DNA of 64,000 bases from NCBI GenBank assembly GCA_963695545.1, contig OY968796.1, forward strand, positions 864,001-928,000, given 5' to 3'. Positions within the stretch are counted from its first letter, which is position 1. Each line of letters begins with the position of its first letter. Of the stretch, positions 1 to 64,000 are shown one piece after another. The notes beneath the pieces were generated by a model that worked only from the letters and a program-made list of their open reading frames with translations, was not told the origin of the DNA and did not search any database. The translations under genes and the position numbers were made by a program. This DNA comes from Terriglobia bacterium (GTDB lineage Bacteria > Acidobacteriota > Terriglobia > Acidiferrales > UBA7541).

Positions 1-1059
1 GGCGAAGCGCGGGCGCTCCAGTTGCGGCAACGCGCCACAACGCTCGAACCGGGCAATGCCATCTACTGGCTCGCGCGCGCCGTGAGCGAGGACGAAGCTG
101 GCGTGCCCGAAAGCGCGGGGCCCGATTACCTGCGGGCGCGCGAACTGTTCCCGTTTTCGCCCGACGCGAACCGCGCACTCGGCGAATATTATTTGCGGCA
201 GGGGCGCATCGACGACGCGCTTGATGCGCTGCGTTTCGCGATTGCGGCCGATCCCGGAATGCGGCCGGCGGTATTCGGCGAATTGTTGCGCGCAGGCGTC
301 GGAGCGCGCGAGGTGCTCGAGCGCGGCGTGCCGCCGGATCGCGAGGCGCTGGTGGCCTATCTCGATGTGCTCGCCGCGGAGGGCGCGCTCGACGACGCCC
401 ATATAGTGTGGACGCGCATCGAGACGCTCGGGGGAGCTACGCCACGGGACGCTGTTCAATCCGACGCGTTCCAATATATCGATGCGCTGATTCGATTCCG
501 AAGGACCGCGGAGCTCGAAGCGGTGTGGGACGCGGCCGCGCCGGCGGAGGCTGCGGCGGCGCGAGCGTCCGGAAATTCGATCTCAAACGGCAGCTTTGAA
601 GAGCCAATGCTGAACGCGGGCCTGGACTGGCGCGTGAATCCCGTGGACGGAGTGTTCGTGAGCGCGGACGCGAGCGAGGCGCAGGACGGCGCGCGCTCAC
701 TGCGCATCGATTTTGGCGCGCCCGGGAATCTGGATTATCAACACACGGTCCAGTTCGTGCCGGTGGACGCCGATACAGATTACGAATTCAGCGGATACTT
801 GCGCGCTGCGAATATTACGTCCGATTCCGGGCCGCGATTTGAGCTATACGATGTTGCCAATCCGCAGAATCTCGATATTTCAACGAGCGACGTTCGCGGA
901 ACGACTGACTGGACGGCCGAGCGGCTGCGCTTTCACACGGGCGCGGATACGCACTTGTTGATCGTGCGCGTCGGGCGCCCGCCCAGCACGAGTTTCGATA
1001 ATCGCCTTTCGGGAACCGTGTGGATAAACAACGTGCGCCTTGCGAAAGCGGCGAATTAG
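1..1059 (+). CDS. TPR-repeat protein with C-terminal carbohydrate-binding-like (CBM4/9-like) domain, 5' end truncated by the window
   Basis: TPR-like helices (YWLARA, ANRALGEYYLRQGRIDDAL), then NGSFE...GLDW...ARSLRIDF...VWINNVRL, a typical CBM jelly-roll pattern. Stop TAG 1057-1059 overlaps the convergent stop of the next gene. Confidence 0.65.
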   Translation, partial: GEARALQLRQRATTLEPGNAIYWLARAVSEDEAGVPESAGPDYLRARELFPFSPDANRALGEYYLRQGRIDDALDALRFAIAADPGMRPAVFGELLRAGVGAREVLERGVPPDREALVAYLDVLAAEGALDDAHIVWTRIETLGGATPRDAVQSDAFQYIDALIRFRRTAELEAVWDAAAPAEAAAARASGNSISNGSFEEPMLNAGLDWRVNPVDGVFVSADASEAQDGARSLRIDFGAPGNLDYQHTVQFVPVDADTDYEFSGYLRAANITSDSGPRFELYDVANPQNLDISTSDVRGTTDWTAERLRFHTGADTHLLIVRVGRPPSTSFDNRLSGTVWINNVRLAKAAN

Positions 1060-2501
1060 CGCCGGGCCCCGCGGCGTTCGGGCGCATCCGCATCTCCGCC
1101 GGAAAGCGTCCACGCCAAACCTGCAAGCACGGCAAACAACAGCGCGTTGGCCGGAATGTGCAGATTGAAATCGACGACCGCGTGCAACAGCATGGCGCAC
1201 AGGCCGCCGCAGCAACCCAGGAGCAGGAACCGGTCCGCCGAACGAGCCGTGTGTGCAATTCCTCGCAGTGCACGGAACAGAACGAAACCAATGAGAGCGC
1301 AGAGCAGCGCGGCGCCGGGCAAGCCCCACTCAGCGGCGAACTCAAGATAATCGTTGTGCGCGTGGTTCAGGCGCATCGTGAGATGCGACGATTGCACGCG
1401 CGTGAAGGCGTCCTCAAAACTGCCGGGGCCAGCGCCCCAATAAGGGTGCGCGCGGATGAGCTTTGCGGTGTCTTTCCATACGGCGACGCGCGAAGGCAAA
1501 TCCTGTTCGGCGGAGCGGAACCGCGTGAACACAGGCTCAAGACCGACCCAGGCGCCGGCCGCGAACGTGAGCACGACAAGACTCAGTACAATGGCCATGG
1601 CGACCGAACGCAACTGCCGACGCGCGACGCAAACCGCGGCGACGAGCAGGACGCCTGCCGAGGCCGTGGCTATCCCAGCGCGCGATCGCGAAAACAAGAG
1701 CGCGGTCATCAGCACGAGCGTGCCGAAGAGGTAGAAGGCAGCGCGCGGCCCGGCGTCTTCGCGCAGCCACAGGTCGCCGCGGCGACGAGATCCTCGCGAG
1801 TTACCGGTCCATTTCTCGAATTCCCATAGCGCGCGGGCCAAAACGAGCGGCAAGATCATTTCGATGAGGCCGGCGAAATTGTTGGGGTTGATATAAGTGC
1901 CGGTGGCCTGCGCGGTGTAATTGACTTTCGTGAACGCGAGAACTTCCTGCCAGCCGGTCATGTACTGGACAAGACCATAGAACGCCTCGGCCAGACCAAG
2001 CGCCACGAGAATTGCCCAGATGGAGCGGCGCGCTTCGGCGTCGCGCGCGGCGAGCGCGGCGAGCGTGAAACCGCACAGACAAGCGGCGACCGTCAATAAC
2101 TGAACGCGCGCGGGATATGCGGCGGGATGAACGACGGCGACGTCGCACGCCAAATAAATCAGCAGCAGCGCGGGGGCGGGCCACCAAATGCGCGGGCCTT
2201 CGCGAGGCTCGATCCAAAGCGCGCAACCCGCAAGAACGAACAGCAGAATTTCGACCGCCGCAAAGGAGGCGGGCTCCGTGCCGCCGAAGGCCAGAACCGC
2301 TGCGGCCACGGCGCCGACGAGCGCGGATGTGATGATGCGCCAAGAAATCGGCCGCGGATGTTCTACGGAAATTGGCCGAGAGCGGCGATGCGATTTTTCG
2401 GAAGATTGCATCGAGGCCGAATCCGCGGCGGCGCTTCCGTCCACCGCGCGTGACGCAGCCGACGCGGAGAGTCCGTGGCGCGGCTCACGATGCCTACGCA
2501 T
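1056..2501 (-). CDS. O-antigen ligase-like (Wzy_C/WaaL family) membrane protein
   Basis: Many TM segments; motifs GTYINPNNFAG, SRSRAG, R..VW.DT, GAGPGSF, HAHNDYLE. ATG at 2501 overlaps the upstream stop; start uncertain. Confidence 0.85.
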   Translation of the reverse strand: MRRHREPRHGLSASAASRAVDGSAAADSASMQSSEKSHRRSRPISVEHPRPISWRIITSALVGAVAAAVLAFGGTEPASFAAVEILLFVLAGCALWIEPREGPRIWWPAPALLLIYLACDVAVVHPAAYPARVQLLTVAACLCGFTLAALAARDAEARRSIWAILVALGLAEAFYGLVQYMTGWQEVLAFTKVNYTAQATGTYINPNNFAGLIEMILPLVLARALWEFEKWTGNSRGSRRRGDLWLREDAGPRAAFYLFGTLVLMTALLFSRSRAGIATASAGVLLVAAVCVARRQLRSVAMAIVLSLVVLTFAAGAWVGLEPVFTRFRSAEQDLPSRVAVWKDTAKLIRAHPYWGAGPGSFEDAFTRVQSSHLTMRLNHAHNDYLEFAAEWGLPGAALLCALIGFVLFRALRGIAHTARSADRFLLLGCCGGLCAMLLHAVVDFNLHIPANALLFAVLAGLAWTLSGGDADAPERRGARR

Positions 2502-3813
2502 GGTGTTCGCGCCGTGCGCAGTTTTGGGCCGAGCCCGCGAGCAGGCGCTCGAGCCGCGCCAGGACGCGTTCGCTTGCGAAATTTTCCTCAGCGAACGCGC
2601 GGCCACGGCGGCCCAGGCGCGCGCGCTCGCCGGAATCGTCGCGCAATCTCAGGATGGCTTCGGCGAGCGACGCCGCATCCTCAGGCGGCACGACGAAGCC
2701 GCCTCCGGAGCGTTCGATCGTTTGCGCCGCCTGACTGTGCCGGTGGGCCGCGGCGACGACGGGCCTGCCGGACGCGAGATAGGTGAGCAACTTCGAGGGA
2801 ATAACGGAATCACGCACGGCAGCGGACTGGCTAAGCAACAAGAGATCAGCCGCCGCCAGCATCGCGGGCAGGTCCGCGCGCGAAGCGAGGGGAAGAAAGC
2901 GCACGTTCGCGAGGCCGCGGCTTCGAGCCAGCGACTCAAGGCGTGGCCGATCGGCGCCATCGCCGACGAGGCAAATCGTGGTGTCCTGCGCGGCGCGCAA
3001 ATACGCAGCAGCCTCGAGCGCGACGTCGAGCTTTTGCTTTGCGCCCATGTTGCCGATGTGCAGCACAAGGAAATCGCGGCCGAGGTTGTGGGCGCGCCGA
3101 AATTCCCGGCCGGGCGCGCCGGGATGAATGAAACGCGTGTCCACCCAGTCCGGGACGACAACAATGCGTTCTGAAAGCACGCCGGAGCGAAGAACGTGTT
3201 CGCGAAATCCTTCGCAGATCACCAGAATGCCATCGGCACGGCGATAGAGAAAACGCTCGATCGCGCGCGCGAAGCCGATCGCGGCGCGATTGCGCAGCAT
3301 GCCGAGCGAGACAGCGAGATCGGGCACAAGATCCTTGATCTGCAGGAGAAAAGGAACGCCTCGGCTTCTGGCGATGGCCCATGCGGCGAGGCCGGCCTGC
3401 AATGGCGGCGAAATTCCGAATACGAGGTCCACGCGGCCGACCGCGAGGCCGGACAATCCGGCGGCAAGGCCGACCGAGGTATCGAAGACGATGCGGCGCG
3501 CGGGCGTTCGGTGCTTTGGAACCCAAATCCAGTGGCGGCGGACGGCGACTCCGGCGCGCTCTTCGCGAAATCCGAAGTGGCCGCGATAGGAAGGCGGCAC
3601 GCGCCATTCCGGATAGTGCGGCAGTCCCGTGGCCACGGTGACTTTGTGGCCGCAGGCGACCAGATATTCGCACAGCTCAGTGTTGAGCGGAGCAATGCCG
3701 GTGCTATCGGGCGCGTAGGAGCCGGTGACGGCGAGGACGTGCAGCTTGCGCGCGATCGCACGGTCGGCGGCGAGGCGCGGGAGATCGCGCGCGGCGACTG
3801 TGGTTGCGCTCAT
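2494..3813 (-). CDS. GT4 glycosyltransferase (WcaI-like)
   Basis: YAPDSTGIA, PHYPEW, IGNMGAKQKL, PSKLLTYLASGRPV. ATG 3813 forms an ATGA overlap with the upstream gene. Confidence 0.85.
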   Translation of the reverse strand: MSATTVAARDLPRLAADRAIARKLHVLAVTGSYAPDSTGIAPLNTELCEYLVACGHKVTVATGLPHYPEWRVPPSYRGHFGFREERAGVAVRRHWIWVPKHRTPARRIVFDTSVGLAAGLSGLAVGRVDLVFGISPPLQAGLAAWAIARSRGVPFLLQIKDLVPDLAVSLGMLRNRAAIGFARAIERFLYRRADGILVICEGFREHVLRSGVLSERIVVVPDWVDTRFIHPGAPGREFRRAHNLGRDFLVLHIGNMGAKQKLDVALEAAAYLRAAQDTTICLVGDGADRPRLESLARSRGLANVRFLPLASRADLPAMLAAADLLLLSQSAAVRDSVIPSKLLTYLASGRPVVAAAHRHSQAAQTIERSGGGFVVPPEDAASLAEAILRLRDDSGERARLGRRGRAFAEENFASERVLARLERLLAGSAQNCARREHHA

Positions 3814-6800
3814 TGTGGCGAAGCCGCGGCACGCGCGGAGCGGGCGACGGCCGGATCTTCTTTCCATGCGACCGCGCGCAAAGAATTTCCCCAGCGGCCA
3901 GCCAACAAATTCGCAGCGCGGAACGCCGCGCGAAACACGGCGCGCAAAGGGCGCGGTTCGAGAAATCGGTAGAAGCGAAACGTCCAGGGCTGGTAGTAGA
4001 TCAAGCTGCGGCGCATGCGCCAGCTTCGCGCGCCAGCTTCGCCGAACAGACGGACGAGGCGCGCGGGATCGAGGCGATAGACGAAGTTTCCGGCATCTTC
4101 GCACGCGCCCGATATGCCAAGACGTATGGAGAGATGCGTGAGCGCGGCATCGGCCGGCTCGGCGATCACCACGGCGCGACGGGCCACGCGAAACATTTCG
4201 CGCACGCCGCGATACGGATCGGAAAGATGATGCAACCCGTCGTGCACGAAAACAAAATCGAAGCTTGAATCGGCGAACGGAAGGTTTTCGGCGTCGCCGA
4301 CGACCAGATCGAGCGGGAAACCGAATCGCGCGGTGCGTTCGCGCGCGCGCGCGACAGCCGCGGGAGAAATATCCAGCGCGACAACGCGGCGGCCGGTGCG
4401 CGCAACCATTTCCGCTTCCATTCCGGAACCGCAGCAGATGACCAGCACGGTTTCCGCGGCCGCATTCGCCGGGAGCGCGGCGCTCGCGGCGGCGCTCGAT
4501 GCGTTGCGGCGATCGTCCGCGAGGCGCCACGCGTCGCGAATTTTGTAGTTCAATAGATAGCGAACCGGCTCGGGATAGCAGCGCGGGCGCGTGATTTCTT
4601 CCTCGGGGTCTACGCCTTCGCGGTAGAACTCCGCCTGGGCGGCGCGATTCGCGCCGGGCGCGGCGCCAGCGGAGTGCGCGGCTGTCTGTGATCGCCCAGC
4701 GGACGGAGCGACGACTCGAGCGGCGCGTTCACGGGCGCGCTGGCCGAGGCGAATCTCGTATTCCTTTACGCCCACTTGATACCAATAGAATGATTTGAGC
4801 GCGTTGTAGATGAAGCCCGCGCGGCCATCGAGGAAACCTCCGCGCGCGATGTAGGAATAGAAAAAATACAGCCACGGGCGGCCCGGCATGGCGAGAAACC
4901 AGCGCTTGAAGAAGCGGCGCCGCTCGACCTGCGATCCGGCCAGGAGCGGCCGAACTTCGCCCGATACATCTCGATGGCGATAGCGCGTGCGCAGCAGCGC
5001 TTCCCAATCGGAATAAATATTGTGGCGATCGAAGTGATGGTGCAGGTCCGCGAAATCGCGATGCAGGATCACTTCGCGCATGCGGCCCACGGAACCCGCA
5101 ACGCGCACCCATTCGTGAACCTCCACATCGTAGGCAGTGACTTCGGGGACGTCCACGGTCTCAAAGCGCGCGCAGGCGTGACGCACCAGACAAAGTTTCC
5201 AGAGCGGATCGCCGTGGCGCAACTTGCGGCCAAGGAAAAAATAGTGAAAGCGGATGAGAAAGCCGTCGTGCTCGGAGTCCCGGCGCACCACGCGGTCAAT
5301 CTCGACGCCGAGTTCGGGCGAGGCTTCCTCGTCGGCGTCGAGCAGAAGAACCCAATCGTGTTTCCAGGGATGATTTTCGAGCGCCCAGTTCCGTTTGCGT
5401 GGACCGCCCGGCTCGCGCGCGAACGGGACGACGGTGGCTCCATGAGCGCGGGCGATTTCCACGGTGCGGTCACCGCTCGAGGAATCCACGACGACCACTT
5501 CATCGGCCCAAGCCACGCTCGCCAGACACTTCGCCAGGTTCGATTCTTCGTTGCGCGTGGGAATCAGCACGGAGACGGGCACTCGATTGCCGGCCGCCGT
5601 TCGCGCGGCCGCCGGCTCGGCCGCGGAATTCGCGCTAGCGGTCGGGCTGTCGTGCGAATTGCTGGCGCGAGTGGGGCCGCTGCGGCCGGCGGCTGCGCCC
5701 TTACGGGAAATCTCCGCGTAGACTTCGAGAGTTTTCTCAGCCACCGCCGGCCACGTCCAGTTTTGCTCGACCCACGCGCGACCGTGCGCTCCCATGCGGC
5801 GCGCGGTCTCAGGGTCCTCAAGAAGAGTCTCGATCGCGCGTGTGGCGGCTTCGGCTTCGCAAGGAACCACGATGCCGGCTTCGGCCCGCGCGATTTCCGG
5901 CCAGATATTCACGCGATCGGAAATCACCACGGCGGCGCCTGCGGCCATGGCTTCGGCAACCACGTTGCCGAAATTTTCCGAGTACGAGAGCAGCGCGAGC
6001 AATCGCGCGCGACGCAGCAGCGCGACGCGTTCCGAGCCCTGGAGCGGTCCGAGAAACGTGGTGCGATCGAGCACGCCGGCATCGCGCAGCCACGCCTGCA
6101 CCTTCGCGCCGTAGCCGGGGCTTTCAGGGCCCGCGAGCACCAGGCGCGCTTTTCGATTTGCGCGCGCCACGGCGCCGAAAGCGCGCGCCAGCAAATCCAG
6201 GCCTTTTTTGAAATCGATGCGCCCGAAATAGACCACCAGCGGAGAATTTCCGAGATGCTGGAGTTTCTGCGCCATGCGCTGGTCGGCATCGGGCACGGGC
6301 TCGCGAAACCATTCTTCGTCGACACCGCCCGGAACGATGAATCCCCGCGGGCCAGCAGGCGCCGCGCTCTGCGCAGTGCCCGAACCCGTCGCGAGGCGCA
6401 TTTCTTCGGCGGAGTTGAACAGGATGCCCGCAGCGCGACTCCAACATGTGTTTCCAACCAAGCGCGCGTAGACGCGTTTGCGCAGGGGACGGTGCCGCAG
6501 CAGAAATGGATCGAGCGAACCGTGTGGATGCAACAGATACGGTGTGCCGCGCGCGCGGCAGGCGCGCGCCGCCGCCCACACCCAATGACCGTAGTAAGAC
6601 GAGATCTGAACCACGTCGAATTCGCCGACCGTGCGCGCGAGCGCGCCCGCGAGACTGGGCGCGACCTTAAATTCGCGCGGATGCGCCCAAGCGGAAAAAT
6701 AGCGAATGCGAAATCCATCGACAACCTGCGGCTGCTCGAGTGGAACGTGCATGCGCAGCGGGCCATCGGCGTCGGTCGCGTAGATCGTCACCTGGTGGCC

Positions 6801-6893
6801 GCGCTGGGCCAGAGCCCGGCAAAGCGCGGGGCAGGAGATCGAAGGCCCGCCGTATCGCGGCGCGAGACTGCCGATGACTTGTAGAATGCGCAT
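3810..6893 (-). CDS. GT4 + GT2 + class I SAM methyltransferase fusion (1027 aa)
   Basis: GT4 (GGPS, FGRIDFKKG, ENFGNVVAEAMAAG); GT2 (VSVLIPTRNEE, VVDSSSGDRT, LLDADE); MTase (VICCGSG, DISP, GDAENLPFADSSFD, GLHH). Domains are joined by Ala/Ser-rich linkers. Confidence 0.85.
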   Translation of the reverse strand: MRILQVIGSLAPRYGGPSISCPALCRALAQRGHQVTIYATDADGPLRMHVPLEQPQVVDGFRIRYFSAWAHPREFKVAPSLAGALARTVGEFDVVQISSYYGHWVWAAARACRARGTPYLLHPHGSLDPFLLRHRPLRKRVYARLVGNTCWSRAAGILFNSAEEMRLATGSGTAQSAAPAGPRGFIVPGGVDEEWFREPVPDADQRMAQKLQHLGNSPLVVYFGRIDFKKGLDLLARAFGAVARANRKARLVLAGPESPGYGAKVQAWLRDAGVLDRTTFLGPLQGSERVALLRRARLLALLSYSENFGNVVAEAMAAGAAVVISDRVNIWPEIARAEAGIVVPCEAEAATRAIETLLEDPETARRMGAHGRAWVEQNWTWPAVAEKTLEVYAEISRKGAAAGRSGPTRASNSHDSPTASANSAAEPAAARTAAGNRVPVSVLIPTRNEESNLAKCLASVAWADEVVVVDSSSGDRTVEIARAHGATVVPFAREPGGPRKRNWALENHPWKHDWVLLLDADEEASPELGVEIDRVVRRDSEHDGFLIRFHYFFLGRKLRHGDPLWKLCLVRHACARFETVDVPEVTAYDVEVHEWVRVAGSVGRMREVILHRDFADLHHHFDRHNIYSDWEALLRTRYRHRDVSGEVRPLLAGSQVERRRFFKRWFLAMPGRPWLYFFYSYIARGGFLDGRAGFIYNALKSFYWYQVGVKEYEIRLGQRARERAARVVAPSAGRSQTAAHSAGAAPGANRAAQAEFYREGVDPEEEITRPRCYPEPVRYLLNYKIRDAWRLADDRRNASSAAASAALPANAAAETVLVICCGSGMEAEMVARTGRRVVALDISPAAVARARERTARFGFPLDLVVGDAENLPFADSSFDFVFVHDGLHHLSDPYRGVREMFRVARRAVVIAEPADAALTHLSIRLGISGACEDAGNFVYRLDPARLVRLFGEAGARSWRMRRSLIYYQPWTFRFYRFLEPRPLRAVFRAAFRAANLLAGRWGNSLRAVAWKEDPAVARSARAAASPQ

Positions 6894-6959
6894 GGTTTTT
6901 TATCTGCCCGTCAATTCTCCGTGGCTTGCCATTTCTCCGAGGCTCGTCCGATTCGCAGA

Positions 6960-8084
6960 CTAGATCCAGCGCGGCACGACCGAGCGGTAGGCTTCGGCTA
7001 CGGCCTCCGCATGCGCGCGCCAGGTGAATTTCTGCGACGCGATTCGGCCTCGCTCGGCGCGCTCCGCGCGAAGATCGCAGGATTCGCTGAGCCTCGCGAT
7101 TTCGCGCGCCATGCCTTCGACATCGTCCGGGGCGTGGAGCGGCGCGGTTTTCTGCACGACTTCGGGGATCGCCCCGCGATCGGAAGCCACGACGGGCAGG
7201 CCCGAAGCCATGGCCTCGGCGACCGGCCGGCAAAATCCTTCGTGGTAGGAGGGGTAGAGCAAGACGTCGCTTGCGCGATAGAGCTGCGCCATCTCGTCCT
7301 GGGAAAGATTGTCGAGGACCGTCACGCTGTCCGCCGCGCCGAACGCGGCAAACGCCCGCAACTCGGTGGCGCCGATCCCGTATCCAGCTTTGATCAGGTG
7401 TACGGCGCGGTCCGTGCGACGCCGCAGCGCCGAAATGACGCGAAATACCCCCGGCAAATTCTTGCGCGAGTCGTTGCTGCCCACATGCAGAACGTGAATC
7501 GCGCGGGAATCGAATCGGTGGCGCGCGCGAAATTCGGAGATCGCTTCCCGCGGCGGCGCCGAACGGAAGCTCTCGGCAATGCCGTGGTATCCGAGGAACA
7601 TCCTTCGCGGGGACACGCCGAGAAATTCGCGGCATTCCGCGCGGGTGTGTTCGGAAATCACCACGACGGCGGCGGCGCGCCGCAGCGCCCGCAATCGAAA
7701 CGCCGTGGGCAGCATGGCCGCGCGGCTGGGCGCGCCGGGAAAGCGCAGGCGCCCGCGCGATACAGCGACTGGGTAGAGATCATGGCACGTGATCACGGTG
7801 CGGCGCGCCGGCAGAGCGCGCAGCAACTGCGCGTTGGCGTGATCGGAGATATGAAAGAGCTCGGCCCGAAGGCCGCGGGCCCAGCGCACGTACAGCACGT
7901 TGCGAACCCAGCGCTGCGCGAGGCGTCCCTGCATATCGCGTTCGGCAAACGGCGGCCAGGCCACGCGCGCGTCGATTCCCGGCGTTGCGGCCAGACCGTC
8001 GAACAGTTCGTTGACGTACAGCCGCATGCTCATTCCAGCTTGCGAGCGAAGCACCGGCAGCACCGCCACATCGAGTTGATTCAT
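6960..8084 (-). CDS. GT4 glycosyltransferase
   Basis: TCHDL, VGSNDSRKN, PSYHEGFCRPVAEAMASGLPV. Confidence 0.85.
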   Translation of the reverse strand: MNQLDVAVLPVLRSQAGMSMRLYVNELFDGLAATPGIDARVAWPPFAERDMQGRLAQRWVRNVLYVRWARGLRAELFHISDHANAQLLRALPARRTVITCHDLYPVAVSRGRLRFPGAPSRAAMLPTAFRLRALRRAAAVVVISEHTRAECREFLGVSPRRMFLGYHGIAESFRSAPPREAISEFRARHRFDSRAIHVLHVGSNDSRKNLPGVFRVISALRRRTDRAVHLIKAGYGIGATELRAFAAFGAADSVTVLDNLSQDEMAQLYRASDVLLYPSYHEGFCRPVAEAMASGLPVVASDRGAIPEVVQKTAPLHAPDDVEGMAREIARLSESCDLRAERAERGRIASQKFTWRAHAEAVAEAYRSVVPRWI

Positions 8085-8162
8085 TTCGCTGCTTTCCGCA
8101 TTACTTCCCGCGCCCTTTTCCGCAAGGCATCGTTACGGTTGGGAACGCCGAAAACTGTGTAT

Positions 8163-9143
8163 TCACGCGCGCGCCGCTGTGACGGCGGCAGCAGATGCGC
8201 TTTCGGTGCGCCAGATGGTTTTCTCGTGCCAGTATTCGACGGTGCGCCGCAAACCGTCTTCGAGCGTCACGCGCGGCTGCCATCCAACCGTGCGCTCCGC
8301 CTTCGCGGCATTGCCGATCAGCACCTCGATGTCCAGAGGACGCCGCGGAATCGTGTCCCACAGAATTTCGGCGCGCGAGCCGGTCAATTCCTGCAGCGAG
8401 AGCACGAGATCTTCAATGCTGATTCCGCGGCCTGTCGCGAAGTTCAGGACTTGGCCGACGGCGTTGGGATTGCCCAGGCAAGCGAGATACGCGCTTACGT
8501 GATCGTCCACGTGGAGAAGGTCGCGCACCGGCGTGGGAGAGCCCAGGCGAACGCATTGCCCGCGCAGCATCTGCACCACGATGCGCTCGACGATGAAATG
8601 CGTGTTGTCTTTCCGGCCGTAGGTGTTGAATGGCCGGAGAACGGTCGCCGGAAATCCATAGGCGGCGTGCATGTACATCACATACTTTTCCGCGGCCAGC
8701 TTGCTCACCGAATACGGGCTGTTGGGGCACTGCGGCGTGTCTTCAAGTTTCGGCACCGGTCCATTGCCGTAAGTCTCCGAGGTCGAAGCGAACAGAAACT
8801 GTTTGAAGTGCGGCACCTCGCGCAAGCAAGCTTCCGCCAGATGAATCGTGCCTTGAAGATTGGCTTCCATCACTTCGTTGGGATGGTCGTAGCTGTAGGA
8901 GACCGGGCTGATCGCCGCGAGGTGGATCACCGCTTCGGGTTGAACGTCGCGCACCGCCTGGCGCACGGCGAAATGGTCGCGCAAGTCGCAGAAAACCGAG
9001 CGGACCTCGCGATGGCCTCCGAGTACATAACGACCGGTGACGTAGCGTTCGAGCGAATAGACGTGGTGCTCGGACGCCAGGCGTCCGATCAGATGCGCTC
9101 CGATGAAACCCGTTGCGCCAGTGAGAAGAATGCGCATAACCAT
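8163..9143 (-). CDS. NAD-dependent nucleotide-sugar epimerase/dehydratase (extended SDR)
   Basis: TGATGFIG, HLAA, STSETYG, YSVSK, RPFNTYG; GGAGG RBS upstream. Confidence 0.9.
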   Translation of the reverse strand: MVMRILLTGATGFIGAHLIGRLASEHHVYSLERYVTGRYVLGGHREVRSVFCDLRDHFAVRQAVRDVQPEAVIHLAAISPVSYSYDHPNEVMEANLQGTIHLAEACLREVPHFKQFLFASTSETYGNGPVPKLEDTPQCPNSPYSVSKLAAEKYVMYMHAAYGFPATVLRPFNTYGRKDNTHFIVERIVVQMLRGQCVRLGSPTPVRDLLHVDDHVSAYLACLGNPNAVGQVLNFATGRGISIEDLVLSLQELTGSRAEILWDTIPRRPLDIEVLIGNAAKAERTVGWQPRVTLEDGLRRTVEYWHEKTIWRTESASAAAVTAARA

Positions 9144-9234
9144 TACCTCCGTGTGTTCGCGTGACCGAATGACTTCCGCAAATTCCTCAATCAGTTCCTT
9201 CGTGTACGTTCGCGAAGCGCGTGATCGCAGCGCC

Positions 9235-10008
9235 TCACCAGTTCGCGGGCGGCCGGTGCGCCACGGCGATCAGGTTGCGCGTGAAAATTTCGCGCCGCGT
9301 TTGCCCCGTCTCCACGGCGAGAGAGAAACGCAGTACGGCGTTGATTCCCTGCCAGAGCGTCCAGCGCACGGCGCTCGCCGGTCCGTGCACGCGCGGGCCT
9401 TCCGGCAGCACGCGGATGCGCTCAAAGCCGGCGAGGCGCAGCACTTGAGAAATGCTGGACAGCGTGAAGGCCTGCCGATGCGTAAAATCGGAATAGCGAA
9501 TCAGCCCCGCGAGAGGTCCCGAGCCATTCGCGGTGCGCAGGATCAGGCGGCCGCCGGGCCGCAGTGCGTCCAGCTGTGCGCGAAGAAACGCAAGCGTCGC
9601 GGCGGGCTCGATGTGCTCAAGCACATCGAAGTTCGCCAGGCAATCGAAAGACCGGCAGTTCGCATCGAGAAAACTCATGGCGTCGGCTTCGATCGCGCCT
9701 TCGATACCATGGCGTTTGGCGAGCTCGATTTGCTCGCGACTGCGATCTACGCCGCAGGCGTTCGCGTAGCCGCACGACTTGAGGAAATAAAGGAAACTGC
9801 CGCTGCCGCAGCCGATATCCGCAATCCGCGCGGAGCGGTCCGCGGGCAAAAGCGAACCGAAATAATCGCGCCAAGTGCGCCGGTCGGCTTCGAGCGACGC
9901 GCGGTCCTGCGAGCGAATCGACCCGACGTGCGTGGAAACGTAGCGGTCATACGCTTCGTCGCCCGCGGCGCGCGCAGGCTTTGCGCGCACTTCACCCGTC
10001 GATGCCAT
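9235..10008 (-). CDS. class I SAM-dependent methyltransferase
   Basis: ADIGCGSG, FDVLEHI, LRPGGRL. AGGAG RBS before ATG 10008. Confidence 0.85.
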   Translation of the reverse strand: MASTGEVRAKPARAAGDEAYDRYVSTHVGSIRSQDRASLEADRRTWRDYFGSLLPADRSARIADIGCGSGSFLYFLKSCGYANACGVDRSREQIELAKRHGIEGAIEADAMSFLDANCRSFDCLANFDVLEHIEPAATLAFLRAQLDALRPGGRLILRTANGSGPLAGLIRYSDFTHRQAFTLSSISQVLRLAGFERIRVLPEGPRVHGPASAVRWTLWQGINAVLRFSLAVETGQTRREIFTRNLIAVAHRPPANW

Positions 10009-11224
10009 GGCCGCACTCCTGTCGGGAAAATTGAGAACGTGCCGGCGAGCCGGTTCTGCGCGCGAGGGCTTGCTCGAAGGCTTGGTAAGTGCGCGCGGCC
10101 ACAGCGTCGTTGGTATAGAAGCGCAACGCGCGGATGCGCCCCCGGTCGCCGATTTCCCCGCGCAAATCGGGGGAGGCAACAAGAGCGTCGAGTGCCGCTC
10201 GCAGTTCGCGCGTGTCGCGCTCAGGCACGATCATCGCCGCGTCGCCCGCGACTTCCGGCAACGCGCCGGAATTCGAGACGATCGACGGAATTCCGAGCAT
10301 CATGGCTTGCGCAAGCGTCAAGCCGAACTGTTCTTTCCATGCGGGCACGGCGTAGGAATCGAGAGCGAAGATGTCCGCGCAGCGGAGATAGCGCGGCACC
10401 TGGTCGTGCGCGACCGCGGGCACATGCACGATGCGTCCAGGAAGGCGCGCCATCCATTGCTCCCGAATTTCCCGCTCCAGCGGCCCGGAGCCGACCAGCA
10501 GCAGCTTCCATCGCCGGCAAGCGAGCGAAGCCAGGGCCTCATGCAGCAAACCAACTCCCTTTTCCGGAATCATGCGGCCCACGTATGCGACGACAACGCC
10601 TTCCGACAATCCCAATTCGCGGCGCAGCTTGGGCTCACGCCCCGGCCGATGAGCCGCGGGATCGAGACCTAGTTGAGGAACAACGTGAGTGCGGAACTGG
10701 ATGCGCGCCGCGCTTGCTTCGTCGCGCGCGAGCGTTTCCGCATCACGATTGCCACAGAGCAAGAGGTCGGCGCGGCGCAAAGTGAAGCGACGCAGCACGC
10801 CTTTCACCGCGCCGAGCGGGAAACGCCGGCGACGCAGTAAGTTGTCCCACGTGAAAACGGTCAGCGCCGCGTTCGGCGCGAGCGCCGCGCGGGCGAGCAC
10901 AACTTCGAGCGTGACCACCGATTGCGGCTCTTCCTCGACGTGAATCACTTCGGGACGAAACCGCGCGAACACCCGCGCGAGACCGGGCGGGTCGTATACG
11001 GCGGTAACGTGCGAGCACCCCAGCGCCGTGGCCAGCGGAACAATTTCCTGCGCGTCGAGTTGTGCGTGCCGCTCGAGCGCGTAGGTATGGCGAAAGACGT
11101 CGTGTCGTGCGCGGCGCGGCACGATCAGACGCAGCTCAAGCGTCGGGTCTAAGCGCTTCATCGCGGCGTATTTTTCCTGGTTCTGCGCCACAACGTAGGT
11201 GTGACCGACGACGGCGAGTCTCAT
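9992..11224 (-). CDS. GT4 glycosyltransferase
   Basis: YVGRMIPEKG, WKEQFGLTLAQAM. Start MRLAVVGH at 11224 (ATGA overlap); the longer ORF upstream is a shadow frame. Confidence 0.85.
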   Translation of the reverse strand: MRLAVVGHTYVVAQNQEKYAAMKRLDPTLELRLIVPRRARHDVFRHTYALERHAQLDAQEIVPLATALGCSHVTAVYDPPGLARVFARFRPEVIHVEEEPQSVVTLEVVLARAALAPNAALTVFTWDNLLRRRRFPLGAVKGVLRRFTLRRADLLLCGNRDAETLARDEASAARIQFRTHVVPQLGLDPAAHRPGREPKLRRELGLSEGVVVAYVGRMIPEKGVGLLHEALASLACRRWKLLLVGSGPLEREIREQWMARLPGRIVHVPAVAHDQVPRYLRCADIFALDSYAVPAWKEQFGLTLAQAMMLGIPSIVSNSGALPEVAGDAAMIVPERDTRELRAALDALVASPDLRGEIGDRGRIRALRFYTNDAVAARTYQAFEQALARRTGSPARSQFSRQECGHGIDG

Positions 11225-12729
11225 GTCGATTCCTCGGCGATCTCGCCTTGCGCCGATGCGTCTTCGCACGGACGATCGAGCGCCGGCAAACTCGCCATCA
11301 CGCCCGCGAACAGCCAGAAATAGACGTTGACGGGATCGAGATCGAGCAGCCAGGTCTTGAAGCTGTAGAGCATGGCGACAATCAGAAAACCCAGGAGCGC
11401 GGCAGCTGTCGCGTGCAGCCCCGGATCGCGCAGACGTCTTAAGATTTTCGATCCCGCGATCAGCAACGCAGCGAACACCGCGATCAACAACACCAATCCG
11501 AGCGCGCCGAGTTCGTAGCCGGCTTTGGCGTAATAGTTTTCGATCGCTCGGAAGAATTCCGGCCGCTCGAGTGCGTAGCGCGCAGAACCCGTGTTGGTTC
11601 CCGTGCCGTACCCAAACCAGGATGACGCGAGCGATTCGACGAGGCCGTTGTAAGCGGTGCTCACGGCGTAGGTCTCGAATAGGCCGGAGATCAATCCGAA
11701 CAACGGCCGCGCGGCAATGCGCGAAATCGCCAGCGCTCCGGCCAGGCCGGCTGCGGTGTAACCCACGGCACGGAGAGCGCCGGCCAGGCCGCGGTTGAGC
11801 CAGTACATCAGCGCGAGAAGCAGCGGAACGAAAATGTAAGCGGCGCGCGCGCCGGAAAGAAATCCGGCCATGGCCACGAAAACCAGCATCGCGCTTCCGA
11901 ACCGGCGCCAGGCGCGCGATGGATCGCCGAACGCCAATGCAAAACACGGCACCAGCATGGCCAGCGTGAAGCCGAAATATTGCAGCTCGAAAGTGAACGT
12001 CGAAGGAATACGCATGATCTGTCCGCCGCCCACCTCGAACAAACCAAGCGATTGCGTGACGTCCGCCGCAGCGCTGCCGTAGACCGTGGCCATGACGCGG
12101 TCGTAGCCAAACAAGAGCGACGCGACGTATTCGCCCACTCCCAGCGCGCATGGCAGGAGGGCCAGCACGGAAAGCATGCGAATTACGCGCGTCAAATCTC
12201 GGCGCTCGCTCACGAAGGCCACCGCCAGCACGAACAGCGGCAAGTAGGAAAGCCAGACCTTCGCTCCGATCACGGCGCTCAGCAGGTTGGGCACGCCGGG
12301 ATTGAACATTTGGGCGGCGACCAGCGCTGCGAACGCGCCCATCAACGCGGCGAGCGTTCGGTTGATGCGCGGAAACTGCTGACGGCGAAGCGCGATCGCC
12401 CCGAAAAATCCCAGATAGGCCGGCAAAACGAACAGCCAATCCTTGAAAAGCGCTGGTTGAAGAATCTCCGGACCCGTCCAGCCGTAAAACGCCAGCGTCG
12501 CGACGCCGGAAACCGGTAGGAACAACAGAAGGCCGTAGATGCCGCGCTTCCAGTCCACAAGAATCACGAGATAGAGAGCGCATGCGATGAATAGGCCGGC
12601 CGCGGCTGTCGATTCGGCGCGGAGAATGCAAAATGCCGCAAGCGCCGTGGCAACCGCGAGGGCGCCGAGCAAGCCCAGCGTCGATAGAAACGGGCGCTCC
12701 GCGTCCGCGGGCGCATTCACGGCTGCCAT
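11221..12729 (-). CDS. putative polysaccharide polymerase (Wzy-like)
   Basis: About 12 TM segments, SGARAA, GYGTGT, ENYY..GYELG; sits among the GT genes. Confidence 0.7.
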   Translation of the reverse strand: MAAVNAPADAERPFLSTLGLLGALAVATALAAFCILRAESTAAAGLFIACALYLVILVDWKRGIYGLLLFLPVSGVATLAFYGWTGPEILQPALFKDWLFVLPAYLGFFGAIALRRQQFPRINRTLAALMGAFAALVAAQMFNPGVPNLLSAVIGAKVWLSYLPLFVLAVAFVSERRDLTRVIRMLSVLALLPCALGVGEYVASLLFGYDRVMATVYGSAAADVTQSLGLFEVGGGQIMRIPSTFTFELQYFGFTLAMLVPCFALAFGDPSRAWRRFGSAMLVFVAMAGFLSGARAAYIFVPLLLALMYWLNRGLAGALRAVGYTAAGLAGALAISRIAARPLFGLISGLFETYAVSTAYNGLVESLASSWFGYGTGTNTGSARYALERPEFFRAIENYYAKAGYELGALGLVLLIAVFAALLIAGSKILRRLRDPGLHATAAALLGFLIVAMLYSFKTWLLDLDPVNVYFWLFAGVMASLPALDRPCEDASAQGEIAEEST

Positions 12730-12756
12730 GGATCGAATGATTCGCTTCTTGGCTCC

Positions 12757-14841
12757 TTATCCCGCGGACAGCGCGCGCGACACGGCTGCCGCGAGCCGCT
12801 CGCCATACGCTGTCCAAGAAAATTCTTCGGCTCGTCGCCGCGCCGCGTGCGCCATGTCCCGGCGACGCTCGGCATTGCAGTACAGCTCGACCAAGCGCTC
12901 GGCCAGCGGCTCGATCTCCCCGGCCGGCACGAGGAATCCTTCGATGCCGTTGCGCACCACTGAACCCGCGCTCGGCGTGGCAATTACGGGCAGGCCGGAC
13001 GCCATCGCCTCATAGGTCACCAGCGCCGAGCCTTCGTGCAGCGACGGAAGAACGAACACGTCGGCGCGGCGATAGATTTCGGCCAGCACAGCCTGCGAGG
13101 TTTGCGGCCGCCAGACGAACGTGTCGCGATAGCGTGGAAGCCAGTGCCCCCCGCCCACGATCTCTCCCACAAGTTCCAATTGGGCGTGGGGCAAATGCAA
13201 ACTGCGGAAAGCCTCGAGCAATTGCGCGATGCCTTTTGTTTGCGAGAGCCTGCCGACGAACAACACGCGAAAAACTCCGTCCGTGGCGCGTGGTTCGGGT
13301 GCGAAACGCTCGAGATCCGCGCCGAACGGCACATCCAAGATCCGTTCCGGCGCGGCGCCGGAAGCGAGCAGCGCCTCGCGCACGTAACCTGATGGCGCGA
13401 GAATGGCGTCGGCAAGGCGCATCTCTTCTCGATCTCTCGCGAGCCGCTCGTCCGACAAAGTCTCGGGATGCGGAAGCGAGTCCGCAAAATCGGGCCAGCG
13501 CTCGGCTTCGCGCGCGAAAAGATGCCGCGCGTGCAAGAGCGGTGCGCTGCTTTGATCGAGGATGGTGCGAATCCCCAGGCGATGCGCCGCGCGAAACGTG
13601 GCCATCGCGCAAGTATCGAAACAAATCACTCCGGCGGGACGTTCACGCTGGAGACAGCGCGCCACGCTCGAATCGAAAACACGGTTGCGCCAGCCCGATA
13701 GAAATTCCCAGTGCCGGCGCCCCGCGCGAAAACGCGTCGCTAGAAAGTAAGCGCCTTCAACCAATGGACGCGTGAGGATTCGTTCGGCTGGAATTTCGGG
13801 ATACGATCGCCGCGCGCACTGCCGCCGGAATTTTTCGGCCTGCGCCTCCGGAAGAAGCCGCAGCGCGCCAGCCAACGGCCCCGCAGCGGAAAAACGCACG
13901 CCGGTTACGAATCGCTTGAGCATGCCCGAGCGATTGAGCGCCACGGCCGCGCGCTCGCAATGCTGGCCGCCGGGATGCGCCAGCAAAACACTTTGTTGCG
14001 AGGAAGTACCTTCACCGGGTCGAACTCTCGACGGGCGAATCGGTGTGCACTCTCTCGCCGGGCCCGCCGGCTTCTGCGCCACCACCAACAGACGAAACGC
14101 GTGGCCGGCCACGCGTTCCCAGCGCTCATGTCGCCGCCGCAGCGCCCACACGATTCGGAAACGCGTTTCCTCAATCAATTGCTCGAGGTGCGTGGCACGG
14201 AAACGGAATGGATGGCAGAGCACGGCGAGCGTATCGCGATCGCGCCGGCCGGCGTAGGCGTGAAACTTGATGAGGCTCGCGATCGAAACCGTGTCGCATC
14301 CCAGAATCAAATAGCCGCCAGGACGCAAAATCCGAAAACATTCGCTCAACACCGCCGCGGGCGATTCGACGTGGTCGAGCACGTTGTATGAAGCCACGAT
14401 CGCAACGGAGCCCGTGTCCACAGGCAGATCTTCCCCGCGCGCTTCGATGTGCGTGTAATTGCGGCGGCATTCGGCGACCAGCGCGTGCATCGGTCGAGGA
14501 AGATCGATAGCGGGCGCGGCCGCGGGAAGCGGATCGACGCCGAGCAGGCTCCCTTCGGTTGAAAGAAAATGCAGCATGCCGATTCCCATCGGGCCGATGC
14601 CGACTTCTACTTTTTGTCCGTCACAACCAAGCAGCTCCGGCACAGCCGCCACCGCTTGATCGAGCGCGACAACCTTTTCGGCCAAAATGCGCGCCTGTTC
14701 GCGCAGCGAGCGGCGCGCGTGTTCCCAATAAATGGCTTCACCGCGCTGCGCGATTCGCCATCGCCCCGCATCCACGGCGAGAATGAGGTGCGCCGGGCCG
14801 GGAATGGCTTCAGATTTCATTTCAGGAGTTTCAAAGCGCAT
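12757..14841 (-). CDS. SAM methyltransferase + GT4 fusion (694 aa)
   Basis: N-terminal VEVGIGP, YNVLDHV, LRPGG; C-terminal FVGRLSQTKG, PSLHEGSALVTYEAMASG. Confidence 0.8.
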   Translation of the reverse strand: MRFETPEMKSEAIPGPAHLILAVDAGRWRIAQRGEAIYWEHARRSLREQARILAEKVVALDQAVAAVPELLGCDGQKVEVGIGPMGIGMLHFLSTEGSLLGVDPLPAAAPAIDLPRPMHALVAECRRNYTHIEARGEDLPVDTGSVAIVASYNVLDHVESPAAVLSECFRILRPGGYLILGCDTVSIASLIKFHAYAGRRDRDTLAVLCHPFRFRATHLEQLIEETRFRIVWALRRRHERWERVAGHAFRLLVVAQKPAGPARECTPIRPSRVRPGEGTSSQQSVLLAHPGGQHCERAAVALNRSGMLKRFVTGVRFSAAGPLAGALRLLPEAQAEKFRRQCARRSYPEIPAERILTRPLVEGAYFLATRFRAGRRHWEFLSGWRNRVFDSSVARCLQRERPAGVICFDTCAMATFRAAHRLGIRTILDQSSAPLLHARHLFAREAERWPDFADSLPHPETLSDERLARDREEMRLADAILAPSGYVREALLASGAAPERILDVPFGADLERFAPEPRATDGVFRVLFVGRLSQTKGIAQLLEAFRSLHLPHAQLELVGEIVGGGHWLPRYRDTFVWRPQTSQAVLAEIYRRADVFVLPSLHEGSALVTYEAMASGLPVIATPSAGSVVRNGIEGFLVPAGEIEPLAERLVELYCNAERRRDMAHAARRRAEEFSWTAYGERLAAAVSRALSAG

Positions 14842-14853
14842 GCTTCTCCTCGC

Positions 14854-16446
14854 CTACGCGCTGCGCACCACGCCCGACATCCAACGGCTCAGCACGCCCG
14901 ATTGCCATCGCAAGAAATGCCCGCAAGCCGTGGCCTCTGGCACGCGCAGGATCAGGCTGCCGAGGAAAAAAACTGCGATGCTCGCGCAGAATCCGCCGCT
15001 CACCTCGAGCCCAGAACCGACGCGCGGCACTTCCGTGGCCTGACCGAGAAGCGCGCCTGCCGCGGCGCCGGCCCAGCCGCTCACAACGCCGAGCGCGGTA
15101 AGCTCGAAAGCAAACGGCAACCATGCGCGCACATCCGCGAAACCCGCTCGGCCATAGAGCGCAGCGAGCAATGCCAGCGCGCACGACCAGCCGAGGATTG
15201 TATAAAGTGACGCGAGGCCGTCTGCGCCCCAGCGCGCGGCCCAAAGCGCTGCAACCGTCAGCGCTAAGCATCCTCCGAGGCTCACGATCGTCGGCAACCA
15301 AGCTTGCTGCCGGGCATAGAGCATTTTTTGTGCGTGGGTAATGATCACCACTGCCGGCGTTGATAGACTCAGCAGTCCAAACAACTGCGCGACGTGCGCC
15401 GAAGCCTGCGCGCCGAGGGCGCCGCGCTCCAGTAGCAACGCCACAATCGGACGGCGCAGTGCCAGCGCCCATGCGGCCGTGGGAGCCGCAAGAAATAAAC
15501 CCATGCGCAGTCCGCGCGTGCCCAGAGTTTCCAGATCCGCAGGCGCTCCCGTGGAGCGTTCGTCGGCGAAGCGCGGAAACAAAACCGTGGCCAGCGTCAG
15601 CGGCGCAAGCGAGATCAAAAGCCCGAGCTTGAATGCGTAGCCGAAAACAGCGAGACTTCCCGTCGGCAAACCCGACAACACGCGATTGATCACCAGCGGC
15701 GACCAAATTCCAGCAAGGAACATTCCCAGAAGAGGAATTGAAAGCGCGAGACCTCGGCGCACGTCCGGATCGCGAAGGCCGAACGCGAAACTCGCGCGCG
15801 CCCGATCTTTTCTGACCAGTGGAACAAGGCGACCGAGCGTCAGCGCGGAGCCCACTGCGACCGAGACGATCGTGGCGAAGATCAAAGGCCCGGAAGTCGC
15901 GCGCGCCGCAACCACCACGATCGCCGCGAGCAAAAGATTGCGCGCGAGTTGCGCAACCGAGGGCAGCCAGAAAATGCGTTGCGTATAAAGCAGCGCCGTG
16001 GCCACCCCGGTCACAACCAGCGGCGCGTAGGCCAATCCAATCCAGCGAACAAACGCCAAGGCTTCGGCGCGCCCAGGACCCGCGAGCCCTCCGGCCAGCA
16101 ACCACACCACGGCTTTCGGCCACAAAAATTGCGCCGCGCCAAACAGTCCCGCGCCGAGCAGAAAAACGTTGCCGATTCCCTGCGCCACGCGCCAGGCTTC
16201 CGCTGCGCCGCGCCGCGCCCGGCAATCCGTGAACACCGGCACCAGCACATGCGGCAGAATTTGCAGCACCAGCAGTTGTTGCCCCATCAGCAACAGCATC
16301 GAGCCGATGCGATATGCATCGGCGATGCTCGACGTGCCGTAGCGCCACGCCAAGGCCATCTCCACGGCCATGCCGGCCACCGGGCTCAGCAGCGAAAGAA
16401 TGGTGAGCGCGATTGCGGCGCGCGCCGTCTCGTAGGCCGGACGCAT
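14854..16446 (-). CDS. MOP-superfamily flippase, MurJ/MviN-like
   Basis: AWRYGTSSIADAY, LVPVF, LFPRFA, IVALLLERGA, MLYARQ patterns of MviN; about 14 TM segments; TGATG coupling with the upstream gene. Confidence 0.8.
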   Translation of the reverse strand: MRPAYETARAAIALTILSLLSPVAGMAVEMALAWRYGTSSIADAYRIGSMLLLMGQQLLVLQILPHVLVPVFTDCRARRGAAEAWRVAQGIGNVFLLGAGLFGAAQFLWPKAVVWLLAGGLAGPGRAEALAFVRWIGLAYAPLVVTGVATALLYTQRIFWLPSVAQLARNLLLAAIVVVAARATSGPLIFATIVSVAVGSALTLGRLVPLVRKDRARASFAFGLRDPDVRRGLALSIPLLGMFLAGIWSPLVINRVLSGLPTGSLAVFGYAFKLGLLISLAPLTLATVLFPRFADERSTGAPADLETLGTRGLRMGLFLAAPTAAWALALRRPIVALLLERGALGAQASAHVAQLFGLLSLSTPAVVIITHAQKMLYARQQAWLPTIVSLGGCLALTVAALWAARWGADGLASLYTILGWSCALALLAALYGRAGFADVRAWLPFAFELTALGVVSGWAGAAAGALLGQATEVPRVGSGLEVSGGFCASIAVFFLGSLILRVPEATACGHFLRWQSGVLSRWMSGVVRSA

Positions 16447-17300
16447 CAGCACACCCACTCGCGCGCGAAATAAGCGTGGGACGGCGGCGCGAGAGCCATG
16501 CGAGCAAAACCGTGTTGCCGGAGCAGGCGCTCGCAGGCGCCCAGGCTCTGTGCGCCGTGATACTCCATCACGATGCGCTCGATGCGATCGAGGACGGGCC
16601 GCGCGCCTTCGAGCGCTTCGAGTTCCGAACCTTCGACGTCGAGTTTCAGGAGATGAACGGCCGGAACGGCGTAGCAATCCAAAAGCGCTGGGAGCGTCGT
16701 CACATCCACGAAAATCTCAGACCACGCACTCGCCGATTCGTCCGCGCCTTTCTCCGTCATGGCCCCGGCCAGCGCCAGATGTCCGAGCGTCGATGCGTCC
16801 GATCGCCGGAACGCCGCTCGGCCCACCGCGCGTCCTACGGCTAAACGCAGCGCCGTAACCGCCGCAGCACCATTGCGCTCGAGATTTATTCCCAGACGAG
16901 CGAAGGTCTCAGGATCCGGCTCCAGCGCGAAAATCCGCGCGCAAGCGGCGCGCGCGGCGCGCAGCGAAAACATTCCGATGTTCGCGCCGCAATCGACCAC
17001 GCACCAACCCGGCCGCAGCGCGAACGCCGGATGCCGCTCGTACACAAGGTCTCGGAAAATTTCCTGATAGAGACACAACTCGCCGCCGCCGGGGCGCACA
17101 TGAATCTCCAACCCGCCGAGCCGAATCGCGCACTCGCCGTGCCCGCGAGAGCCCAGGCCCGCGCGGCCCAGCGCGCGTCGCGCGATATATCCGGCAAGCG
17201 CGCGATGCTCGGCGAATCCCCGCGCGTCGTGCCAGCAACCTGCCGCCGCGCGAAGCATCGGCTTGAAGTGACTCCATTCCGTTTGGGCGGCATTGCTCAC
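16446..17300 (-). CDS. FkbM-family methyltransferase
   Basis: VVDCGANIG, ALEPDP, LLKLDVEGSE, IVMEYH; GTGA coupling. Confidence 0.85.
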   Translation of the reverse strand: MSNAAQTEWSHFKPMLRAAAGCWHDARGFAEHRALAGYIARRALGRAGLGSRGHGECAIRLGGLEIHVRPGGGELCLYQEIFRDLVYERHPAFALRPGWCVVDCGANIGMFSLRAARAACARIFALEPDPETFARLGINLERNGAAAVTALRLAVGRAVGRAAFRRSDASTLGHLALAGAMTEKGADESASAWSEIFVDVTTLPALLDCYAVPAVHLLKLDVEGSELEALEGARPVLDRIERIVMEYHGAQSLGACERLLRQHGFARMALAPPSHAYFAREWVC

Positions 17301-17911
17301 GATCTCGCTCCCGCTCTGGCTGCGCGCGCGAATCGGCCGGCGCCGCGGCCCAGGTTCGACAAAATCCACGCCGCGGCGCGCGGCAGATCTTCGGCGCGCG
17401 CATCGGGTCTCGCGCCGCGAACTTTGGCGGACGCGCGCGTCGCGGCGCGTAGCGGTCGCGCCGCCGCTCTCGGACCGACCAGAATCGTGCGGCATCCCGC
17501 GGCGCGGCCCGCGGCGATGTCTTTCGCGGAATCGCCAACCAGAAACGAGCCGCGCAAACTCACACGCCATTGCCGCGCGGCGTCCAGCAGCAAGCCCGGC
17601 AGCGGCTTCCGGCACTCACAATGATCGGCGTCGCGATGCGGGCAAACGTAAATCCCGTCCAGCTCGATTTCGCGGTCGAGCGTCTGGTGCATGCGCTCAA
17701 GTTCCGCGGCGTGCAAGCGCCCGCGCGTGAGTTCGGGTTGGTTGGTGACCACCAAAGCCAATAAGCCCGCGCGGCGCAGCTTCCGAACCGCGCGCGCCAC
17801 GCCGGGCAGCACGGCGAAGTCCGCAAGGCGCAGCGGCGAAAGCCAGCGGCCGTCGCGACGCACCAGCGCGTTCAGAACTCCGTCTCTATCGAGAAACAGT
17901 GCTCGCCGCAT
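17297..17911 (-). CDS. gmhB: GmhB-like HAD sugar bisphosphate phosphatase
   Basis: FLDRDGVLN, VTNQ, CPH...CECRKP Zn motif, GDSAKD. Confidence 0.85.
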   Translation of the reverse strand: MRRALFLDRDGVLNALVRRDGRWLSPLRLADFAVLPGVARAVRKLRRAGLLALVVTNQPELTRGRLHAAELERMHQTLDREIELDGIYVCPHRDADHCECRKPLPGLLLDAARQWRVSLRGSFLVGDSAKDIAAGRAAGCRTILVGPRAAARPLRAATRASAKVRGARPDARAEDLPRAAAWILSNLGRGAGRFARAARAGARS

Positions 17912-18527
17912 GAGCCCTTTTTCTTTCGGCGCCGGCGCGGATGCGCTCGGCCACGCAGAAGGTCAGCAGGTGATGAATCACAACGTGAAAGGATTCAACG
18001 TGCGGCGTGGTGTGATACGGCACGATCACCGCGGCGTCGGCCAATTGGCGCATGGCCCCGCCGGTGAAACCGGCCAGGCCAATCGTTTGGCCGCCGTGCT
18101 GCTTTGCGAATTCCATGGCGCGCAATAAATTCTGCGACCACAATCCCGCGCGATCGCGCCCGCTGCCGCCATGCACGCTGATCGCGATCAGCAGATCGCC
18201 CGGGCGAAACAGCGTTTCGAGCTGCCGCAGATAGACGTTTTCCCAGCCGTCGTCGTTCACCAGCGCGCTCATCAGCGGCGCGTTGTCTCCGAGCGAGAGC
18301 ACGCGCAAGCGCGGCTGGTGCGGCACGATCGTGCACTTGAACAAATCCGCGGCCAGATGCGTGGCCGTGCCCGCCGAGCCGCCATTGCCGCAGGTGAACA
18401 CCGTGGCGCCGCGCTGCCAGGCCTCCCACAGCAGCTCAACGGCGCGGTCGAGAGATGCGCGGTCGATTTTTTCCGTGATCTCCTTCACACCCCGAAGGTA
18501 CTCGCCGATATATTCTCCGTTGCGCAT
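17886..18527 (-). CDS. gmhA: GmhA-like SIS sugar-phosphate isomerase
   Basis: CGNGGS..A.H.AADL, ALVNDDG, GFTGG, HVESFH; insertion after ISVHG. Confidence 0.8.
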   Translation of the reverse strand: MRNGEYIGEYLRGVKEITEKIDRASLDRAVELLWEAWQRGATVFTCGNGGSAGTATHLAADLFKCTIVPHQPRLRVLSLGDNAPLMSALVNDDGWENVYLRQLETLFRPGDLLIAISVHGGSGRDRAGLWSQNLLRAMEFAKQHGGQTIGLAGFTGGAMRQLADAAVIVPYHTTPHVESFHVVIHHLLTFCVAERIRAGAERKRAHAASTVSR

Positions 18528-18569
18528 ATTGCGCCTCCTTCAGTCATCCAGTCGTCTTTCAATCTTTCG

Positions 18570-19577
18570 TTACGCATCGATTCGCACCACAGCGTTCGTG
18601 CGCGCCGATTCGTACGCCGCGGCCGCCAGACGTAGCGCCTGCCAGCCGTCCCAACCGCTCGCTTCTGGAGCGCGCTCCTCGCGAATGGCGGCCGTAAATT
18701 CCGCCCACTCCGCGGCCCAGGAGGTGTCTTCGCCCAGAAATTCGATTTGCTGTTCCGCCGGGGCGCCGCTTGCGCGCCGCTCGCCGATCACCAGGCGCTC
18801 CGGTCCGTAGCTGCCGCCTAATCCTTCGATCTCGATGTAACCGCTTTCGCCGAACACCTCGAACGAAAATAGGTTCTTCCACTGCGTCCAGCTTGCGTGC
18901 AGACTCGCGGTAACGCCTTCGGCGGTGCGCAGCAAACAAAACGCGTTGTCTTCCACCGCGATCGGCCAGTACGCCGACGAAACCATCGCGGACATTTCCG
19001 AGAATTCGCCGGCGAACCAGCGAAACAAATCGAGCGCGTGCACGCCCTGATCGAGCAATTCGCCGCCGCCGGAAACGCGATCGGCGCGCCATTCATGCTC
19101 GTAGCCTGTGCGTCCGCCGTGACCGTAGCGGCAACGCAGCAAGAGAATCCGCCCGATGCGGCCCTCGCGCGCCAGGCGATGCGCCTCCGCAATGGCCGGG
19201 TGATAGCGGTGATTGAAACCGGTCTTGAGAGCGCGCTTGGCGCGCGCCGCGACAGCCACCAGATCGGCCGCTTCCTCAGGAGTGCGCGCCAGCGGCTTTT
19301 CGCAAAGCACGTGCTTGCCGGCCTCGAGCGCCGCTTTCGCCACCGGCGCGAGCCATTGGTGCGGCGTCGCGACGATCACCGCTTCCACGTCGCGCGCGGC
19401 AACGAGCGCTTCGGACTCTGCATACACGCGCGATCCAAACGCGCGCGCCATCACTTCGGCGCGCCCCGCGTCCACGTCCGCCACGGCCACGAGGCGCGCG
19501 CCGCCGGCGCGAGACAACACTTCCGCGCGCCGCGCTCCCGCGCGTCCCGCTCCGACGATGCCGACGCCAAGCGTCAT
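18570..19577 (-). CDS. Gfo/Idh/MocA-family oxidoreductase
   Basis: GIVGAG, HVLCEKPL, GFNHRYHP, GGGELLDQGVH. Confidence 0.9.
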   Translation of the reverse strand: MTLGVGIVGAGRAGARRAEVLSRAGGARLVAVADVDAGRAEVMARAFGSRVYAESEALVAARDVEAVIVATPHQWLAPVAKAALEAGKHVLCEKPLARTPEEAADLVAVAARAKRALKTGFNHRYHPAIAEAHRLAREGRIGRILLLRCRYGHGGRTGYEHEWRADRVSGGGELLDQGVHALDLFRWFAGEFSEMSAMVSSAYWPIAVEDNAFCLLRTAEGVTASLHASWTQWKNLFSFEVFGESGYIEIEGLGGSYGPERLVIGERRASGAPAEQQIEFLGEDTSWAAEWAEFTAAIREERAPEASGWDGWQALRLAAAAYESARTNAVVRIDA

Positions 19578-20446
19578 CGCGCCTCAAGCACTTCGGTGAA
19601 TTTGCGCCCGTCGATCCGGCGCAGTGTGTAGAGCGACGTGCGGCACAATTCAATGGACCGCCCGCCCAGCGATCTCCAGTCGTCCCAAACCGCGCTGATC
19701 AATCGCCCGGTGATTCCGGCGGCTGCCGGCGAGGCCAAAAACACCGCAAGTTCCGCCGCGCGCTCCGGCGGCGTGCCGCCGGAAGCTTTTTGTTCGAGCG
19801 TCTTCTTGTAAAATTCGGCGCCGGCGCGTTCTCCCGCCGCAAGCACTTCGTCGACCAGACGCGTGTTCACCGCGCCCGGCGCGATGGCATTCACGCGCAC
19901 GCCCGCGTCGCGCACTTCTTCCGCCACGGTTTCGGTCAATCGCACAACGGCGGCCTTTGACGCGCTGTAGGCGGAAAATCGCGGAAATGGCGCGACCGCG
20001 CCACCGCCGGAAAAATTCACGATCACGCCGCTGCGTTGCTCCACCATGCGCGGCAGCACAGCGCGCATCGCGTAAGCCGTGCCCAGCAGGTTCGTCGCGA
20101 TCGCCGCGCTCCAGGCCTCCATGTCGGCGTCAGCCAGTGGACCGATCGGGCCGTACACACCGGCTGCGTTCACCAGCACATCGAGCCGGCCAAACATCTG
20201 CAGCACGCCCATGACCGCGCGCTGCATATCGCCTGGCTCGGCCACGTCGGCTGAAAACGCCTGTGCGCGCGCGCGGCCCGCGCTCAGTTCGTGCGCGACG
20301 CGCTGCAGATGAGCCGATGGCCGCGCGACAAGCGCGACATCCGACCCTTGGCGCGCAAACGCACGCGCCACGGCGCAGCCGATGCCGCGGCTTGCGCCTG
20401 TGACCATTACCACCGAGCGTGCCGCCGCGGCGCCAGCGTGATTCAC
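19574..20446 (-). CDS. short-chain dehydrogenase/reductase
   Basis: TGASRGIG, NAAG, YSASK, NAIAPG; GTG start overlaps the upstream stop. Confidence 0.9.
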   Translation of the reverse strand: MNHAGAAAARSVVMVTGASRGIGCAVARAFARQGSDVALVARPSAHLQRVAHELSAGRARAQAFSADVAEPGDMQRAVMGVLQMFGRLDVLVNAAGVYGPIGPLADADMEAWSAAIATNLLGTAYAMRAVLPRMVEQRSGVIVNFSGGGAVAPFPRFSAYSASKAAVVRLTETVAEEVRDAGVRVNAIAPGAVNTRLVDEVLAAGERAGAEFYKKTLEQKASGGTPPERAAELAVFLASPAAAGITGRLISAVWDDWRSLGGRSIELCRTSLYTLRRIDGRKFTEVLEAR

Positions 20447-21777
20447 AGGGCACGCTCCGCCCGCGATCGTGATTCCGCGCGCCCCAAACCCACGCCCCAG
20501 TAGGCCAGGCCTGCGGCTCCCGCGGCGCTGCGATCGAGAAAATTGTGCGCGTCCACCAGTACCGGCCGCGCGAGCGACGCGCGCAGCCGCGCGAAATCCA
20601 GAGCGCGAAATTCCGGCCACGGCGTCATTAGAACCACGGCGTCAGCGCGCTCGGCCGCCTGGTAGGGATCGGCGGCCAGCGTCACTCCGCGCGTTTCCGC
20701 GCACTCCGCGTGCACCTGCGGATCGTGCGCGCGCACCTGCGCGCCCATGCGCGTCAATCGCGCGGCGAATTCAAGAGACGCCGAACGGCGCAGTGTGCTG
20801 GTGCCCGGCTTGTAGGTCAGTCCCAGCAGCGCAATCGTCGCGCCACGCAATCCTCCGCAAGCCCCCGCCACGCGCTCCGCAAGACGCGCCAGCCGTCCTC
20901 GATTTACCTCGAGCGCGGCGTCCAGCAGCCGCGTGGGAAGCGAAGCGCGCGCCCCCAAGCCGCGCAGCGTCTGCACATCGCGCGCCAATGTGCCGCCGCT
21001 GAAGCCAGGCCCCGGATCGAGAAACGCCTGCGGGCCGATGCGTCGGTCGCGGCGAAGCACCTGCATCACTTCGCGCACATCCGCGCCGGAGACCTCCGCC
21101 AGATCGGCAAGTTCGTTCGCGAAGCTGATGGAACTGGCGAGAAAAGCGTTTACGGCGTGTTTTGAAAGCTCGGCGCTTTCCCAGCTCATGGGTAGCGCGT
21201 GCGTCGAAATTCCCCGGTACAGGCGCAGAAATTCCTGCGCGTCGTCCGGCTCGTCGGCGCCCACCACCAGAAAATCCGGTGCGAGAAATGTTTCGAGTGC
21301 GCGGCCCAGGCGAAGATTTTCAGGCTGATAGATCAGCCGCGCCGCAAGCGCCGGCGCTTCGCGCAAGCGCATCTGAAGTTGCGCGAGTGTTCCCGCCGGA
21401 ACCTGACTCATCACCACGATGAACACGCCCCGCGGCATTCGCGGCGCCTCTTCGACTATGGCGTCTACGGCGTTAAGAATCGGCGTGAGATCGCTGTGAT
21501 CGTTTTCGTCCACCGGCGTGTCGAACGTTACGTACACGGCGTCAGCGCCTTCGACCGCTTGCGCAACCGATGCCACAAATTGCAATCGTCCCGCGGCCTG
21601 CTCGCGCCGGACGGCTTCGGCCAAGCCCGGCTCAAACACCGGCGGCTCGCTGCGCTCAAGCGACGCGACCGTTCGCGTGTCCGGGTCGGTTGCGCGTACG
21701 GTGTGTCCGAGAGACGCGAGACCCGCGGCCGCAACCGTGCCCAGATGCCAGAGTCCGATTAGGCCGATGCGCGCCAT
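20443..21777 (-). CDS. UDP-glucose/GDP-mannose dehydrogenase family protein lacking the catalytic Cys
   Basis: GLWHLG, FDTP, PENLRLG, SAELSKHAVNAFLA, LLGLTYKPGT; PGPGFSGGTLARD in place of the canonical G(F/Y)GG.C.PKD. Confidence 0.85.
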   Translation of the reverse strand: MARIGLIGLWHLGTVAAAGLASLGHTVRATDPDTRTVASLERSEPPVFEPGLAEAVRREQAAGRLQFVASVAQAVEGADAVYVTFDTPVDENDHSDLTPILNAVDAIVEEAPRMPRGVFIVVMSQVPAGTLAQLQMRLREAPALAARLIYQPENLRLGRALETFLAPDFLVVGADEPDDAQEFLRLYRGISTHALPMSWESAELSKHAVNAFLASSISFANELADLAEVSGADVREVMQVLRRDRRIGPQAFLDPGPGFSGGTLARDVQTLRGLGARASLPTRLLDAALEVNRGRLARLAERVAGACGGLRGATIALLGLTYKPGTSTLRRSASLEFAARLTRMGAQVRAHDPQVHAECAETRGVTLAADPYQAAERADAVVLMTPWPEFRALDFARLRASLARPVLVDAHNFLDRSAAGAAGLAYWGVGLGRAESRSRAERAL

Positions 21778-22802
21778 GCGTGGTCTCCATTTCCATTGCT
21801 GTAGCCGGCGCCATTGCTCAAATTGGCGACGACTTTTGTGCCCTCGAAATCGAACCGGTAACGCATTTCGCGCAGGCCGGCCGCGCGCATGGCCTCGCGC
21901 AATTGCTGGTGCTTGCTCTCGGTGTAAAAAACGAAGAAGCCGCCGCCGCCGGCGCCGGAAATCTTTCCGCCCAGCGCCCCGTTCTGCTTGGCCAATTCGT
22001 AAAGTTCGTCGAAACGCGGATTCGAGACGCGGTTTGAGAGTTTTTTCTTGGCTTGCCAGTGGCGATCGAGTTCGCAGCCAAAGCGAGTCAGGTCTCCCGC
22101 TTCCAACATCTCGCGGATGCGGTAGCCCACCTCCTTGATTGCGTGCAGGCTCTCGGTGACCGGGGAGTGCGCGAGCGTCGCGCCGCGGCTTTGTTCGTCA
22201 AGGATCGCCAGACTCGAGCGTTCCGTGCCGGTATAGAACGCCAGCAGATTCCGCCCCAGGTCTTCCAGCGTGGCTTCGGAGATCTGCGCGCGATTCACCT
22301 CAACGTTGCCGTCGCGATCGATTTCAAGCATCGTCAATCCGCCGAATGACGCCATGTACTGATCCTGTTTGCCGATGGGCTTGGCCAGGATCTCGATTTC
22401 CAGGCGGCAGGCTTCTTCGGCCAGCGTGCGGTATTCAACCGGCGTGCGGCACAGTGTGTGCAGCGCATGCAACAAACCGACTGCATAGCAGCTTGAAGAT
22501 CCGAGCCCCGTGCCCGCCGGCACGTCGGCCATCGAAGTGATCTCGATGCCGCGCTCGATGCCCGCAAAGCGCAGTGCCTCGCGCGCGATTTCATGCTGCA
22601 GATCGTCTCGATGCGTCACGGTTTCCGAGCGCGAATATTTCACGCGCACCAAATCGTCCACCACCGGGCGATTCACGTTCACGAACATATATTTGTCGAT
22701 GGCCGCGGCCAGGATGAACCCGCCGTAGCGCGAGTAGTAACTCGGCAAATCCGTTCCGCCGCCGCCGAGCGTGATGCGAAACGGTGTGCGCGTGATGATC
22801 AT
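21759..22802 (-). CDS. GHMP sugar-phosphate kinase (HddA-like)
   Basis: MIITRTPFRITLGGGGTD, PAGTGLGSSS, GKQDQY, GKISGAGGGG. Confidence 0.88.
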   Translation of the reverse strand: MIITRTPFRITLGGGGTDLPSYYSRYGGFILAAAIDKYMFVNVNRPVVDDLVRVKYSRSETVTHRDDLQHEIAREALRFAGIERGIEITSMADVPAGTGLGSSSCYAVGLLHALHTLCRTPVEYRTLAEEACRLEIEILAKPIGKQDQYMASFGGLTMLEIDRDGNVEVNRAQISEATLEDLGRNLLAFYTGTERSSLAILDEQSRGATLAHSPVTESLHAIKEVGYRIREMLEAGDLTRFGCELDRHWQAKKKLSNRVSNPRFDELYELAKQNGALGGKISGAGGGGFFVFYTESKHQQLREAMRAAGLREMRYRFDFEGTKVVANLSNGAGYSNGNGDHAWRASA

Positions 22803-22857
22803 CGGCGCCCCGCGCTTTTCGCGCCGTTCGGAAATCGCGTGCGCGTCCGCTGCGGCG

Positions 22858-23979
22858 TCATGCGTGCACCGCTGAGCGGCGCAGCACGCCGCGCGCGGCC
22901 ATTTCCGACGCGGCCTGCTCGGTCGAATCCGGCACATCGTCTTGTTGCCTTGCCCAATCGACGTACTCCGCCACAATCTGTTCCACCGCGGCGCGCGGCC
23001 GCCAGCCGAGTCTGCCAATCTTCGCACTCGACGAAATCGTGTGGCGCGGATCTCCCACGCGGAATTCTCCGCGCTCAATCGGCTCGAGATTCTCGCCGCA
23101 GGCTTGGGTCACCAGACGCGCGAATTCCCTCACCGTGACGCCACGCTCGCCGCCCACGTTGAACACCTCAAAATCCGCCGCCGGATTTTCGAGCACGGCC
23201 ACGTGCGCCGAAACCACGTCCTGCACGTGCACGTAATCGCGCAACTGGCCTCCATCTTCGTAAATAATCGGCGCCTTTCGATGCAGCAGGCGCTGCGTGA
23301 ATGTCCGGCACACTCCGGAATACGCGTTGTGCGGCGAATTGCGCGGCCCTTGCACGATTGAGTAGCGCAGCGCCACGGTCGGAATGCCGTAACGCCGGCC
23401 CAGCGCCAGGCCCAGCATTTCAAGCGCATATTTTGAGATGGCGTACGCGGTGTGCGGATTGGCCGACGATTCATCGAGCGCTGCCGGCGTCATCACGCGC
23501 TTGCATTCGCGGCAGGTGTGTTCCCATTCGCCGCGCTCGAGCTGCTCGATCGAGCGGGGCGCTGGATACGCAATGCCGTGCTCCGCGCACGCGTAGCGCC
23601 CTTCGCCGTAAACCGATTGCGAACTTGCGAGCACGACCTTCCGCAGTGCAAGCCGGCGCGCAACCGCGATCTCGTAGAGCAGCGCGGTTGACGCGGCATT
23701 GACGCTGATAAAGGTGCTGAAGTCCGGCATGTAATCCTGATAAGCCGCCAAATGAAAGACGGCGTCGACGCCGTCGAGCGCGCGCTCCCAGGCACCCCTG
23801 TCGCGCACGTCGCCTTCGATGAATTCCGCATCGCGCGCGAGATATTCAGGCTGCCCCGCGCGGTGCACGCGCGTTTGCAGGCTATCGAGCACGCGCACGG
23901 CATAGCCGCGCTCGAGCATGCGGTCCACCGTGTGCGACCCGATAAATCCCGCGCCGCCGGTGATCAGAATTCGTTTCAC
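22858..23979 (-). CDS. NAD-dependent epimerase/dehydratase with a CxxH...CxxC insertion
   Basis: TGGAGFIG, SSQSVYG, YAISK, RDYVHV; insertion YACAEHG...TCRECK. Confidence 0.88.
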   Translation of the reverse strand: MKRILITGGAGFIGSHTVDRMLERGYAVRVLDSLQTRVHRAGQPEYLARDAEFIEGDVRDRGAWERALDGVDAVFHLAAYQDYMPDFSTFISVNAASTALLYEIAVARRLALRKVVLASSQSVYGEGRYACAEHGIAYPAPRSIEQLERGEWEHTCRECKRVMTPAALDESSANPHTAYAISKYALEMLGLALGRRYGIPTVALRYSIVQGPRNSPHNAYSGVCRTFTQRLLHRKAPIIYEDGGQLRDYVHVQDVVSAHVAVLENPAADFEVFNVGGERGVTVREFARLVTQACGENLEPIERGEFRVGDPRHTISSSAKIGRLGWRPRAAVEQIVAEYVDWARQQDDVPDSTEQAASEMAARGVLRRSAVHA

Positions 23980-24009
23980 GCGCCCAGCCTCGTTTCTTTC
24001 ATCCGCGTT

Positions 24010-25471
24010 TCAATACGCTCCGCGGCCGCGCAGTACCGCGGGAATGGTTTTCAGCAGAATCTTGCAATCCAGCCACAACGACGCCGAAGCGATGTATTCC
24101 AGATCCATTCGCGCCCATTGCTCGAAGCTGCGGATTTCGCTGCGGCCGTTGACCTGCCACAGGCAGGTGATTCCCGGCTTGATGCTCAATTTGCGCCGCT
24201 GCCAGAATTCATATCGCTGTGCTTCTTCCGCGAATGACGGGCGCGGCCCCACCAGGCTCATGTCGCCTTTGAGCACGCTCCACAGTTGCGGCAATTCGTC
24301 CAGGCTGTACTTGCGCAGAATTCGCCCCAGCGGAGTCACGCGCGGATCATTGCGCAGCTTGAATACCGGCCCGTCCATTTCGTTTTGCGCGAGAAAAGCC
24401 GGTTTCAGCTCCTCGGCATTTGTGACCATGGTTCGGAATTTGTAGCCGGTGAACGGCTTCTTGTTGATGCCCAGCACGCGCCAGCGAAAAAAAAATCGGG
24501 CCGTCGGGCGAGGTCAGCCGAACCAGAGCGGCGATCAGCAGGAGCAGCGGCGCAAGCAGCACCAGCAGCGCTGCCGACACGCCCACGTCCAGAATTCGTT
24601 TGGCCGCGCGATAGCTCTCAGGCCGGTCAAGATCAGAAAGTGCCACCGCCGGGCAGCCTGCCACCGGCTCCAGACGCACATCGCGCCATCCCTGCGTGTA
24701 CCCCAGCCGCGGCAAATAAAAATCCGGCAGCACGGCCACGCGCAGGCCTAATTCCAGCGCCGCTTCGATGTGCGCGCGGCAGTTCGGCACGCGCTCGGCC
24801 GGCATGGCCAGAACCACCAGATCCACCGGATGATCGAAAAGATAAGCGCCGATTCCATCGGTTGAACCCAGCAGCGGCGCGCCTTCGATTTCCGGCGGAG
24901 CCGCATCGGGTTCGGGATCGAAGCAGCCCACCAGTTGGTACTCGCAGCTTTCGGTCGATAGCGCGGCGCGCATGAATTCTCGCGCGCGTTCGCGCGTGCC
25001 GATCACGGCGATGCGCACGATGTTGTAAATGTGCGAGCGGCGCGCGCGAAACCATCCGAGCAGTGCTCCGCGCACGGCAAGCGTCGCCGGCACGGCCACG
25101 AGCGAAAAACCGAACACCAGCAGCCGGCTGGTGGTCGCGGCTTTGAACGTGAAAATCAAAAGAGCCAGCGCCGCAAGTCCCAGCAGCGTTGCGCGTATGG
25201 TTTGCCCCAACGCCGCGCCCAGTGGAATTCGCCGCGCCGCCAATAATCCCGCGCGCTCATACAGCGCATACCAGAGCGGAAGAATGATCAGCAGCATCCA
25301 GGCGAATTCTCGGAAGGGTCCGACGCGCGTTGGATCGTGCCGCAGATACGGCCGGTAAAGCGGCAGCGCGCGGTACGACGCATAAAAGCACGCCGAAAGC
25401 GTGGCCGCTTGCGCCACGGCCAAGGCGCGCCGCGCGATACGTGCTTCGAACAATTCGCCTCTGAGATTCAC
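24010..25471 (-). pseudogene. priming undecaprenyl-phosphate glycosyl-1-phosphate transferase (WcaJ/WbaP-like), split by one extra base in a homopolymer (phase-variable, pseudogene or sequencing error)
   Basis: The TM/CoA-binding-like part (ORF 24347-25471) reaches KRILD...SPDGPIFF. The C-terminal part (YKFRTM, DPRVT, RKYSLDELPQL, SLVGPRP, KPGITCLWQV) is in another frame. The break is at A9, 24487-24495. Confidence 0.85.
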
Positions 25472-25505
25472 CGCAATCGCTCCTGCTCGGATTTGTTCCA
25501 GTCGC

Positions 25506-26195
25506 TTACTGTCCGGCGCGCGCTGCGGCCGCGGCCGTAAACGCGCGCGCGGCGTCTGCGTTAAATTGCCGCACGGTCTCGCGGCTGTATTTGTGGTCCA
25601 CCATCTTCGGCAGCATGGCCGGTGGAATGGTGATGATGTCCGCGCCGGCCTCGGCCGCGCGCTGCACGTCCATCACCGAGCGAATGCTTGCCACAAGCAC
25701 GCGCGCCTGAGATTCCCAGCGCCGCAGCCACTGCTGAAGCCCCGCGATCAACTGCGCGGGGTCGTGGCCTTCGTCCGCGACGCGCCCCGCGAACACGCTC
25801 ACGTAACAAGCGCCGGCCTTGGCCGCGAGCACCGCTTGATTGAAGGAAAGAATTGCCGTGGCGTTCACCGGAATTCCCGCGCGGCTGAGCGCGTAAATCG
25901 CTCGCAGGCAGGAATCGCCGTCCTGCGTGACGATCGGAATTTTCACGACCACATTCGACGCCCAGCGCGCAAACGCGCGGCCCTGCTCGATCATCTGCCC
26001 TGGCTCGCTCGCGGTGACTTCTACTGAGAGCGGGCGATGACCCAACAACGCCGCAAGTCGCCGCGCCATGGATTCCAGATCGCTCGCGCCATCCTTCAAT
26101 AAAATGCTGGGATTCGTGGTCACGCCGTCGACCACGCCTTCGGCCAGCCAGTGCGTCAATTCCTTTTCATCCGCGGAATCGAGAAAAATCTGCAT
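25506..26195 (-). CDS. transaldolase (TalC/FSA family, transaldolase-type residues)
   Basis: FLDSA, GVTTNPS, SVEV (Glu), VVVKIP (Schiff-base Lys), YVSVFAGR (Phe rather than the FSA Tyr), ASIR. Confidence 0.88.
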   Translation of the reverse strand: MQIFLDSADEKELTHWLAEGVVDGVTTNPSILLKDGASDLESMARRLAALLGHRPLSVEVTASEPGQMIEQGRAFARWASNVVVKIPIVTQDGDSCLRAIYALSRAGIPVNATAILSFNQAVLAAKAGACYVSVFAGRVADEGHDPAQLIAGLQQWLRRWESQARVLVASIRSVMDVQRAAEAGADIITIPPAMLPKMVDHKYSRETVRQFNADAARAFTAAAAARAGQ

Positions 26196-26247
26196 CGCGC
26201 TCTCCTTTGGTCTCGATAGATGTCTCTTCGCTTGCGCTCTCGCGTAC

Positions 26248-28617
26248 TCACGCCGCGCTGCTATGCCCCGGCTTCTCGTCTTCTCCGTAATAGTCGTAGC
26301 GGTAATAGCGGTAGTAGTCGTCGCCGGAACGCACGTCGAGATTGTTCAGCACCACGCCGATCAGATTCGCGCCGACGTCTTCGGCGTAACTCTGCGCGCG
26401 CTGAGCCAGCTCGCGCGGCGTCACGCCGCCTTTGACCACCAGAATCACGCCTTCCACCAGCGTCGCGAGAATGCGCGCGTCGGAAACGTTCAATAGAGGC
26501 GGCGAATCCACCACCACGAACTGATACTCGCCGCGCGCCTCGTCGAGCATCGCGCGCATGCGATCTGAGGAAAGCAACTCCGCGGGATTCGGCGGCACCG
26601 GACCGCACACCAGCGCGTCCAGATTTTCTACGCCCGATGGAATCACTGCTGCGCGCCAATCCTTCTGGCCCGTCAGATAACTCACCAGGCCCAGTCCATT
26701 CGCAAGACCCAGCGCCTTGCGAATACTCGGCCGCCGCATGTCGCCATCGATCAGCAACACGCGCTGATTGAGCTGCGCGAGTGAAATCGCCAAATTCACC
26801 GAGACCGTCGTCTTGCCCTCCGATGGACGCGGGCTCGATACCAATAACGTGCGCGGCGGCTGGTTCGCGCTCGAAAGCATCACCGAAGTGCGCAACCCCC
26901 GAAACGCTTCGCCCAGCGCTGCCGGAGGCTCGATGCCGCCCGCGATGCGATACCAACTTTTCGCCGCGCCGTCCGCGCCTCGCGAATGACCGTTGTCGCC
27001 ATTTCCGTTCGCCGCGACAGTTCCATTCGCGCGCGATTCGCTCCCATCCGCGGTCGCGCCGCGATCCGCCAGGCCATACACGCCGTGACGCTGCCCGTTC
27101 AGCGATTCAACCGAAGGAATCAGACCGAGCGCCGGAAGTCCTAGATACCGCTCGATGTCCTCCGAAGATTTCAAACTGTTGTCGAGATGCTCCTGCAAAA
27201 ACGCTCCGCCCACGCCGAGGCCCAGTCCCAGCACGAACGCCAGCGCCAAATTCAGCGGCAGATTGGGCCTCGCCGCCTTACGCGGCGCTACGGCCTCGTC
27301 AACCACGCGGATATTGCTGGCCTTCAGACCGGCTGAAACGCCGGTTTCCTTCAAGCGCTCGAGCAACCCTTCGTAAAGCTGCCGGTTGGTGTCCACTTCG
27401 CGTTTCAAAATGTTGTATTGCACCGAACGCGAAGCGATCTGATCGGCGTCTTGCTGTTGCGCGCCGAAGGCCTGCTGCACCAAATCCTCGCGGCGCACCG
27501 CGGCCTGATAATCGTTGGTCAATTGATCGGCGGCGCGCTGGCGTTCGCGCGCGATCACGCTGGTGATTTTGTCCTCCTGATTTTGTAGCTCCTGAACTTT
27601 GGGATAATCGGCCGTGAAGGTGGTCTCGAGTTGCGCCTTTTGTCTTTCCACATCGGTTAGTTGCTCGGTCAGATCCTCGATCAGCTTGTTGTCCGCCACG
27701 CCCGGCAGCGCGTCGATTTGACCCGCTTGCACCAACCGATAGAGCGATTCCTTTTCATATCGATCTGCCTGTGCGCGCGTCAATTCTTCCTGTAGCTGCC
27801 GCAACCGCTCGTCCACAATGTTTTCTTCCGAGCCTTTGTCGTCCTGCAGATAAAGCAAACCGTTCGCTTGCGCATACGCTTGCATCTGGTTTTCGGATAT
27901 CTCGAGGCGCCCCTTCAAATCGTCGAGTTGCTGCGTCAGCCACTCGGAAGCCCGCTGCGTGGCGTCCCAACGAACGCGCAGATTCTCGTCGATGTCGGCT
28001 TCCGCCAGCGCGTTCACGATGCGCGCCGCCAGCGCCGGATCGCTCGACTCGAAACGAATCTCCACCAGGCGGCTCAACTTCACCGGCTCAACCGACAGCC
28101 GATCCTGAAACACGCCCAGCGCGCGCTCCACCGCCAGCGGATCCGGTGGCGCCATTTGACCGCCCAACACTCCTTCGCCGGCGACCGCGCCCTTGGCCTT
28201 CGGGTTAAATTCCGGCAGCAGGTCCAGTCGCAGTTGCACAATCACCTGCCGCGCAAGCGTGTCGCTCTGCAGAATTTTGTACTCGGTCTCGAGATACGTG
28301 TCCGAAACGGTTTCGAGCTGAAACAGTTCCTGCACGCTCAAAATGTTCGGATTCTCTTTCTCGATTTCAAGAAGCGCGCCGGATTGATAGATCGGCGTTT
28401 CTCTGAGCGTGCCCACCAGCACCAGTGTGAACAGCACGGCGAGGACCGTCAGCACTGTCCACCGCCGCTTGCGCAGCACGCGCCAATAACTCAGAAGGCT
28501 GGTCGATTCCTGCATGTCGAGCGTCGCCGGCCGAATCGCCCGCAGCGCGCGCAAGCGCTCCAGACTCTTGGGAGCCGGCTCGTAGCGCTGGATTTTCGTT
28601 TCCTGCTCGTTCGTCAT
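26248..28617 (-). CDS. wzc: Wzc-type polysaccharide co-polymerase / BY-kinase
   Basis: Two TM segments flank a coiled-coil periplasmic part; EAFRGLRT, Walker A SEGKTT, IDGDMRRP, VVDSPP, C-terminal Tyr cluster DDYYRYYRYDYY. Start may be 28659. Confidence 0.92.
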   Translation of the reverse strand: MTNEQETKIQRYEPAPKSLERLRALRAIRPATLDMQESTSLLSYWRVLRKRRWTVLTVLAVLFTLVLVGTLRETPIYQSGALLEIEKENPNILSVQELFQLETVSDTYLETEYKILQSDTLARQVIVQLRLDLLPEFNPKAKGAVAGEGVLGGQMAPPDPLAVERALGVFQDRLSVEPVKLSRLVEIRFESSDPALAARIVNALAEADIDENLRVRWDATQRASEWLTQQLDDLKGRLEISENQMQAYAQANGLLYLQDDKGSEENIVDERLRQLQEELTRAQADRYEKESLYRLVQAGQIDALPGVADNKLIEDLTEQLTDVERQKAQLETTFTADYPKVQELQNQEDKITSVIARERQRAADQLTNDYQAAVRREDLVQQAFGAQQQDADQIASRSVQYNILKREVDTNRQLYEGLLERLKETGVSAGLKASNIRVVDEAVAPRKAARPNLPLNLALAFVLGLGLGVGGAFLQEHLDNSLKSSEDIERYLGLPALGLIPSVESLNGQRHGVYGLADRGATADGSESRANGTVAANGNGDNGHSRGADGAAKSWYRIAGGIEPPAALGEAFRGLRTSVMLSSANQPPRTLLVSSPRPSEGKTTVSVNLAISLAQLNQRVLLIDGDMRRPSIRKALGLANGLGLVSYLTGQKDWRAAVIPSGVENLDALVCGPVPPNPAELLSSDRMRAMLDEARGEYQFVVVDSPPLLNVSDARILATLVEGVILVVKGGVTPRELAQRAQSYAEDVGANLIGVVLNNLDVRSGDDYYRYYRYDYYGEDEKPGHSSAA

Positions 28618-28692
28618 CGTGCCGCCCTTCGCGTGGTCTCGTGCCGCGTGTTCATTCAAATCTCCGACGACGCTTCGTCCGTGCCGCGCCGC

Positions 28693-29787
28693 TCAAAACG
28701 GGTGATAGATCGCGATGCCCGTGGTGATCTGCACGAGCGCCTCGCTGCCGCGATACAATCCCGATCGCGCGGCGCTGTTCGGCACGAAAACGATGTCGCG
28801 CGCTTCCAGTTCGGGATCTGTCTCTTTCCCGCTCAGAACTTTTCCCAGATTGAGTGGAATCTCGATGCGCTTTCCGGTCGCGGGATCCGTGCGGATGATG
28901 CGCGCCTGGCTGCGCGCCGCCGTGGACGTCAAACCCTCGGCCAGCGAAATCGCCTGCAACACCGAAATGTTGGCGTTGGCGTGCAGGGCGAACCCGCCCG
29001 GCCTGTGCACTTCGCCGACCACGTACACCGTACCGGCCTCGCCCACCTTCACGACGTCTCCCGGAAAAACCAGCACGTTGCTTTTCGTGTCGTCGCCTTC
29101 GAGAAGTCCTGCGATGTTGACTTCCGTGGTTAGCCCCGCTTGCGGCGCCGGGTCGTCCACCGCCGCCTCCGCAGATGCCGTTTGATTCACGCCTCCTCCG
29201 CGCACGATCGTCGCTGTGTCGCCCGCGTCGTCGGCTAGGCCCCCGGCCATCGAGAGCACCTCAATCAGCGATTTCGCTCCGCGAATCTGATACACATCGG
29301 GCTTGACCACTGCGCCGAACACCGAAACCCCGTGGCTTTCCATTTCCTTCACGAACACCGTCACTTGCGGATTTTTCATATAGTGAGCGCGCAGCTCGCC
29401 CGCGAGCGACTCCTCAACGTCCTGCGGCGTCTGCCCGGCCACCGGCACCGCGCCGAGCAGCGGCAATGAAATATCTCCGCCGGCGGAGACGCGAACCGTG
29501 CGGCTCAGGTCCGGCACGCCGAACACCGAAATGTCCAGCAAATCCTCAGGACCAATGCGATAGCTCGCCACTTCCGGTGGCAACGCGCGCCGAAGCTCGT
29601 CGAGGCGGCGGTTGATATCCGCCGATGTTCCGCCTTGCCAGGATTCCGCCGCGCTGGCCGGCGAAGATGAACGAGCTGGTGATGAAGATGGAGACGACGA
29701 TGTCTGCGCAAACATCCACGGACACGCCACGCCGAGAGCGCAACTGCCCAACGCCAGAACCGCGACGACAAATCCGCGCACGGACAT
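28693..29787 (-). CDS. wza: Wza-like polysaccharide export protein (Poly_export + SLBB)
   Basis: YRIGPEDLLDISV, GDISLPLLG, NPQVTV, SLBB repeats, DIVFVP; N-terminal signal peptide. Start may be 29805. Confidence 0.9.
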   Translation of the reverse strand: MSVRGFVVAVLALGSCALGVACPWMFAQTSSSPSSSPARSSSPASAAESWQGGTSADINRRLDELRRALPPEVASYRIGPEDLLDISVFGVPDLSRTVRVSAGGDISLPLLGAVPVAGQTPQDVEESLAGELRAHYMKNPQVTVFVKEMESHGVSVFGAVVKPDVYQIRGAKSLIEVLSMAGGLADDAGDTATIVRGGGVNQTASAEAAVDDPAPQAGLTTEVNIAGLLEGDDTKSNVLVFPGDVVKVGEAGTVYVVGEVHRPGGFALHANANISVLQAISLAEGLTSTAARSQARIIRTDPATGKRIEIPLNLGKVLSGKETDPELEARDIVFVPNSAARSGLYRGSEALVQITTGIAIYHPF

Positions 29788-29913
29788 CACTTTTCCCCCA
29801 CTCACAATCGGTCTTGGAACGTTCGCTGCGCGCCCCCGCTTCTTCTCAGGACGCTCTCGGGTTCGGGAAGAGTTCAGAAATGGAACTCAACCCAGGCGCT
29901 TTCACCCTACCTA

Positions 29914-29931
29914 TTGCAAACGATGGGCCAA
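29914..29931 (-). promoter_or_regulatory. sigma54 (-24/-12) promoter of the polysaccharide operon
   Basis: Minus strand reads TTGGCCCATCGTTTGCAA = TGGC-N7-TTGCA, with exact GG-N10-GC spacing, about 125 nt upstream of wza. Confidence 0.65.
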
Positions 29932-30014
29932 CGACGGGATGGATTGGAAAACGCGGACCGAAAAGCTTTCTTCGTTGTGCAGCTTATTTGTTTCAAGTAT
30001 CTTCGCTTGAAGCG

Positions 30015-30794
30015 ATGGTCGATATTCACTGCCACATTCTGCCGGGCTTAGACGACGGCGCCGAGTCCCCAGAAATTTCGTTCCAAATGGCGGAAGCGGC
30101 CATTGCCGATGGCATTACACACGTCGTCGCCACGCCCCACGCCAACACCCGGTTCGCGTTTCGTCCCGAATTGGTACAGCAGCGCCGGGATGAACTTCAG
30201 GCCAAACTCGGCGATCGCCTGCTCCTCGGCACCGGTTGCGATTTCCATTTGAGTTTTGAAAATTTGCGTGACGCGCAGCAGCACCCGCACAAATACACCA
30301 TCAATCAGAAACAATATCTTCTTGTGGAACTCGGCGATTTCGCGATTCCTCCGGCCATCGAAGAAACTTTGCACCACCTCCAACTCGCCGGCGTTGCCCC
30401 GATCATCACTCACCCCGAGCGCAACGCTCTCGTTCGCGCGAAACCCGATCGCCTCTACGGATGGTTGCATCAGGGCTGTTACGTCCAAGTCACGGCGGGC
30501 TCTCTCTTGGGTCGGTTCGGCCGCGGCGCCGCGGAATGGGTGGAGCGGTGGCTCAAAGAGGATCGCATCCATTTTTTTGCAAGCGATGCGCACAATCTGA
30601 CCGGCCGGCCGCTCCGCTTGCGCGAGGCCTACGAAAAGGTTTCCGCGCTGCGCAATGAAAGCGTGGCGCAGGCGTTGTTCGTCGTTAACCCCACCGCAGC
30701 ATTTGAAGGCCGGCCGCTGCCCTACGAACCGGAGCAGCAGGAAGCCCCGCGCGAAGACTCGCCGCGCAAGAAGAAGAGATTTTTCTTTTTCTGA
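30015..30794 (+). CDS. CpsB/CapC-family PHP phosphotyrosine phosphatase
   Basis: MVDIHCHILPGLDDG, ATPH, THPERN, ASDAH; divergent from wza. Confidence 0.92.
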   Translation: MVDIHCHILPGLDDGAESPEISFQMAEAAIADGITHVVATPHANTRFAFRPELVQQRRDELQAKLGDRLLLGTGCDFHLSFENLRDAQQHPHKYTINQKQYLLVELGDFAIPPAIEETLHHLQLAGVAPIITHPERNALVRAKPDRLYGWLHQGCYVQVTAGSLLGRFGRGAAEWVERWLKEDRIHFFASDAHNLTGRPLRLREAYEKVSALRNESVAQALFVVNPTAAFEGRPLPYEPEQQEAPREDSPRKKKRFFFF

Positions 30795-30860
30795 GGGCCG
30801 AAGTTTCTGAGGTGAACCACATTTCGGCGCGTAGCGGCCCCTCCGCGCTCAACCGCACAT

Positions 30861-32699
30861 CTAAGCAAAGATTTCGAGAACGTCTTCGTAGCGCTTGAAC
30901 GGCGCGATCAAATAAGCCCCCGCAAGTTCCGCGCGCGCCCAATCGAGCATGCGCCGCGCGATGCGAAAACCGACTTCGCGCGCCGACGCGCCTGCCGCTT
31001 CCAGTTCGTCGAGCACCGCTTGCGGAATCACAATTCCAGGGACTTCATTGTTCAGTCGCACCGCTTGCTTGTAGCTCACCAGCGGCCAGATCCCGAGCAG
31101 CACGGGCACCGCGCATTTTCCGCCGATGCGTTTTTCAAACGCGTGCCAGTGTTCGGGATCGAACACCGGCTGCGTCATCAGAAAGTGCACGCCCGCGTCA
31201 ACCTTCGCGTGATAGCGATCGATCTCGTATTTCAAATCCTCGGCCAACGGATTGACCGCCGCACCAATCGTGAAATTGGTCGCGCCGCCCAGCGCCTTTC
31301 CGGCCCAATCCGTGCCGCGATTTAATCGTGAGAGCACGTCGACCAATCCGATCGAATCGATCTCATAGACGCCGCTTGATTCCGGATGATCGCCAAGCGA
31401 TGGCGGATCGCCCGTGATGGCCAGAACGTTGCGCACGCCGCCCACGGCCCAGGCGCCCAGCAGCGCGGCCTGCAGACCAATCAGATTCTGATCGCGCGTC
31501 GTGAGGTGCGGAATCGTCTCGATCCCCTCAGCCGCGAGCGCGCCGGCCAATTGCAGCGCGTCCATCCCCACGCGCGCCATCGAGCCGCTATTGATATCGA
31601 TCGCATCCACTTGCCCAGCGGCCATGATCCGTTTCACCTGCTCGAGTGTGCGCTCGAGCTGCGCGCCGCGCGGCGGATCGATTTCCACCGAGACGACAAA
31701 TTTCTTCTCTTGTATCTTTCGCCACAGCGCGCTCTCAGGCTCGCGGCGAAGATCGCGACGCGGCGCAGTTACAACCTCCACGTGCGACGCCGCGGCTGAA
31801 GCGGTTCTCGCCGGCCCCATGTTCCGCGTGGCCTCGGCCAGTGCGCGAATGTGTTCCGGCGTCGTGCCGCAGCATCCGCCCAGAATTCGCACCCCCAGCG
31901 CTACCGCTTCCACCGCGAATTGCGCGAAATATTCAGGCGACGAACGTGGATAAACAATGCGATCCCCGACGCGCTTCGGAAAACCCGCGTTCGGCATGGC
32001 CGCGATTGGCCGCCCGGAACCCGCAAATCCTTCAAGGATAGGCAGCAAAAGCTGTGGCCCCACAGTGCAATTCGCTCCCAGCGCTTGAATATCGAGCGCC
32101 GCCAATCGCGCGACAACTTCCTCCGGCCGCGCGCCGCCCAACGTCGTCCCTTCGTCGGAAAACGTCATCTCCGCGACGATCGGCAGCACTGAAAATGACC
32201 GAATGGCTTCGATCGCGCCGGTCAACTCATCGAAATCCGAAAATGTTTCGAGAATAAACAAATCCACGCCGCGCTCTTCAAGTGCCGCGGCCTGCTCGCG
32301 AAACGCCTCGCGCAACTCTTCGGTCGAAAGCGGCCGCATGTGGCGCGCGGCTCCCAGCGGACCGATCGAACCCGCCACCAAAACCTCGCGGCCCGAGGTG
32401 TCGCGCACGTCGCGCGCAATCTTCACTCCGGCCGAATTGATCTTTCCCACTTGCTCGGCGAGACCCAACGGCGCAAGCTTCAGCCGATTCGCGCCGAAGG
32501 TATTGGTCTCGATGATCTGCGCGCCCGCTTCGATATACGATCTGTGCACCCGAGCGATGGTTTCGGGCTCGATCAGGTTGAGTTCCTCGAAGCAGCGCTG
32601 AGCGCCGATGGTTTCGTGCAGCAGCGATCCCATCGCTCCGTCGGCGACGAGAACCGCGTTCTGCAATCGTTGTTTGAAATCGTCAATCTTCATCGTCAA
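30861..32699 (-). CDS. yitJ: bifunctional homocysteine S-methyltransferase / methylenetetrahydrofolate reductase
   Basis: DGAMGS, ETNTFGAN, GANC, GGCCGTTPEHI, then an MTHFR domain (VEIDPP, HLTTRDQN, ITGDPP, TQPVFD). Confidence 0.9.
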   Translation of the reverse strand: MTMKIDDFKQRLQNAVLVADGAMGSLLHETIGAQRCFEELNLIEPETIARVHRSYIEAGAQIIETNTFGANRLKLAPLGLAEQVGKINSAGVKIARDVRDTSGREVLVAGSIGPLGAARHMRPLSTEELREAFREQAAALEERGVDLFILETFSDFDELTGAIEAIRSFSVLPIVAEMTFSDEGTTLGGARPEEVVARLAALDIQALGANCTVGPQLLLPILEGFAGSGRPIAAMPNAGFPKRVGDRIVYPRSSPEYFAQFAVEAVALGVRILGGCCGTTPEHIRALAEATRNMGPARTASAAASHVEVVTAPRRDLRREPESALWRKIQEKKFVVSVEIDPPRGAQLERTLEQVKRIMAAGQVDAIDINSGSMARVGMDALQLAGALAAEGIETIPHLTTRDQNLIGLQAALLGAWAVGGVRNVLAITGDPPSLGDHPESSGVYEIDSIGLVDVLSRLNRGTDWAGKALGGATNFTIGAAVNPLAEDLKYEIDRYHAKVDAGVHFLMTQPVFDPEHWHAFEKRIGGKCAVPVLLGIWPLVSYKQAVRLNNEVPGIVIPQAVLDELEAAGASAREVGFRIARRMLDWARAELAGAYLIAPFKRYEDVLEIFA

Positions 32700-32753
32700 T
32701 CCCGGTCAAGAATCCTGCCAATCGCTTTCGATGCCCTTGGTAACTCGGCGGGG

Positions 32754-34148
32754 TCAGTGGCGCTGCTGCTGTTCCATCAATGCGGCGATGGTGCCCATCA
32801 AATCGAATTTGGTAAGAATGTCGAATTTGCCGTCGCCCATTTCGACGAACACCGCCGGGCCTTCGTGGCTCAGAAGATACGTCAGCCGCTCGACCGGGAC
32901 CGTCTTCGGCACTTGGGGCAGCGGCTTGCTCATCACTTCGCGGATCACCAGCTTGCGCAGATCTTTGCCCTGCAGCGCCAGATTCAAGATTTGATCCTCG
33001 TAGATCGCGCCCACCGGCGTTGAATCCTCGAACACCGGCAGCTGCGAAATGTCCTGCGTCTGCATGGCGTGCAGCGCGTGGAACACAGTCTGATACGGCC
33101 GCGCGATCACAAGCTCGCGCTCCTTCGTGTTGCGGCTCTTGGCGCGCACCACGTCTTCCGCGGTGAGCGAAACTTCGGTGTCCGCGTAGCCGCGCTCGCG
33201 CATCCATTCGTCGCTATAGACCTTGCTCAAATACCGCGTGCCGGTGTCCGGCAGAAACGCCACAACCATATTGTTCTTCGGCAAATCCTTGGCCACGCGC
33301 AGCGCCGCGACCACGCACCCGCCGCCCGATCCGCCAGTGAAAATGCCCTCCTGTCGAGCCAGGCGCCGCGTCCACACAAAACATTCCTCGTCGCTCACTT
33401 GCATCACGTCGTCGAGTATTTTGAAATTCATCGTGGACGGGAAAATATCTTCGCCGATTCCTTCCACAACGTAGGTTTTGGCCTTCCCTACTTTTCCGGT
33501 CTTGAAAAACTCGTAATAAAGCGAACCGATCGGGTCCACGCCGATCAATTTGATGGCTGGATTTTTCTCTTTCAAGTAGCGGCCCACGCCGCTGATGGTT
33601 CCGCCGGTGCCCATCCCGGCGACGAAATGCGTAATCTTCCCTTCGGTGTCTTCCCAGATTTCGGGGCCGGTGGTGCGGTAATGCGCTTCGGGATTCATCG
33701 GATTTTCGTACTGATTCGGATAAAAGGAATTCGGAATTTCGCGCGCCAGTTTGCGCGCCACCGAATAGTAGCTCCGCGGATCGTCCGGCTCGACTGCGGT
33801 CGGACACACGATCACCTCGGCGCCGAGCGCCTTGAGCTGATCTACTTTTTCCTTCGATTGCTTGTCGGTGGTCGTGAACACGATCTTGTAACCGCGCACG
33901 GCCGCCACCAGCGCGAGTCCAATGCCGGTGTTGCCGGACGTACCCTCGATGATCGTGCCGCCGGGTTTGAGCAATCCCTTCTTCTCGGCGTCGTCGATCA
34001 TCGAAATGCCGATGCGGTCCTTCACAGAACCGCCGGGATTCATGTAATCGACCTTCACGTACAGGGACGCCTGAAGTTCGCGCGTCAGCCGGTTCAAGCG
34101 CACCAGCGGCGTGTGTCCGATGGCCTCGAGGATGTGTTCGCACTTCAT
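32754..34148 (-). CDS. cystathionine beta-synthase with C-terminal CBS domains
   Basis: IGHTPLVRL, NPGGSVKDRI (PLP Lys), TSGNTG, GMGTGGT, EGIGED, CBS pair. Confidence 0.9.
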   Translation of the reverse strand: MKCEHILEAIGHTPLVRLNRLTRELQASLYVKVDYMNPGGSVKDRIGISMIDDAEKKGLLKPGGTIIEGTSGNTGIGLALVAAVRGYKIVFTTTDKQSKEKVDQLKALGAEVIVCPTAVEPDDPRSYYSVARKLAREIPNSFYPNQYENPMNPEAHYRTTGPEIWEDTEGKITHFVAGMGTGGTISGVGRYLKEKNPAIKLIGVDPIGSLYYEFFKTGKVGKAKTYVVEGIGEDIFPSTMNFKILDDVMQVSDEECFVWTRRLARQEGIFTGGSGGGCVVAALRVAKDLPKNNMVVAFLPDTGTRYLSKVYSDEWMRERGYADTEVSLTAEDVVRAKSRNTKERELVIARPYQTVFHALHAMQTQDISQLPVFEDSTPVGAIYEDQILNLALQGKDLRKLVIREVMSKPLPQVPKTVPVERLTYLLSHEGPAVFVEMGDGKFDILTKFDLMGTIAALMEQQQRH

Positions 34149-34353
34149 GGTTTATTTGAGCGATTCTTAGAAAGTGTATCACGCAGCGCGCGGGTGTCCG
34201 AACACGCGCGCGGATCACACGTGCGCCCCGCGCAACATCTTGCTTTGTAGAACTTCGCGCTTCGCGTGGGCCGTCAGGCGCGCGCGATGGCGCAATGCGC
34301 TGCGGCAAGCTAATCCCTGTGGCATACTTTCGCCCTGCGAAGGAGGCATGCAC

Positions 34354-34806
34354 ATGATCCGGCGCACAAGCGGGCGGCAGAACTTTTCGACGGGCACCAA
34401 GTGGGAACCCATCGTCGGCTATTCGCGCGCCGTTCGCGTGGGCGCCACCATCCACGTCTCCGGCACGACGGCCAGTGGCGCTAACGGCGAAATCATCGGC
34501 CCCGGCGATCCCTACACGCAAACCGTTCAGACGCTCCGGAACATCAGCACCGCGCTGCGCCAAGCCGGCGCGCGGCTTGAAGATGTGGTGCGCACGCGCA
34601 TCTTCGTAACCGACATCGCGCAATGGGAGGCCGTCGGCCGAGCCCACGGCGAATTCTTCGGCACCATACGCCCGGCCACCGCGATGGTCGAAGTGCGCCG
34701 ATTGATTTCTCCCGAAATGCTCGTTGAAATCGAAGCCGAAGCCATCGTGCTCACTCACGCTCCAAAGCCACGCGCGCGAAAACTTCCGCGCGGGAAGAAA
34801 CGATAA
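34354..34806 (+). CDS. RidA/YjgF-family protein
   Basis: [42 protein letters not shown] at 34341. Confidence 0.9.
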
Positions 34807-34812
34807 CGCCGG

Positions 34813-37104
34813 ATGCGTCACCGTCGCGTGCCCGCCAAGAGTTTTCGCGTCGCCGTTGCCGCCTTCGCGTTGTCTCTCGCTTCCGGATGGGCCGCGGCGG
34901 CACGCGCGCAAGAAGCGAAACCGCCATCTCCGCTGACTGTTGAGCGCATTTACTCTGCGCCGAGTCTCGCCGGTGTTGAACTCACGGATCTCGCGTGGAG
35001 TCCGGATGGTTCGCACTTGACGTACATGCAGGATGGCGAGGCGGGCGGAGGCGGGCGGCCCGAGATGTGGATCGTGGATGCGGCGACGGGGCAACGGAAA
35101 CTTCTGCTCGACCAGGATCACGTGACGAAACTTCTTGGGCCGCCTATTTCGCGCGGGCAGCAAACCGGTTTGGGCCGCGTGACTCCGCCGAGCTATTTCT
35201 GGGCGCCGGACGGAAAATCTCTCCTTTTCGCTTCCGCGTCCGAGCTTGTGTGGTACGACCTCGCGACGCAAGCCAGCAAAATTCTGGTCCGCGCGAAGGC
35301 CGGCGTTCCGGACGACGAGGGCGACGATGCCGCGGACCTCGAGGATCCTAAGATCTCTCCCGACAGCCACTGGGTCAGCTTCCTCCGCGATCACGATATT
35401 TGGGCGGTGAACGTCGCAACGGTCCAAATCCACGCGGTGACGCAAGGCGGAAGCGAACCGGTGCGCCACGGCGAACTCGATTGGATTTATCCCGAAGAAC
35501 TCGATCTGCACACCGCGTATTGGTGGTCGCCCGACTCGGCGCGGATCGCGTATCTGCAATTGGACGAGCGGCAGGTGACGCGGTACCCGCTGGTGGATCA
35601 ACTTGATCCGCGCGGCACGACAACCTTCGAGCGTTTTCCGGCCGCGGGCGATGCAAATCCGATCGCCAAGGTCGGCGTCGTCTCGCTTTCCGGCGGAGCG
35701 ACGCACTGGATGGACACGGGCACCGACACATCGGTGCTGCTCGCGCGCGTCGCGTGGCTGCCGGATTCGCGGCGCGTGGCGATCGAACGATTCAATCGCG
35801 CGCAGACGCAACTCGATCTGATTTTCGCCGACGCCGGGAGCGGGCGCGCGACGACAATTCTGACGGAGCAGGACAAGAATTGGATCAATGTTTCCGACAT
35901 TCTTTATTTTTTCTCCGACGAGCGCCGCTTTATCTGGTCGAGCGAGCGATCGGGATTCCGGCATCTTTATCTTTACGACGTGAGCGGCGCGCTTATCGCG
36001 CAGCTCACGCACGGCGATTGGGAAGTTGAGAGCCTCGAAGGCGTCGATGAAGCGGCGCAATCCGCGTATTTCATCTCGACCCAAAAAAGCCCAATCGAGC
36101 GGCAGTTGTATCGCGCTTCGCTCTCCGGCGGCGATCCCGTGCCGATCACGCGCGCGGCGGGTACGCACGAAGTGGTGATGGCGCCGGGTTGCGCCGATTT
36201 CGCGGACGCGTTCTCGACCGAAATGACACCGCCGCGCGAGGAGCTCGACCACGCCGACGGCACGCTCGAAACCGTGCTCAACGAGAATCACGTTGCCGAA
36301 CTCGAAACCGATCATCTTTCTCCCGTGGAGTTCATCACGATCCCCGGGGCGGACGGGACGCCGCTTCATGCTTCCGTGATCAAGCCGCCGGATTTCGATC
36401 CGGCCAAAAAATATCCGGTGATCGTGCACTACTACGGCGGTCCGGGCGCGCAGGAAGTTCTGAACGCCTGGGACGACGGAACGCAGTGGCAGATCTTGTT
36501 GTGGCACGAGATCATGGCGCAAAAAGGATTCATCATTTTCACGCTCGACAATCGCGGCACTTCCGGGCGCGGCCACGCGTTTGAGACGCCGATCGCGCGC
36601 CACTTCGGCGCGGTCGAAATGGCCGATCAACTCGCGGGCGTGGCGTGGCTCGCACAGCAGCCGTGGGCCGACACATCCCGCATGGGAATCTGGGGATGGA
36701 GCTACGGCGGTTATTTGACGTGCTACCTGATGCTCAACGCTCCGGGCGTTTTTCGCGCGGGCCTCGCGGTCTCGCCCGTCACCGACTGGCGGATGTACGA
36801 CACGATTTACACCGAGCGGTACATGGGCACGCCGCAAGACAATGCCACGGGCTACAGCGAATCCTCCGTGCTCGACAAGGCCGGCGCGCTTGAAGGCAAA
36901 TTGCTAATCGCGCATGGCACCGACGACGACAACGTGCACTTCGGCCAGACGGTGTCGCTGGCGAATCGCTTCGTGCGCGCCGGCAAATACGCCGAATATC
37001 AAATCTACGCGGGGCGTGGCCACGGTCTGTACGACTCGGTGGCGCGCGTGCATTTATTCGATCGCGCCACGCAATTTTTCCTCGACAACGTGAAGGGGCC
37101 GTAA
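34813..37104 (+). CDS. S9B dipeptidyl peptidase IV, exported
   Basis: Signal peptide, DWIYPEE, WWSPD, GWSYGG nucleophile, HGTDDDNVH, GRGH. Confidence 0.92.
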   Translation: MRHRRVPAKSFRVAVAAFALSLASGWAAAARAQEAKPPSPLTVERIYSAPSLAGVELTDLAWSPDGSHLTYMQDGEAGGGGRPEMWIVDAATGQRKLLLDQDHVTKLLGPPISRGQQTGLGRVTPPSYFWAPDGKSLLFASASELVWYDLATQASKILVRAKAGVPDDEGDDAADLEDPKISPDSHWVSFLRDHDIWAVNVATVQIHAVTQGGSEPVRHGELDWIYPEELDLHTAYWWSPDSARIAYLQLDERQVTRYPLVDQLDPRGTTTFERFPAAGDANPIAKVGVVSLSGGATHWMDTGTDTSVLLARVAWLPDSRRVAIERFNRAQTQLDLIFADAGSGRATTILTEQDKNWINVSDILYFFSDERRFIWSSERSGFRHLYLYDVSGALIAQLTHGDWEVESLEGVDEAAQSAYFISTQKSPIERQLYRASLSGGDPVPITRAAGTHEVVMAPGCADFADAFSTEMTPPREELDHADGTLETVLNENHVAELETDHLSPVEFITIPGADGTPLHASVIKPPDFDPAKKYPVIVHYYGGPGAQEVLNAWDDGTQWQILLWHEIMAQKGFIIFTLDNRGTSGRGHAFETPIARHFGAVEMADQLAGVAWLAQQPWADTSRMGIWGWSYGGYLTCYLMLNAPGVFRAGLAVSPVTDWRMYDTIYTERYMGTPQDNATGYSESSVLDKAGALEGKLLIAHGTDDDNVHFGQTVSLANRFVRAGKYAEYQIYAGRGHGLYDSVARVHLFDRATQFFLDNVKGP

Positions 37105-37138
37105 CGCGTGACGCGCGCCGGCCCCTCCCGAGCAATTC

Positions 37139-38632
37139 CTACCAATGAATGCGGACGCGATAGCGCAGGACCGATGAGGCGTTCGGCGCTACGGGGACTT
37201 CAAATTGCGCGGCGAACGCGCCGGTTTTTTTCGCATCGTAGGTGGAGCTGAGCATTTGCCAATCGCCGCCGATGGGCTCGTTCACTTCGACGGTGATGGG
37301 AACATCCTTGTGATTGCGCAGCGTGATTTCGTATTCCAATTCCACCACATGGTTTGATATCACCTGATAGTCGGTCTGTTTGCGTTCGGCGACGATGTCG
37401 AACGCGTTGCCGACGTGCAGGTCGACGGCTTCATCTTTGGGTGTGTGATCGATTTGGTCTTCGCCGATGAAGAGCACGCCGCCGTGTGAATCGGCTTCGT
37501 AAACGCGCACGATGCCCGCCGGGAGCGGCATGCCGAGGCCGGATTTTTCTTCGTTCTCGAATTTGTAGTAGACCTCGACGGGGTCTTTGAGCGGGGCGCC
37601 GGGGTCCGCGGCGCTGTGATAGTAGCCGGTTTGTCCATTGACGACGTAACGGCGCTCGATGGGAATCGCCGGGGCGCTGAGCAGCGAAATTTGTTTGCTT
37701 TCGTTATTTTCGATCGAGGTGCGGCGGCCGAGCGTGTAGAGATGATATTCGGAGAACGATTCTTGTTGGAACGGCGCGGCCACAACGGCCTCCGTCTGCG
37801 CTCTGGCCATGAGCTCGTCCACTGCGCCTGCTTGCGTTGGAACGCGATGAATGTCGCCGGCGACCAATTGAAGTTGCGCGTTCTCGAATGCGGTGCCGCT
37901 TTTGTTGACCAGCGTGACCCAGCCATTGAGGTCGGCGGAAGTCTCTTCGCGGCCGATGGTGAGAACGTAGTCGGCGCTCCAGGAAAGATTCGCGGTTAAA
38001 TACGACGCTTCGACGGTTTGGCGGCGCTCACCTCGATTGTCGAGCAGCCACAGAAGCGTGGGCCGGTCGTAGAGATTTCCGGGGAGTTCGGGGAAACGAT
38101 AACTGTCGGTGTTCATTCCGGTGACGATTTGATCGCCGATCTTCCAGACCGGGCCGCCAGGATTGTCGGACAACAGCGTGGCTGGAAATTCCTGCAGCTC
38201 GCTCGAATTGTCTTTGAAGACAGTGCGCACGAGTGTGACTTCGCGGCCGACATATTTTTGGAGCAGCTTCTGGGGATCGAGCAGATCGTATTCGTAGTCC
38301 TGCTCGAGAACGTCGAGCTTGGCGGGATCGGCGATCGAGCGGAAGTGGACCGTGGCCGGATTGATCGAAGCGGCGATGTCCATGAAGCGCAGTCGGGATT
38401 CGCCGGCGGGCAAATCGATTTGGCGGAGGTCGCGGACGAGAGCAAGGTCGGAGTTGTAGACGGTGACGGCGAGATCGGTTTGGTCTTTCAAGGTTGTGGT
38501 GGACTCGGCGGGAGAGTCGGCGGCGCGCGCGAAATTTTGCAGCGGCGCGAGCGCGAATAACGCGGCGACGAGAAGCGCGAGCGCCGAGCGGCCGGTGAGC
38601 GTGGGGCGAGTGGAGCGCGATGAGAGTTTCAT
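37139..38632 (-). CDS. exported DUF4139-family protein
   Basis: Signal peptide; VTVYNSDLALVRD, LSWSADY, LGMPLPAGIVRVY, IDHTPKDE. Confidence 0.75.
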   Translation of the reverse strand: MKLSSRSTRPTLTGRSALALLVAALFALAPLQNFARAADSPAESTTTLKDQTDLAVTVYNSDLALVRDLRQIDLPAGESRLRFMDIAASINPATVHFRSIADPAKLDVLEQDYEYDLLDPQKLLQKYVGREVTLVRTVFKDNSSELQEFPATLLSDNPGGPVWKIGDQIVTGMNTDSYRFPELPGNLYDRPTLLWLLDNRGERRQTVEASYLTANLSWSADYVLTIGREETSADLNGWVTLVNKSGTAFENAQLQLVAGDIHRVPTQAGAVDELMARAQTEAVVAAPFQQESFSEYHLYTLGRRTSIENNESKQISLLSAPAIPIERRYVVNGQTGYYHSAADPGAPLKDPVEVYYKFENEEKSGLGMPLPAGIVRVYEADSHGGVLFIGEDQIDHTPKDEAVDLHVGNAFDIVAERKQTDYQVISNHVVELEYEITLRNHKDVPITVEVNEPIGGDWQMLSSTYDAKKTGAFAAQFEVPVAPNASSVLRYRVRIHW

Positions 38633-38851
38633 TCTTTCCTCCGCAGGCGGCGTTCGAGTGTGTGCGCGGCTTGCCTGCACAGGTTTGAACGGAGCGGCGG
38701 GGATTTCTTGCGTTGGGGAGAGCGAACGGAGACCGGTTTCGACCGGAGAGTATATACACCCCCGGTATGTTTTGCGTAAGTATGGCAAACAAAGGAGATG
38801 CAGGAAAAGAGTGCGGATGAGTGTGAAAATAGGCAACTTGATATCGCCTTA

Positions 38852-38864
38852 TATCAATGAGTTG
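38852..38864 (+). promoter_or_regulatory. IHF-consensus site within an AT-rich intergenic element
   Basis: TATCAATGAGTTG matches WATCAANNNNTTR exactly. Confidence 0.4.
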
Positions 38865-39218
38865 CGCACTCTTTTGCAATCGACTGAAAATAAATGGTTT
38901 GGAGGGAGGGTTTGGTGCAGAAGAGTGCGGGATTGATCGGGTATGGCGGGGTCGCGCGGGGAGACGGCTCGGAGGCTGGACGCACGGCGAAGTTGCTTCG
39001 TTTGCCTTGCGGCGGGAGAGAAATCCGGAGGTTTGTGCGACGGACATAGCCTGTGATAGCACAGAATTCCGCGTGATGCAATAGTACTGATTGGTAAGTA
39101 TTCGAATAGGGGCGGCGGGAAGGCGCATTCAGGGCGGCGAAAGTAGTGCCGTGTTCGAATAGACTGTGTCGACCGTACGGTTTTTTGTGACATTACGAGC
39201 GTTGCGGCAACGAAGAGG

Positions 39219-39296
39219 GATTCTTCGACTGCGTCCCGGGCTGTCCGCGGGGCGGGGACGGAGGGAGAAAGCTGCCGGGACTGCGCTCAGAATGAC
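39219..39296. repeat. REP-like palindromic element (GATTCTTCG...CTCAGAATGAC type) with an inner stem
   Basis: Outer ATTCT/AGAAT and inner GTCCCGG/CCGGGAC inverted repeats. Confidence 0.55.
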
Positions 39297-39340
39297 GGCT
39301 TGACGGTGGTTTGGCCGGAATGATGGTGGCGCGTTCGGGC

Positions 39341-39418
39341 TTCGTAGCGGAGACCTTCGGAACTCTGGTCTTACGCGCGCGAAAGCAAGATGGAGGCCTG
39401 AAGGCCTCCGCTACATAA
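39341..39418. repeat. GTAG-type REP doublet (REPIN-like), copy 1
   Basis: Degenerate GTAGCGGAGACCTTCGG faces GGAGGCCTGAAGGCCTCCGCTAC; 33 nt (39386-39418) are identical to 41154-41186. Confidence 0.7.
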
Positions 39419-39464
39419 TGCAAAAACATCTTCGCGATAGAGCTCGGAGTTTACGGGGCGCGGC

Positions 39465-40781
39465 TTACTGCGGCTGCCAGGATTGGCCGGCGTCGGTGGT
39501 GGAGAAGCGGCGGCCGTCTTTTGTGCCGACGACGGCGGATCGGGCGTCGTGGGCGTCGACGAACGTCCAATCGGGAGGCTGGGCATTTTGTTCGGCTTGC
39601 TTGGGCGACGGGAGTTGTTGCCACGTCGCGCCGTCGCTTGAGCGGAGGATTGTGCCGTTGCGGCCGACGAGCCAGCAGACGGTTTCAGAGGGCGCGGAAC
39701 CGGCGAGGAGATCGGTTTGAATGGGGCTCGATTGCGGCGTCCAGGTGCGACCGCTATCGGTTGAGCGCGAAATACGGCCGCCGGCGCCGAAGCGCCAGAC
39801 GACTTGCGAGTTCGACTTCGCGGCTGCTGAGAAAGCGGGAACGAACTGGTCCTGAGGGCGCGCGAGATTACCGCTGGAGGCAAGCGCGTCAACGCGGGCG
39901 GCCTTGGACCGGACGACGACGGATTCGGTTACTGATCTGGGCTGCTCAGGAGCGGCATTCGCGGCCGCCGTGCCGGCAGCGGCCGCGGAAGAATTTTGTG
40001 CGGCGCCGGTGGTCGCTGATTCCTGTGAGTAGGCCTCGCGTGCGGAGGCTTCATCGGATGACTGCGCTTGCGCGGCTGGTGCCGGCGCGGTCACTTCGGC
40101 GGACGGCGAAGTTTCTTTGGGTACGGCTTGGGACGCAGTGACGGCCTGCGCATTCGTTGTGGGCGCGGGAGGGGGCGGCGACGCGGGAAGCGAGGCGCCG
40201 GACTGCGACGGTGCGACGTGCGTGGGAACTTGCGGCGCGGGAGTTGCGGCCGGACGGGCAGCCGGAGCGAGCGATGGCGGCGCCGCGGATTTATCTTCGG
40301 CGACGATGGTTTCGGACGAGGCGGGAGCGGTGGCCAGGTTTTCTGGAGGCGTTACATTCGCCGGATGGATCGCCAGCCAAAGCGCGGCGATGAAGATCGC
40401 GGCGGCGGCGAGGGGCACGAGCGTTCGCGGATCGAGGAAGCGCGGCCAATTCAAGATTCGCGCGCGGGGCGCGGCGGCGGGTGGCGCGGATGCAGCGGCG
40501 ACCAACTCGCCGAGGAGCGCGATTTCTTTTTCGGCCAGGGGATTTGGATCCGAGGCGGCCATAACGGCGAGGGCTTGCTGGCAGCGCGAGCAGCCGGCGA
40601 AGTGGGCGCGCCAGTGCGACGTCTCAGCGGGATTGAGCGCGCGTTCGTAAAACGCGGCGAGGGTTTCGGCGTCGGGGCAATCCGCTTTGCGCGCGGCGGA
40701 AGAGAAGGCTTCGGCGAGGATGCGGTCGAAGGCCTTGGCTTTGCGCTTCTCGAGTTCGGGGTCGTGGTCGTGTGACGCCAT
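39465..40781 (-). CDS. zinc-binding anti-sigma factor (zf-HC2-like) with TM, Pro/Ala linker and YCF48/BNR-like C-terminus
   Basis: CPDAETLAAF...HFAGCSRC; one TM; repeats STDSGRTW, SSDGATW, TTDAGQSW; lies downstream of the sigma gene. Confidence 0.8.
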   Translation of the reverse strand: MASHDHDPELEKRKAKAFDRILAEAFSSAARKADCPDAETLAAFYERALNPAETSHWRAHFAGCSRCQQALAVMAASDPNPLAEKEIALLGELVAAASAPPAAAPRARILNWPRFLDPRTLVPLAAAAIFIAALWLAIHPANVTPPENLATAPASSETIVAEDKSAAPPSLAPAARPAATPAPQVPTHVAPSQSGASLPASPPPPAPTTNAQAVTASQAVPKETSPSAEVTAPAPAAQAQSSDEASAREAYSQESATTGAAQNSSAAAAGTAAANAAPEQPRSVTESVVVRSKAARVDALASSGNLARPQDQFVPAFSAAAKSNSQVVWRFGAGGRISRSTDSGRTWTPQSSPIQTDLLAGSAPSETVCWLVGRNGTILRSSDGATWQQLPSPKQAEQNAQPPDWTFVDAHDARSAVVGTKDGRRFSTTDAGQSWQPQ

Positions 40782-40931
40782 TGGCGATGCCTTCTTTATC
40801 TTCTCCCTAAACGCCGTCGCGGTGATCGTGCATTTGCGGGCCCTATAGATTGAACGATCCGGGCGTGTTGGCTTGCATTCCGCAAATTTGAATTCCTGAA
40901 CGCGTGTCTAGAATTGATGCTCTCAGCGTTC

Positions 40932-41038
40932 AAAGATTGTGTCGCCCCTACGGGGCTGAAAGCATTTGGTAAAAACAAAAGTCCCCTCCGTACCCAGGGC
41001 TTACGCCCTGGGTTAAGCTGTGCCGCCCCTACGGGGCT
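40932..41038. repeat. three-hairpin REP-like element (GCCCCTACGGGGC / CCCAGGGC..GCCCTGGG), copy 1
   Basis: Second copy at 42320-42412 in direct orientation; the first 26 nt are identical. Confidence 0.75.
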
Positions 41039-41110
41039 GATTCTGCGTTGCGCGGGCAAGCGCGCGGCGTTGCGCACATTCTCGATCGGCGCCGGATGCG
41101 AAAATTGCTT

Positions 41111-41186
41111 TTTAGCGCAGGCCATTGGGCCTCCAGCTTATTTCGCGCAACACCAAGATGGAGGCCTGAAGGCCTCCGCTACATAA
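41111..41186. repeat. GTAG-type REP doublet (REPIN-like), copy 2
   Basis: Degenerate TAGCGCAGGCCATTGGGCCTCCA faces the 33-nt copy CAAGATGGAGGCCTGAAGGCCTCCGCTACATAA. Confidence 0.7.
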
Positions 41187-41245
41187 ACCCTTCGCGTACT
41201 CTGCCTCGGCGCAATCGCGCGGCCCCTGCCGGGCGTACGAAAGTG

Positions 41246-42262
41246 TTAGGGCACTCCGGGTTCGTCGTTGGCGCTGCGATCGAGGGCAAACTTTAGGTCG
41301 AAGGGCCAATCCTCGACGGCGTACTCGAAGCAGAGCGCGACTTGCGCGGGGCTCAGGGCGGATTGCGGCGCGCGGCCATCTTGCCGCGGATCGCCCGCGA
41401 GCAGGCGGCGCTCAACGCTCTCGCGCAGATCGCGGCGGCAGCGTTCGAGGTGGCGCGAGGCGGTGGCTTCGTGTTCGCCGCGTTGTTTGGCGATTTCGGC
41501 GAGGGTGAGCGAATCGAGATAGTAGGCGCGAAGGCGTGAGCGGTCGTCGTCGGAAACGTGCGCGAGGGCTTCGGCTAGCGCGGCATGGAGCAAATTGAGA
41601 TATCGCTCGCGATCGGGATCGCGCGGTTCGGGCGGACGCGACGTCGGCGCGGCCGCGGCGCGCGTGTGCGATCGGGTGGCGCTGCCGCGGTCGTCGTTCG
41701 CGCGAGTTTCGCCGATCTCGGCGACATCATCGAGCGCGATTTGGCGATTGCCGGCGCGGAGTTGATCGACGTAGCGCTGCGACAAGACGGCGCGCAACCA
41801 GGTGGAGAGTTTGCTGCGGCCGTGAAAATAGGAGAACAGCGGTTTGCGGCGCGCGCCTGCGGCGTTCGGAAGGCCGTAGAGATCGGCGTAGAGCGAATCG
41901 GCCAGTTCGCGCGCGCGTTCGGCATCGCGCGGCGCGCCGATGATGGCGCGCGCGGCGGCGTAGAGCGGCTCGCGATAGTGCGCGACGAAATAATCCCAGG
42001 CTTCGGAGTGACCAGCGGCGCAGGCGGCGGCGAGCGCCAAATCTTCGAGGCGAAGTGTTTTGAGATAGCGTTCGATTTCGGCTGGACCGGAGGAGGAATC
42101 GCCGAAGTGGCGCGCGGCGCTTGAGTGCAAACATTCCGTGAAGCGTTCGAGATCGAGGCCCCAGCGGGCGGCGCCGGATTGCGCGTGGAGCGAGGCGGCG
42201 AGCGCGGGCGGGATGTGCGGGCGCGCGCGATCAGTTCGATGGGGGATATTGGCTGGCGTCAT
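41246..42262 (-). CDS. ECF-like sigma-70 factor
   Basis: Region 2-like EDLALAAACAAGHSEAWDYF...FHGRSKLSTWLRAV; region 4 HTH LTLAEIAKQRGEHEATASRHL; upstream of the anti-sigma gene. Confidence 0.82.
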   Translation of the reverse strand: MTPANIPHRTDRARPHIPPALAASLHAQSGAARWGLDLERFTECLHSSAARHFGDSSSGPAEIERYLKTLRLEDLALAAACAAGHSEAWDYFVAHYREPLYAAARAIIGAPRDAERARELADSLYADLYGLPNAAGARRKPLFSYFHGRSKLSTWLRAVLSQRYVDQLRAGNRQIALDDVAEIGETRANDDRGSATRSHTRAAAAPTSRPPEPRDPDRERYLNLLHAALAEALAHVSDDDRSRLRAYYLDSLTLAEIAKQRGEHEATASRHLERCRRDLRESVERRLLAGDPRQDGRAPQSALSPAQVALCFEYAVEDWPFDLKFALDRSANDEPGVP

Positions 42263-42319
42263 TATTAATTCGCTCGGACGGCGCGATTCGTTGGCGCGCT
42301 TATTATCGTGCCGCGTCCG

Positions 42320-42412
42320 AAAGATTGTGTCGCCCCTACGGGGCTTTGGCGAAATCGCGATCCGTACCCAGGGCTTCCGCCCTGGGCCAAAATGTGCCGC
42401 CTCTATGGGGCT
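42320..42412. repeat. three-hairpin REP-like element, copy 2
   Basis: AAAGATTGTGTCGCCCCTACGGGGCT...TCCGTACCCAGGGCTTCCGCCCTGGG...TGTGCCGCCTCTATGGGGCT. Confidence 0.75.
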
Positions 42413-42430
42413 TCAACCGGGCACAGGGCG

Positions 42431-42649
42431 TGGGCGTCAGCGGAACGCGCATCCTTATATGTCTACAAAGACTGTTTGTCACCAAAGACCCCGCACGTAA
42501 GTCCGACGTGCGGGGCACCCGCGAATTCTTGCCCCGATATGGGCGTCAGCGGAAAGCGCATCCTTATATGGTATGTCCCCAAAGACCCCACACGTAATAC
42601 CGACGTGTGGGGCACCGACGAATTTTTGCCCCGTATGGGCGTTAGCGGA
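42431..42649. repeat. tandem repeat (about 2.2 units of 109 and 96 nt), each full unit with a 10-bp hairpin followed by CACC
   Basis: Units start TGGGCGT(C/T)AGCGGA at 42431, 42540 and 42636; hairpins at 42489-42515 and 42586-42612. Confidence 0.8.
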
Positions 42650-42890
42650 GCGCCAACGGAAAACTAGATGACGGGCGCGGGCGCAGCGTTGTTTTAACTG
42701 TTGGATCATAGCGCGGGGCGAGAAAAACGTGGCGATGGTTCCATGAGGCGCGGGACTGGGAGTATGATGCGTCTCGTGCGAGGCAATACGAAACCCGCGC
42801 GGCCTAGAATCCGTCTCTCCATATTAGTGCAGTCTTTCCTGTTGGGGACTTTCGCCTGGGGATACTCCGCAGAATATCGAGGTAGCCGTG

Positions 42891-43526
42891 ATGTCTGAGA
42901 ATTGCGATCCGGAAACTAAACCCGGCTGGTTGACGAGACGCGAGCTGATCAAGGGCGTGATTGCGGCCGGGGCGGCGTCCTCGGCGAGCTACCTTTTTCG
43001 GGGCAGCTTGCAGCGAGTGTTTGCGTCGGCGCCGGGATCGGTGGAGCGGCTGATCATTTTGAATGTGAACGGGCAGCAGAGGCCCGTGGACGTGATGAAG
43101 CAGGAGACGCTGGCGATGACTCTGCGCTATAAGCTGGGCCTGACGGGAACGAAAATTGGGTGCGACCGCGCGGAGTGCGGGTGCTGCACGGTGCTGATCG
43201 ACGATGTGCCGCACTATTCGTGCTCGGTGCTGACGCATACCGCTCGAGGCAAGAAAATTCAGACCATCGAAGGGCTGGCGAGCGCGGATGGCACGCTGCA
43301 TCCGGTGCAGCAGGGAGTGGTGGAGGAGCAGGGATTCCAGTGCGCGTTCTGCATGTCGGGCTTCATCATGGCCACGGTGGGATTTCTGAAGGTGAATCCG
43401 AATCCGACGCGCGCGGAACTTGCGCACGGGATTTCGGGCAATCTTTGCCGCTGCCAGGACTACGAGAAAATTCTGAATGCGTTCATGCGCGGGGCCGAGC
43501 TTTCGCGGGGAGTGCACAATGCGTAG
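42891..43526 (+). CDS. 2x[2Fe-2S] subunit of a xanthine-oxidase-family enzyme with Tat signal (PaoA-like)
   Basis: TRRELIK twin-arginine leader; GCDRAECGCCTV, QCAFC, NLCRC. Confidence 0.9.
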   Translation: MSENCDPETKPGWLTRRELIKGVIAAGAASSASYLFRGSLQRVFASAPGSVERLIILNVNGQQRPVDVMKQETLAMTLRYKLGLTGTKIGCDRAECGCCTVLIDDVPHYSCSVLTHTARGKKIQTIEGLASADGTLHPVQQGVVEEQGFQCAFCMSGFIMATVGFLKVNPNPTRAELAHGISGNLCRCQDYEKILNAFMRGAELSRGVHNA

Positions 43527-46128
43527 AGCTACGGATTCTGGTTCAACGTCGAATTCAACGCCCGATACGAAGGCGGCTGCGCCGATCGATACTGAAAAGC
43601 TGCTGGTGACGGCCGACACTCCTCCGGACAAGACGAGACTCGTTGGGCAAAACTACGTCACTCCCGATCTGATCGCGAAAGTCACCGGAAGATCGAAATA
43701 CGCGGAGGATTATCGCGCGGACGGAATGTTGTTTACGAAGCTGCTGCTGAGCCCGTATCCGCACGCGCGCGTCACCGGCATCGACGCGTCGGAGGCGCTG
43801 AGGATGCCGGGCGTGCGCGGCATGATCACCATGGACGATCTGCCGGCGCCGGCCGATTCGTATACGGACCTGGGCGCGCTGATCAAGGCCAATCTGCGCG
43901 GGGAACGCGGTCTGGCGATGGAGCCGATTTATCAGGGCGAGCCGATTCTGGCGGTGGCGGCCGTCGATGAACTGACCGCCGCGGACGCGATCGAGAAAAT
44001 TAAGGTTACGTTCGAGCCGCTGCCGTTCGTGCTCGATCCGTTCGATAGTTTGCGGCCGGGCGGACCGAACGCGCGGACCGACGGAAACACATGGATGCGC
44101 GCGCCCGCGCCGCCGCCCGCGAATGGAGGCAGACCGGCGGGTCCGCCGCCGCTTACCGTGGCCGAAATCAAATGGACTGACGAAGAGTTCAAGGATTACG
44201 CGCAAGGCAAGATGCCGATGGGCAAGCCGACCGACCAGTGGACATACGGCGATCTGGACGCGGGATTCAAAAACGCGGCGCTGGTTCTGGATGAATCGTT
44301 CGTGACGCCGGACACGAGCCATCAGTGCATGGAGACGCGCACGGCGATGGCTTACTGGCAGGGCGGAAAATTATTTCTGTGTGGCGGCACGCAAAGCACG
44401 GTGCAGACCGTGCCGGCGATCGCGCGCTGGATGAACATGAGCGCGGACGACGTGGTGCTGATCAGCGAATACACCGGCGGCGGATTCGGGAGCAAGGCGA
44501 GCGGAAACATTCAGATGATTATCCCGGCGATTTTGTCGCGAAAATGCAACGCGCCGGTGATGATGCGCGTGAGCCGCGAGGAGGAACATTATATCGGCAA
44601 GGCGCGGCCGAGCATTACGGGGCGCATCAAGGTGGGCTTCGCGGCGGATGGTCGCATCACGGCGCTCGATATGTATTCGGTGTGCGATAACGGGCCTTAC
44701 GATCAGGTGGGCGACGCGGGAATGTCCGGACGCATCGTTTCGCTGCTCTATCAGCCGCCGGCCATGCGCTGGCGCGGGATTTCTGTGCTGACGAACACGC
44801 CGCCGCGCGGAGCGCAAAGTTCGCCGGGTGGGATACAGGGAATCACTTTGATGGAGCCGATTCTGGCGAAGGCGGCGCGGCAGTTGAATCTGGATCAAGT
44901 GGCGATACACAGAATCAACGCGCCGGAAGGCAAGGCGGAATTCGGGCCGACTCCTCCGAACGGCGGGAAGCGATCGTATCCGACCAGTTGCTTCCTGAAG
45001 GATGCGTTCGATCGCGGCGCCGAGATGTTTAAATGGAACGATCGCAAGGCGCTGAGCGGGAAACGGAACGGGACAAAGGTGCGCGGCATCGGAGTCTCGA
45101 GCAGCACATTCGTCGCGGGCTCGCGCGGATACGATGGGCTTTTCGTGATTAAGCCCGACGGCATGATGTACATCCAATCGGGCATCGGGAATCTGGGGAC
45201 GGAAAATTTTAGCGACGCTCACCGCGTGGCCGCCGAACTCGTGGGCATGCCGTGGGAAAAAGTGCAGCTGACGTGGGGAAACACCTCGAAGAATCTGCCG
45301 TGGAGCTGCGTATCCGGCGGCAGCCAGACGACGCACGCGATGACGCGCGCGGCGCACGCGGCCGGTATGGACGCCAAAACGAAATTGCAACAGATCGCCG
45401 CGAAGGATCACGGCGGGCGGCCGGAGGATTACGAAGTCGCGCACGAGCGCGTCTATCGCAAAGGCGGCGGCGCCGGCATGACGCTGGCTCAGGCCGCGCA
45501 GCGCGCGATTGCGCTGGGCGGCGTGTACGACGGCCATACTCTGCCGAGCGACATCAATAAGATGACCACGGCGTCGGCGACGGCGTTCGCAGGGCAAGGG
45601 CTGATGGGCGTGGCGCGCGACAATTATGGGCAGGATGGCCAATGCTTTTCGTTCGTGGCCACGTTCGCGGAAGTGGAGATCGACGTCGAAACGGGCGCGT
45701 ACGAGATTCTGGATTTTTTGGCTGTAGCCGACGTGGGCACGGTGATTCACCCGAAGGCGCTGAGCGGACAAATACTTGGGCGATCCATGCTGGGGATCGG
45801 GCACGCCGTCGGGCAGAAATGGGTTTATGACAAGCATCTCGGTTGGGCGATGGCCAAGCGCTTTTACCAAAATAATCCGCCGACAATTTTGAACGCGCCG
45901 GTGAACATGCAATGGGCCGCGCTGAACATTCCGGATCCTGAAACGCCGGTGGGCGCGCGCGGCATTGGCGAGCCGCCGGTGGGCGGCGGATGCTGCGCGA
46001 TTTTGAACGCGATTTCGGATGCGATTGGGGACGATATTTTCCGGCGCGCGCCGGTGCTGGCGGACATGATTTTGACTTCGCTAGAGGCCGGGAAGCCGGT
46101 GACCGAGCCGCTTGAGGCGCACATTTAG
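43519..46128 (+). CDS. molybdopterin-binding large subunit, xanthine oxidase / aldehyde oxidoreductase family
   Basis: AKVTG, SPYPHA, GGGFGSK, SGGSQTT, VEIDVETG, DVGTVIHP, GARGIGEPP (catalytic Glu). Confidence 0.9.
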   Translation: MRRATDSGSTSNSTPDTKAAAPIDTEKLLVTADTPPDKTRLVGQNYVTPDLIAKVTGRSKYAEDYRADGMLFTKLLLSPYPHARVTGIDASEALRMPGVRGMITMDDLPAPADSYTDLGALIKANLRGERGLAMEPIYQGEPILAVAAVDELTAADAIEKIKVTFEPLPFVLDPFDSLRPGGPNARTDGNTWMRAPAPPPANGGRPAGPPPLTVAEIKWTDEEFKDYAQGKMPMGKPTDQWTYGDLDAGFKNAALVLDESFVTPDTSHQCMETRTAMAYWQGGKLFLCGGTQSTVQTVPAIARWMNMSADDVVLISEYTGGGFGSKASGNIQMIIPAILSRKCNAPVMMRVSREEEHYIGKARPSITGRIKVGFAADGRITALDMYSVCDNGPYDQVGDAGMSGRIVSLLYQPPAMRWRGISVLTNTPPRGAQSSPGGIQGITLMEPILAKAARQLNLDQVAIHRINAPEGKAEFGPTPPNGGKRSYPTSCFLKDAFDRGAEMFKWNDRKALSGKRNGTKVRGIGVSSSTFVAGSRGYDGLFVIKPDGMMYIQSGIGNLGTENFSDAHRVAAELVGMPWEKVQLTWGNTSKNLPWSCVSGGSQTTHAMTRAAHAAGMDAKTKLQQIAAKDHGGRPEDYEVAHERVYRKGGGAGMTLAQAAQRAIALGGVYDGHTLPSDINKMTTASATAFAGQGLMGVARDNYGQDGQCFSFVATFAEVEIDVETGAYEILDFLAVADVGTVIHPKALSGQILGRSMLGIGHAVGQKWVYDKHLGWAMAKRFYQNNPPTILNAPVNMQWAALNIPDPETPVGARGIGEPPVGGGCCAILNAISDAIGDDIFRRAPVLADMILTSLEAGKPVTEPLEAHI

Positions 46129-46161
46129 TTTTTCTGTCGAGAGAGATCAGGAGAACCGAAA

Positions 46162-47166
46162 ATGGCAGTGATTCGCGATGTGATGCCGGACTTCGAGCTG
46201 TTCCAACCGGCCTCGATCGATGACGCGGTGACGTTGCTCGCGGAGTACGGCTCAGACGCGTGGGTGTTGGCCGGCGGACTGGATAGTTTCGATTGGCTGA
46301 AAGATCGCATCAAGCGTCCGAAGGTGGTGGTGGACCTGAGCCAGGTGCAGGAACTTCGCGGCGTGCGTGAGTTCGGCGGCGGCGTCGAAATCGGCGCGAT
46401 GACGACGTTGACCGAAGTTGTGCGAAACCCGATCGTGATCAGCAAATTTAAACTGCTGGCCGATGCGGCCGAAGCTGCCGCGTCTCCGCAGATCCGCAAC
46501 CAGGGCACGATCGGCGGCAACGTTTCACAGGACGCGCGATGCTGGTATTACCGCAGCGGATTTCCCTGCTATCGCGCCGGGGGAAATATTTGCTATGCGG
46601 ATACGCCGGTGGGTATGAATCGCGAGCACGCTATTTTTGGAGCGGACCGCTGCGTGGCAGTCAGCCCGTCGGATTCGGCGCCGGCCATGGTTGCGCTCGA
46701 AGCACAGATGGTGATTCGCAGTTCGCGCGGCGAGCGCGTGGTGGATGCTGAAGATTATTTCACGAATCCCGGCATCGACATCACACGCATGACTGTGCTG
46801 CAGCCCGGCGAACTTCTTACCTCGATCCGCATTCCGGGCACATGGGCAAACACCGATTTCTACTTCGAGAAAGTTCGTGACCGTCCCGTGTGGAATTTTC
46901 CGCTGGTGAATGTTGCGTCGGCGAAAGTCTTAAACGGCGGCGTGATCGAGCGAATACGCATCGTGGTGAATGGCGTGGCGCCGCATCCGTGGCATCTGAA
47001 AGACGTGGAAGACGCCATCGCGGGCAAGCCGGCGAACGAAGAGACCGCCAGCATGGCGGGACAAATGGCGATCAAGGGCGCCGTGCCGCTGCGCTTCAAT
47101 GGTTACAAATTGCCGCTGATGCGAAACCTGGTGAAACGCTCGATTCGCGGGACGATGGAGGCCTAG
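46162..47166 (+). CDS. FAD-binding subunit with [4Fe-4S] insertion (PaoB/HcrB-like)
   Basis: LAGG, ASPQIRNQGTIGGN, insertion CWYYR..CYRAGGNIC...REHAIFG..RC. Confidence 0.9.
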   Translation: MAVIRDVMPDFELFQPASIDDAVTLLAEYGSDAWVLAGGLDSFDWLKDRIKRPKVVVDLSQVQELRGVREFGGGVEIGAMTTLTEVVRNPIVISKFKLLADAAEAAASPQIRNQGTIGGNVSQDARCWYYRSGFPCYRAGGNICYADTPVGMNREHAIFGADRCVAVSPSDSAPAMVALEAQMVIRSSRGERVVDAEDYFTNPGIDITRMTVLQPGELLTSIRIPGTWANTDFYFEKVRDRPVWNFPLVNVASAKVLNGGVIERIRIVVNGVAPHPWHLKDVEDAIAGKPANEETASMAGQMAIKGAVPLRFNGYKLPLMRNLVKRSIRGTMEA

Positions 47167-48048
47167 GTGCATTTCATTCAATGGGCGACGAACCCCTGGG
47201 GACAGAGCGTTCCGATTCACATTGCCTGGGTGCTGATCTGGGTGGCGGCGATTGCGGGTGTGGCGTTTTTGGTTGTGCATGCGATTTGGATCCGCTTTTT
47301 CGCGGCGCCCGAGGAATTCGCGAACACCACACTTTCCGCGGGCGCTCAAGCTGCGATACCCGAAAAAGTCAGAAGACATTCTCTGACCGCGCGTGTGTTT
47401 CACTGGGTCATGGCGGCGTCCATGCTTGTTCTGTTGTTCAGCGCGTTCCTTCCCAAGGTTGGCGTGCGGTTCGATTGGATCACGTATCACTGGATCGCCG
47501 GCCTCGTGCTGATTGCTTTGATCATCTTCCACATCTTTCACGCGACGTTCTTCATGGATTTCTGGTCGATTTGGCCGGATAAGATCGATATGGTCGACGC
47601 GAAGAACCGCGCGCTGCGCATGATGGGAAAATCCGCGCCGCTTCCGCGGAAATTTGCCAAGTATCCCTTCGAGAACAAGATGTATCACTTCGCGATTCTG
47701 GTTACGGGTCTCGCCGTGGCTGGCACCGGCGCGTGCATGCTGTTCCGGATTCACACCCCGTTTCTGACGCGCAATCCCTATTTGTTCAGCGATATGACCT
47801 GGGGATTGATGTACGTGTTGCACGGCCTCGCAGGGGTGGGATTGATCACGCTGATCACGACTCACATTTATTTCGCATTCCGCCCCGAGAAACTGGTCAT
47901 CACCAAGTCGATGATTTTCGGCACGATGCCCCGCGAATATGTTCTTGAGCACCACGATCCCGCGCGATGGGAGGTCGCAGGGAATCCTCCTTCGGCGCCG
48001 GCGCCGTCGGAATCACCGCTGATCGATCCAGAACGCGGGACTGCCTGA
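47167..48048 (+). CDS. cytochrome b subunit (FdnI / Ni-hydrogenase cyt b-like)
   Basis: RVFHW, YHWIAG, KYPFENK, VLHGL, THIYFA: four heme-ligand His in TM helices. Starts immediately after the FAD-subunit stop. Confidence 0.82.
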   Translation: MHFIQWATNPWGQSVPIHIAWVLIWVAAIAGVAFLVVHAIWIRFFAAPEEFANTTLSAGAQAAIPEKVRRHSLTARVFHWVMAASMLVLLFSAFLPKVGVRFDWITYHWIAGLVLIALIIFHIFHATFFMDFWSIWPDKIDMVDAKNRALRMMGKSAPLPRKFAKYPFENKMYHFAILVTGLAVAGTGACMLFRIHTPFLTRNPYLFSDMTWGLMYVLHGLAGVGLITLITTHIYFAFRPEKLVITKSMIFGTMPREYVLEHHDPARWEVAGNPPSAPAPSESPLIDPERGTA

Positions 48049-48049
48049 C

Positions 48050-48481
48050 ATGGCGCTGGAAGATCTGGTCGAGCGCTGCGACGCTGTGGAGGAATGTTAC
48101 GAGTTCATGCTTGCGTATGCCGCGCAGGGATTGACGCGCGATGCGGGCAGCGCGTCCGGAGAGCAACTCCGAAATTATCTGGGGCGCGCCGTGAAATCGC
48201 TCGCGGGCTTGCCGGGCGCATACGAGGCCGCCATCACGCAAGCCGGCCTCGAACCCGCCCAACGCCACCAAGAGTTTCTGGCGGTGCTTGATCGTGACTC
48301 GCGCGATGCTCTCGCGGCGATGGAATTGGTTTTGGGGCAGGCCAGCATCAGCTCGCAGCTCATCGATAATTTGAACGCTTCGATTCATCTTCGCGCCTTA
48401 CTGACGGATCTTTTCCTTCTTGACGAAATTGCCAAACTGCACCAATCCGCAGGAGATCGAGCCATATCCGCCGAAACGTGA
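48050..48481 (+). CDS. conserved-looking hypothetical helical protein
   Basis: ATG 1 nt after the cyt b stop; natural composition; acidic/His motifs EECYEFMLAYAAQG and NASIHLRALLTDLF. Confidence 0.65.
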   Translation: MALEDLVERCDAVEECYEFMLAYAAQGLTRDAGSASGEQLRNYLGRAVKSLAGLPGAYEAAITQAGLEPAQRHQEFLAVLDRDSRDALAAMELVLGQASISSQLIDNLNASIHLRALLTDLFLLDEIAKLHQSAGDRAISAET

Positions 48482-48490
48482 CGATTCCGG

Positions 48491-48889
48491 ATGAAGATTC
48501 TTCTGGTTGCGTGTGTTTTAATGATGAGTGCGTGCCAATCCGCCCCGGAAACGGCGCCGAAGCCTGCGGTAATGGGATGGAGTCCGGTCGCGGCGTGGTC
48601 GGGCCACGCGAACTACCAAACCGATTCCTTCAACATCGGGACCGGCCAGTGGCGCATCAAGTGGGAAGCCGACGCTGCGCAACCCTCGGCGCGCGCAAAT
48701 TTTCGAGTGACGGTCCACAGCTCGATCAGTGGCCGCTTTGTCACGGTAGCCGTGGACCATCAGGGGCCCGGGAGCGGGATTGCGTACGTCTCGGAAGATC
48801 CGCGCGAATTTTTCCTGGTCGTCGAGTCAACCGGCGCCGATTGGAAAGTGGCCGTGGAAGAAGGCACGGTTGGAGAAGAAACAAAGTAG
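48491..48889 (+). CDS. putative lipoprotein
   Basis: MKILLVACVLMMSA-C lipobox-like leader; beta-rich mature part. Confidence 0.6.
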   Translation: MKILLVACVLMMSACQSAPETAPKPAVMGWSPVAAWSGHANYQTDSFNIGTGQWRIKWEADAAQPSARANFRVTVHSSISGRFVTVAVDHQGPGSGIAYVSEDPREFFLVVESTGADWKVAVEEGTVGEETK

Positions 48890-48920
48890 ACCCTGACTCG
48901 GTGAGCGAGTTTACCCTTAC

Positions 48921-49481
48921 ATGTACACGTGCCGGCATTGCGAAGAGGAAATCAATCAGGCCACGGAGATTTGTCCGCACTGCGGCGCCGATCTGACGCT
49001 TGATCCGCCGGAGGAAGGCGCGAAGGCGCCACCGAGCCGTCGCAAACGCGTGATTCGCTGGATCGTGTTGCTGACGATTCTGTTTGGATCCCTGTGGAGT
49101 TTTTTGTGGTTTGTGATTTCGCCGCGAACCGGCCAGCCGACGCTGCAAGCCGAGGCGCAAGCGCTCGATACTTTGACCGAGGTGCAAGCAGCGCTCGCTT
49201 CGTATTCGCAAGCAATGTCCGGCGCGTATCCTTCCACGCTCGATCCATTGGGCGCGGCAGTGCGCGTGGCGGCGCAGCGCGCGCAGAGCTTGGGCTATCA
49301 GCTGCAATATGTGCCGGGGCCGCTGGCTTCCGATGGCTCGATACACAGTTATGCGCTGCAGGTTACGGCCGGCAACCACGGCTATCGCAGTTTCTACACG
49401 GATGAATCCGGCGCGGTGCGCGCGACGCGCGAAGAGCGAGCTGCCGTCTCATCTGATCCGCTGCTCGCTCCCGCTCACTAG
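48921..49481 (+). CDS. zinc-ribbon + TM + pilin/pseudopilin-like periplasmic domain protein
   Basis: CRHC...CPHC, basic stretch, one TM, then YPSTLDPL...GYRSFYTDESGAVR. Confidence 0.6.
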   Translation: MYTCRHCEEEINQATEICPHCGADLTLDPPEEGAKAPPSRRKRVIRWIVLLTILFGSLWSFLWFVISPRTGQPTLQAEAQALDTLTEVQAALASYSQAMSGAYPSTLDPLGAAVRVAAQRAQSLGYQLQYVPGPLASDGSIHSYALQVTAGNHGYRSFYTDESGAVRATREERAAVSSDPLLAPAH

Positions 49482-49532
49482 CTTTCGGGCCGCGCTCCGC
49501 GACGCGCGAATTCGCCCGGTGTCGGGCGCGAA

Positions 49533-49541
49533 TGCTATACT
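49533..49541 (+). promoter_or_regulatory. extended -10 promoter of tRNA-Ser
   Basis: TGCTATACT (TGn + TATACT) about 50 nt upstream of the tRNA. Confidence 0.5.
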
Positions 49542-49591
49542 TCGCGTAGCAGCGCGCATCAAAATTCAACAATTTCGGCCACGGTCTCCGC

Positions 49592-49685
<94 letters not shown>

Positions 49686-49783
49686 TTCGCGATCCCCCAT
49701 ATCTCCATTTAGTTCCGTCAATCAAAATTGGCGGGCTAGCGTGTTGACCAAGTACTAGAAATGTTCATCGCGCGTCGCGGTGA

Positions 49784-51925
49784 TCACCGTTGCACCGAGA
49801 TCTCGTACCAAGTGGTGACAGGTCTACCGAGTGGGATCTTCCAGGCATCGCCAAGTCGTCGTGCGTTGATGGCGGCACCGATAGGCTGCCCGGCGCCATC
49901 GATTGGATGAACCTGCACGGAACGCGCGCCCTCAAGGCCGCGTAGCGTGATGCTTCCCTCCACCTGCTCAATCAGCGAAGGCGAACCTCCCGAATTCGTC
50001 ACCATGGTGCCCGCAATATTCCATCGTTGCCCGGTATTTTCGACGCGACCTCCTGCAACTAAGAGCAACTTAGATGCCCGCGCGATCGGTTTGCCGTCGA
50101 TGGAACTGAGTTCAATCGCGCAAAAGGTGTTCTCGACTTGCGCGGCGAGATTGCTGATGGACTTTCCATTCGCGCCGACAAATCCGATCAGCGCTTGAGA
50201 TCGGGGCGTGTCGACGGTCACTAGCCCGGTCTGCCGCGAAGACTTGTACCAGACAAGCTGCTTGGTATCGGAGACGATCGGATCGGGTGCCGCAGCTCTA
50301 GGAAAACTTTGCGTTGCGGGACCGCCGAGCGACGAAATGCGAACTTCGTGTTCGAGTGGAAGGTAGAGCGGGAATCCGAAAGTGAAGTAAGGTCGATCGG
50401 TCGCAGGAAGAATCATACTGTCAAAAACCTGATCCGCTGTGTAGGAACGTTCCACCACGCTGCGCGCCTTTTCGACGTCGCCGCGAAGAAACACCAGCGC
50501 GCCCGCGGCAAGTTCCGGCATTTTGACCGGGTCAAATCCGATGTCAAACGCGCCGGCGACGTATGGCTTCCAGGCGGGATCGAGTTTCGGCTCGAAGGTG
50601 TAAAACATGATTGCGTCCCAGTCCTGAAACGCGCCATAGGCGGCGAGGATTGGGATGCCTTCGATGTCATAATCGTTCGGAAAGGGATTGTTGACTTCGC
50701 TTACGGTGTAAGGTTTGCCGGCGATCGCGGAGCGCGAAAGGTCGACCACCGTGGAGTCGAACGGATCGTTGAGCATGGACGATCTGTGGACGTAATAGTG
50801 GGGATGCTCCCAGTAATCGTGGCCATCGATTACGTCCATCGACAAAGTGGCCCGCAGAAGAGGATAGCCGCTAGTCAAATGATAAAAATCGGCTGTGGCG
50901 ATCACCAACGACTTCGAGCCAAGTGTCTGCTGTAAGTAATTTTTCATGTCTGCAAAATAATCGTGTTGCAGGTCGTCATAGAACTCCGCCTCTGCGTGAA
51001 GGCGTTCCGGCGGAGCCACAGCTTCGGGCGGAATCGGACCCGTATACGAAACTTGAGGCTGGATGAGCGGCACAGGCGAATTGTCTCCCTGCACACCTAC
51101 AGCCGAGCGCAGTTCTGCAACTTGTTCAGGGCTGCGGTGCCGCGTAAGCCACTGGTTGTAAAGGTCAGTCAGTTCCTGTAGATAAAACGGCGAAGGAGCG
51201 CGGAAACCGATGTCGATCGCGTTTTCATTGTTGATCTCGATCAGCGCGACGCCAGGGTCTTCCGTGTATTTGAGTTTGGTGTAAGGGTTCAGATGCCCCA
51301 GGAGTTGTCGAGCGTAATCTTTCTGCAGTTCGATCAGGCGCCGATCGTATAGCGACGTTCCTTTCGCGCCTTGGCTCAGCAAATCAGCGTCCTGCACGCC
51401 GTCGGCAGCGTTGAACGGGCGCGCGACGAGAAGATTGAAATCGATATAGATGCCACGCTTCTCAAGCTGGGCGATGAAGTAGTCTTCGCGGTCGAACGCC
51501 TCGGCGTCGAGAGCCTGAGTATCCTGGCGACGGCTATCGATTAGCCCGCGAGGCGTAAGAAAATCGAGAAACTGAAAGCGAACGCAATTCACGCCGAAGC
51601 GTGCCAGCGTCTCGGCCCAGAACGCAGCGTCTTGGAGGGGCGGAATTTGTTGCGAGTCCCTGCCCCAACCCGTGATATTGACCCCCCACAAGCGAACGCG
51701 CTGCCCGTCTGCCGTCGCCAAGTGGCCATCCTCCACTTGGATAAACCCATGCTTTCCGGCTGGAGCGTCGAGCAAGAACGACACATCCACCGGCGACGGG
51801 GAAAGCGTGGCTCGGCGATGTTCCATCGTGAATGGCACCATGCCGTCCGTCGTTTGCGCCGCGAGCAGTCGGCCACCTCCGATCACGCAGATCAAGAGCG
51901 CGAAAATCGTGACACAAATTTTCAT
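49784..51925 (-). CDS. exported clan GH-A (GH5-like) glycoside hydrolase of uncertain family
   Basis: Signal peptide; RLWGVNI, GVNCVRF, HLNPYT, EINNEN (acid/base), DGHDYW, TVSEVN (nucleophile). Confidence 0.65.
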   Translation of the reverse strand: MKICVTIFALLICVIGGGRLLAAQTTDGMVPFTMEHRRATLSPSPVDVSFLLDAPAGKHGFIQVEDGHLATADGQRVRLWGVNITGWGRDSQQIPPLQDAAFWAETLARFGVNCVRFQFLDFLTPRGLIDSRRQDTQALDAEAFDREDYFIAQLEKRGIYIDFNLLVARPFNAADGVQDADLLSQGAKGTSLYDRRLIELQKDYARQLLGHLNPYTKLKYTEDPGVALIEINNENAIDIGFRAPSPFYLQELTDLYNQWLTRHRSPEQVAELRSAVGVQGDNSPVPLIQPQVSYTGPIPPEAVAPPERLHAEAEFYDDLQHDYFADMKNYLQQTLGSKSLVIATADFYHLTSGYPLLRATLSMDVIDGHDYWEHPHYYVHRSSMLNDPFDSTVVDLSRSAIAGKPYTVSEVNNPFPNDYDIEGIPILAAYGAFQDWDAIMFYTFEPKLDPAWKPYVAGAFDIGFDPVKMPELAAGALVFLRGDVEKARSVVERSYTADQVFDSMILPATDRPYFTFGFPLYLPLEHEVRISSLGGPATQSFPRAAAPDPIVSDTKQLVWYKSSRQTGLVTVDTPRSQALIGFVGANGKSISNLAAQVENTFCAIELSSIDGKPIARASKLLLVAGGRVENTGQRWNIAGTMVTNSGGSPSLIEQVEGSITLRGLEGARSVQVHPIDGAGQPIGAAINARRLGDAWKIPLGRPVTTWYEISVQR

Positions 51926-52038
51926 AGTTTCCTCTTCCGGGAATCGTGAACGCTTCTGACAAAGCGGTCGGAGCCAAGGTCGTGAGCGAGTTCTCGAACT
52001 CGAGAGTAGACGGTGCATCGGCCTGGCGACGTTCGTGA

Positions 52039-53718
52039 TCATGGATACCGATACAGTTGCACGCGGCGAATTGTTGGGTCGCCTGCAGGGAACGAGACGC
52101 CTTCACCCGAAGAATTCTGGGAAGCCAATACCGACAAGTCGTAGAGTAGCTGAGTGTCGTCACCGTTGAGCCAGCGCCCGCCGATCCAGCGGTCCCGGCT
52201 GAACGTGCCTTCTTCGACCTTTGCAAGTCCGATCACAGGCGGCCCGGGAGTGTCTGGTGTGAACGTGACTTGAATATCGGTCCCGGCGATTACGAATTCG
52301 TCGGCGCCGCTTTGGAATACAAGCCCATATCCGCGGTCAGGCAGCACAGTTGATTTGCGCGTGACGCGCAATGCGAAATGTAGTGTGTAGCCGCCGAGGG
52401 AGACGTCTTGAGTCGGCCGGTCCGCCGAAAGCCAAACGCCGTCAATTGTTCCGCTCGCTTGGTGCTCAAGGATCATCGGCGCGATTTCGGCAAGGAAACC
52501 GTAGGCCTTGGCAATGGGTCCGGTCGCATCATCCTGATCTTCAATGTCGTATGCGGAGTAACCGATGGACCCGAACCCCACGGCGTAGAAGGCGTTGGCG
52601 GCGCCACCCGGGCCGGCGAGCGACTCCGGCACCCACGGTGGATTGCCGTTGCGACTGTAACGACCCAAAAGGCCGGGAAAATCAGTGAAGTAGATGTCAG
52701 GCGCCAAGATGTCAATGTTGGGCGCAGCGGCCTGCCAGACGTCATGCACCTGCGCGACCGCGCCGCCGCTCGGATAGTCCCCGGGAATTTTGTCCTGGGG
52801 CTTGACGAGCGCAGTATTGATGAACATCGGGAGCGGAAGTTCGGCCTTGCCCGTGCCAGCAACGAAGTTGATATAGCGCGCGTAGTTCCACGCCATGAAG
52901 ATTTCGTCGGTGGCGGGACCCGGCCCGAATACCTGCTGCCACGTGCCGGAATTTTTCGCACCGGCTTCTTCCCAAATCTTGCGAAACTCGGGTAAGAGTG
53001 TGTCTCTGTGTGCGCCGAGGTAGTCCATCAACTGCCGAGGCACGGGCTGGGCGAATGCTTGATTGGCCGCGGGACAATGATCACGCGTATCCGATATCAC
53101 GCCGACTTCGTTTTCAACCTGCAGGAACAGGACCGTGTGTTGCTCTGAGTCCACTTCGCGAAGGTGGCGCAGCAACGCGGCGAACGCGCGGGCGTCGGCA
53201 TCGCGATTGGATTCGCTAAAGGTGGAGAGAACGCCGAGAAGGTTTCCGCTGTTGTTCTGGACAAGCGGAAACCGGACGGGATCCTTCCGCACCCACACCG
53301 GAGCGTAGCTTGAGACGCCGTTCTTCCAGCTTCCAAACCAGAGCAGAACCAAGCGCAAATTGTTGCCGCGCGCATCGCGAAGGAGCGCGTCGAGCACGCT
53401 GAAATCGAAGTGTTCTTCCTCTGGCTCGATCTGCTGCCATGTAACAGGCGCGAGCACCGTATTGAGCTGAGCGGCGGCGAGCTTGGGCCAGATGGGTTTC
53501 ATATAATCGACGCTGGACGTCGCCGAATTTCGCACCTCCCCACCGAGCACAAGATAAGGCTTGCCGTCCACGATGAGCTGCGTGGCGGCACCCATCTTTT
53601 GCAAATGGGGAAGGGTGCTGACTTCCGCGGGCTGCTGTGCCGCGACAGATAGCGACCCCACCAGCATCGCCGTACACACGGCGGTCAACATGCACCGAGC
53701 TGTTTGATTCAGCTTCAC
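52039..53718 (-). CDS. GH35-like glycosidase with C-terminal DUF5597
   Basis: LIVDGKP, WQQIEPEE, WFGSWKNG, QVENE, YPSGG, APDIY, VPES. GTG start with AGGAG RBS; signal peptide. Confidence 0.85.
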   Translation of the reverse strand: MKLNQTARCMLTAVCTAMLVGSLSVAAQQPAEVSTLPHLQKMGAATQLIVDGKPYLVLGGEVRNSATSSVDYMKPIWPKLAAAQLNTVLAPVTWQQIEPEEEHFDFSVLDALLRDARGNNLRLVLLWFGSWKNGVSSYAPVWVRKDPVRFPLVQNNSGNLLGVLSTFSESNRDADARAFAALLRHLREVDSEQHTVLFLQVENEVGVISDTRDHCPAANQAFAQPVPRQLMDYLGAHRDTLLPEFRKIWEEAGAKNSGTWQQVFGPGPATDEIFMAWNYARYINFVAGTGKAELPLPMFINTALVKPQDKIPGDYPSGGAVAQVHDVWQAAAPNIDILAPDIYFTDFPGLLGRYSRNGNPPWVPESLAGPGGAANAFYAVGFGSIGYSAYDIEDQDDATGPIAKAYGFLAEIAPMILEHQASGTIDGVWLSADRPTQDVSLGGYTLHFALRVTRKSTVLPDRGYGLVFQSGADEFVIAGTDIQVTFTPDTPGPPVIGLAKVEEGTFSRDRWIGGRWLNGDDTQLLYDLSVLASQNSSGEGVSFPAGDPTIRRVQLYRYP

Positions 53719-53860
53719 TGGTTTGCTCCTAGACTCGCAAACTGGTTCGCTCGCTGAGGACATGGCTCCGCATAGTAGGCGGAAATTCGATCGGTATTTG
53801 AACAGAAGAACTGGGGTGCTCCTCCGACGGCATGAAGAGCACCCCAGCAATTAGAAAACC

Positions 53861-56800
53861 TCAGAACACAAACTTCGCGGAGACCCAGACCTGCCGCGCA
53901 CCCGAGCTGACAGCCGAAGCGTTGCTTCCGCTGGAGCCCAACGTAGATGTGATTTCTCCAAAGGTGCCGTTGTTCGACGTGCAGCAGGATGAATTGGGAT
54001 TGGCGAAATGGGGCGTGTTCGTGAGACTGAATGCCTGCAGCTCAAGCAGCAGGCTCATTTGCTCACGAATCGGGAATGCGCGGGAGACGCTCATGTCCAG
54101 GTTGAAGATGCCCGGCCCGCGGAATTCATCTCTGCCCGAATTCCCGAATGCACCAGGTGTGGGATTGGTCATCGTGGCTGCAGGAAAACAATAGGGGGAA
54201 GGAAGCGCTGTGGAAGCGCCGCATACCGCCACTTGCGCGAACGCCGCGGTGTTGAAGTATGTGCACGACGGAGACCCGGAAACGCATGGCGGGCCATTGG
54301 GTGTCGAGCCAATGTTGCCGTATATCGCGACGTTAGGCAGGATCTGATTGGCCAGCTGAGTGCTGGCGGCCGCATTCAAAGTGTTCGAGGCGCCGGTGAC
54401 GGTAAAGGGCATGCCGCTCGTTTTGGTCAGTACCTCGTTGAGCTGCCAGCCGCCCAAAATAGCGGACGCAGCGCCATGTCTCATCCAGTGGCCGTTTTTG
54501 CCGAAGGGCGAAGGCTCGACGCCGACGATTTCCAGGTTGTTGGTTTGGTCAAATCCAGCATCCGCCCGGTTTCGGGAAAAGTAATTGGGCTGTGGGAAGA
54601 GGAACGACCCATCATCGTTGTCGCCATTTATGTTATTGATCGCCTTGGAGTACGCGTAGTTGATGGCAAAGAATCCACCGTTTCCGATCCGGTGGCTTAG
54701 CTGCGTCTGCAAGGCGTTGTAGCTGGCCGTACCATAGGGGCCTTGAATGGTGATGGCTCCCCAATTCGTTGCGCCCGGCCCAAATAGATTCGGGAGCAAC
54801 GCGTTCTCAGCCTCCGCTGTACCACTGGTACCCGCACCCGGTTCGGAGTAATTGAGGGCAAGGTCTGCCTGTAGACGAATTCCAAGAGTACGAACATAGG
54901 CCACGTTCCAGTTAAAGCCGGCCCCCAGTTCGCGCTGCACGGTTAGATTGAAGGATTCGATGTAGCCTCGGTTGTAGTTCTGCGGGAACGTAAACGTTGT
55001 ATCGGTGTTGGGGAGAGTAATCGAGCCCGAGCTAATGTTGGGCCCGACCAGCGGCACAGGGAGACCGACGGGAACTCCTGTATATACTCCGATCGTGCAG
55101 GTAGTCGTACAAACTATCGGCGAACCCGCCGCGGGAAGCGAAAGGACTCCGGATGGCGAATAATTATTGCCGGCAATCTGATTTTCACTGACATCCGACG
55201 GGAATACGTCTCGTATATCTCTGAAGTTCGAGGGGTCAATGCTCATTCCGTAGCCCGCACGAATCACCGTCTTGGGCGTCAATCGATAAGCCAGACCGAA
55301 GCGGGGAGCAAACTGTGGGGTTGTTTTGACGCCGTCCAAGAGCGGCGTGGAGCCCATGCCGCCGATGGCAATCTGGCCGGTCGCGGGATTGAACAGGGGA
55401 ACTCCAAAAGGAGATCCTTCGTAATTTGCGTGCGTCACGAAGGGATAGTATTCCCATCGAATTCCATAAGTGATGGTCAACTTTTGGTTTACCTGCCACT
55501 GATCCCGTGCGTATAGCGACCATACTGACTCGCGCTCGGTATTCGGGTCGAATTCCTCACCTGTCTTGCCCTGCGAGTTCGGCAATCCGAGTAGGAAATC
55601 GGCCCACGTATTGAAGGCATTGGACGTCGTGCCACCCTGAGACGTCAAATCGCCATTAAACGTGAACGCCCCGCGGGGGCCGAAAGATCCCTGCGGTTGG
55701 AAGTGGTTGAGTGCCCAGTGTACGCGCTCGAAACCAAACCGGAGCGCATGGGTGTGCCTTTGCCAACTTAGGTTCACGTCGCTCACGTATTGGTTGTCCC
55801 TGAACAGGAAGGGGTTCGAAGAGGTAGGGTCTCCGGCCCCGCCAGCTTGGCTAAAAATACCGTTGTTGGTAAAGAACGAGGGGAATCCACCTTCGAGACT
55901 CGTGGTGCCGTTTGTGTTAGGGATTCCGAACTGTTGCCCGTAGTTCGTGCCGAGGTCAAGATTTAGCGCGCTGAGTCGTTGCCGGGTATATCCAAAGTTT
56001 CCGTCCAGGATAACGGCTGGCGAGAAGGCGTAAGTGCCGCCGAGTCCCACAACCTGAATCCGACCGGCCGCATTCCCCTGTTGGCCGCCATTGGTGGCTC
56101 CGCCACCGGCGACTCCGAGGTCCGGCGGGTCGAGAATGTCGCTGCCCGATTCGCTATAGCGCCCAAAGAGCGTGGACCTGCTGTTGGGAAGGTATGTGAA
56201 CTTCGTGTCTATGTCGTTCCGGGTGTAATTGCCGTCTGCGTCATTCTCGTAGTTGTTGCCACCGCCCAGCGTAAACTGCTGGAAATCCAGACCCGCCGGC
56301 ACTGAGAGATATTTCAGGTAATCGAGCACCGCAGGATTGATGTCCATGTTCGGAATGGTATTACCGGGAAATTGCGTGCGGCCAGTTCCGTTGGCGATGC
56401 CGGTCCATGGCTCATAGATTGGCGTGGCGGCCGGGAATGTGACGCCAGTGGCGCTCGAGCTGCCGGTGGCCGCGGTACACGAGGCCGAACTGATGCCGTA
56501 GGGGGCCGGAAAGAGGCAAAGGCCCGGGACCTCCTGGAGTAGGGAAGCGTTTTGCCTTTGTACGGTACGCTCGTAATCTCCGAAGAAAAATAGTTTATTC
56601 CGCTTGATCGGGCCGCCCACGTTGGCAGCGATCTGGTTGTTGATGTTCTTTTTTATATCGCCGCACCCGACGATGGAAACCGACGGCACGCAGTTGGGGC
56701 CGGAATATTCATTGACTTGCGTAAAGTAGGGCAGAGCCGTCATATGCTGGTCGTTGTGGCTGTAAAAGGCGCCGCCGTGGAACTGATTTGTGCCGGACTT

Positions 56801-57592
56801 GATCGTTACGTTGATGGCCGCGCCGCCCGCCATGCCTTGCTCGGCGTCGAATGCATCGGTGACGACGTTTACGGTCTCAATCGAATCCGGAGGCGGCACA
56901 TACGCCACGTTCGCCGGTAGGTAGTTGTAAACATCGGTCATGCCGTCGATCCTCATGGTATTGCCCTGGTCGGACTGACCGTTGACGTAAGAAGTCATCG
57001 CGCGCTGTGGATTCGCTCCGGCAGAATTTTGTTCTGTCGGCGTGCTGAAACCAGGGATGACCTTGTACAAAATCTGGAAATTTCGTCCTTGCGAAGAGTT
57101 CAACGGCAGGTTGGACAACTCCGTCGTATTCAAGTCCGTGTGAACGTCGGCCCGATCCGCCTGGAGCACGGGAGCCGTCGCGGTAACGGTGACGGTATCG
57201 GTCGTTCCGGACACCGCCAGCACCGTGTCTGCCCGGACCACGTTGTTGGCTTCGACTCTTAGCCCGTTCTCAACCGAAGTTCCAAAGCCGGTGGCCGTGA
57301 TCGTCAATTTGTACACGCCCGGCGTGAGGTCTGTGAACTCAAAAACGCCGTGGTCATCAGTCTTGGTGTCAGTTGCAAGTCCAGTGCCGGAATTCGTCGT
57401 CTCGACCGAGGCATTCGCCACAACGGCGCCGGTTTGGTCAGTTACGTTCCCCGTGAGGTCACCGTACAGCACTTGCGCTGAGCCCGTATTGACACACACC
57501 ATCAGAATCGCCATCAAGAAACCTGCCGCAATTCCCAAGGGCAGTTTTCTTCCCCATCCAAACGAGGTATATCCGTGAAGTTTTCTCAACAT
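53861..57592 (-). CDS. TonB-dependent receptor, Oar-type with carboxypeptidase-regulatory-like N-terminal domain
   Basis: GNVTDQTGAVV, KSGTNQFHG, GGPIKRNKLFFF, QDQW-like RDQWQV, FAPRFGLAY, C-terminal Phe (KFVF). Confidence 0.92.
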   Translation of the reverse strand: MLRKLHGYTSFGWGRKLPLGIAAGFLMAILMVCVNTGSAQVLYGDLTGNVTDQTGAVVANASVETTNSGTGLATDTKTDDHGVFEFTDLTPGVYKLTITATGFGTSVENGLRVEANNVVRADTVLAVSGTTDTVTVTATAPVLQADRADVHTDLNTTELSNLPLNSSQGRNFQILYKVIPGFSTPTEQNSAGANPQRAMTSYVNGQSDQGNTMRIDGMTDVYNYLPANVAYVPPPDSIETVNVVTDAFDAEQGMAGGAAINVTIKSGTNQFHGGAFYSHNDQHMTALPYFTQVNEYSGPNCVPSVSIVGCGDIKKNINNQIAANVGGPIKRNKLFFFGDYERTVQRQNASLLQEVPGLCLFPAPYGISSASCTAATGSSSATGVTFPAATPIYEPWTGIANGTGRTQFPGNTIPNMDINPAVLDYLKYLSVPAGLDFQQFTLGGGNNYENDADGNYTRNDIDTKFTYLPNSRSTLFGRYSESGSDILDPPDLGVAGGGATNGGQQGNAAGRIQVVGLGGTYAFSPAVILDGNFGYTRQRLSALNLDLGTNYGQQFGIPNTNGTTSLEGGFPSFFTNNGIFSQAGGAGDPTSSNPFLFRDNQYVSDVNLSWQRHTHALRFGFERVHWALNHFQPQGSFGPRGAFTFNGDLTSQGGTTSNAFNTWADFLLGLPNSQGKTGEEFDPNTERESVWSLYARDQWQVNQKLTITYGIRWEYYPFVTHANYEGSPFGVPLFNPATGQIAIGGMGSTPLLDGVKTTPQFAPRFGLAYRLTPKTVIRAGYGMSIDPSNFRDIRDVFPSDVSENQIAGNNYSPSGVLSLPAAGSPIVCTTTCTIGVYTGVPVGLPVPLVGPNISSGSITLPNTDTTFTFPQNYNRGYIESFNLTVQRELGAGFNWNVAYVRTLGIRLQADLALNYSEPGAGTSGTAEAENALLPNLFGPGATNWGAITIQGPYGTASYNALQTQLSHRIGNGGFFAINYAYSKAINNINGDNDDGSFLFPQPNYFSRNRADAGFDQTNNLEIVGVEPSPFGKNGHWMRHGAASAILGGWQLNEVLTKTSGMPFTVTGASNTLNAAASTQLANQILPNVAIYGNIGSTPNGPPCVSGSPSCTYFNTAAFAQVAVCGASTALPSPYCFPAATMTNPTPGAFGNSGRDEFRGPGIFNLDMSVSRAFPIREQMSLLLELQAFSLTNTPHFANPNSSCCTSNNGTFGEITSTLGSSGSNASAVSSGARQVWVSAKFVF

Positions 57593-57914
57593 GGAGCCCC
57601 CTAGTCGAAAGTTCGGACCACACCCGCGATGGGAGCCCATGTAGCATGAGTTCAAGCGGCCGAAGAAGTTAGACAACCGTTAAATAACGTTAAGAATTCG
57701 GAGAACGAGGGGTGAGTAAGGTGAGCGGTACCGCACAAGATGAGGAATTCACGCTAATGCGTGGCCCTGATCGTGAGGATCGCGCGACTCGTCGAGGCAC
57801 GAATAAAATCCGGTCCCGGCGAAAACCTCCGGGCAATCTGGTCTCCAAATTTGAGTTATACTCCCCCCACTGCGAGCGATTCGGATCGGGGCGGCACGCT
57901 TTTCGGGGTGGGTT

Positions 57915-59507
57915 GTGGAATCCACGATTAACAAATTCGAAGCCGAACGCGCCGAATTGGACTCCGTCCTCAGTTCGGAGACATTTGGTCGGGCCGGCAA
58001 TCTGGCCAAGACCCTGAACTTTATCTGCGAGAAATATTTCGAGGGGTCGACCGAAGACGTTAGGGAATACGACATCGCGGTTCACGCCCTGGGTCGCTCC
58101 AAGGATTTCGATCCTCAAATCGACACAGTCGTCCGAGTGACGGTACACTTTCTTCGAAAGCGTCTGGAACAATATTATCGGACCGAAGGCGCGGGGCACG
58201 AAGTTCAGATCCACGTCCGCACCGGCCGCTATTCCCCTAGATTCGTCCGCAAGGCCGATCGGGAGACCCAAAAACTCGAGCTCGGGTTACGAGAGCCTAG
58301 TGAGGCCGAGGCAATCCCTTCGGTTTCCTCTGCAGCTTCCGAATTTCAGCGGGCAACTTTGGGCGACGAAGCGTCAGAGCCCGCCGCAAACCCAAGCAAA
58401 GAAAATTTGGGATCAGCCGTTCTTGAGCCGGCCGCCGAGAAATGGCGTCGCAGCGGAATCTGGAGGTTTGTCGCCGTAATCCTCGTATCTCTTTGCGTCA
58501 TCGCCGCCGCAACGTCCTACACGCGCATCCATGCTCGAAAAAGCAGTATCCCCGTCCGATCCGAAGCCCCGCTTCCATTGCCCACCGATGCCTCCGGAGA
58601 CACCGTCCGCGCACTCGTCGGAGAAGGCCGCGCAGCCTACATAGATGGCGCCGGACGAACCTGGACTAGCGACACCGCCTGCTCAGGAGGAAGTACTGTT
58701 TCGGTCCCGTATCGCGCAATTGGGGGTACGCAGGACCCGCAGATCTTTCTCGGGGAGCGCCTCGGTCTGTTCCAGTGCGCATACCCCGTATCGACGGGAA
58801 CTTACGAAGTACACCTTTTGTTTTCCGAAACTTCAAACCTTGAGGAAAGCGCACGCATCGTTGCTCTCTCGGTGAACCGCGGTCCATCGACTCGCTTGGA
58901 TGTAGTGTTCGATACTGGCGGCGATAACATCGAGACGGAGAAGATTCTGACGGACGTTCACCCCGACCAGGACGGCAAGATTCACATCGATTCCACATCA
59001 GTCGATTCCTACCTGAATGCCGTCGAGATTCTGCCGGGTACCGAGAATCGAATGTTGCCGCTGAGGATCTACACAGGACACACTCCGTACCGCGATTCCG
59101 GGGGCAATCTCTGGCTTCCCAATCGATACTTCTTCGGTGGACGCGTGAGCCAGTTTGAGGCGAATACGACGGGGTTGGCGGATGGTCCCCTTTACGCCAC
59201 CCCGTGGGTCGGGAATTTCCACTACGTGATACCGGTCGCGCACGGAGAAACGTACAGGGTGCGGCTCCATTTTAGAGAGTCCCTCTTCACGGCGCCGGGC
59301 AGCCGAGTTTTCGACGTGTGGTGCAACGGAACCGCGATACTTAAGGATTTCGATATTTTTCGGGAGGCTGGTTCAGAACCCATGACGCGGACCTTTTCTT
59401 ACGTAGAGCCCACGAAGCAGGACAAAATCGAGATATTTTTCGTGCCCGGGGTCAGCTACCCATTGGTGGATGCCATCGAAGTGATCCCGGAACCGGACAC
59501 GTACTGA
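57915..59507 (+). CDS. membrane-spanning regulator-like protein: cytoplasmic putative DNA-binding domain + TM + two malectin domains
   Basis: N-terminal EYDIAVHALGR..DFDPQIDTVVRV..LRKRLEQYY..EG; TM FVAVILVSLCVIAAA; two malectin-like repeats (YEVHLLFSE...LNAVEI; YRVRLHFRE...RVFDV...VDAIEV). Confidence 0.78.
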   Translation: MESTINKFEAERAELDSVLSSETFGRAGNLAKTLNFICEKYFEGSTEDVREYDIAVHALGRSKDFDPQIDTVVRVTVHFLRKRLEQYYRTEGAGHEVQIHVRTGRYSPRFVRKADRETQKLELGLREPSEAEAIPSVSSAASEFQRATLGDEASEPAANPSKENLGSAVLEPAAEKWRRSGIWRFVAVILVSLCVIAAATSYTRIHARKSSIPVRSEAPLPLPTDASGDTVRALVGEGRAAYIDGAGRTWTSDTACSGGSTVSVPYRAIGGTQDPQIFLGERLGLFQCAYPVSTGTYEVHLLFSETSNLEESARIVALSVNRGPSTRLDVVFDTGGDNIETEKILTDVHPDQDGKIHIDSTSVDSYLNAVEILPGTENRMLPLRIYTGHTPYRDSGGNLWLPNRYFFGGRVSQFEANTTGLADGPLYATPWVGNFHYVIPVAHGETYRVRLHFRESLFTAPGSRVFDVWCNGTAILKDFDIFREAGSEPMTRTFSYVEPTKQDKIEIFFVPGVSYPLVDAIEVIPEPDTY

Positions 59508-59810
59508 CATTCTCTTTCTGCAACGCGACCTCCCTAATTCACCACTCCCGGTTAGTCGGATTACCGGCCAAGTGCCCGCGACAGGTCGATCTTGCTTCAT
59601 AGTGAGCGACCCCGGGCGTACTCGGACACTATCGTCCGTCGAGCAGGCATTCAGCGATCGGGCTACTGCGGGCTACCGTTTTTCGCCACTTTTGGGGTTT
59701 CGAAGGGCTTTGCCGGACCTTGTGCGGCTTCACACGTAAAATTTGAAACGTCTTGCCAGTAAAGGAGATCCCGGCGTTTTGCCGCGTAAAATGAAACGTC
59801 CGCCGACGGT

Positions 59811-59838
59811 GGGGTTTAGCTCCCCCCCTCTCCGCCAT
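59811..59838 (+). repeat. attR-like duplicated tRNA-Ser 3' end
   Basis: GGGGTTTAGC-TCCCCCCCTCTCCGCCAT versus tRNA GGGGTTCGAA-TCCCCCCCTCTCCGCCAT. Confidence 0.8.
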
Positions 59839-60150
59839 CCAGTCTTGATTTTTCTCCAGCTGGCTTATGATTTGCGCGAAAGCAATAATTTGCCGGCCAC
59901 AGTGCGAGGAGTTGTCGCGGGCAAGCCGGCTTCTCAGAACCAATCCCGCGGCGGAACCGGGATCGCTGCCGGTCAGACGCTCATCTGGGTACAGTTGCGC
60001 AAGGTGAAGGTTGGTGGTTTCGGACGTGGTGTTACTGGGGGAAGTCGCGCCTCATGATTCCACAGCAATCTCTCGCCCGGCGCTCAGGTCGTTTCAAAAC
60101 CACGCGAGCGCAGCGGCAAGCAAACGCATAAGTCTTGATAAAATCTAACA

Positions 60151-60165
60151 TTAGACATAATCTAA
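60151..60165 (+). promoter_or_regulatory. Fur/PerR-type operator candidate
   Basis: 15-bp AT-rich inverted repeat TTAGACATAATCTAA, 7 nt before the fur/perR ATG; related TTGATAAAATCTAA at 60135-60148. Confidence 0.55.
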
Positions 60166-60172
60166 ATAAGCC

Positions 60173-60628
60173 ATGGACGCTGCGGCAATTAAACAGGCCT
60201 TCGACGGTAGCGGTTTGCGGTGCACGCCGCAGCGCTACGCTGTGATGGCATTCTTGATGGATCACAACAGCCATCCCACGGCTGCAGAAATCCTCGAAGC
60301 CGTGAATCGTGTGGACCCACGGTCTTCCAGGGCTACGACTTATAACAATCTGCGAGACCTTGTGCAGGCAGGTTTGGTGCGCGAAGTGGCCGTCGAGGGG
60401 CGCTCGGCGCGATTCGATGCGAAAGGCGTGCGGCATCACCACTTCATCTGCGACCGCTGCGATAATGTTGAGGACATAGAGTGGCGCGCCGTGCCCAGGC
60501 CCGGCTCGCGCTCGCTCGGTAAGCGGGTTCTTCGCGAATGCGAACTGATTTTCCGGGGACTCTGCACAAAGTGCGCGCTCCGCGACGCGCTTCCCGTTCG
60601 ACGCCGCAGGAGTGCGGATACCCGATGA
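60173..60628 (+). CDS. Fur-family regulator (PerR/FurA-like)
   Basis: GLRCTPQR, HPTA, SRATTYNNL, HHHFICDRC, CTKC; directly upstream of katG. Confidence 0.9.
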   Translation: MDAAAIKQAFDGSGLRCTPQRYAVMAFLMDHNSHPTAAEILEAVNRVDPRSSRATTYNNLRDLVQAGLVREVAVEGRSARFDAKGVRHHHFICDRCDNVEDIEWRAVPRPGSRSLGKRVLRECELIFRGLCTKCALRDALPVRRRRSADTR

Positions 60629-63040
<2,412 letters not shown>

Positions 63041-63141
63041 GCTCTTCGGAAGATGCGAGCTGCCGACTTGGAACTGACCCGCGTTCCTGTTGTTCGAACC
63101 TGTGTGCATGGCAGCCAAACCTGAAGCAGGCACCAAGTAAT

Positions 63142-64000
63142 CTACCTTTTTTCAGAGGGTATGATTAGCCCTGCGACCCCAGCGCTTGCCAGGGACAGGC
63201 CCGCGCAGGCCAACATTAATATTCGGAATCCAAAAACGAACGCTTGAGAAATTGAGTTGCGGATCAGCGCTGCGGTAGCGGAATCCAAATTGGAGGGCAG
63301 GTCAAGGCCGGCGAGCTTGATCGCATTGGACCGAACATACTGAAAGACGCCTGGCGGAAACCATCCGGCGGCGAGACTGCGATTCAAACTAAAACTGAAT
63401 AATTTCACCATCACGATTCCGACGAGGGCAATGGCAAGCACCGCTGCGATCCGGGCGACGGCGTTATTCGTTCCCGATGCGGCGCCAGAACGGTCCTGAT
63501 CTACGGAGCTCATGACCACTGTGGTGAGAGGAGCCACAGTGACGGCCATTCCAATACCGAGAACGACGAACGCAGGGAAGAATCCTTTCCAATAGTTGAC
63601 CCCGACACCGGGCACGGCGAAGAGAATGAAACCGGTCGCTGCGATGAGCGGCCCGACGATCAGCGGCGCTCGGGACCCGAAACGCGTGACCAGTCCGCCT
63701 GACCACCGCGAAAGAAAAAACATCAGCAGAATGAGCGGGAGTGCGGCAGCGCCGGTGCGAGTGGTCGAATATCCCTGCACCTGGATAAAGTCCATCGGAA
63801 ACAGGAAAAAGAAGATTCCAAGCGCGGCATAAAGGAATAGTGTGAGCAGGTTTGCGCCGCTGAAACTGCGGGACTCGAACAGTGTGAGCGGAACCATCGG
63901 TGAAGCCACCGTGCCCTCCACGAATGCGAATCCAAGCAGACAGGCGAAGCCGGCAACCAGGCTTCCGATAACCAGAGGTTGAGCCCAACCGAGATTTGCG
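63142..64000 (-). CDS. MFS transporter (DHA2-like), 5' part outside the window
   Basis: PMVPLTLF, FSGANLLT, APLTTVVM, ASGTNNAVAR; multiple TM segments. Confidence 0.85.
   Translation of the reverse strand, partial: ANLGWAQPLVIGSLVAGFACLLGFAFVEGTVASPMVPLTLFESRSFSGANLLTLFLYAALGIFFFLFPMDFIQVQGYSTTRTGAAALPLILLMFFLSRWSGGLVTRFGSRAPLIVGPLIAATGFILFAVPGVGVNYWKGFFPAFVVLGIGMAVTVAPLTTVVMSSVDQDRSGAASGTNNAVARIAAVLAIALVGIVMVKLFSFSLNRSLAAGWFPPGVFQYVRSNAIKLAGLDLPSNLDSATAALIRNSISQAFVFGFRILMLACAGLSLASAGVAGLIIPSEKR

Follow-up and report, generated by a model that had tools for sequence, protein, structure and literature searches.

The window, a stretch of 64,000 nucleotides from the 4.16-Mb genome (G000) of a soil acidobacterium, carries a polysaccharide operon on its minus strand. 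At the head of the operon (26248-29805) are genes for a Wzc-type chain-length/tyrosine kinase (PF13807/PF02706, TIGR01007) and Wza-type export (PF02563). Next come a short, TalC-type transaldolase resembling LmbR/CcbR (25506-26195; PF00923), a WcaJ/EPS_sugtrans-type priming glycosyltransferase (24010-25471; PF02397, TIGR03025), an extended-SDR epimerase with a Cys-containing insertion (22858-23979; PF01370, YxxxK motif) and a GHMP sugar-phosphate 1-kinase of the HddA/LmbP family (21759-22802; PF00288/PF08544, NF049969 below cut-off). They are followed by a Cys-less UDP-glucose-dehydrogenase homologue, assigned to the LmbL/CcbL subfamily by clade and active-site residues (20443-21777), a classical SDR, the proposed terminal ketoreductase (19574-20446; PF00106, TGxxxGIG and YxxxK motifs), and a Gfo/Idh/MocA oxidoreductase of the LmbZ/CcbZ subfamily (18570-19577; PF01408/PF22725). 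The block closes with a SIS sugar-phosphate isomerase possessing a 9-residue loop (17886-18527; PF13580, TIGR00441 below cut-off) and a HAD-IIIA phosphatase of the GmhB/LmbK family (17297-17911; NF006506, TIGR00213 below cut-off; DxDG and CxCRKP motifs). Family scans of the downstream region (1056-17300) revealed an FkbM methyltransferase, a MurJ-like flippase, a methyltransferase-GT4 fusion, an HpsL-like membrane protein, several GT4 enzymes, a GT4-GT2-methyltransferase fusion and a Wzy_C protein. A second extended-SDR epimerase/dehydratase (8163-9143), which is not CcbM-like, is kept at the same place in two relatives.

An earlier note on this DNA had described eight co-oriented sugar genes at 17297-26195 and the epimerase at 8163-9143, and all of these are present. 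Neighboring genes in the block are separated by -26 to +55 bases, and four of the six junctions from the epimerase through the phosphatase overlap. The priming glycosyltransferase, which lies between the transaldolase and the epimerase, was absent from that description. Its frame is broken in the window by an extra base at 24487. Since this base is missing in all four short-read assemblies and the gene is a single open frame in five of five relatives, the apparent frameshift is an assembly error. A priming transferase, flippase, polymerase-like protein, Wzc, Wza and glycosyltransferases are thus found in one unit, as in a Wzx/Wzy-dependent operon, the flippase being MurJ-like and the polymerase (Wzy_C, HpsL-like) assigned by family only. 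The full gene order is repeated in five of the nine relatives fetched (L026, L027, L030, L031 and L032, the last of which stops at a contig end before the phosphatase gene), and a sixth relative (L029) has the greater part of it; because of this recurrence the block is not a chance assembly of genes. In the window none of the eight frames is interrupted, and the order is conserved across several genera at 49–98% identity with the catalytic motifs kept.

The GDP-octose sub-pathway of the lincosamides in Streptomyces lincolnensis and S. caelestis comprises LmbR, N, P, K, O, M, L, Z and S and their Ccb equivalents, as given in published accounts (PMC4351081, PMC12945683). Two celesticetin-type clusters (L136/L137) and four lincosamide-like clusters were recovered from Streptomyces genomes as a reference set. 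The former were called from gene order, from lengths fitting the published ccb table and from a neighbor matching the solved CcbD at E 2e-202; the proteins compared are therefore orthologues from other Streptomyces rather than the assayed LmbR/N/L and CcbZ sequences. When the celesticetin-type R, P, Z, N and L proteins were used as queries, the best match in the genome was always a window gene. Trees of the kind proposed in the earlier note placed the window's L-, Z-, N- and R-type proteins in lincosamide clades and not with ordinary Ugd, other Gfo proteins, GmhA or housekeeping TalC/FSA; the epimerases and the kinase did not join their lincosamide counterparts.

The window transaldolase possesses the Glu/Phe pair and Schiff-base Lys of solved TalC-type transaldolases, which bears out its description as a true transaldolase; we take this pair to mark transaldolase rather than FSA. 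It scores 166 bits on the housekeeping model TIGR00875 (cut-off 246), and a separate, long housekeeping transaldolase is located elsewhere in the genome (G000:C1:107471). It is 42–45% identical to the CcbR-type proteins and forms a clade with them (99/97) apart from housekeeping TalC and FSA, a clade that also includes one stand-alone Treponema enzyme. Since the CcbR-type proteins have Gln/Trp at the positions of the Glu/Phe pair, the choice of acceptor is not transferable from them to the window enzyme.

The insertion noted in the SIS isomerase amounts to 9 residues relative to GmhA, and its motif and length are those of CcbN-type proteins. On TIGR00441 the protein scores 105 against a cut-off of 209, half of what the GmhA model requires. 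It groups with the CcbN type at 98/99 with the loop included and at 93/96, just below the starred support level, with the loop removed; the CcbN-type query likewise finds it as best match (162 vs 83 bits). A loop is present in all 45 cassette SIS proteins and absent from the heptose-type ones examined. Assignment to the GmhA clade was rejected, as the window isomerase has the loop and falls outside that clade.

Alignment agrees that the UDP-glucose-dehydrogenase homologue lacks the catalytic Cys. Thr-Leu replaces this Cys and Gln replaces a Thr in 81 of 81 cassette L proteins and in all six lincosamide-type ones, whereas ordinary Ugd-type proteins keep both Cys and Thr (12/12). The window protein shares the fold of UDP-glucose 6-dehydrogenase (PDB 4a7p; TM 0.90, 38% identity) and retains its site Lys, Asn, Glu and Asp, but its glycine-rich loop has Trp-His and it falls in a clade of its own with the LmbL type (100/100, mixture model). 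Identity as an ordinary UDP-glucose 6-dehydrogenase was rejected on the loss of Cys and Thr. The Gfo protein is 40–46% identical to the Z-type proteins, is their best match in the genome (247 vs 119 bits) and forms a clade with them (100/99) from which other Gfo proteins are excluded; within it, the branch holding the window protein is not the sister group of the lincosamide proteins (AU p 0.013). A Gfo gene is present in 41 of 45 long cassette loci, L and Z being conserved as a pair. In the lincosamide route LmbL and CcbZ act jointly to eliminate the C8 hydroxyl, yielding a 6-keto sugar; this 6,8-dehydration requires a carbon 8.

The remaining genes show a looser correspondence. The GHMP kinase and GmhB-like phosphatase are present as described, belonging to the HddA and GmhB families at family level only, below equivalog cut-offs. 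The window kinase is the best match of the CcbP-type query (143 vs 104 bits), but the kinase tree does not join the two: lincosamide-type kinases are placed beside other kinases of Streptomyces (95/87), and the HddA of the window's genome falls among the cassette kinases. The CcbK-type query gives 95.9 bits for a gene elsewhere in the genome vs 91.3 for the window phosphatase. Judged from sequence, neither enzyme tells an octose route from a heptose route. The block epimerase, proposed as the LmbM equivalent, does not hold that place, being outside the CcbM clade and 26–29% identical to CcbM-type proteins; a quick tree of both window epimerases and nine others from the genome revealed no member of that clade. 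Profile scans (PF00483, PF12804, PF01467) found no nucleotidyltransferase in or near the operon, and four syntenic relatives, 92–99% complete, yielded no HddC-type gene of full length. The LmbO step of the one-to-one mapping is thus without a matching gene in the operon or, among those searched, in these four relatives. Among transferases, the genome encodes GlgC, RmlA, ManC and GalU, three GalT-like genes and one HddC-like gene; the last, 1.4 Mb from the operon, is the nearest LmbO-type match (32%).

No LmbS/CcbS aminotransferase is present in the operon, the best matches elsewhere in the genome standing at 31–34%, and the SDR has no match in the six lincosamide-type loci. Among 52 long cassette loci, 34 have the SDR without a CcbS-like gene, four have both, 14 neither and none the aminotransferase alone, counts that fit the proposal that the SDR stands in place of the aminotransferase. 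The window also differs from the lincosamide clusters in its setting, a Wzy-type polysaccharide operon and not an antibiotic cluster: family scans of the flanks revealed polysaccharide export and glycosyltransferase genes only, the thiol-transfer and condensation genes (T, V, C, D, E, F) being absent.

The suggested co-occurrence search showed that the cassette recurs in many bacterial phyla and in archaea, and that it usually includes an SDR. A transaldolase gene adjoins 39 of 45 SIS-bearing loci, and 40 of 45 long loci have glycosyltransferase or export genes as neighbors. Among the Gfo proteins, those of the lincosamide type arise from within the cassette radiation, which suggests that the antibiotic sugar route was derived from a surface-glycan route.

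The isomerase-kinase-phosphatase logic and the Pfam/NCBIfam families are shared with the GDP-D-glycero-alpha-D-manno-heptose pathway (GmhA, HddA, GmhB, HddC). An ordinary HddA/HddC/GmhA/GmhB locus is located separately in the genome (C1:2275044-2278049); it lacks a transaldolase, a Cys-less dehydrogenase homologue, a Z-type Gfo and such an SDR. Given this locus and the housekeeping transaldolase, heptose supply is already covered. In Coxiella burnetii, the cbu0674-cbu0678 region contains heptose-isomerase, epimerase and HldE-like genes required for full LPS, according to published reports (PMC5843353, PMC13552124, PMC13252051). As described there, and by description only, it resembles the window in having heptose-pathway-like genes inside an O-antigen locus, and differs in using an HldE-type enzyme. 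The Coxiella region presumably also has a transaldolase, a Gfo and a dehydrogenase-family gene.

Gene content, synteny, the family membership of four enzymes and the genomic context are established here. They make a lincosamide-type NDP-octose pathway, supplying a Wzy-dependent surface polysaccharide, the likely role of the block, so that this soil acidobacterium probably makes for its cell coat an eight-carbon sugar without earlier description. The NDP-octose proposed in the earlier note is supported by the kinship of R, N, L and Z to lincosamide proteins; its one-to-one mapping fails at M and O, and kinase and phosphatase fit octose and heptose routes alike. The dedicated transaldolase would take a C3 unit from either fructose-6-P or sedoheptulose-7-P and attach it to ribose-5-P; the resulting octulose-8-P would be converted by the loop-type isomerase to aldo-octose-8-P, and this by the GHMP kinase and HAD phosphatase to octose-1-P. 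Activation would fall to a nucleotidyltransferase encoded elsewhere, the closest candidate in this genome being the HddC-like gene that lies in the heptose locus, and the epimerase of another clade may replace LmbM or work on another center. By analogy, the Cys-less homologue and the Gfo protein would jointly take off the C8 hydroxyl to give the 6-keto sugar; our guess is that redox chemistry falls to Gfo and elimination to the L protein, which has Trp in its glycine-rich nucleotide loop. The SDR would then reduce the ketone where lincosamide clusters transaminate. A neutral 8-deoxy-octose would result, although as the exact end product it has about an even chance of being correct. GT4 enzymes, possibly with O-methylation, would insert the octose into the repeat unit.

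A modified NDP-heptose is an unlikely alternative, in which the transaldolase merely boosts sedoheptulose-7-P, the L, SDR and Gfo proteins oxidise and reduce heptose C6 or another center, and only the lincosamide lineage moved to C8. Kinase and phosphatase inseparable from heptose enzymes, the ordinary Glu/Phe pair of the transaldolase and the location of the genome's only HddC-like gene in the heptose locus are all in keeping with it. So are an arrangement in G038, where three heptose-type genes (kinase, transferase and GmhA) separate the cassette transaldolase from the remaining cassette genes, and the CcbM-like epimerases of loci that have neither transaldolase nor loop (L034, L135). Against it stand two ordinary GmhA genes and the housekeeping transaldolase already in the genome, and an isomerase that, with its CcbN loop, lies outside the GmhA clade. 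The conserved L/Z pair, whose rebuilt active site is common to the lincosamide-type proteins, also counts against a heptose, and the L/Z reaction given above has no C7 equivalent.

More improbable still is a longer or cyclised sugar of nine or more carbons, with a hexose phosphate as transaldolase acceptor. Bradyrhizose, a ten-carbon bicyclic O-antigen sugar from an eleven-gene operon, provides a precedent, and the cassette isomerases do have two loop lengths. The window loop, though, has the CcbN length and motif, the transaldolase is nearer to the CcbR type than to a second, large subtype found among cassette transaldolases (about 31–38%), and family scans found no cyclase or C-C-forming enzyme in the operon. 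It is also very improbable that the pathway is incomplete in this lineage, the nucleotidyltransferase having been lost and the nucleotide sugar no longer delivered. The operon without a transferase, the four syntenic relatives in which the HddC type was not found, and G005, with a split cassette and an isomerase gene that lacks its start, would fit such decay; the eight open frames, the order kept across genera, the intact motifs and the transferases encoded elsewhere in the genome speak against it.

With the lincosamide-type octose as the preferred reading, a broader proposal can be made tentatively, at slightly less than even confidence. Linear 8-deoxy-octose would be a common unrecognised surface-glycan unit in bacteria and archaea. 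Its synthesis would fall to an ancient cassette primed by a transaldolase, and the lincomycin/celesticetin pathway would have been recruited from that cassette, with the final ketoreductase swapped for an aminotransferase; the acidobacterial variant would rely on an activating enzyme encoded outside the operon. The literature searched yielded no description of such an eight-carbon aldose in microbial surface glycans. If true, the proposal predicts a class of these sugars across many phyla of both prokaryotic domains, with genes now hidden by wrong labels (UDP-glucose dehydrogenase, heptose isomerase). It would also explain where the unusual sugar of a clinically used class of antibiotics came from, and would offer natural variants of the L/Z enzyme pair. 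The complete cassette is also present in culturable soil rhizobia.

Family scans of the window bore out the gene content described in the earlier note. All eight genes lie on the minus strand within 17297-26195 and belong to the families stated: a transaldolase, an SIS isomerase, a GHMP kinase, a HAD phosphatase, a Cys-less UDP-Glc-dehydrogenase homologue, a Gfo/Idh/MocA protein (Gfo), an SDR and an epimerase. Adjacent genes are spaced by -26 to +55 bases, and the cassette that they form is a real feature of the window, flanked by wzc/wza-type genes on one side and by a run of flippase, GT4, methyltransferase and Wzy_C genes on the other. A priming glycosyltransferase gene located within the block has its frame split at 24487 by a single extra base in a homopolymer run. 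Since this base is absent from all four short-read soil-metagenome assemblies (from one study, possibly of the source sample) and the gene is one frame in five of five relatives, the frameshift is an assembly error, and a broken priming transferase was ruled out. Elsewhere in the window are two fused ORFs, an apparent GT4-GT2-methyltransferase of 1027 aa (3810-6893) and a methyltransferase-GT4 of 694 aa (12757-14841) with full-length matches in two relatives.

The source genome (G000) is a single contig of 4.16 Mb, its nearest named relative being a Candidatus Acidiferrales MAG (87%). It encodes separately a long housekeeping transaldolase and an ordinary heptose locus with HddA-, HddC-, GmhA- and GmhB-like genes, the GmhA scoring above the family cut-off. 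These GDP-heptose genes belong to a second glycan locus (L009, G000:C1:2275044-2280616), which also has a flippase gene and an additional nucleotide-sugar dehydrogenase gene whose reading frame is apparently split.

Lincosamide clusters for comparison came from 401 genomes of a genus rich in chaplins, presumably Streptomyces, in which a search with the kinase gave 14 matches, six of them surrounded by the lincosamide sugar gene set. Two loci (L136 and L137) have the celesticetin gene order and protein lengths agreeing with the published table (N 202, O 232, S 386 and F 416 aa); their proteins are orthologues from strains other than S. lincolnensis and S. caelestis, not the assayed proteins. 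In L137 the D-position protein matches the solved CcbD (E 2e-202), and the Gfo protein carries the CcbZ carrier domain at its C-terminal end. The remaining four (L139-L142; G369:C6, G565:C13, G398:C17 and G300:C8) show the lincomycin gene order with greater divergence. This diverged Streptomyces-type class has a complete amino-octose set and an LmbT-like glycosyltransferase (~33%), with a seryl-tRNA-synthetase-like gene in L139; no match to CcbC, D, E or F was found in 20 kb of DNA from each (42 kb for G369). These four loci possibly encode an amino-octose natural product not yet described. One arm of a published lmbN primer had no match in the genome contigs or in L139, and no LmbN-like fusion occurred among the best 120 of 5297 longer SIS proteins.

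When the L137 proteins were searched against all of G000, the window gene ranked first for the transaldolase (192 bits, no second match), kinase (143 vs 104), Gfo protein (247 vs 119), isomerase (162 vs 83) and dehydrogenase homologue (193 vs 157). The phosphatase gave a tie, marginally better for a non-window gene, and the best matches of the M (epimerase), O (nucleotidyltransferase) and S (aminotransferase) proteins lie outside the window. According to PMC4351081, LmbR is the transaldolase of the lincomycin pathway and LmbN, LmbK and LmbO are its C8 isomerase, phosphatase and guanylyltransferase; according to PMC12945683, GDP-octose is converted to GDP-lincosamide by LmbM, LmbL, CcbZ and CcbS. 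The 2015 BLAST table in PMC4351081 already named acidobacterial proteins as the nearest outside relatives of CcbK, CcbZ and CcbO.

The isomerase differs from GmhA by a 9-residue loop, SVHGGSGRDRAGLWSQN in the window and SVHGGSRATDASAVSSN in L136 vs STSGNSRN in the GmhA of G000. All 45 cassette isomerases have a loop at this place (43 by pattern, two by eye), and a transaldolase is present in 39 of those loci. In keeping with the earlier note, which had likened these enzymes to LmbN and LmbR, the window and lincosamide isomerases form a clade (98/99 with the loop columns, 93/96 without them under a mixture model), as do the transaldolases (99/97) against a narrow outgroup made up of eight sequences, six of housekeeping TalC and two of E. 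coli FSA. The transaldolase clade takes in a stand-alone Treponema enzyme, and CcbR-type proteins have Gln and Trp at the positions of the window's Glu and Phe.

The lincosamide octose route includes 6-epimerisation and 6,8-dehydration. The likeness of the dehydrogenase homologue to LmbL was upheld by a mixture-model tree of 31 rows, in which cassette and lincosamide-type proteins are joined at 100/100 with their inner order left unresolved; one row labelled as cassette (L047_18113) comes from a cassette locus but is an additional, ordinary paralogue there and groups with the ordinary enzymes. All 116 homologues compared have Thr at the Cys position, inside an invariant GGTL-RD motif. Across an alignment of 99 rows, Gln replaces the Thr and Thr replaces the Cys in 81/81 cassette and 6/6 lincosamide-type proteins, vs Thr and Cys in 12/12 ordinary ones. 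Asp86, Asn154, Leu157, His207 and Arg266 are invariant in the 87 cassette and lincosamide-type rows, and none is the commonest residue in the 12 ordinary rows; the groups were set by a Trp-His motif, which was therefore left out of the count. The conserved motif and the site substitutions rule out a decayed Ugd, and an AlphaFold model with a fold search predicts a UGDH fold. For the Gfo protein, likewise equated with LmbZ/CcbZ, cassette and lincosamide sequences are joined at 100/99 (40 rows, LG+G4, long outgroup branches), the lincosamide proteins being nested among SDR-less cassettes (97/97). AU tests on 26 Gfo rows rejected a clade restricted to cassette proteins (p 0.029) as well as a sister relationship of the window clade and the lincosamide proteins (p 0.013), rejections weaker than they look because both groups were named after seeing the tree.

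The mapping fails elsewhere. Neither of the epimerases proposed as LmbM counterparts (22858-23979 and 8163-9143) falls inside the CcbM clade of a quick tree, nor do any of nine other G000 epimerases, and both candidates were rejected; in other genomes the dehydrogenase gene of most cassettes adjoins one for a CcbM-like epimerase (35-58% identity). The kinase phylogeny, in which the lincosamide kinases group with other Streptomyces kinases (95/87) and the G000 HddA lies amid cassette kinases, was discarded as support for an octose. The window operon has no nucleotidyltransferase; the PF00483 genes of G000 are GlgC-, RmlA-, ManC-, GalU-, GlmU- and HddC-like. Searches of four other cassette-bearing genomes (G029, G034, G033 and G028; 92-99% complete) found no HddC-type gene of full length. 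Two Streptomyces plasmids (L013 and L014) have heptose-type isomerase, phosphatase and kinase genes beside a galT-like gene and glycogen-synthase-like transferases, a gene content that hints at a GalT-type enzyme as a possible substitute for the nucleotidyltransferase. The plasmid sequence closest to the first window epimerase (53%) also lies on L014.

The cassette would work like the lincosamide octose pathway, and four of its enzymes belong to lincosamide subfamilies, but its membership of that pathway is incomplete, as M, O and S orthologues are absent from the operon. An eight-carbon product is favoured because both enzymes that determine chain length, and the pair that requires a carbon 8, fall in lincosamide clades and occur together, in a genome with separate heptose genes. 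The cassette is therefore probably, as judged from sequence, an NDP-octose pathway, as the earlier note had proposed. This chain length is argued from homology, and the ancestral cassette could make another; a modified heptose is unlikely, and a longer sugar distinctly improbable. That the cassette is inactive is very doubtful.

The SDR, placed by the earlier note in the position of the aminotransferase, has no match in any of the six lincosamide-type loci. Of 52 loci that span 16 kb or more, with one genome represented twice, 34 carry the SDR but no CcbS-like protein, four carry both, 14 neither and none the aminotransferase alone, counts that fit a final reduction instead of transamination. 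Many SDR-less loci have an extended SDR directly behind the Gfo gene.

Searches of the openly accessible full-text literature, which most subscription papers fall outside and which includes PMC4743980 and PMC9912281, listed no paper on the cassette or on a linear aldo-octose route for surface glycans. The accessible parts of the Coxiella papers PMC13552124, PMC13252051 and PMC5843353 make no statement on a transaldolase or octose.

Among 60 relatives, which are kin and hence non-independent, the isomerase query gave nine matches at E 1e-35, eight of them of the loop type. Five of these eight have the window gene order and a sixth most of it; the other two have the Cys-less dehydrogenase on a different contig. 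Three genus mates devoid of the isomerase have an ordinary dehydrogenase only. One 66% complete genome (G005:C78, L028:10833) has a broken cassette, in which the isomerase gene is short of 26 codons at its start and the genes upstream of it lie elsewhere.

A species-genome scan for the Cys-less dehydrogenase confirmed at least 586 relatives out of at least 598 pattern matches. The best 80 are MAGs of Acidobacteriota, Chloroflexota, Verrucomicrobiota, Patescibacteria, Planctomycetota, Pseudomonadota, Myxococcota, Actinomycetota and several archaeal groups. Co-occurrence of the gene set was borne out in 45 loci of 16 kb or longer, selected via the dehydrogenase: Gfo in 41, kinase in 35, transaldolase and SDR in 32 each, isomerase and phosphatase in 31 each, and a nucleotidyltransferase in 29. 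Glycosyltransferase or export genes adjoin 22 of the 45 by window queries; for the other 23, a Pfam scan of up to six ORFs each found such genes beside 18. The cassette is not common everywhere: in 301 Pseudomonadota genomes, two of the 20 best-scoring loci are of the Cys-less subfamily, one of them the centre genome. The four top plasmid isomerase matches inspected, out of 28 records, are heptose-type or unrelated loci with no cassette. In a phage collection, 11 matches to the dehydrogenase had identities of 31-35%. The complete nine-gene cassette, M- and O-type genes included, occurs in two cultured organisms, on plasmids of Lawsonia intracellularis (L193, NC_008014.1) and Rhizobium jaguaris (L194), and isomerase and transaldolase matches are adjacent in Rhizobium sp. 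CB3060. Archaeal MAGs with the Cys-less dehydrogenase (L046, L052, L062, L068, L074, L076, L088 and L095), the majority with further cassette genes, belong to Micrarchaeota, Hadarchaeota, Methanospirillum, Altiarchaeales, Methanoperedens and Nanoarchaeia. In G038:C10:126-25700 (L247, L029) a heptose-type kinase, nucleotidyltransferase and GmhA trio stands between the cassette transaldolase and the remaining cassette, and the heptose and higher-sugar sets therefore share one cluster.
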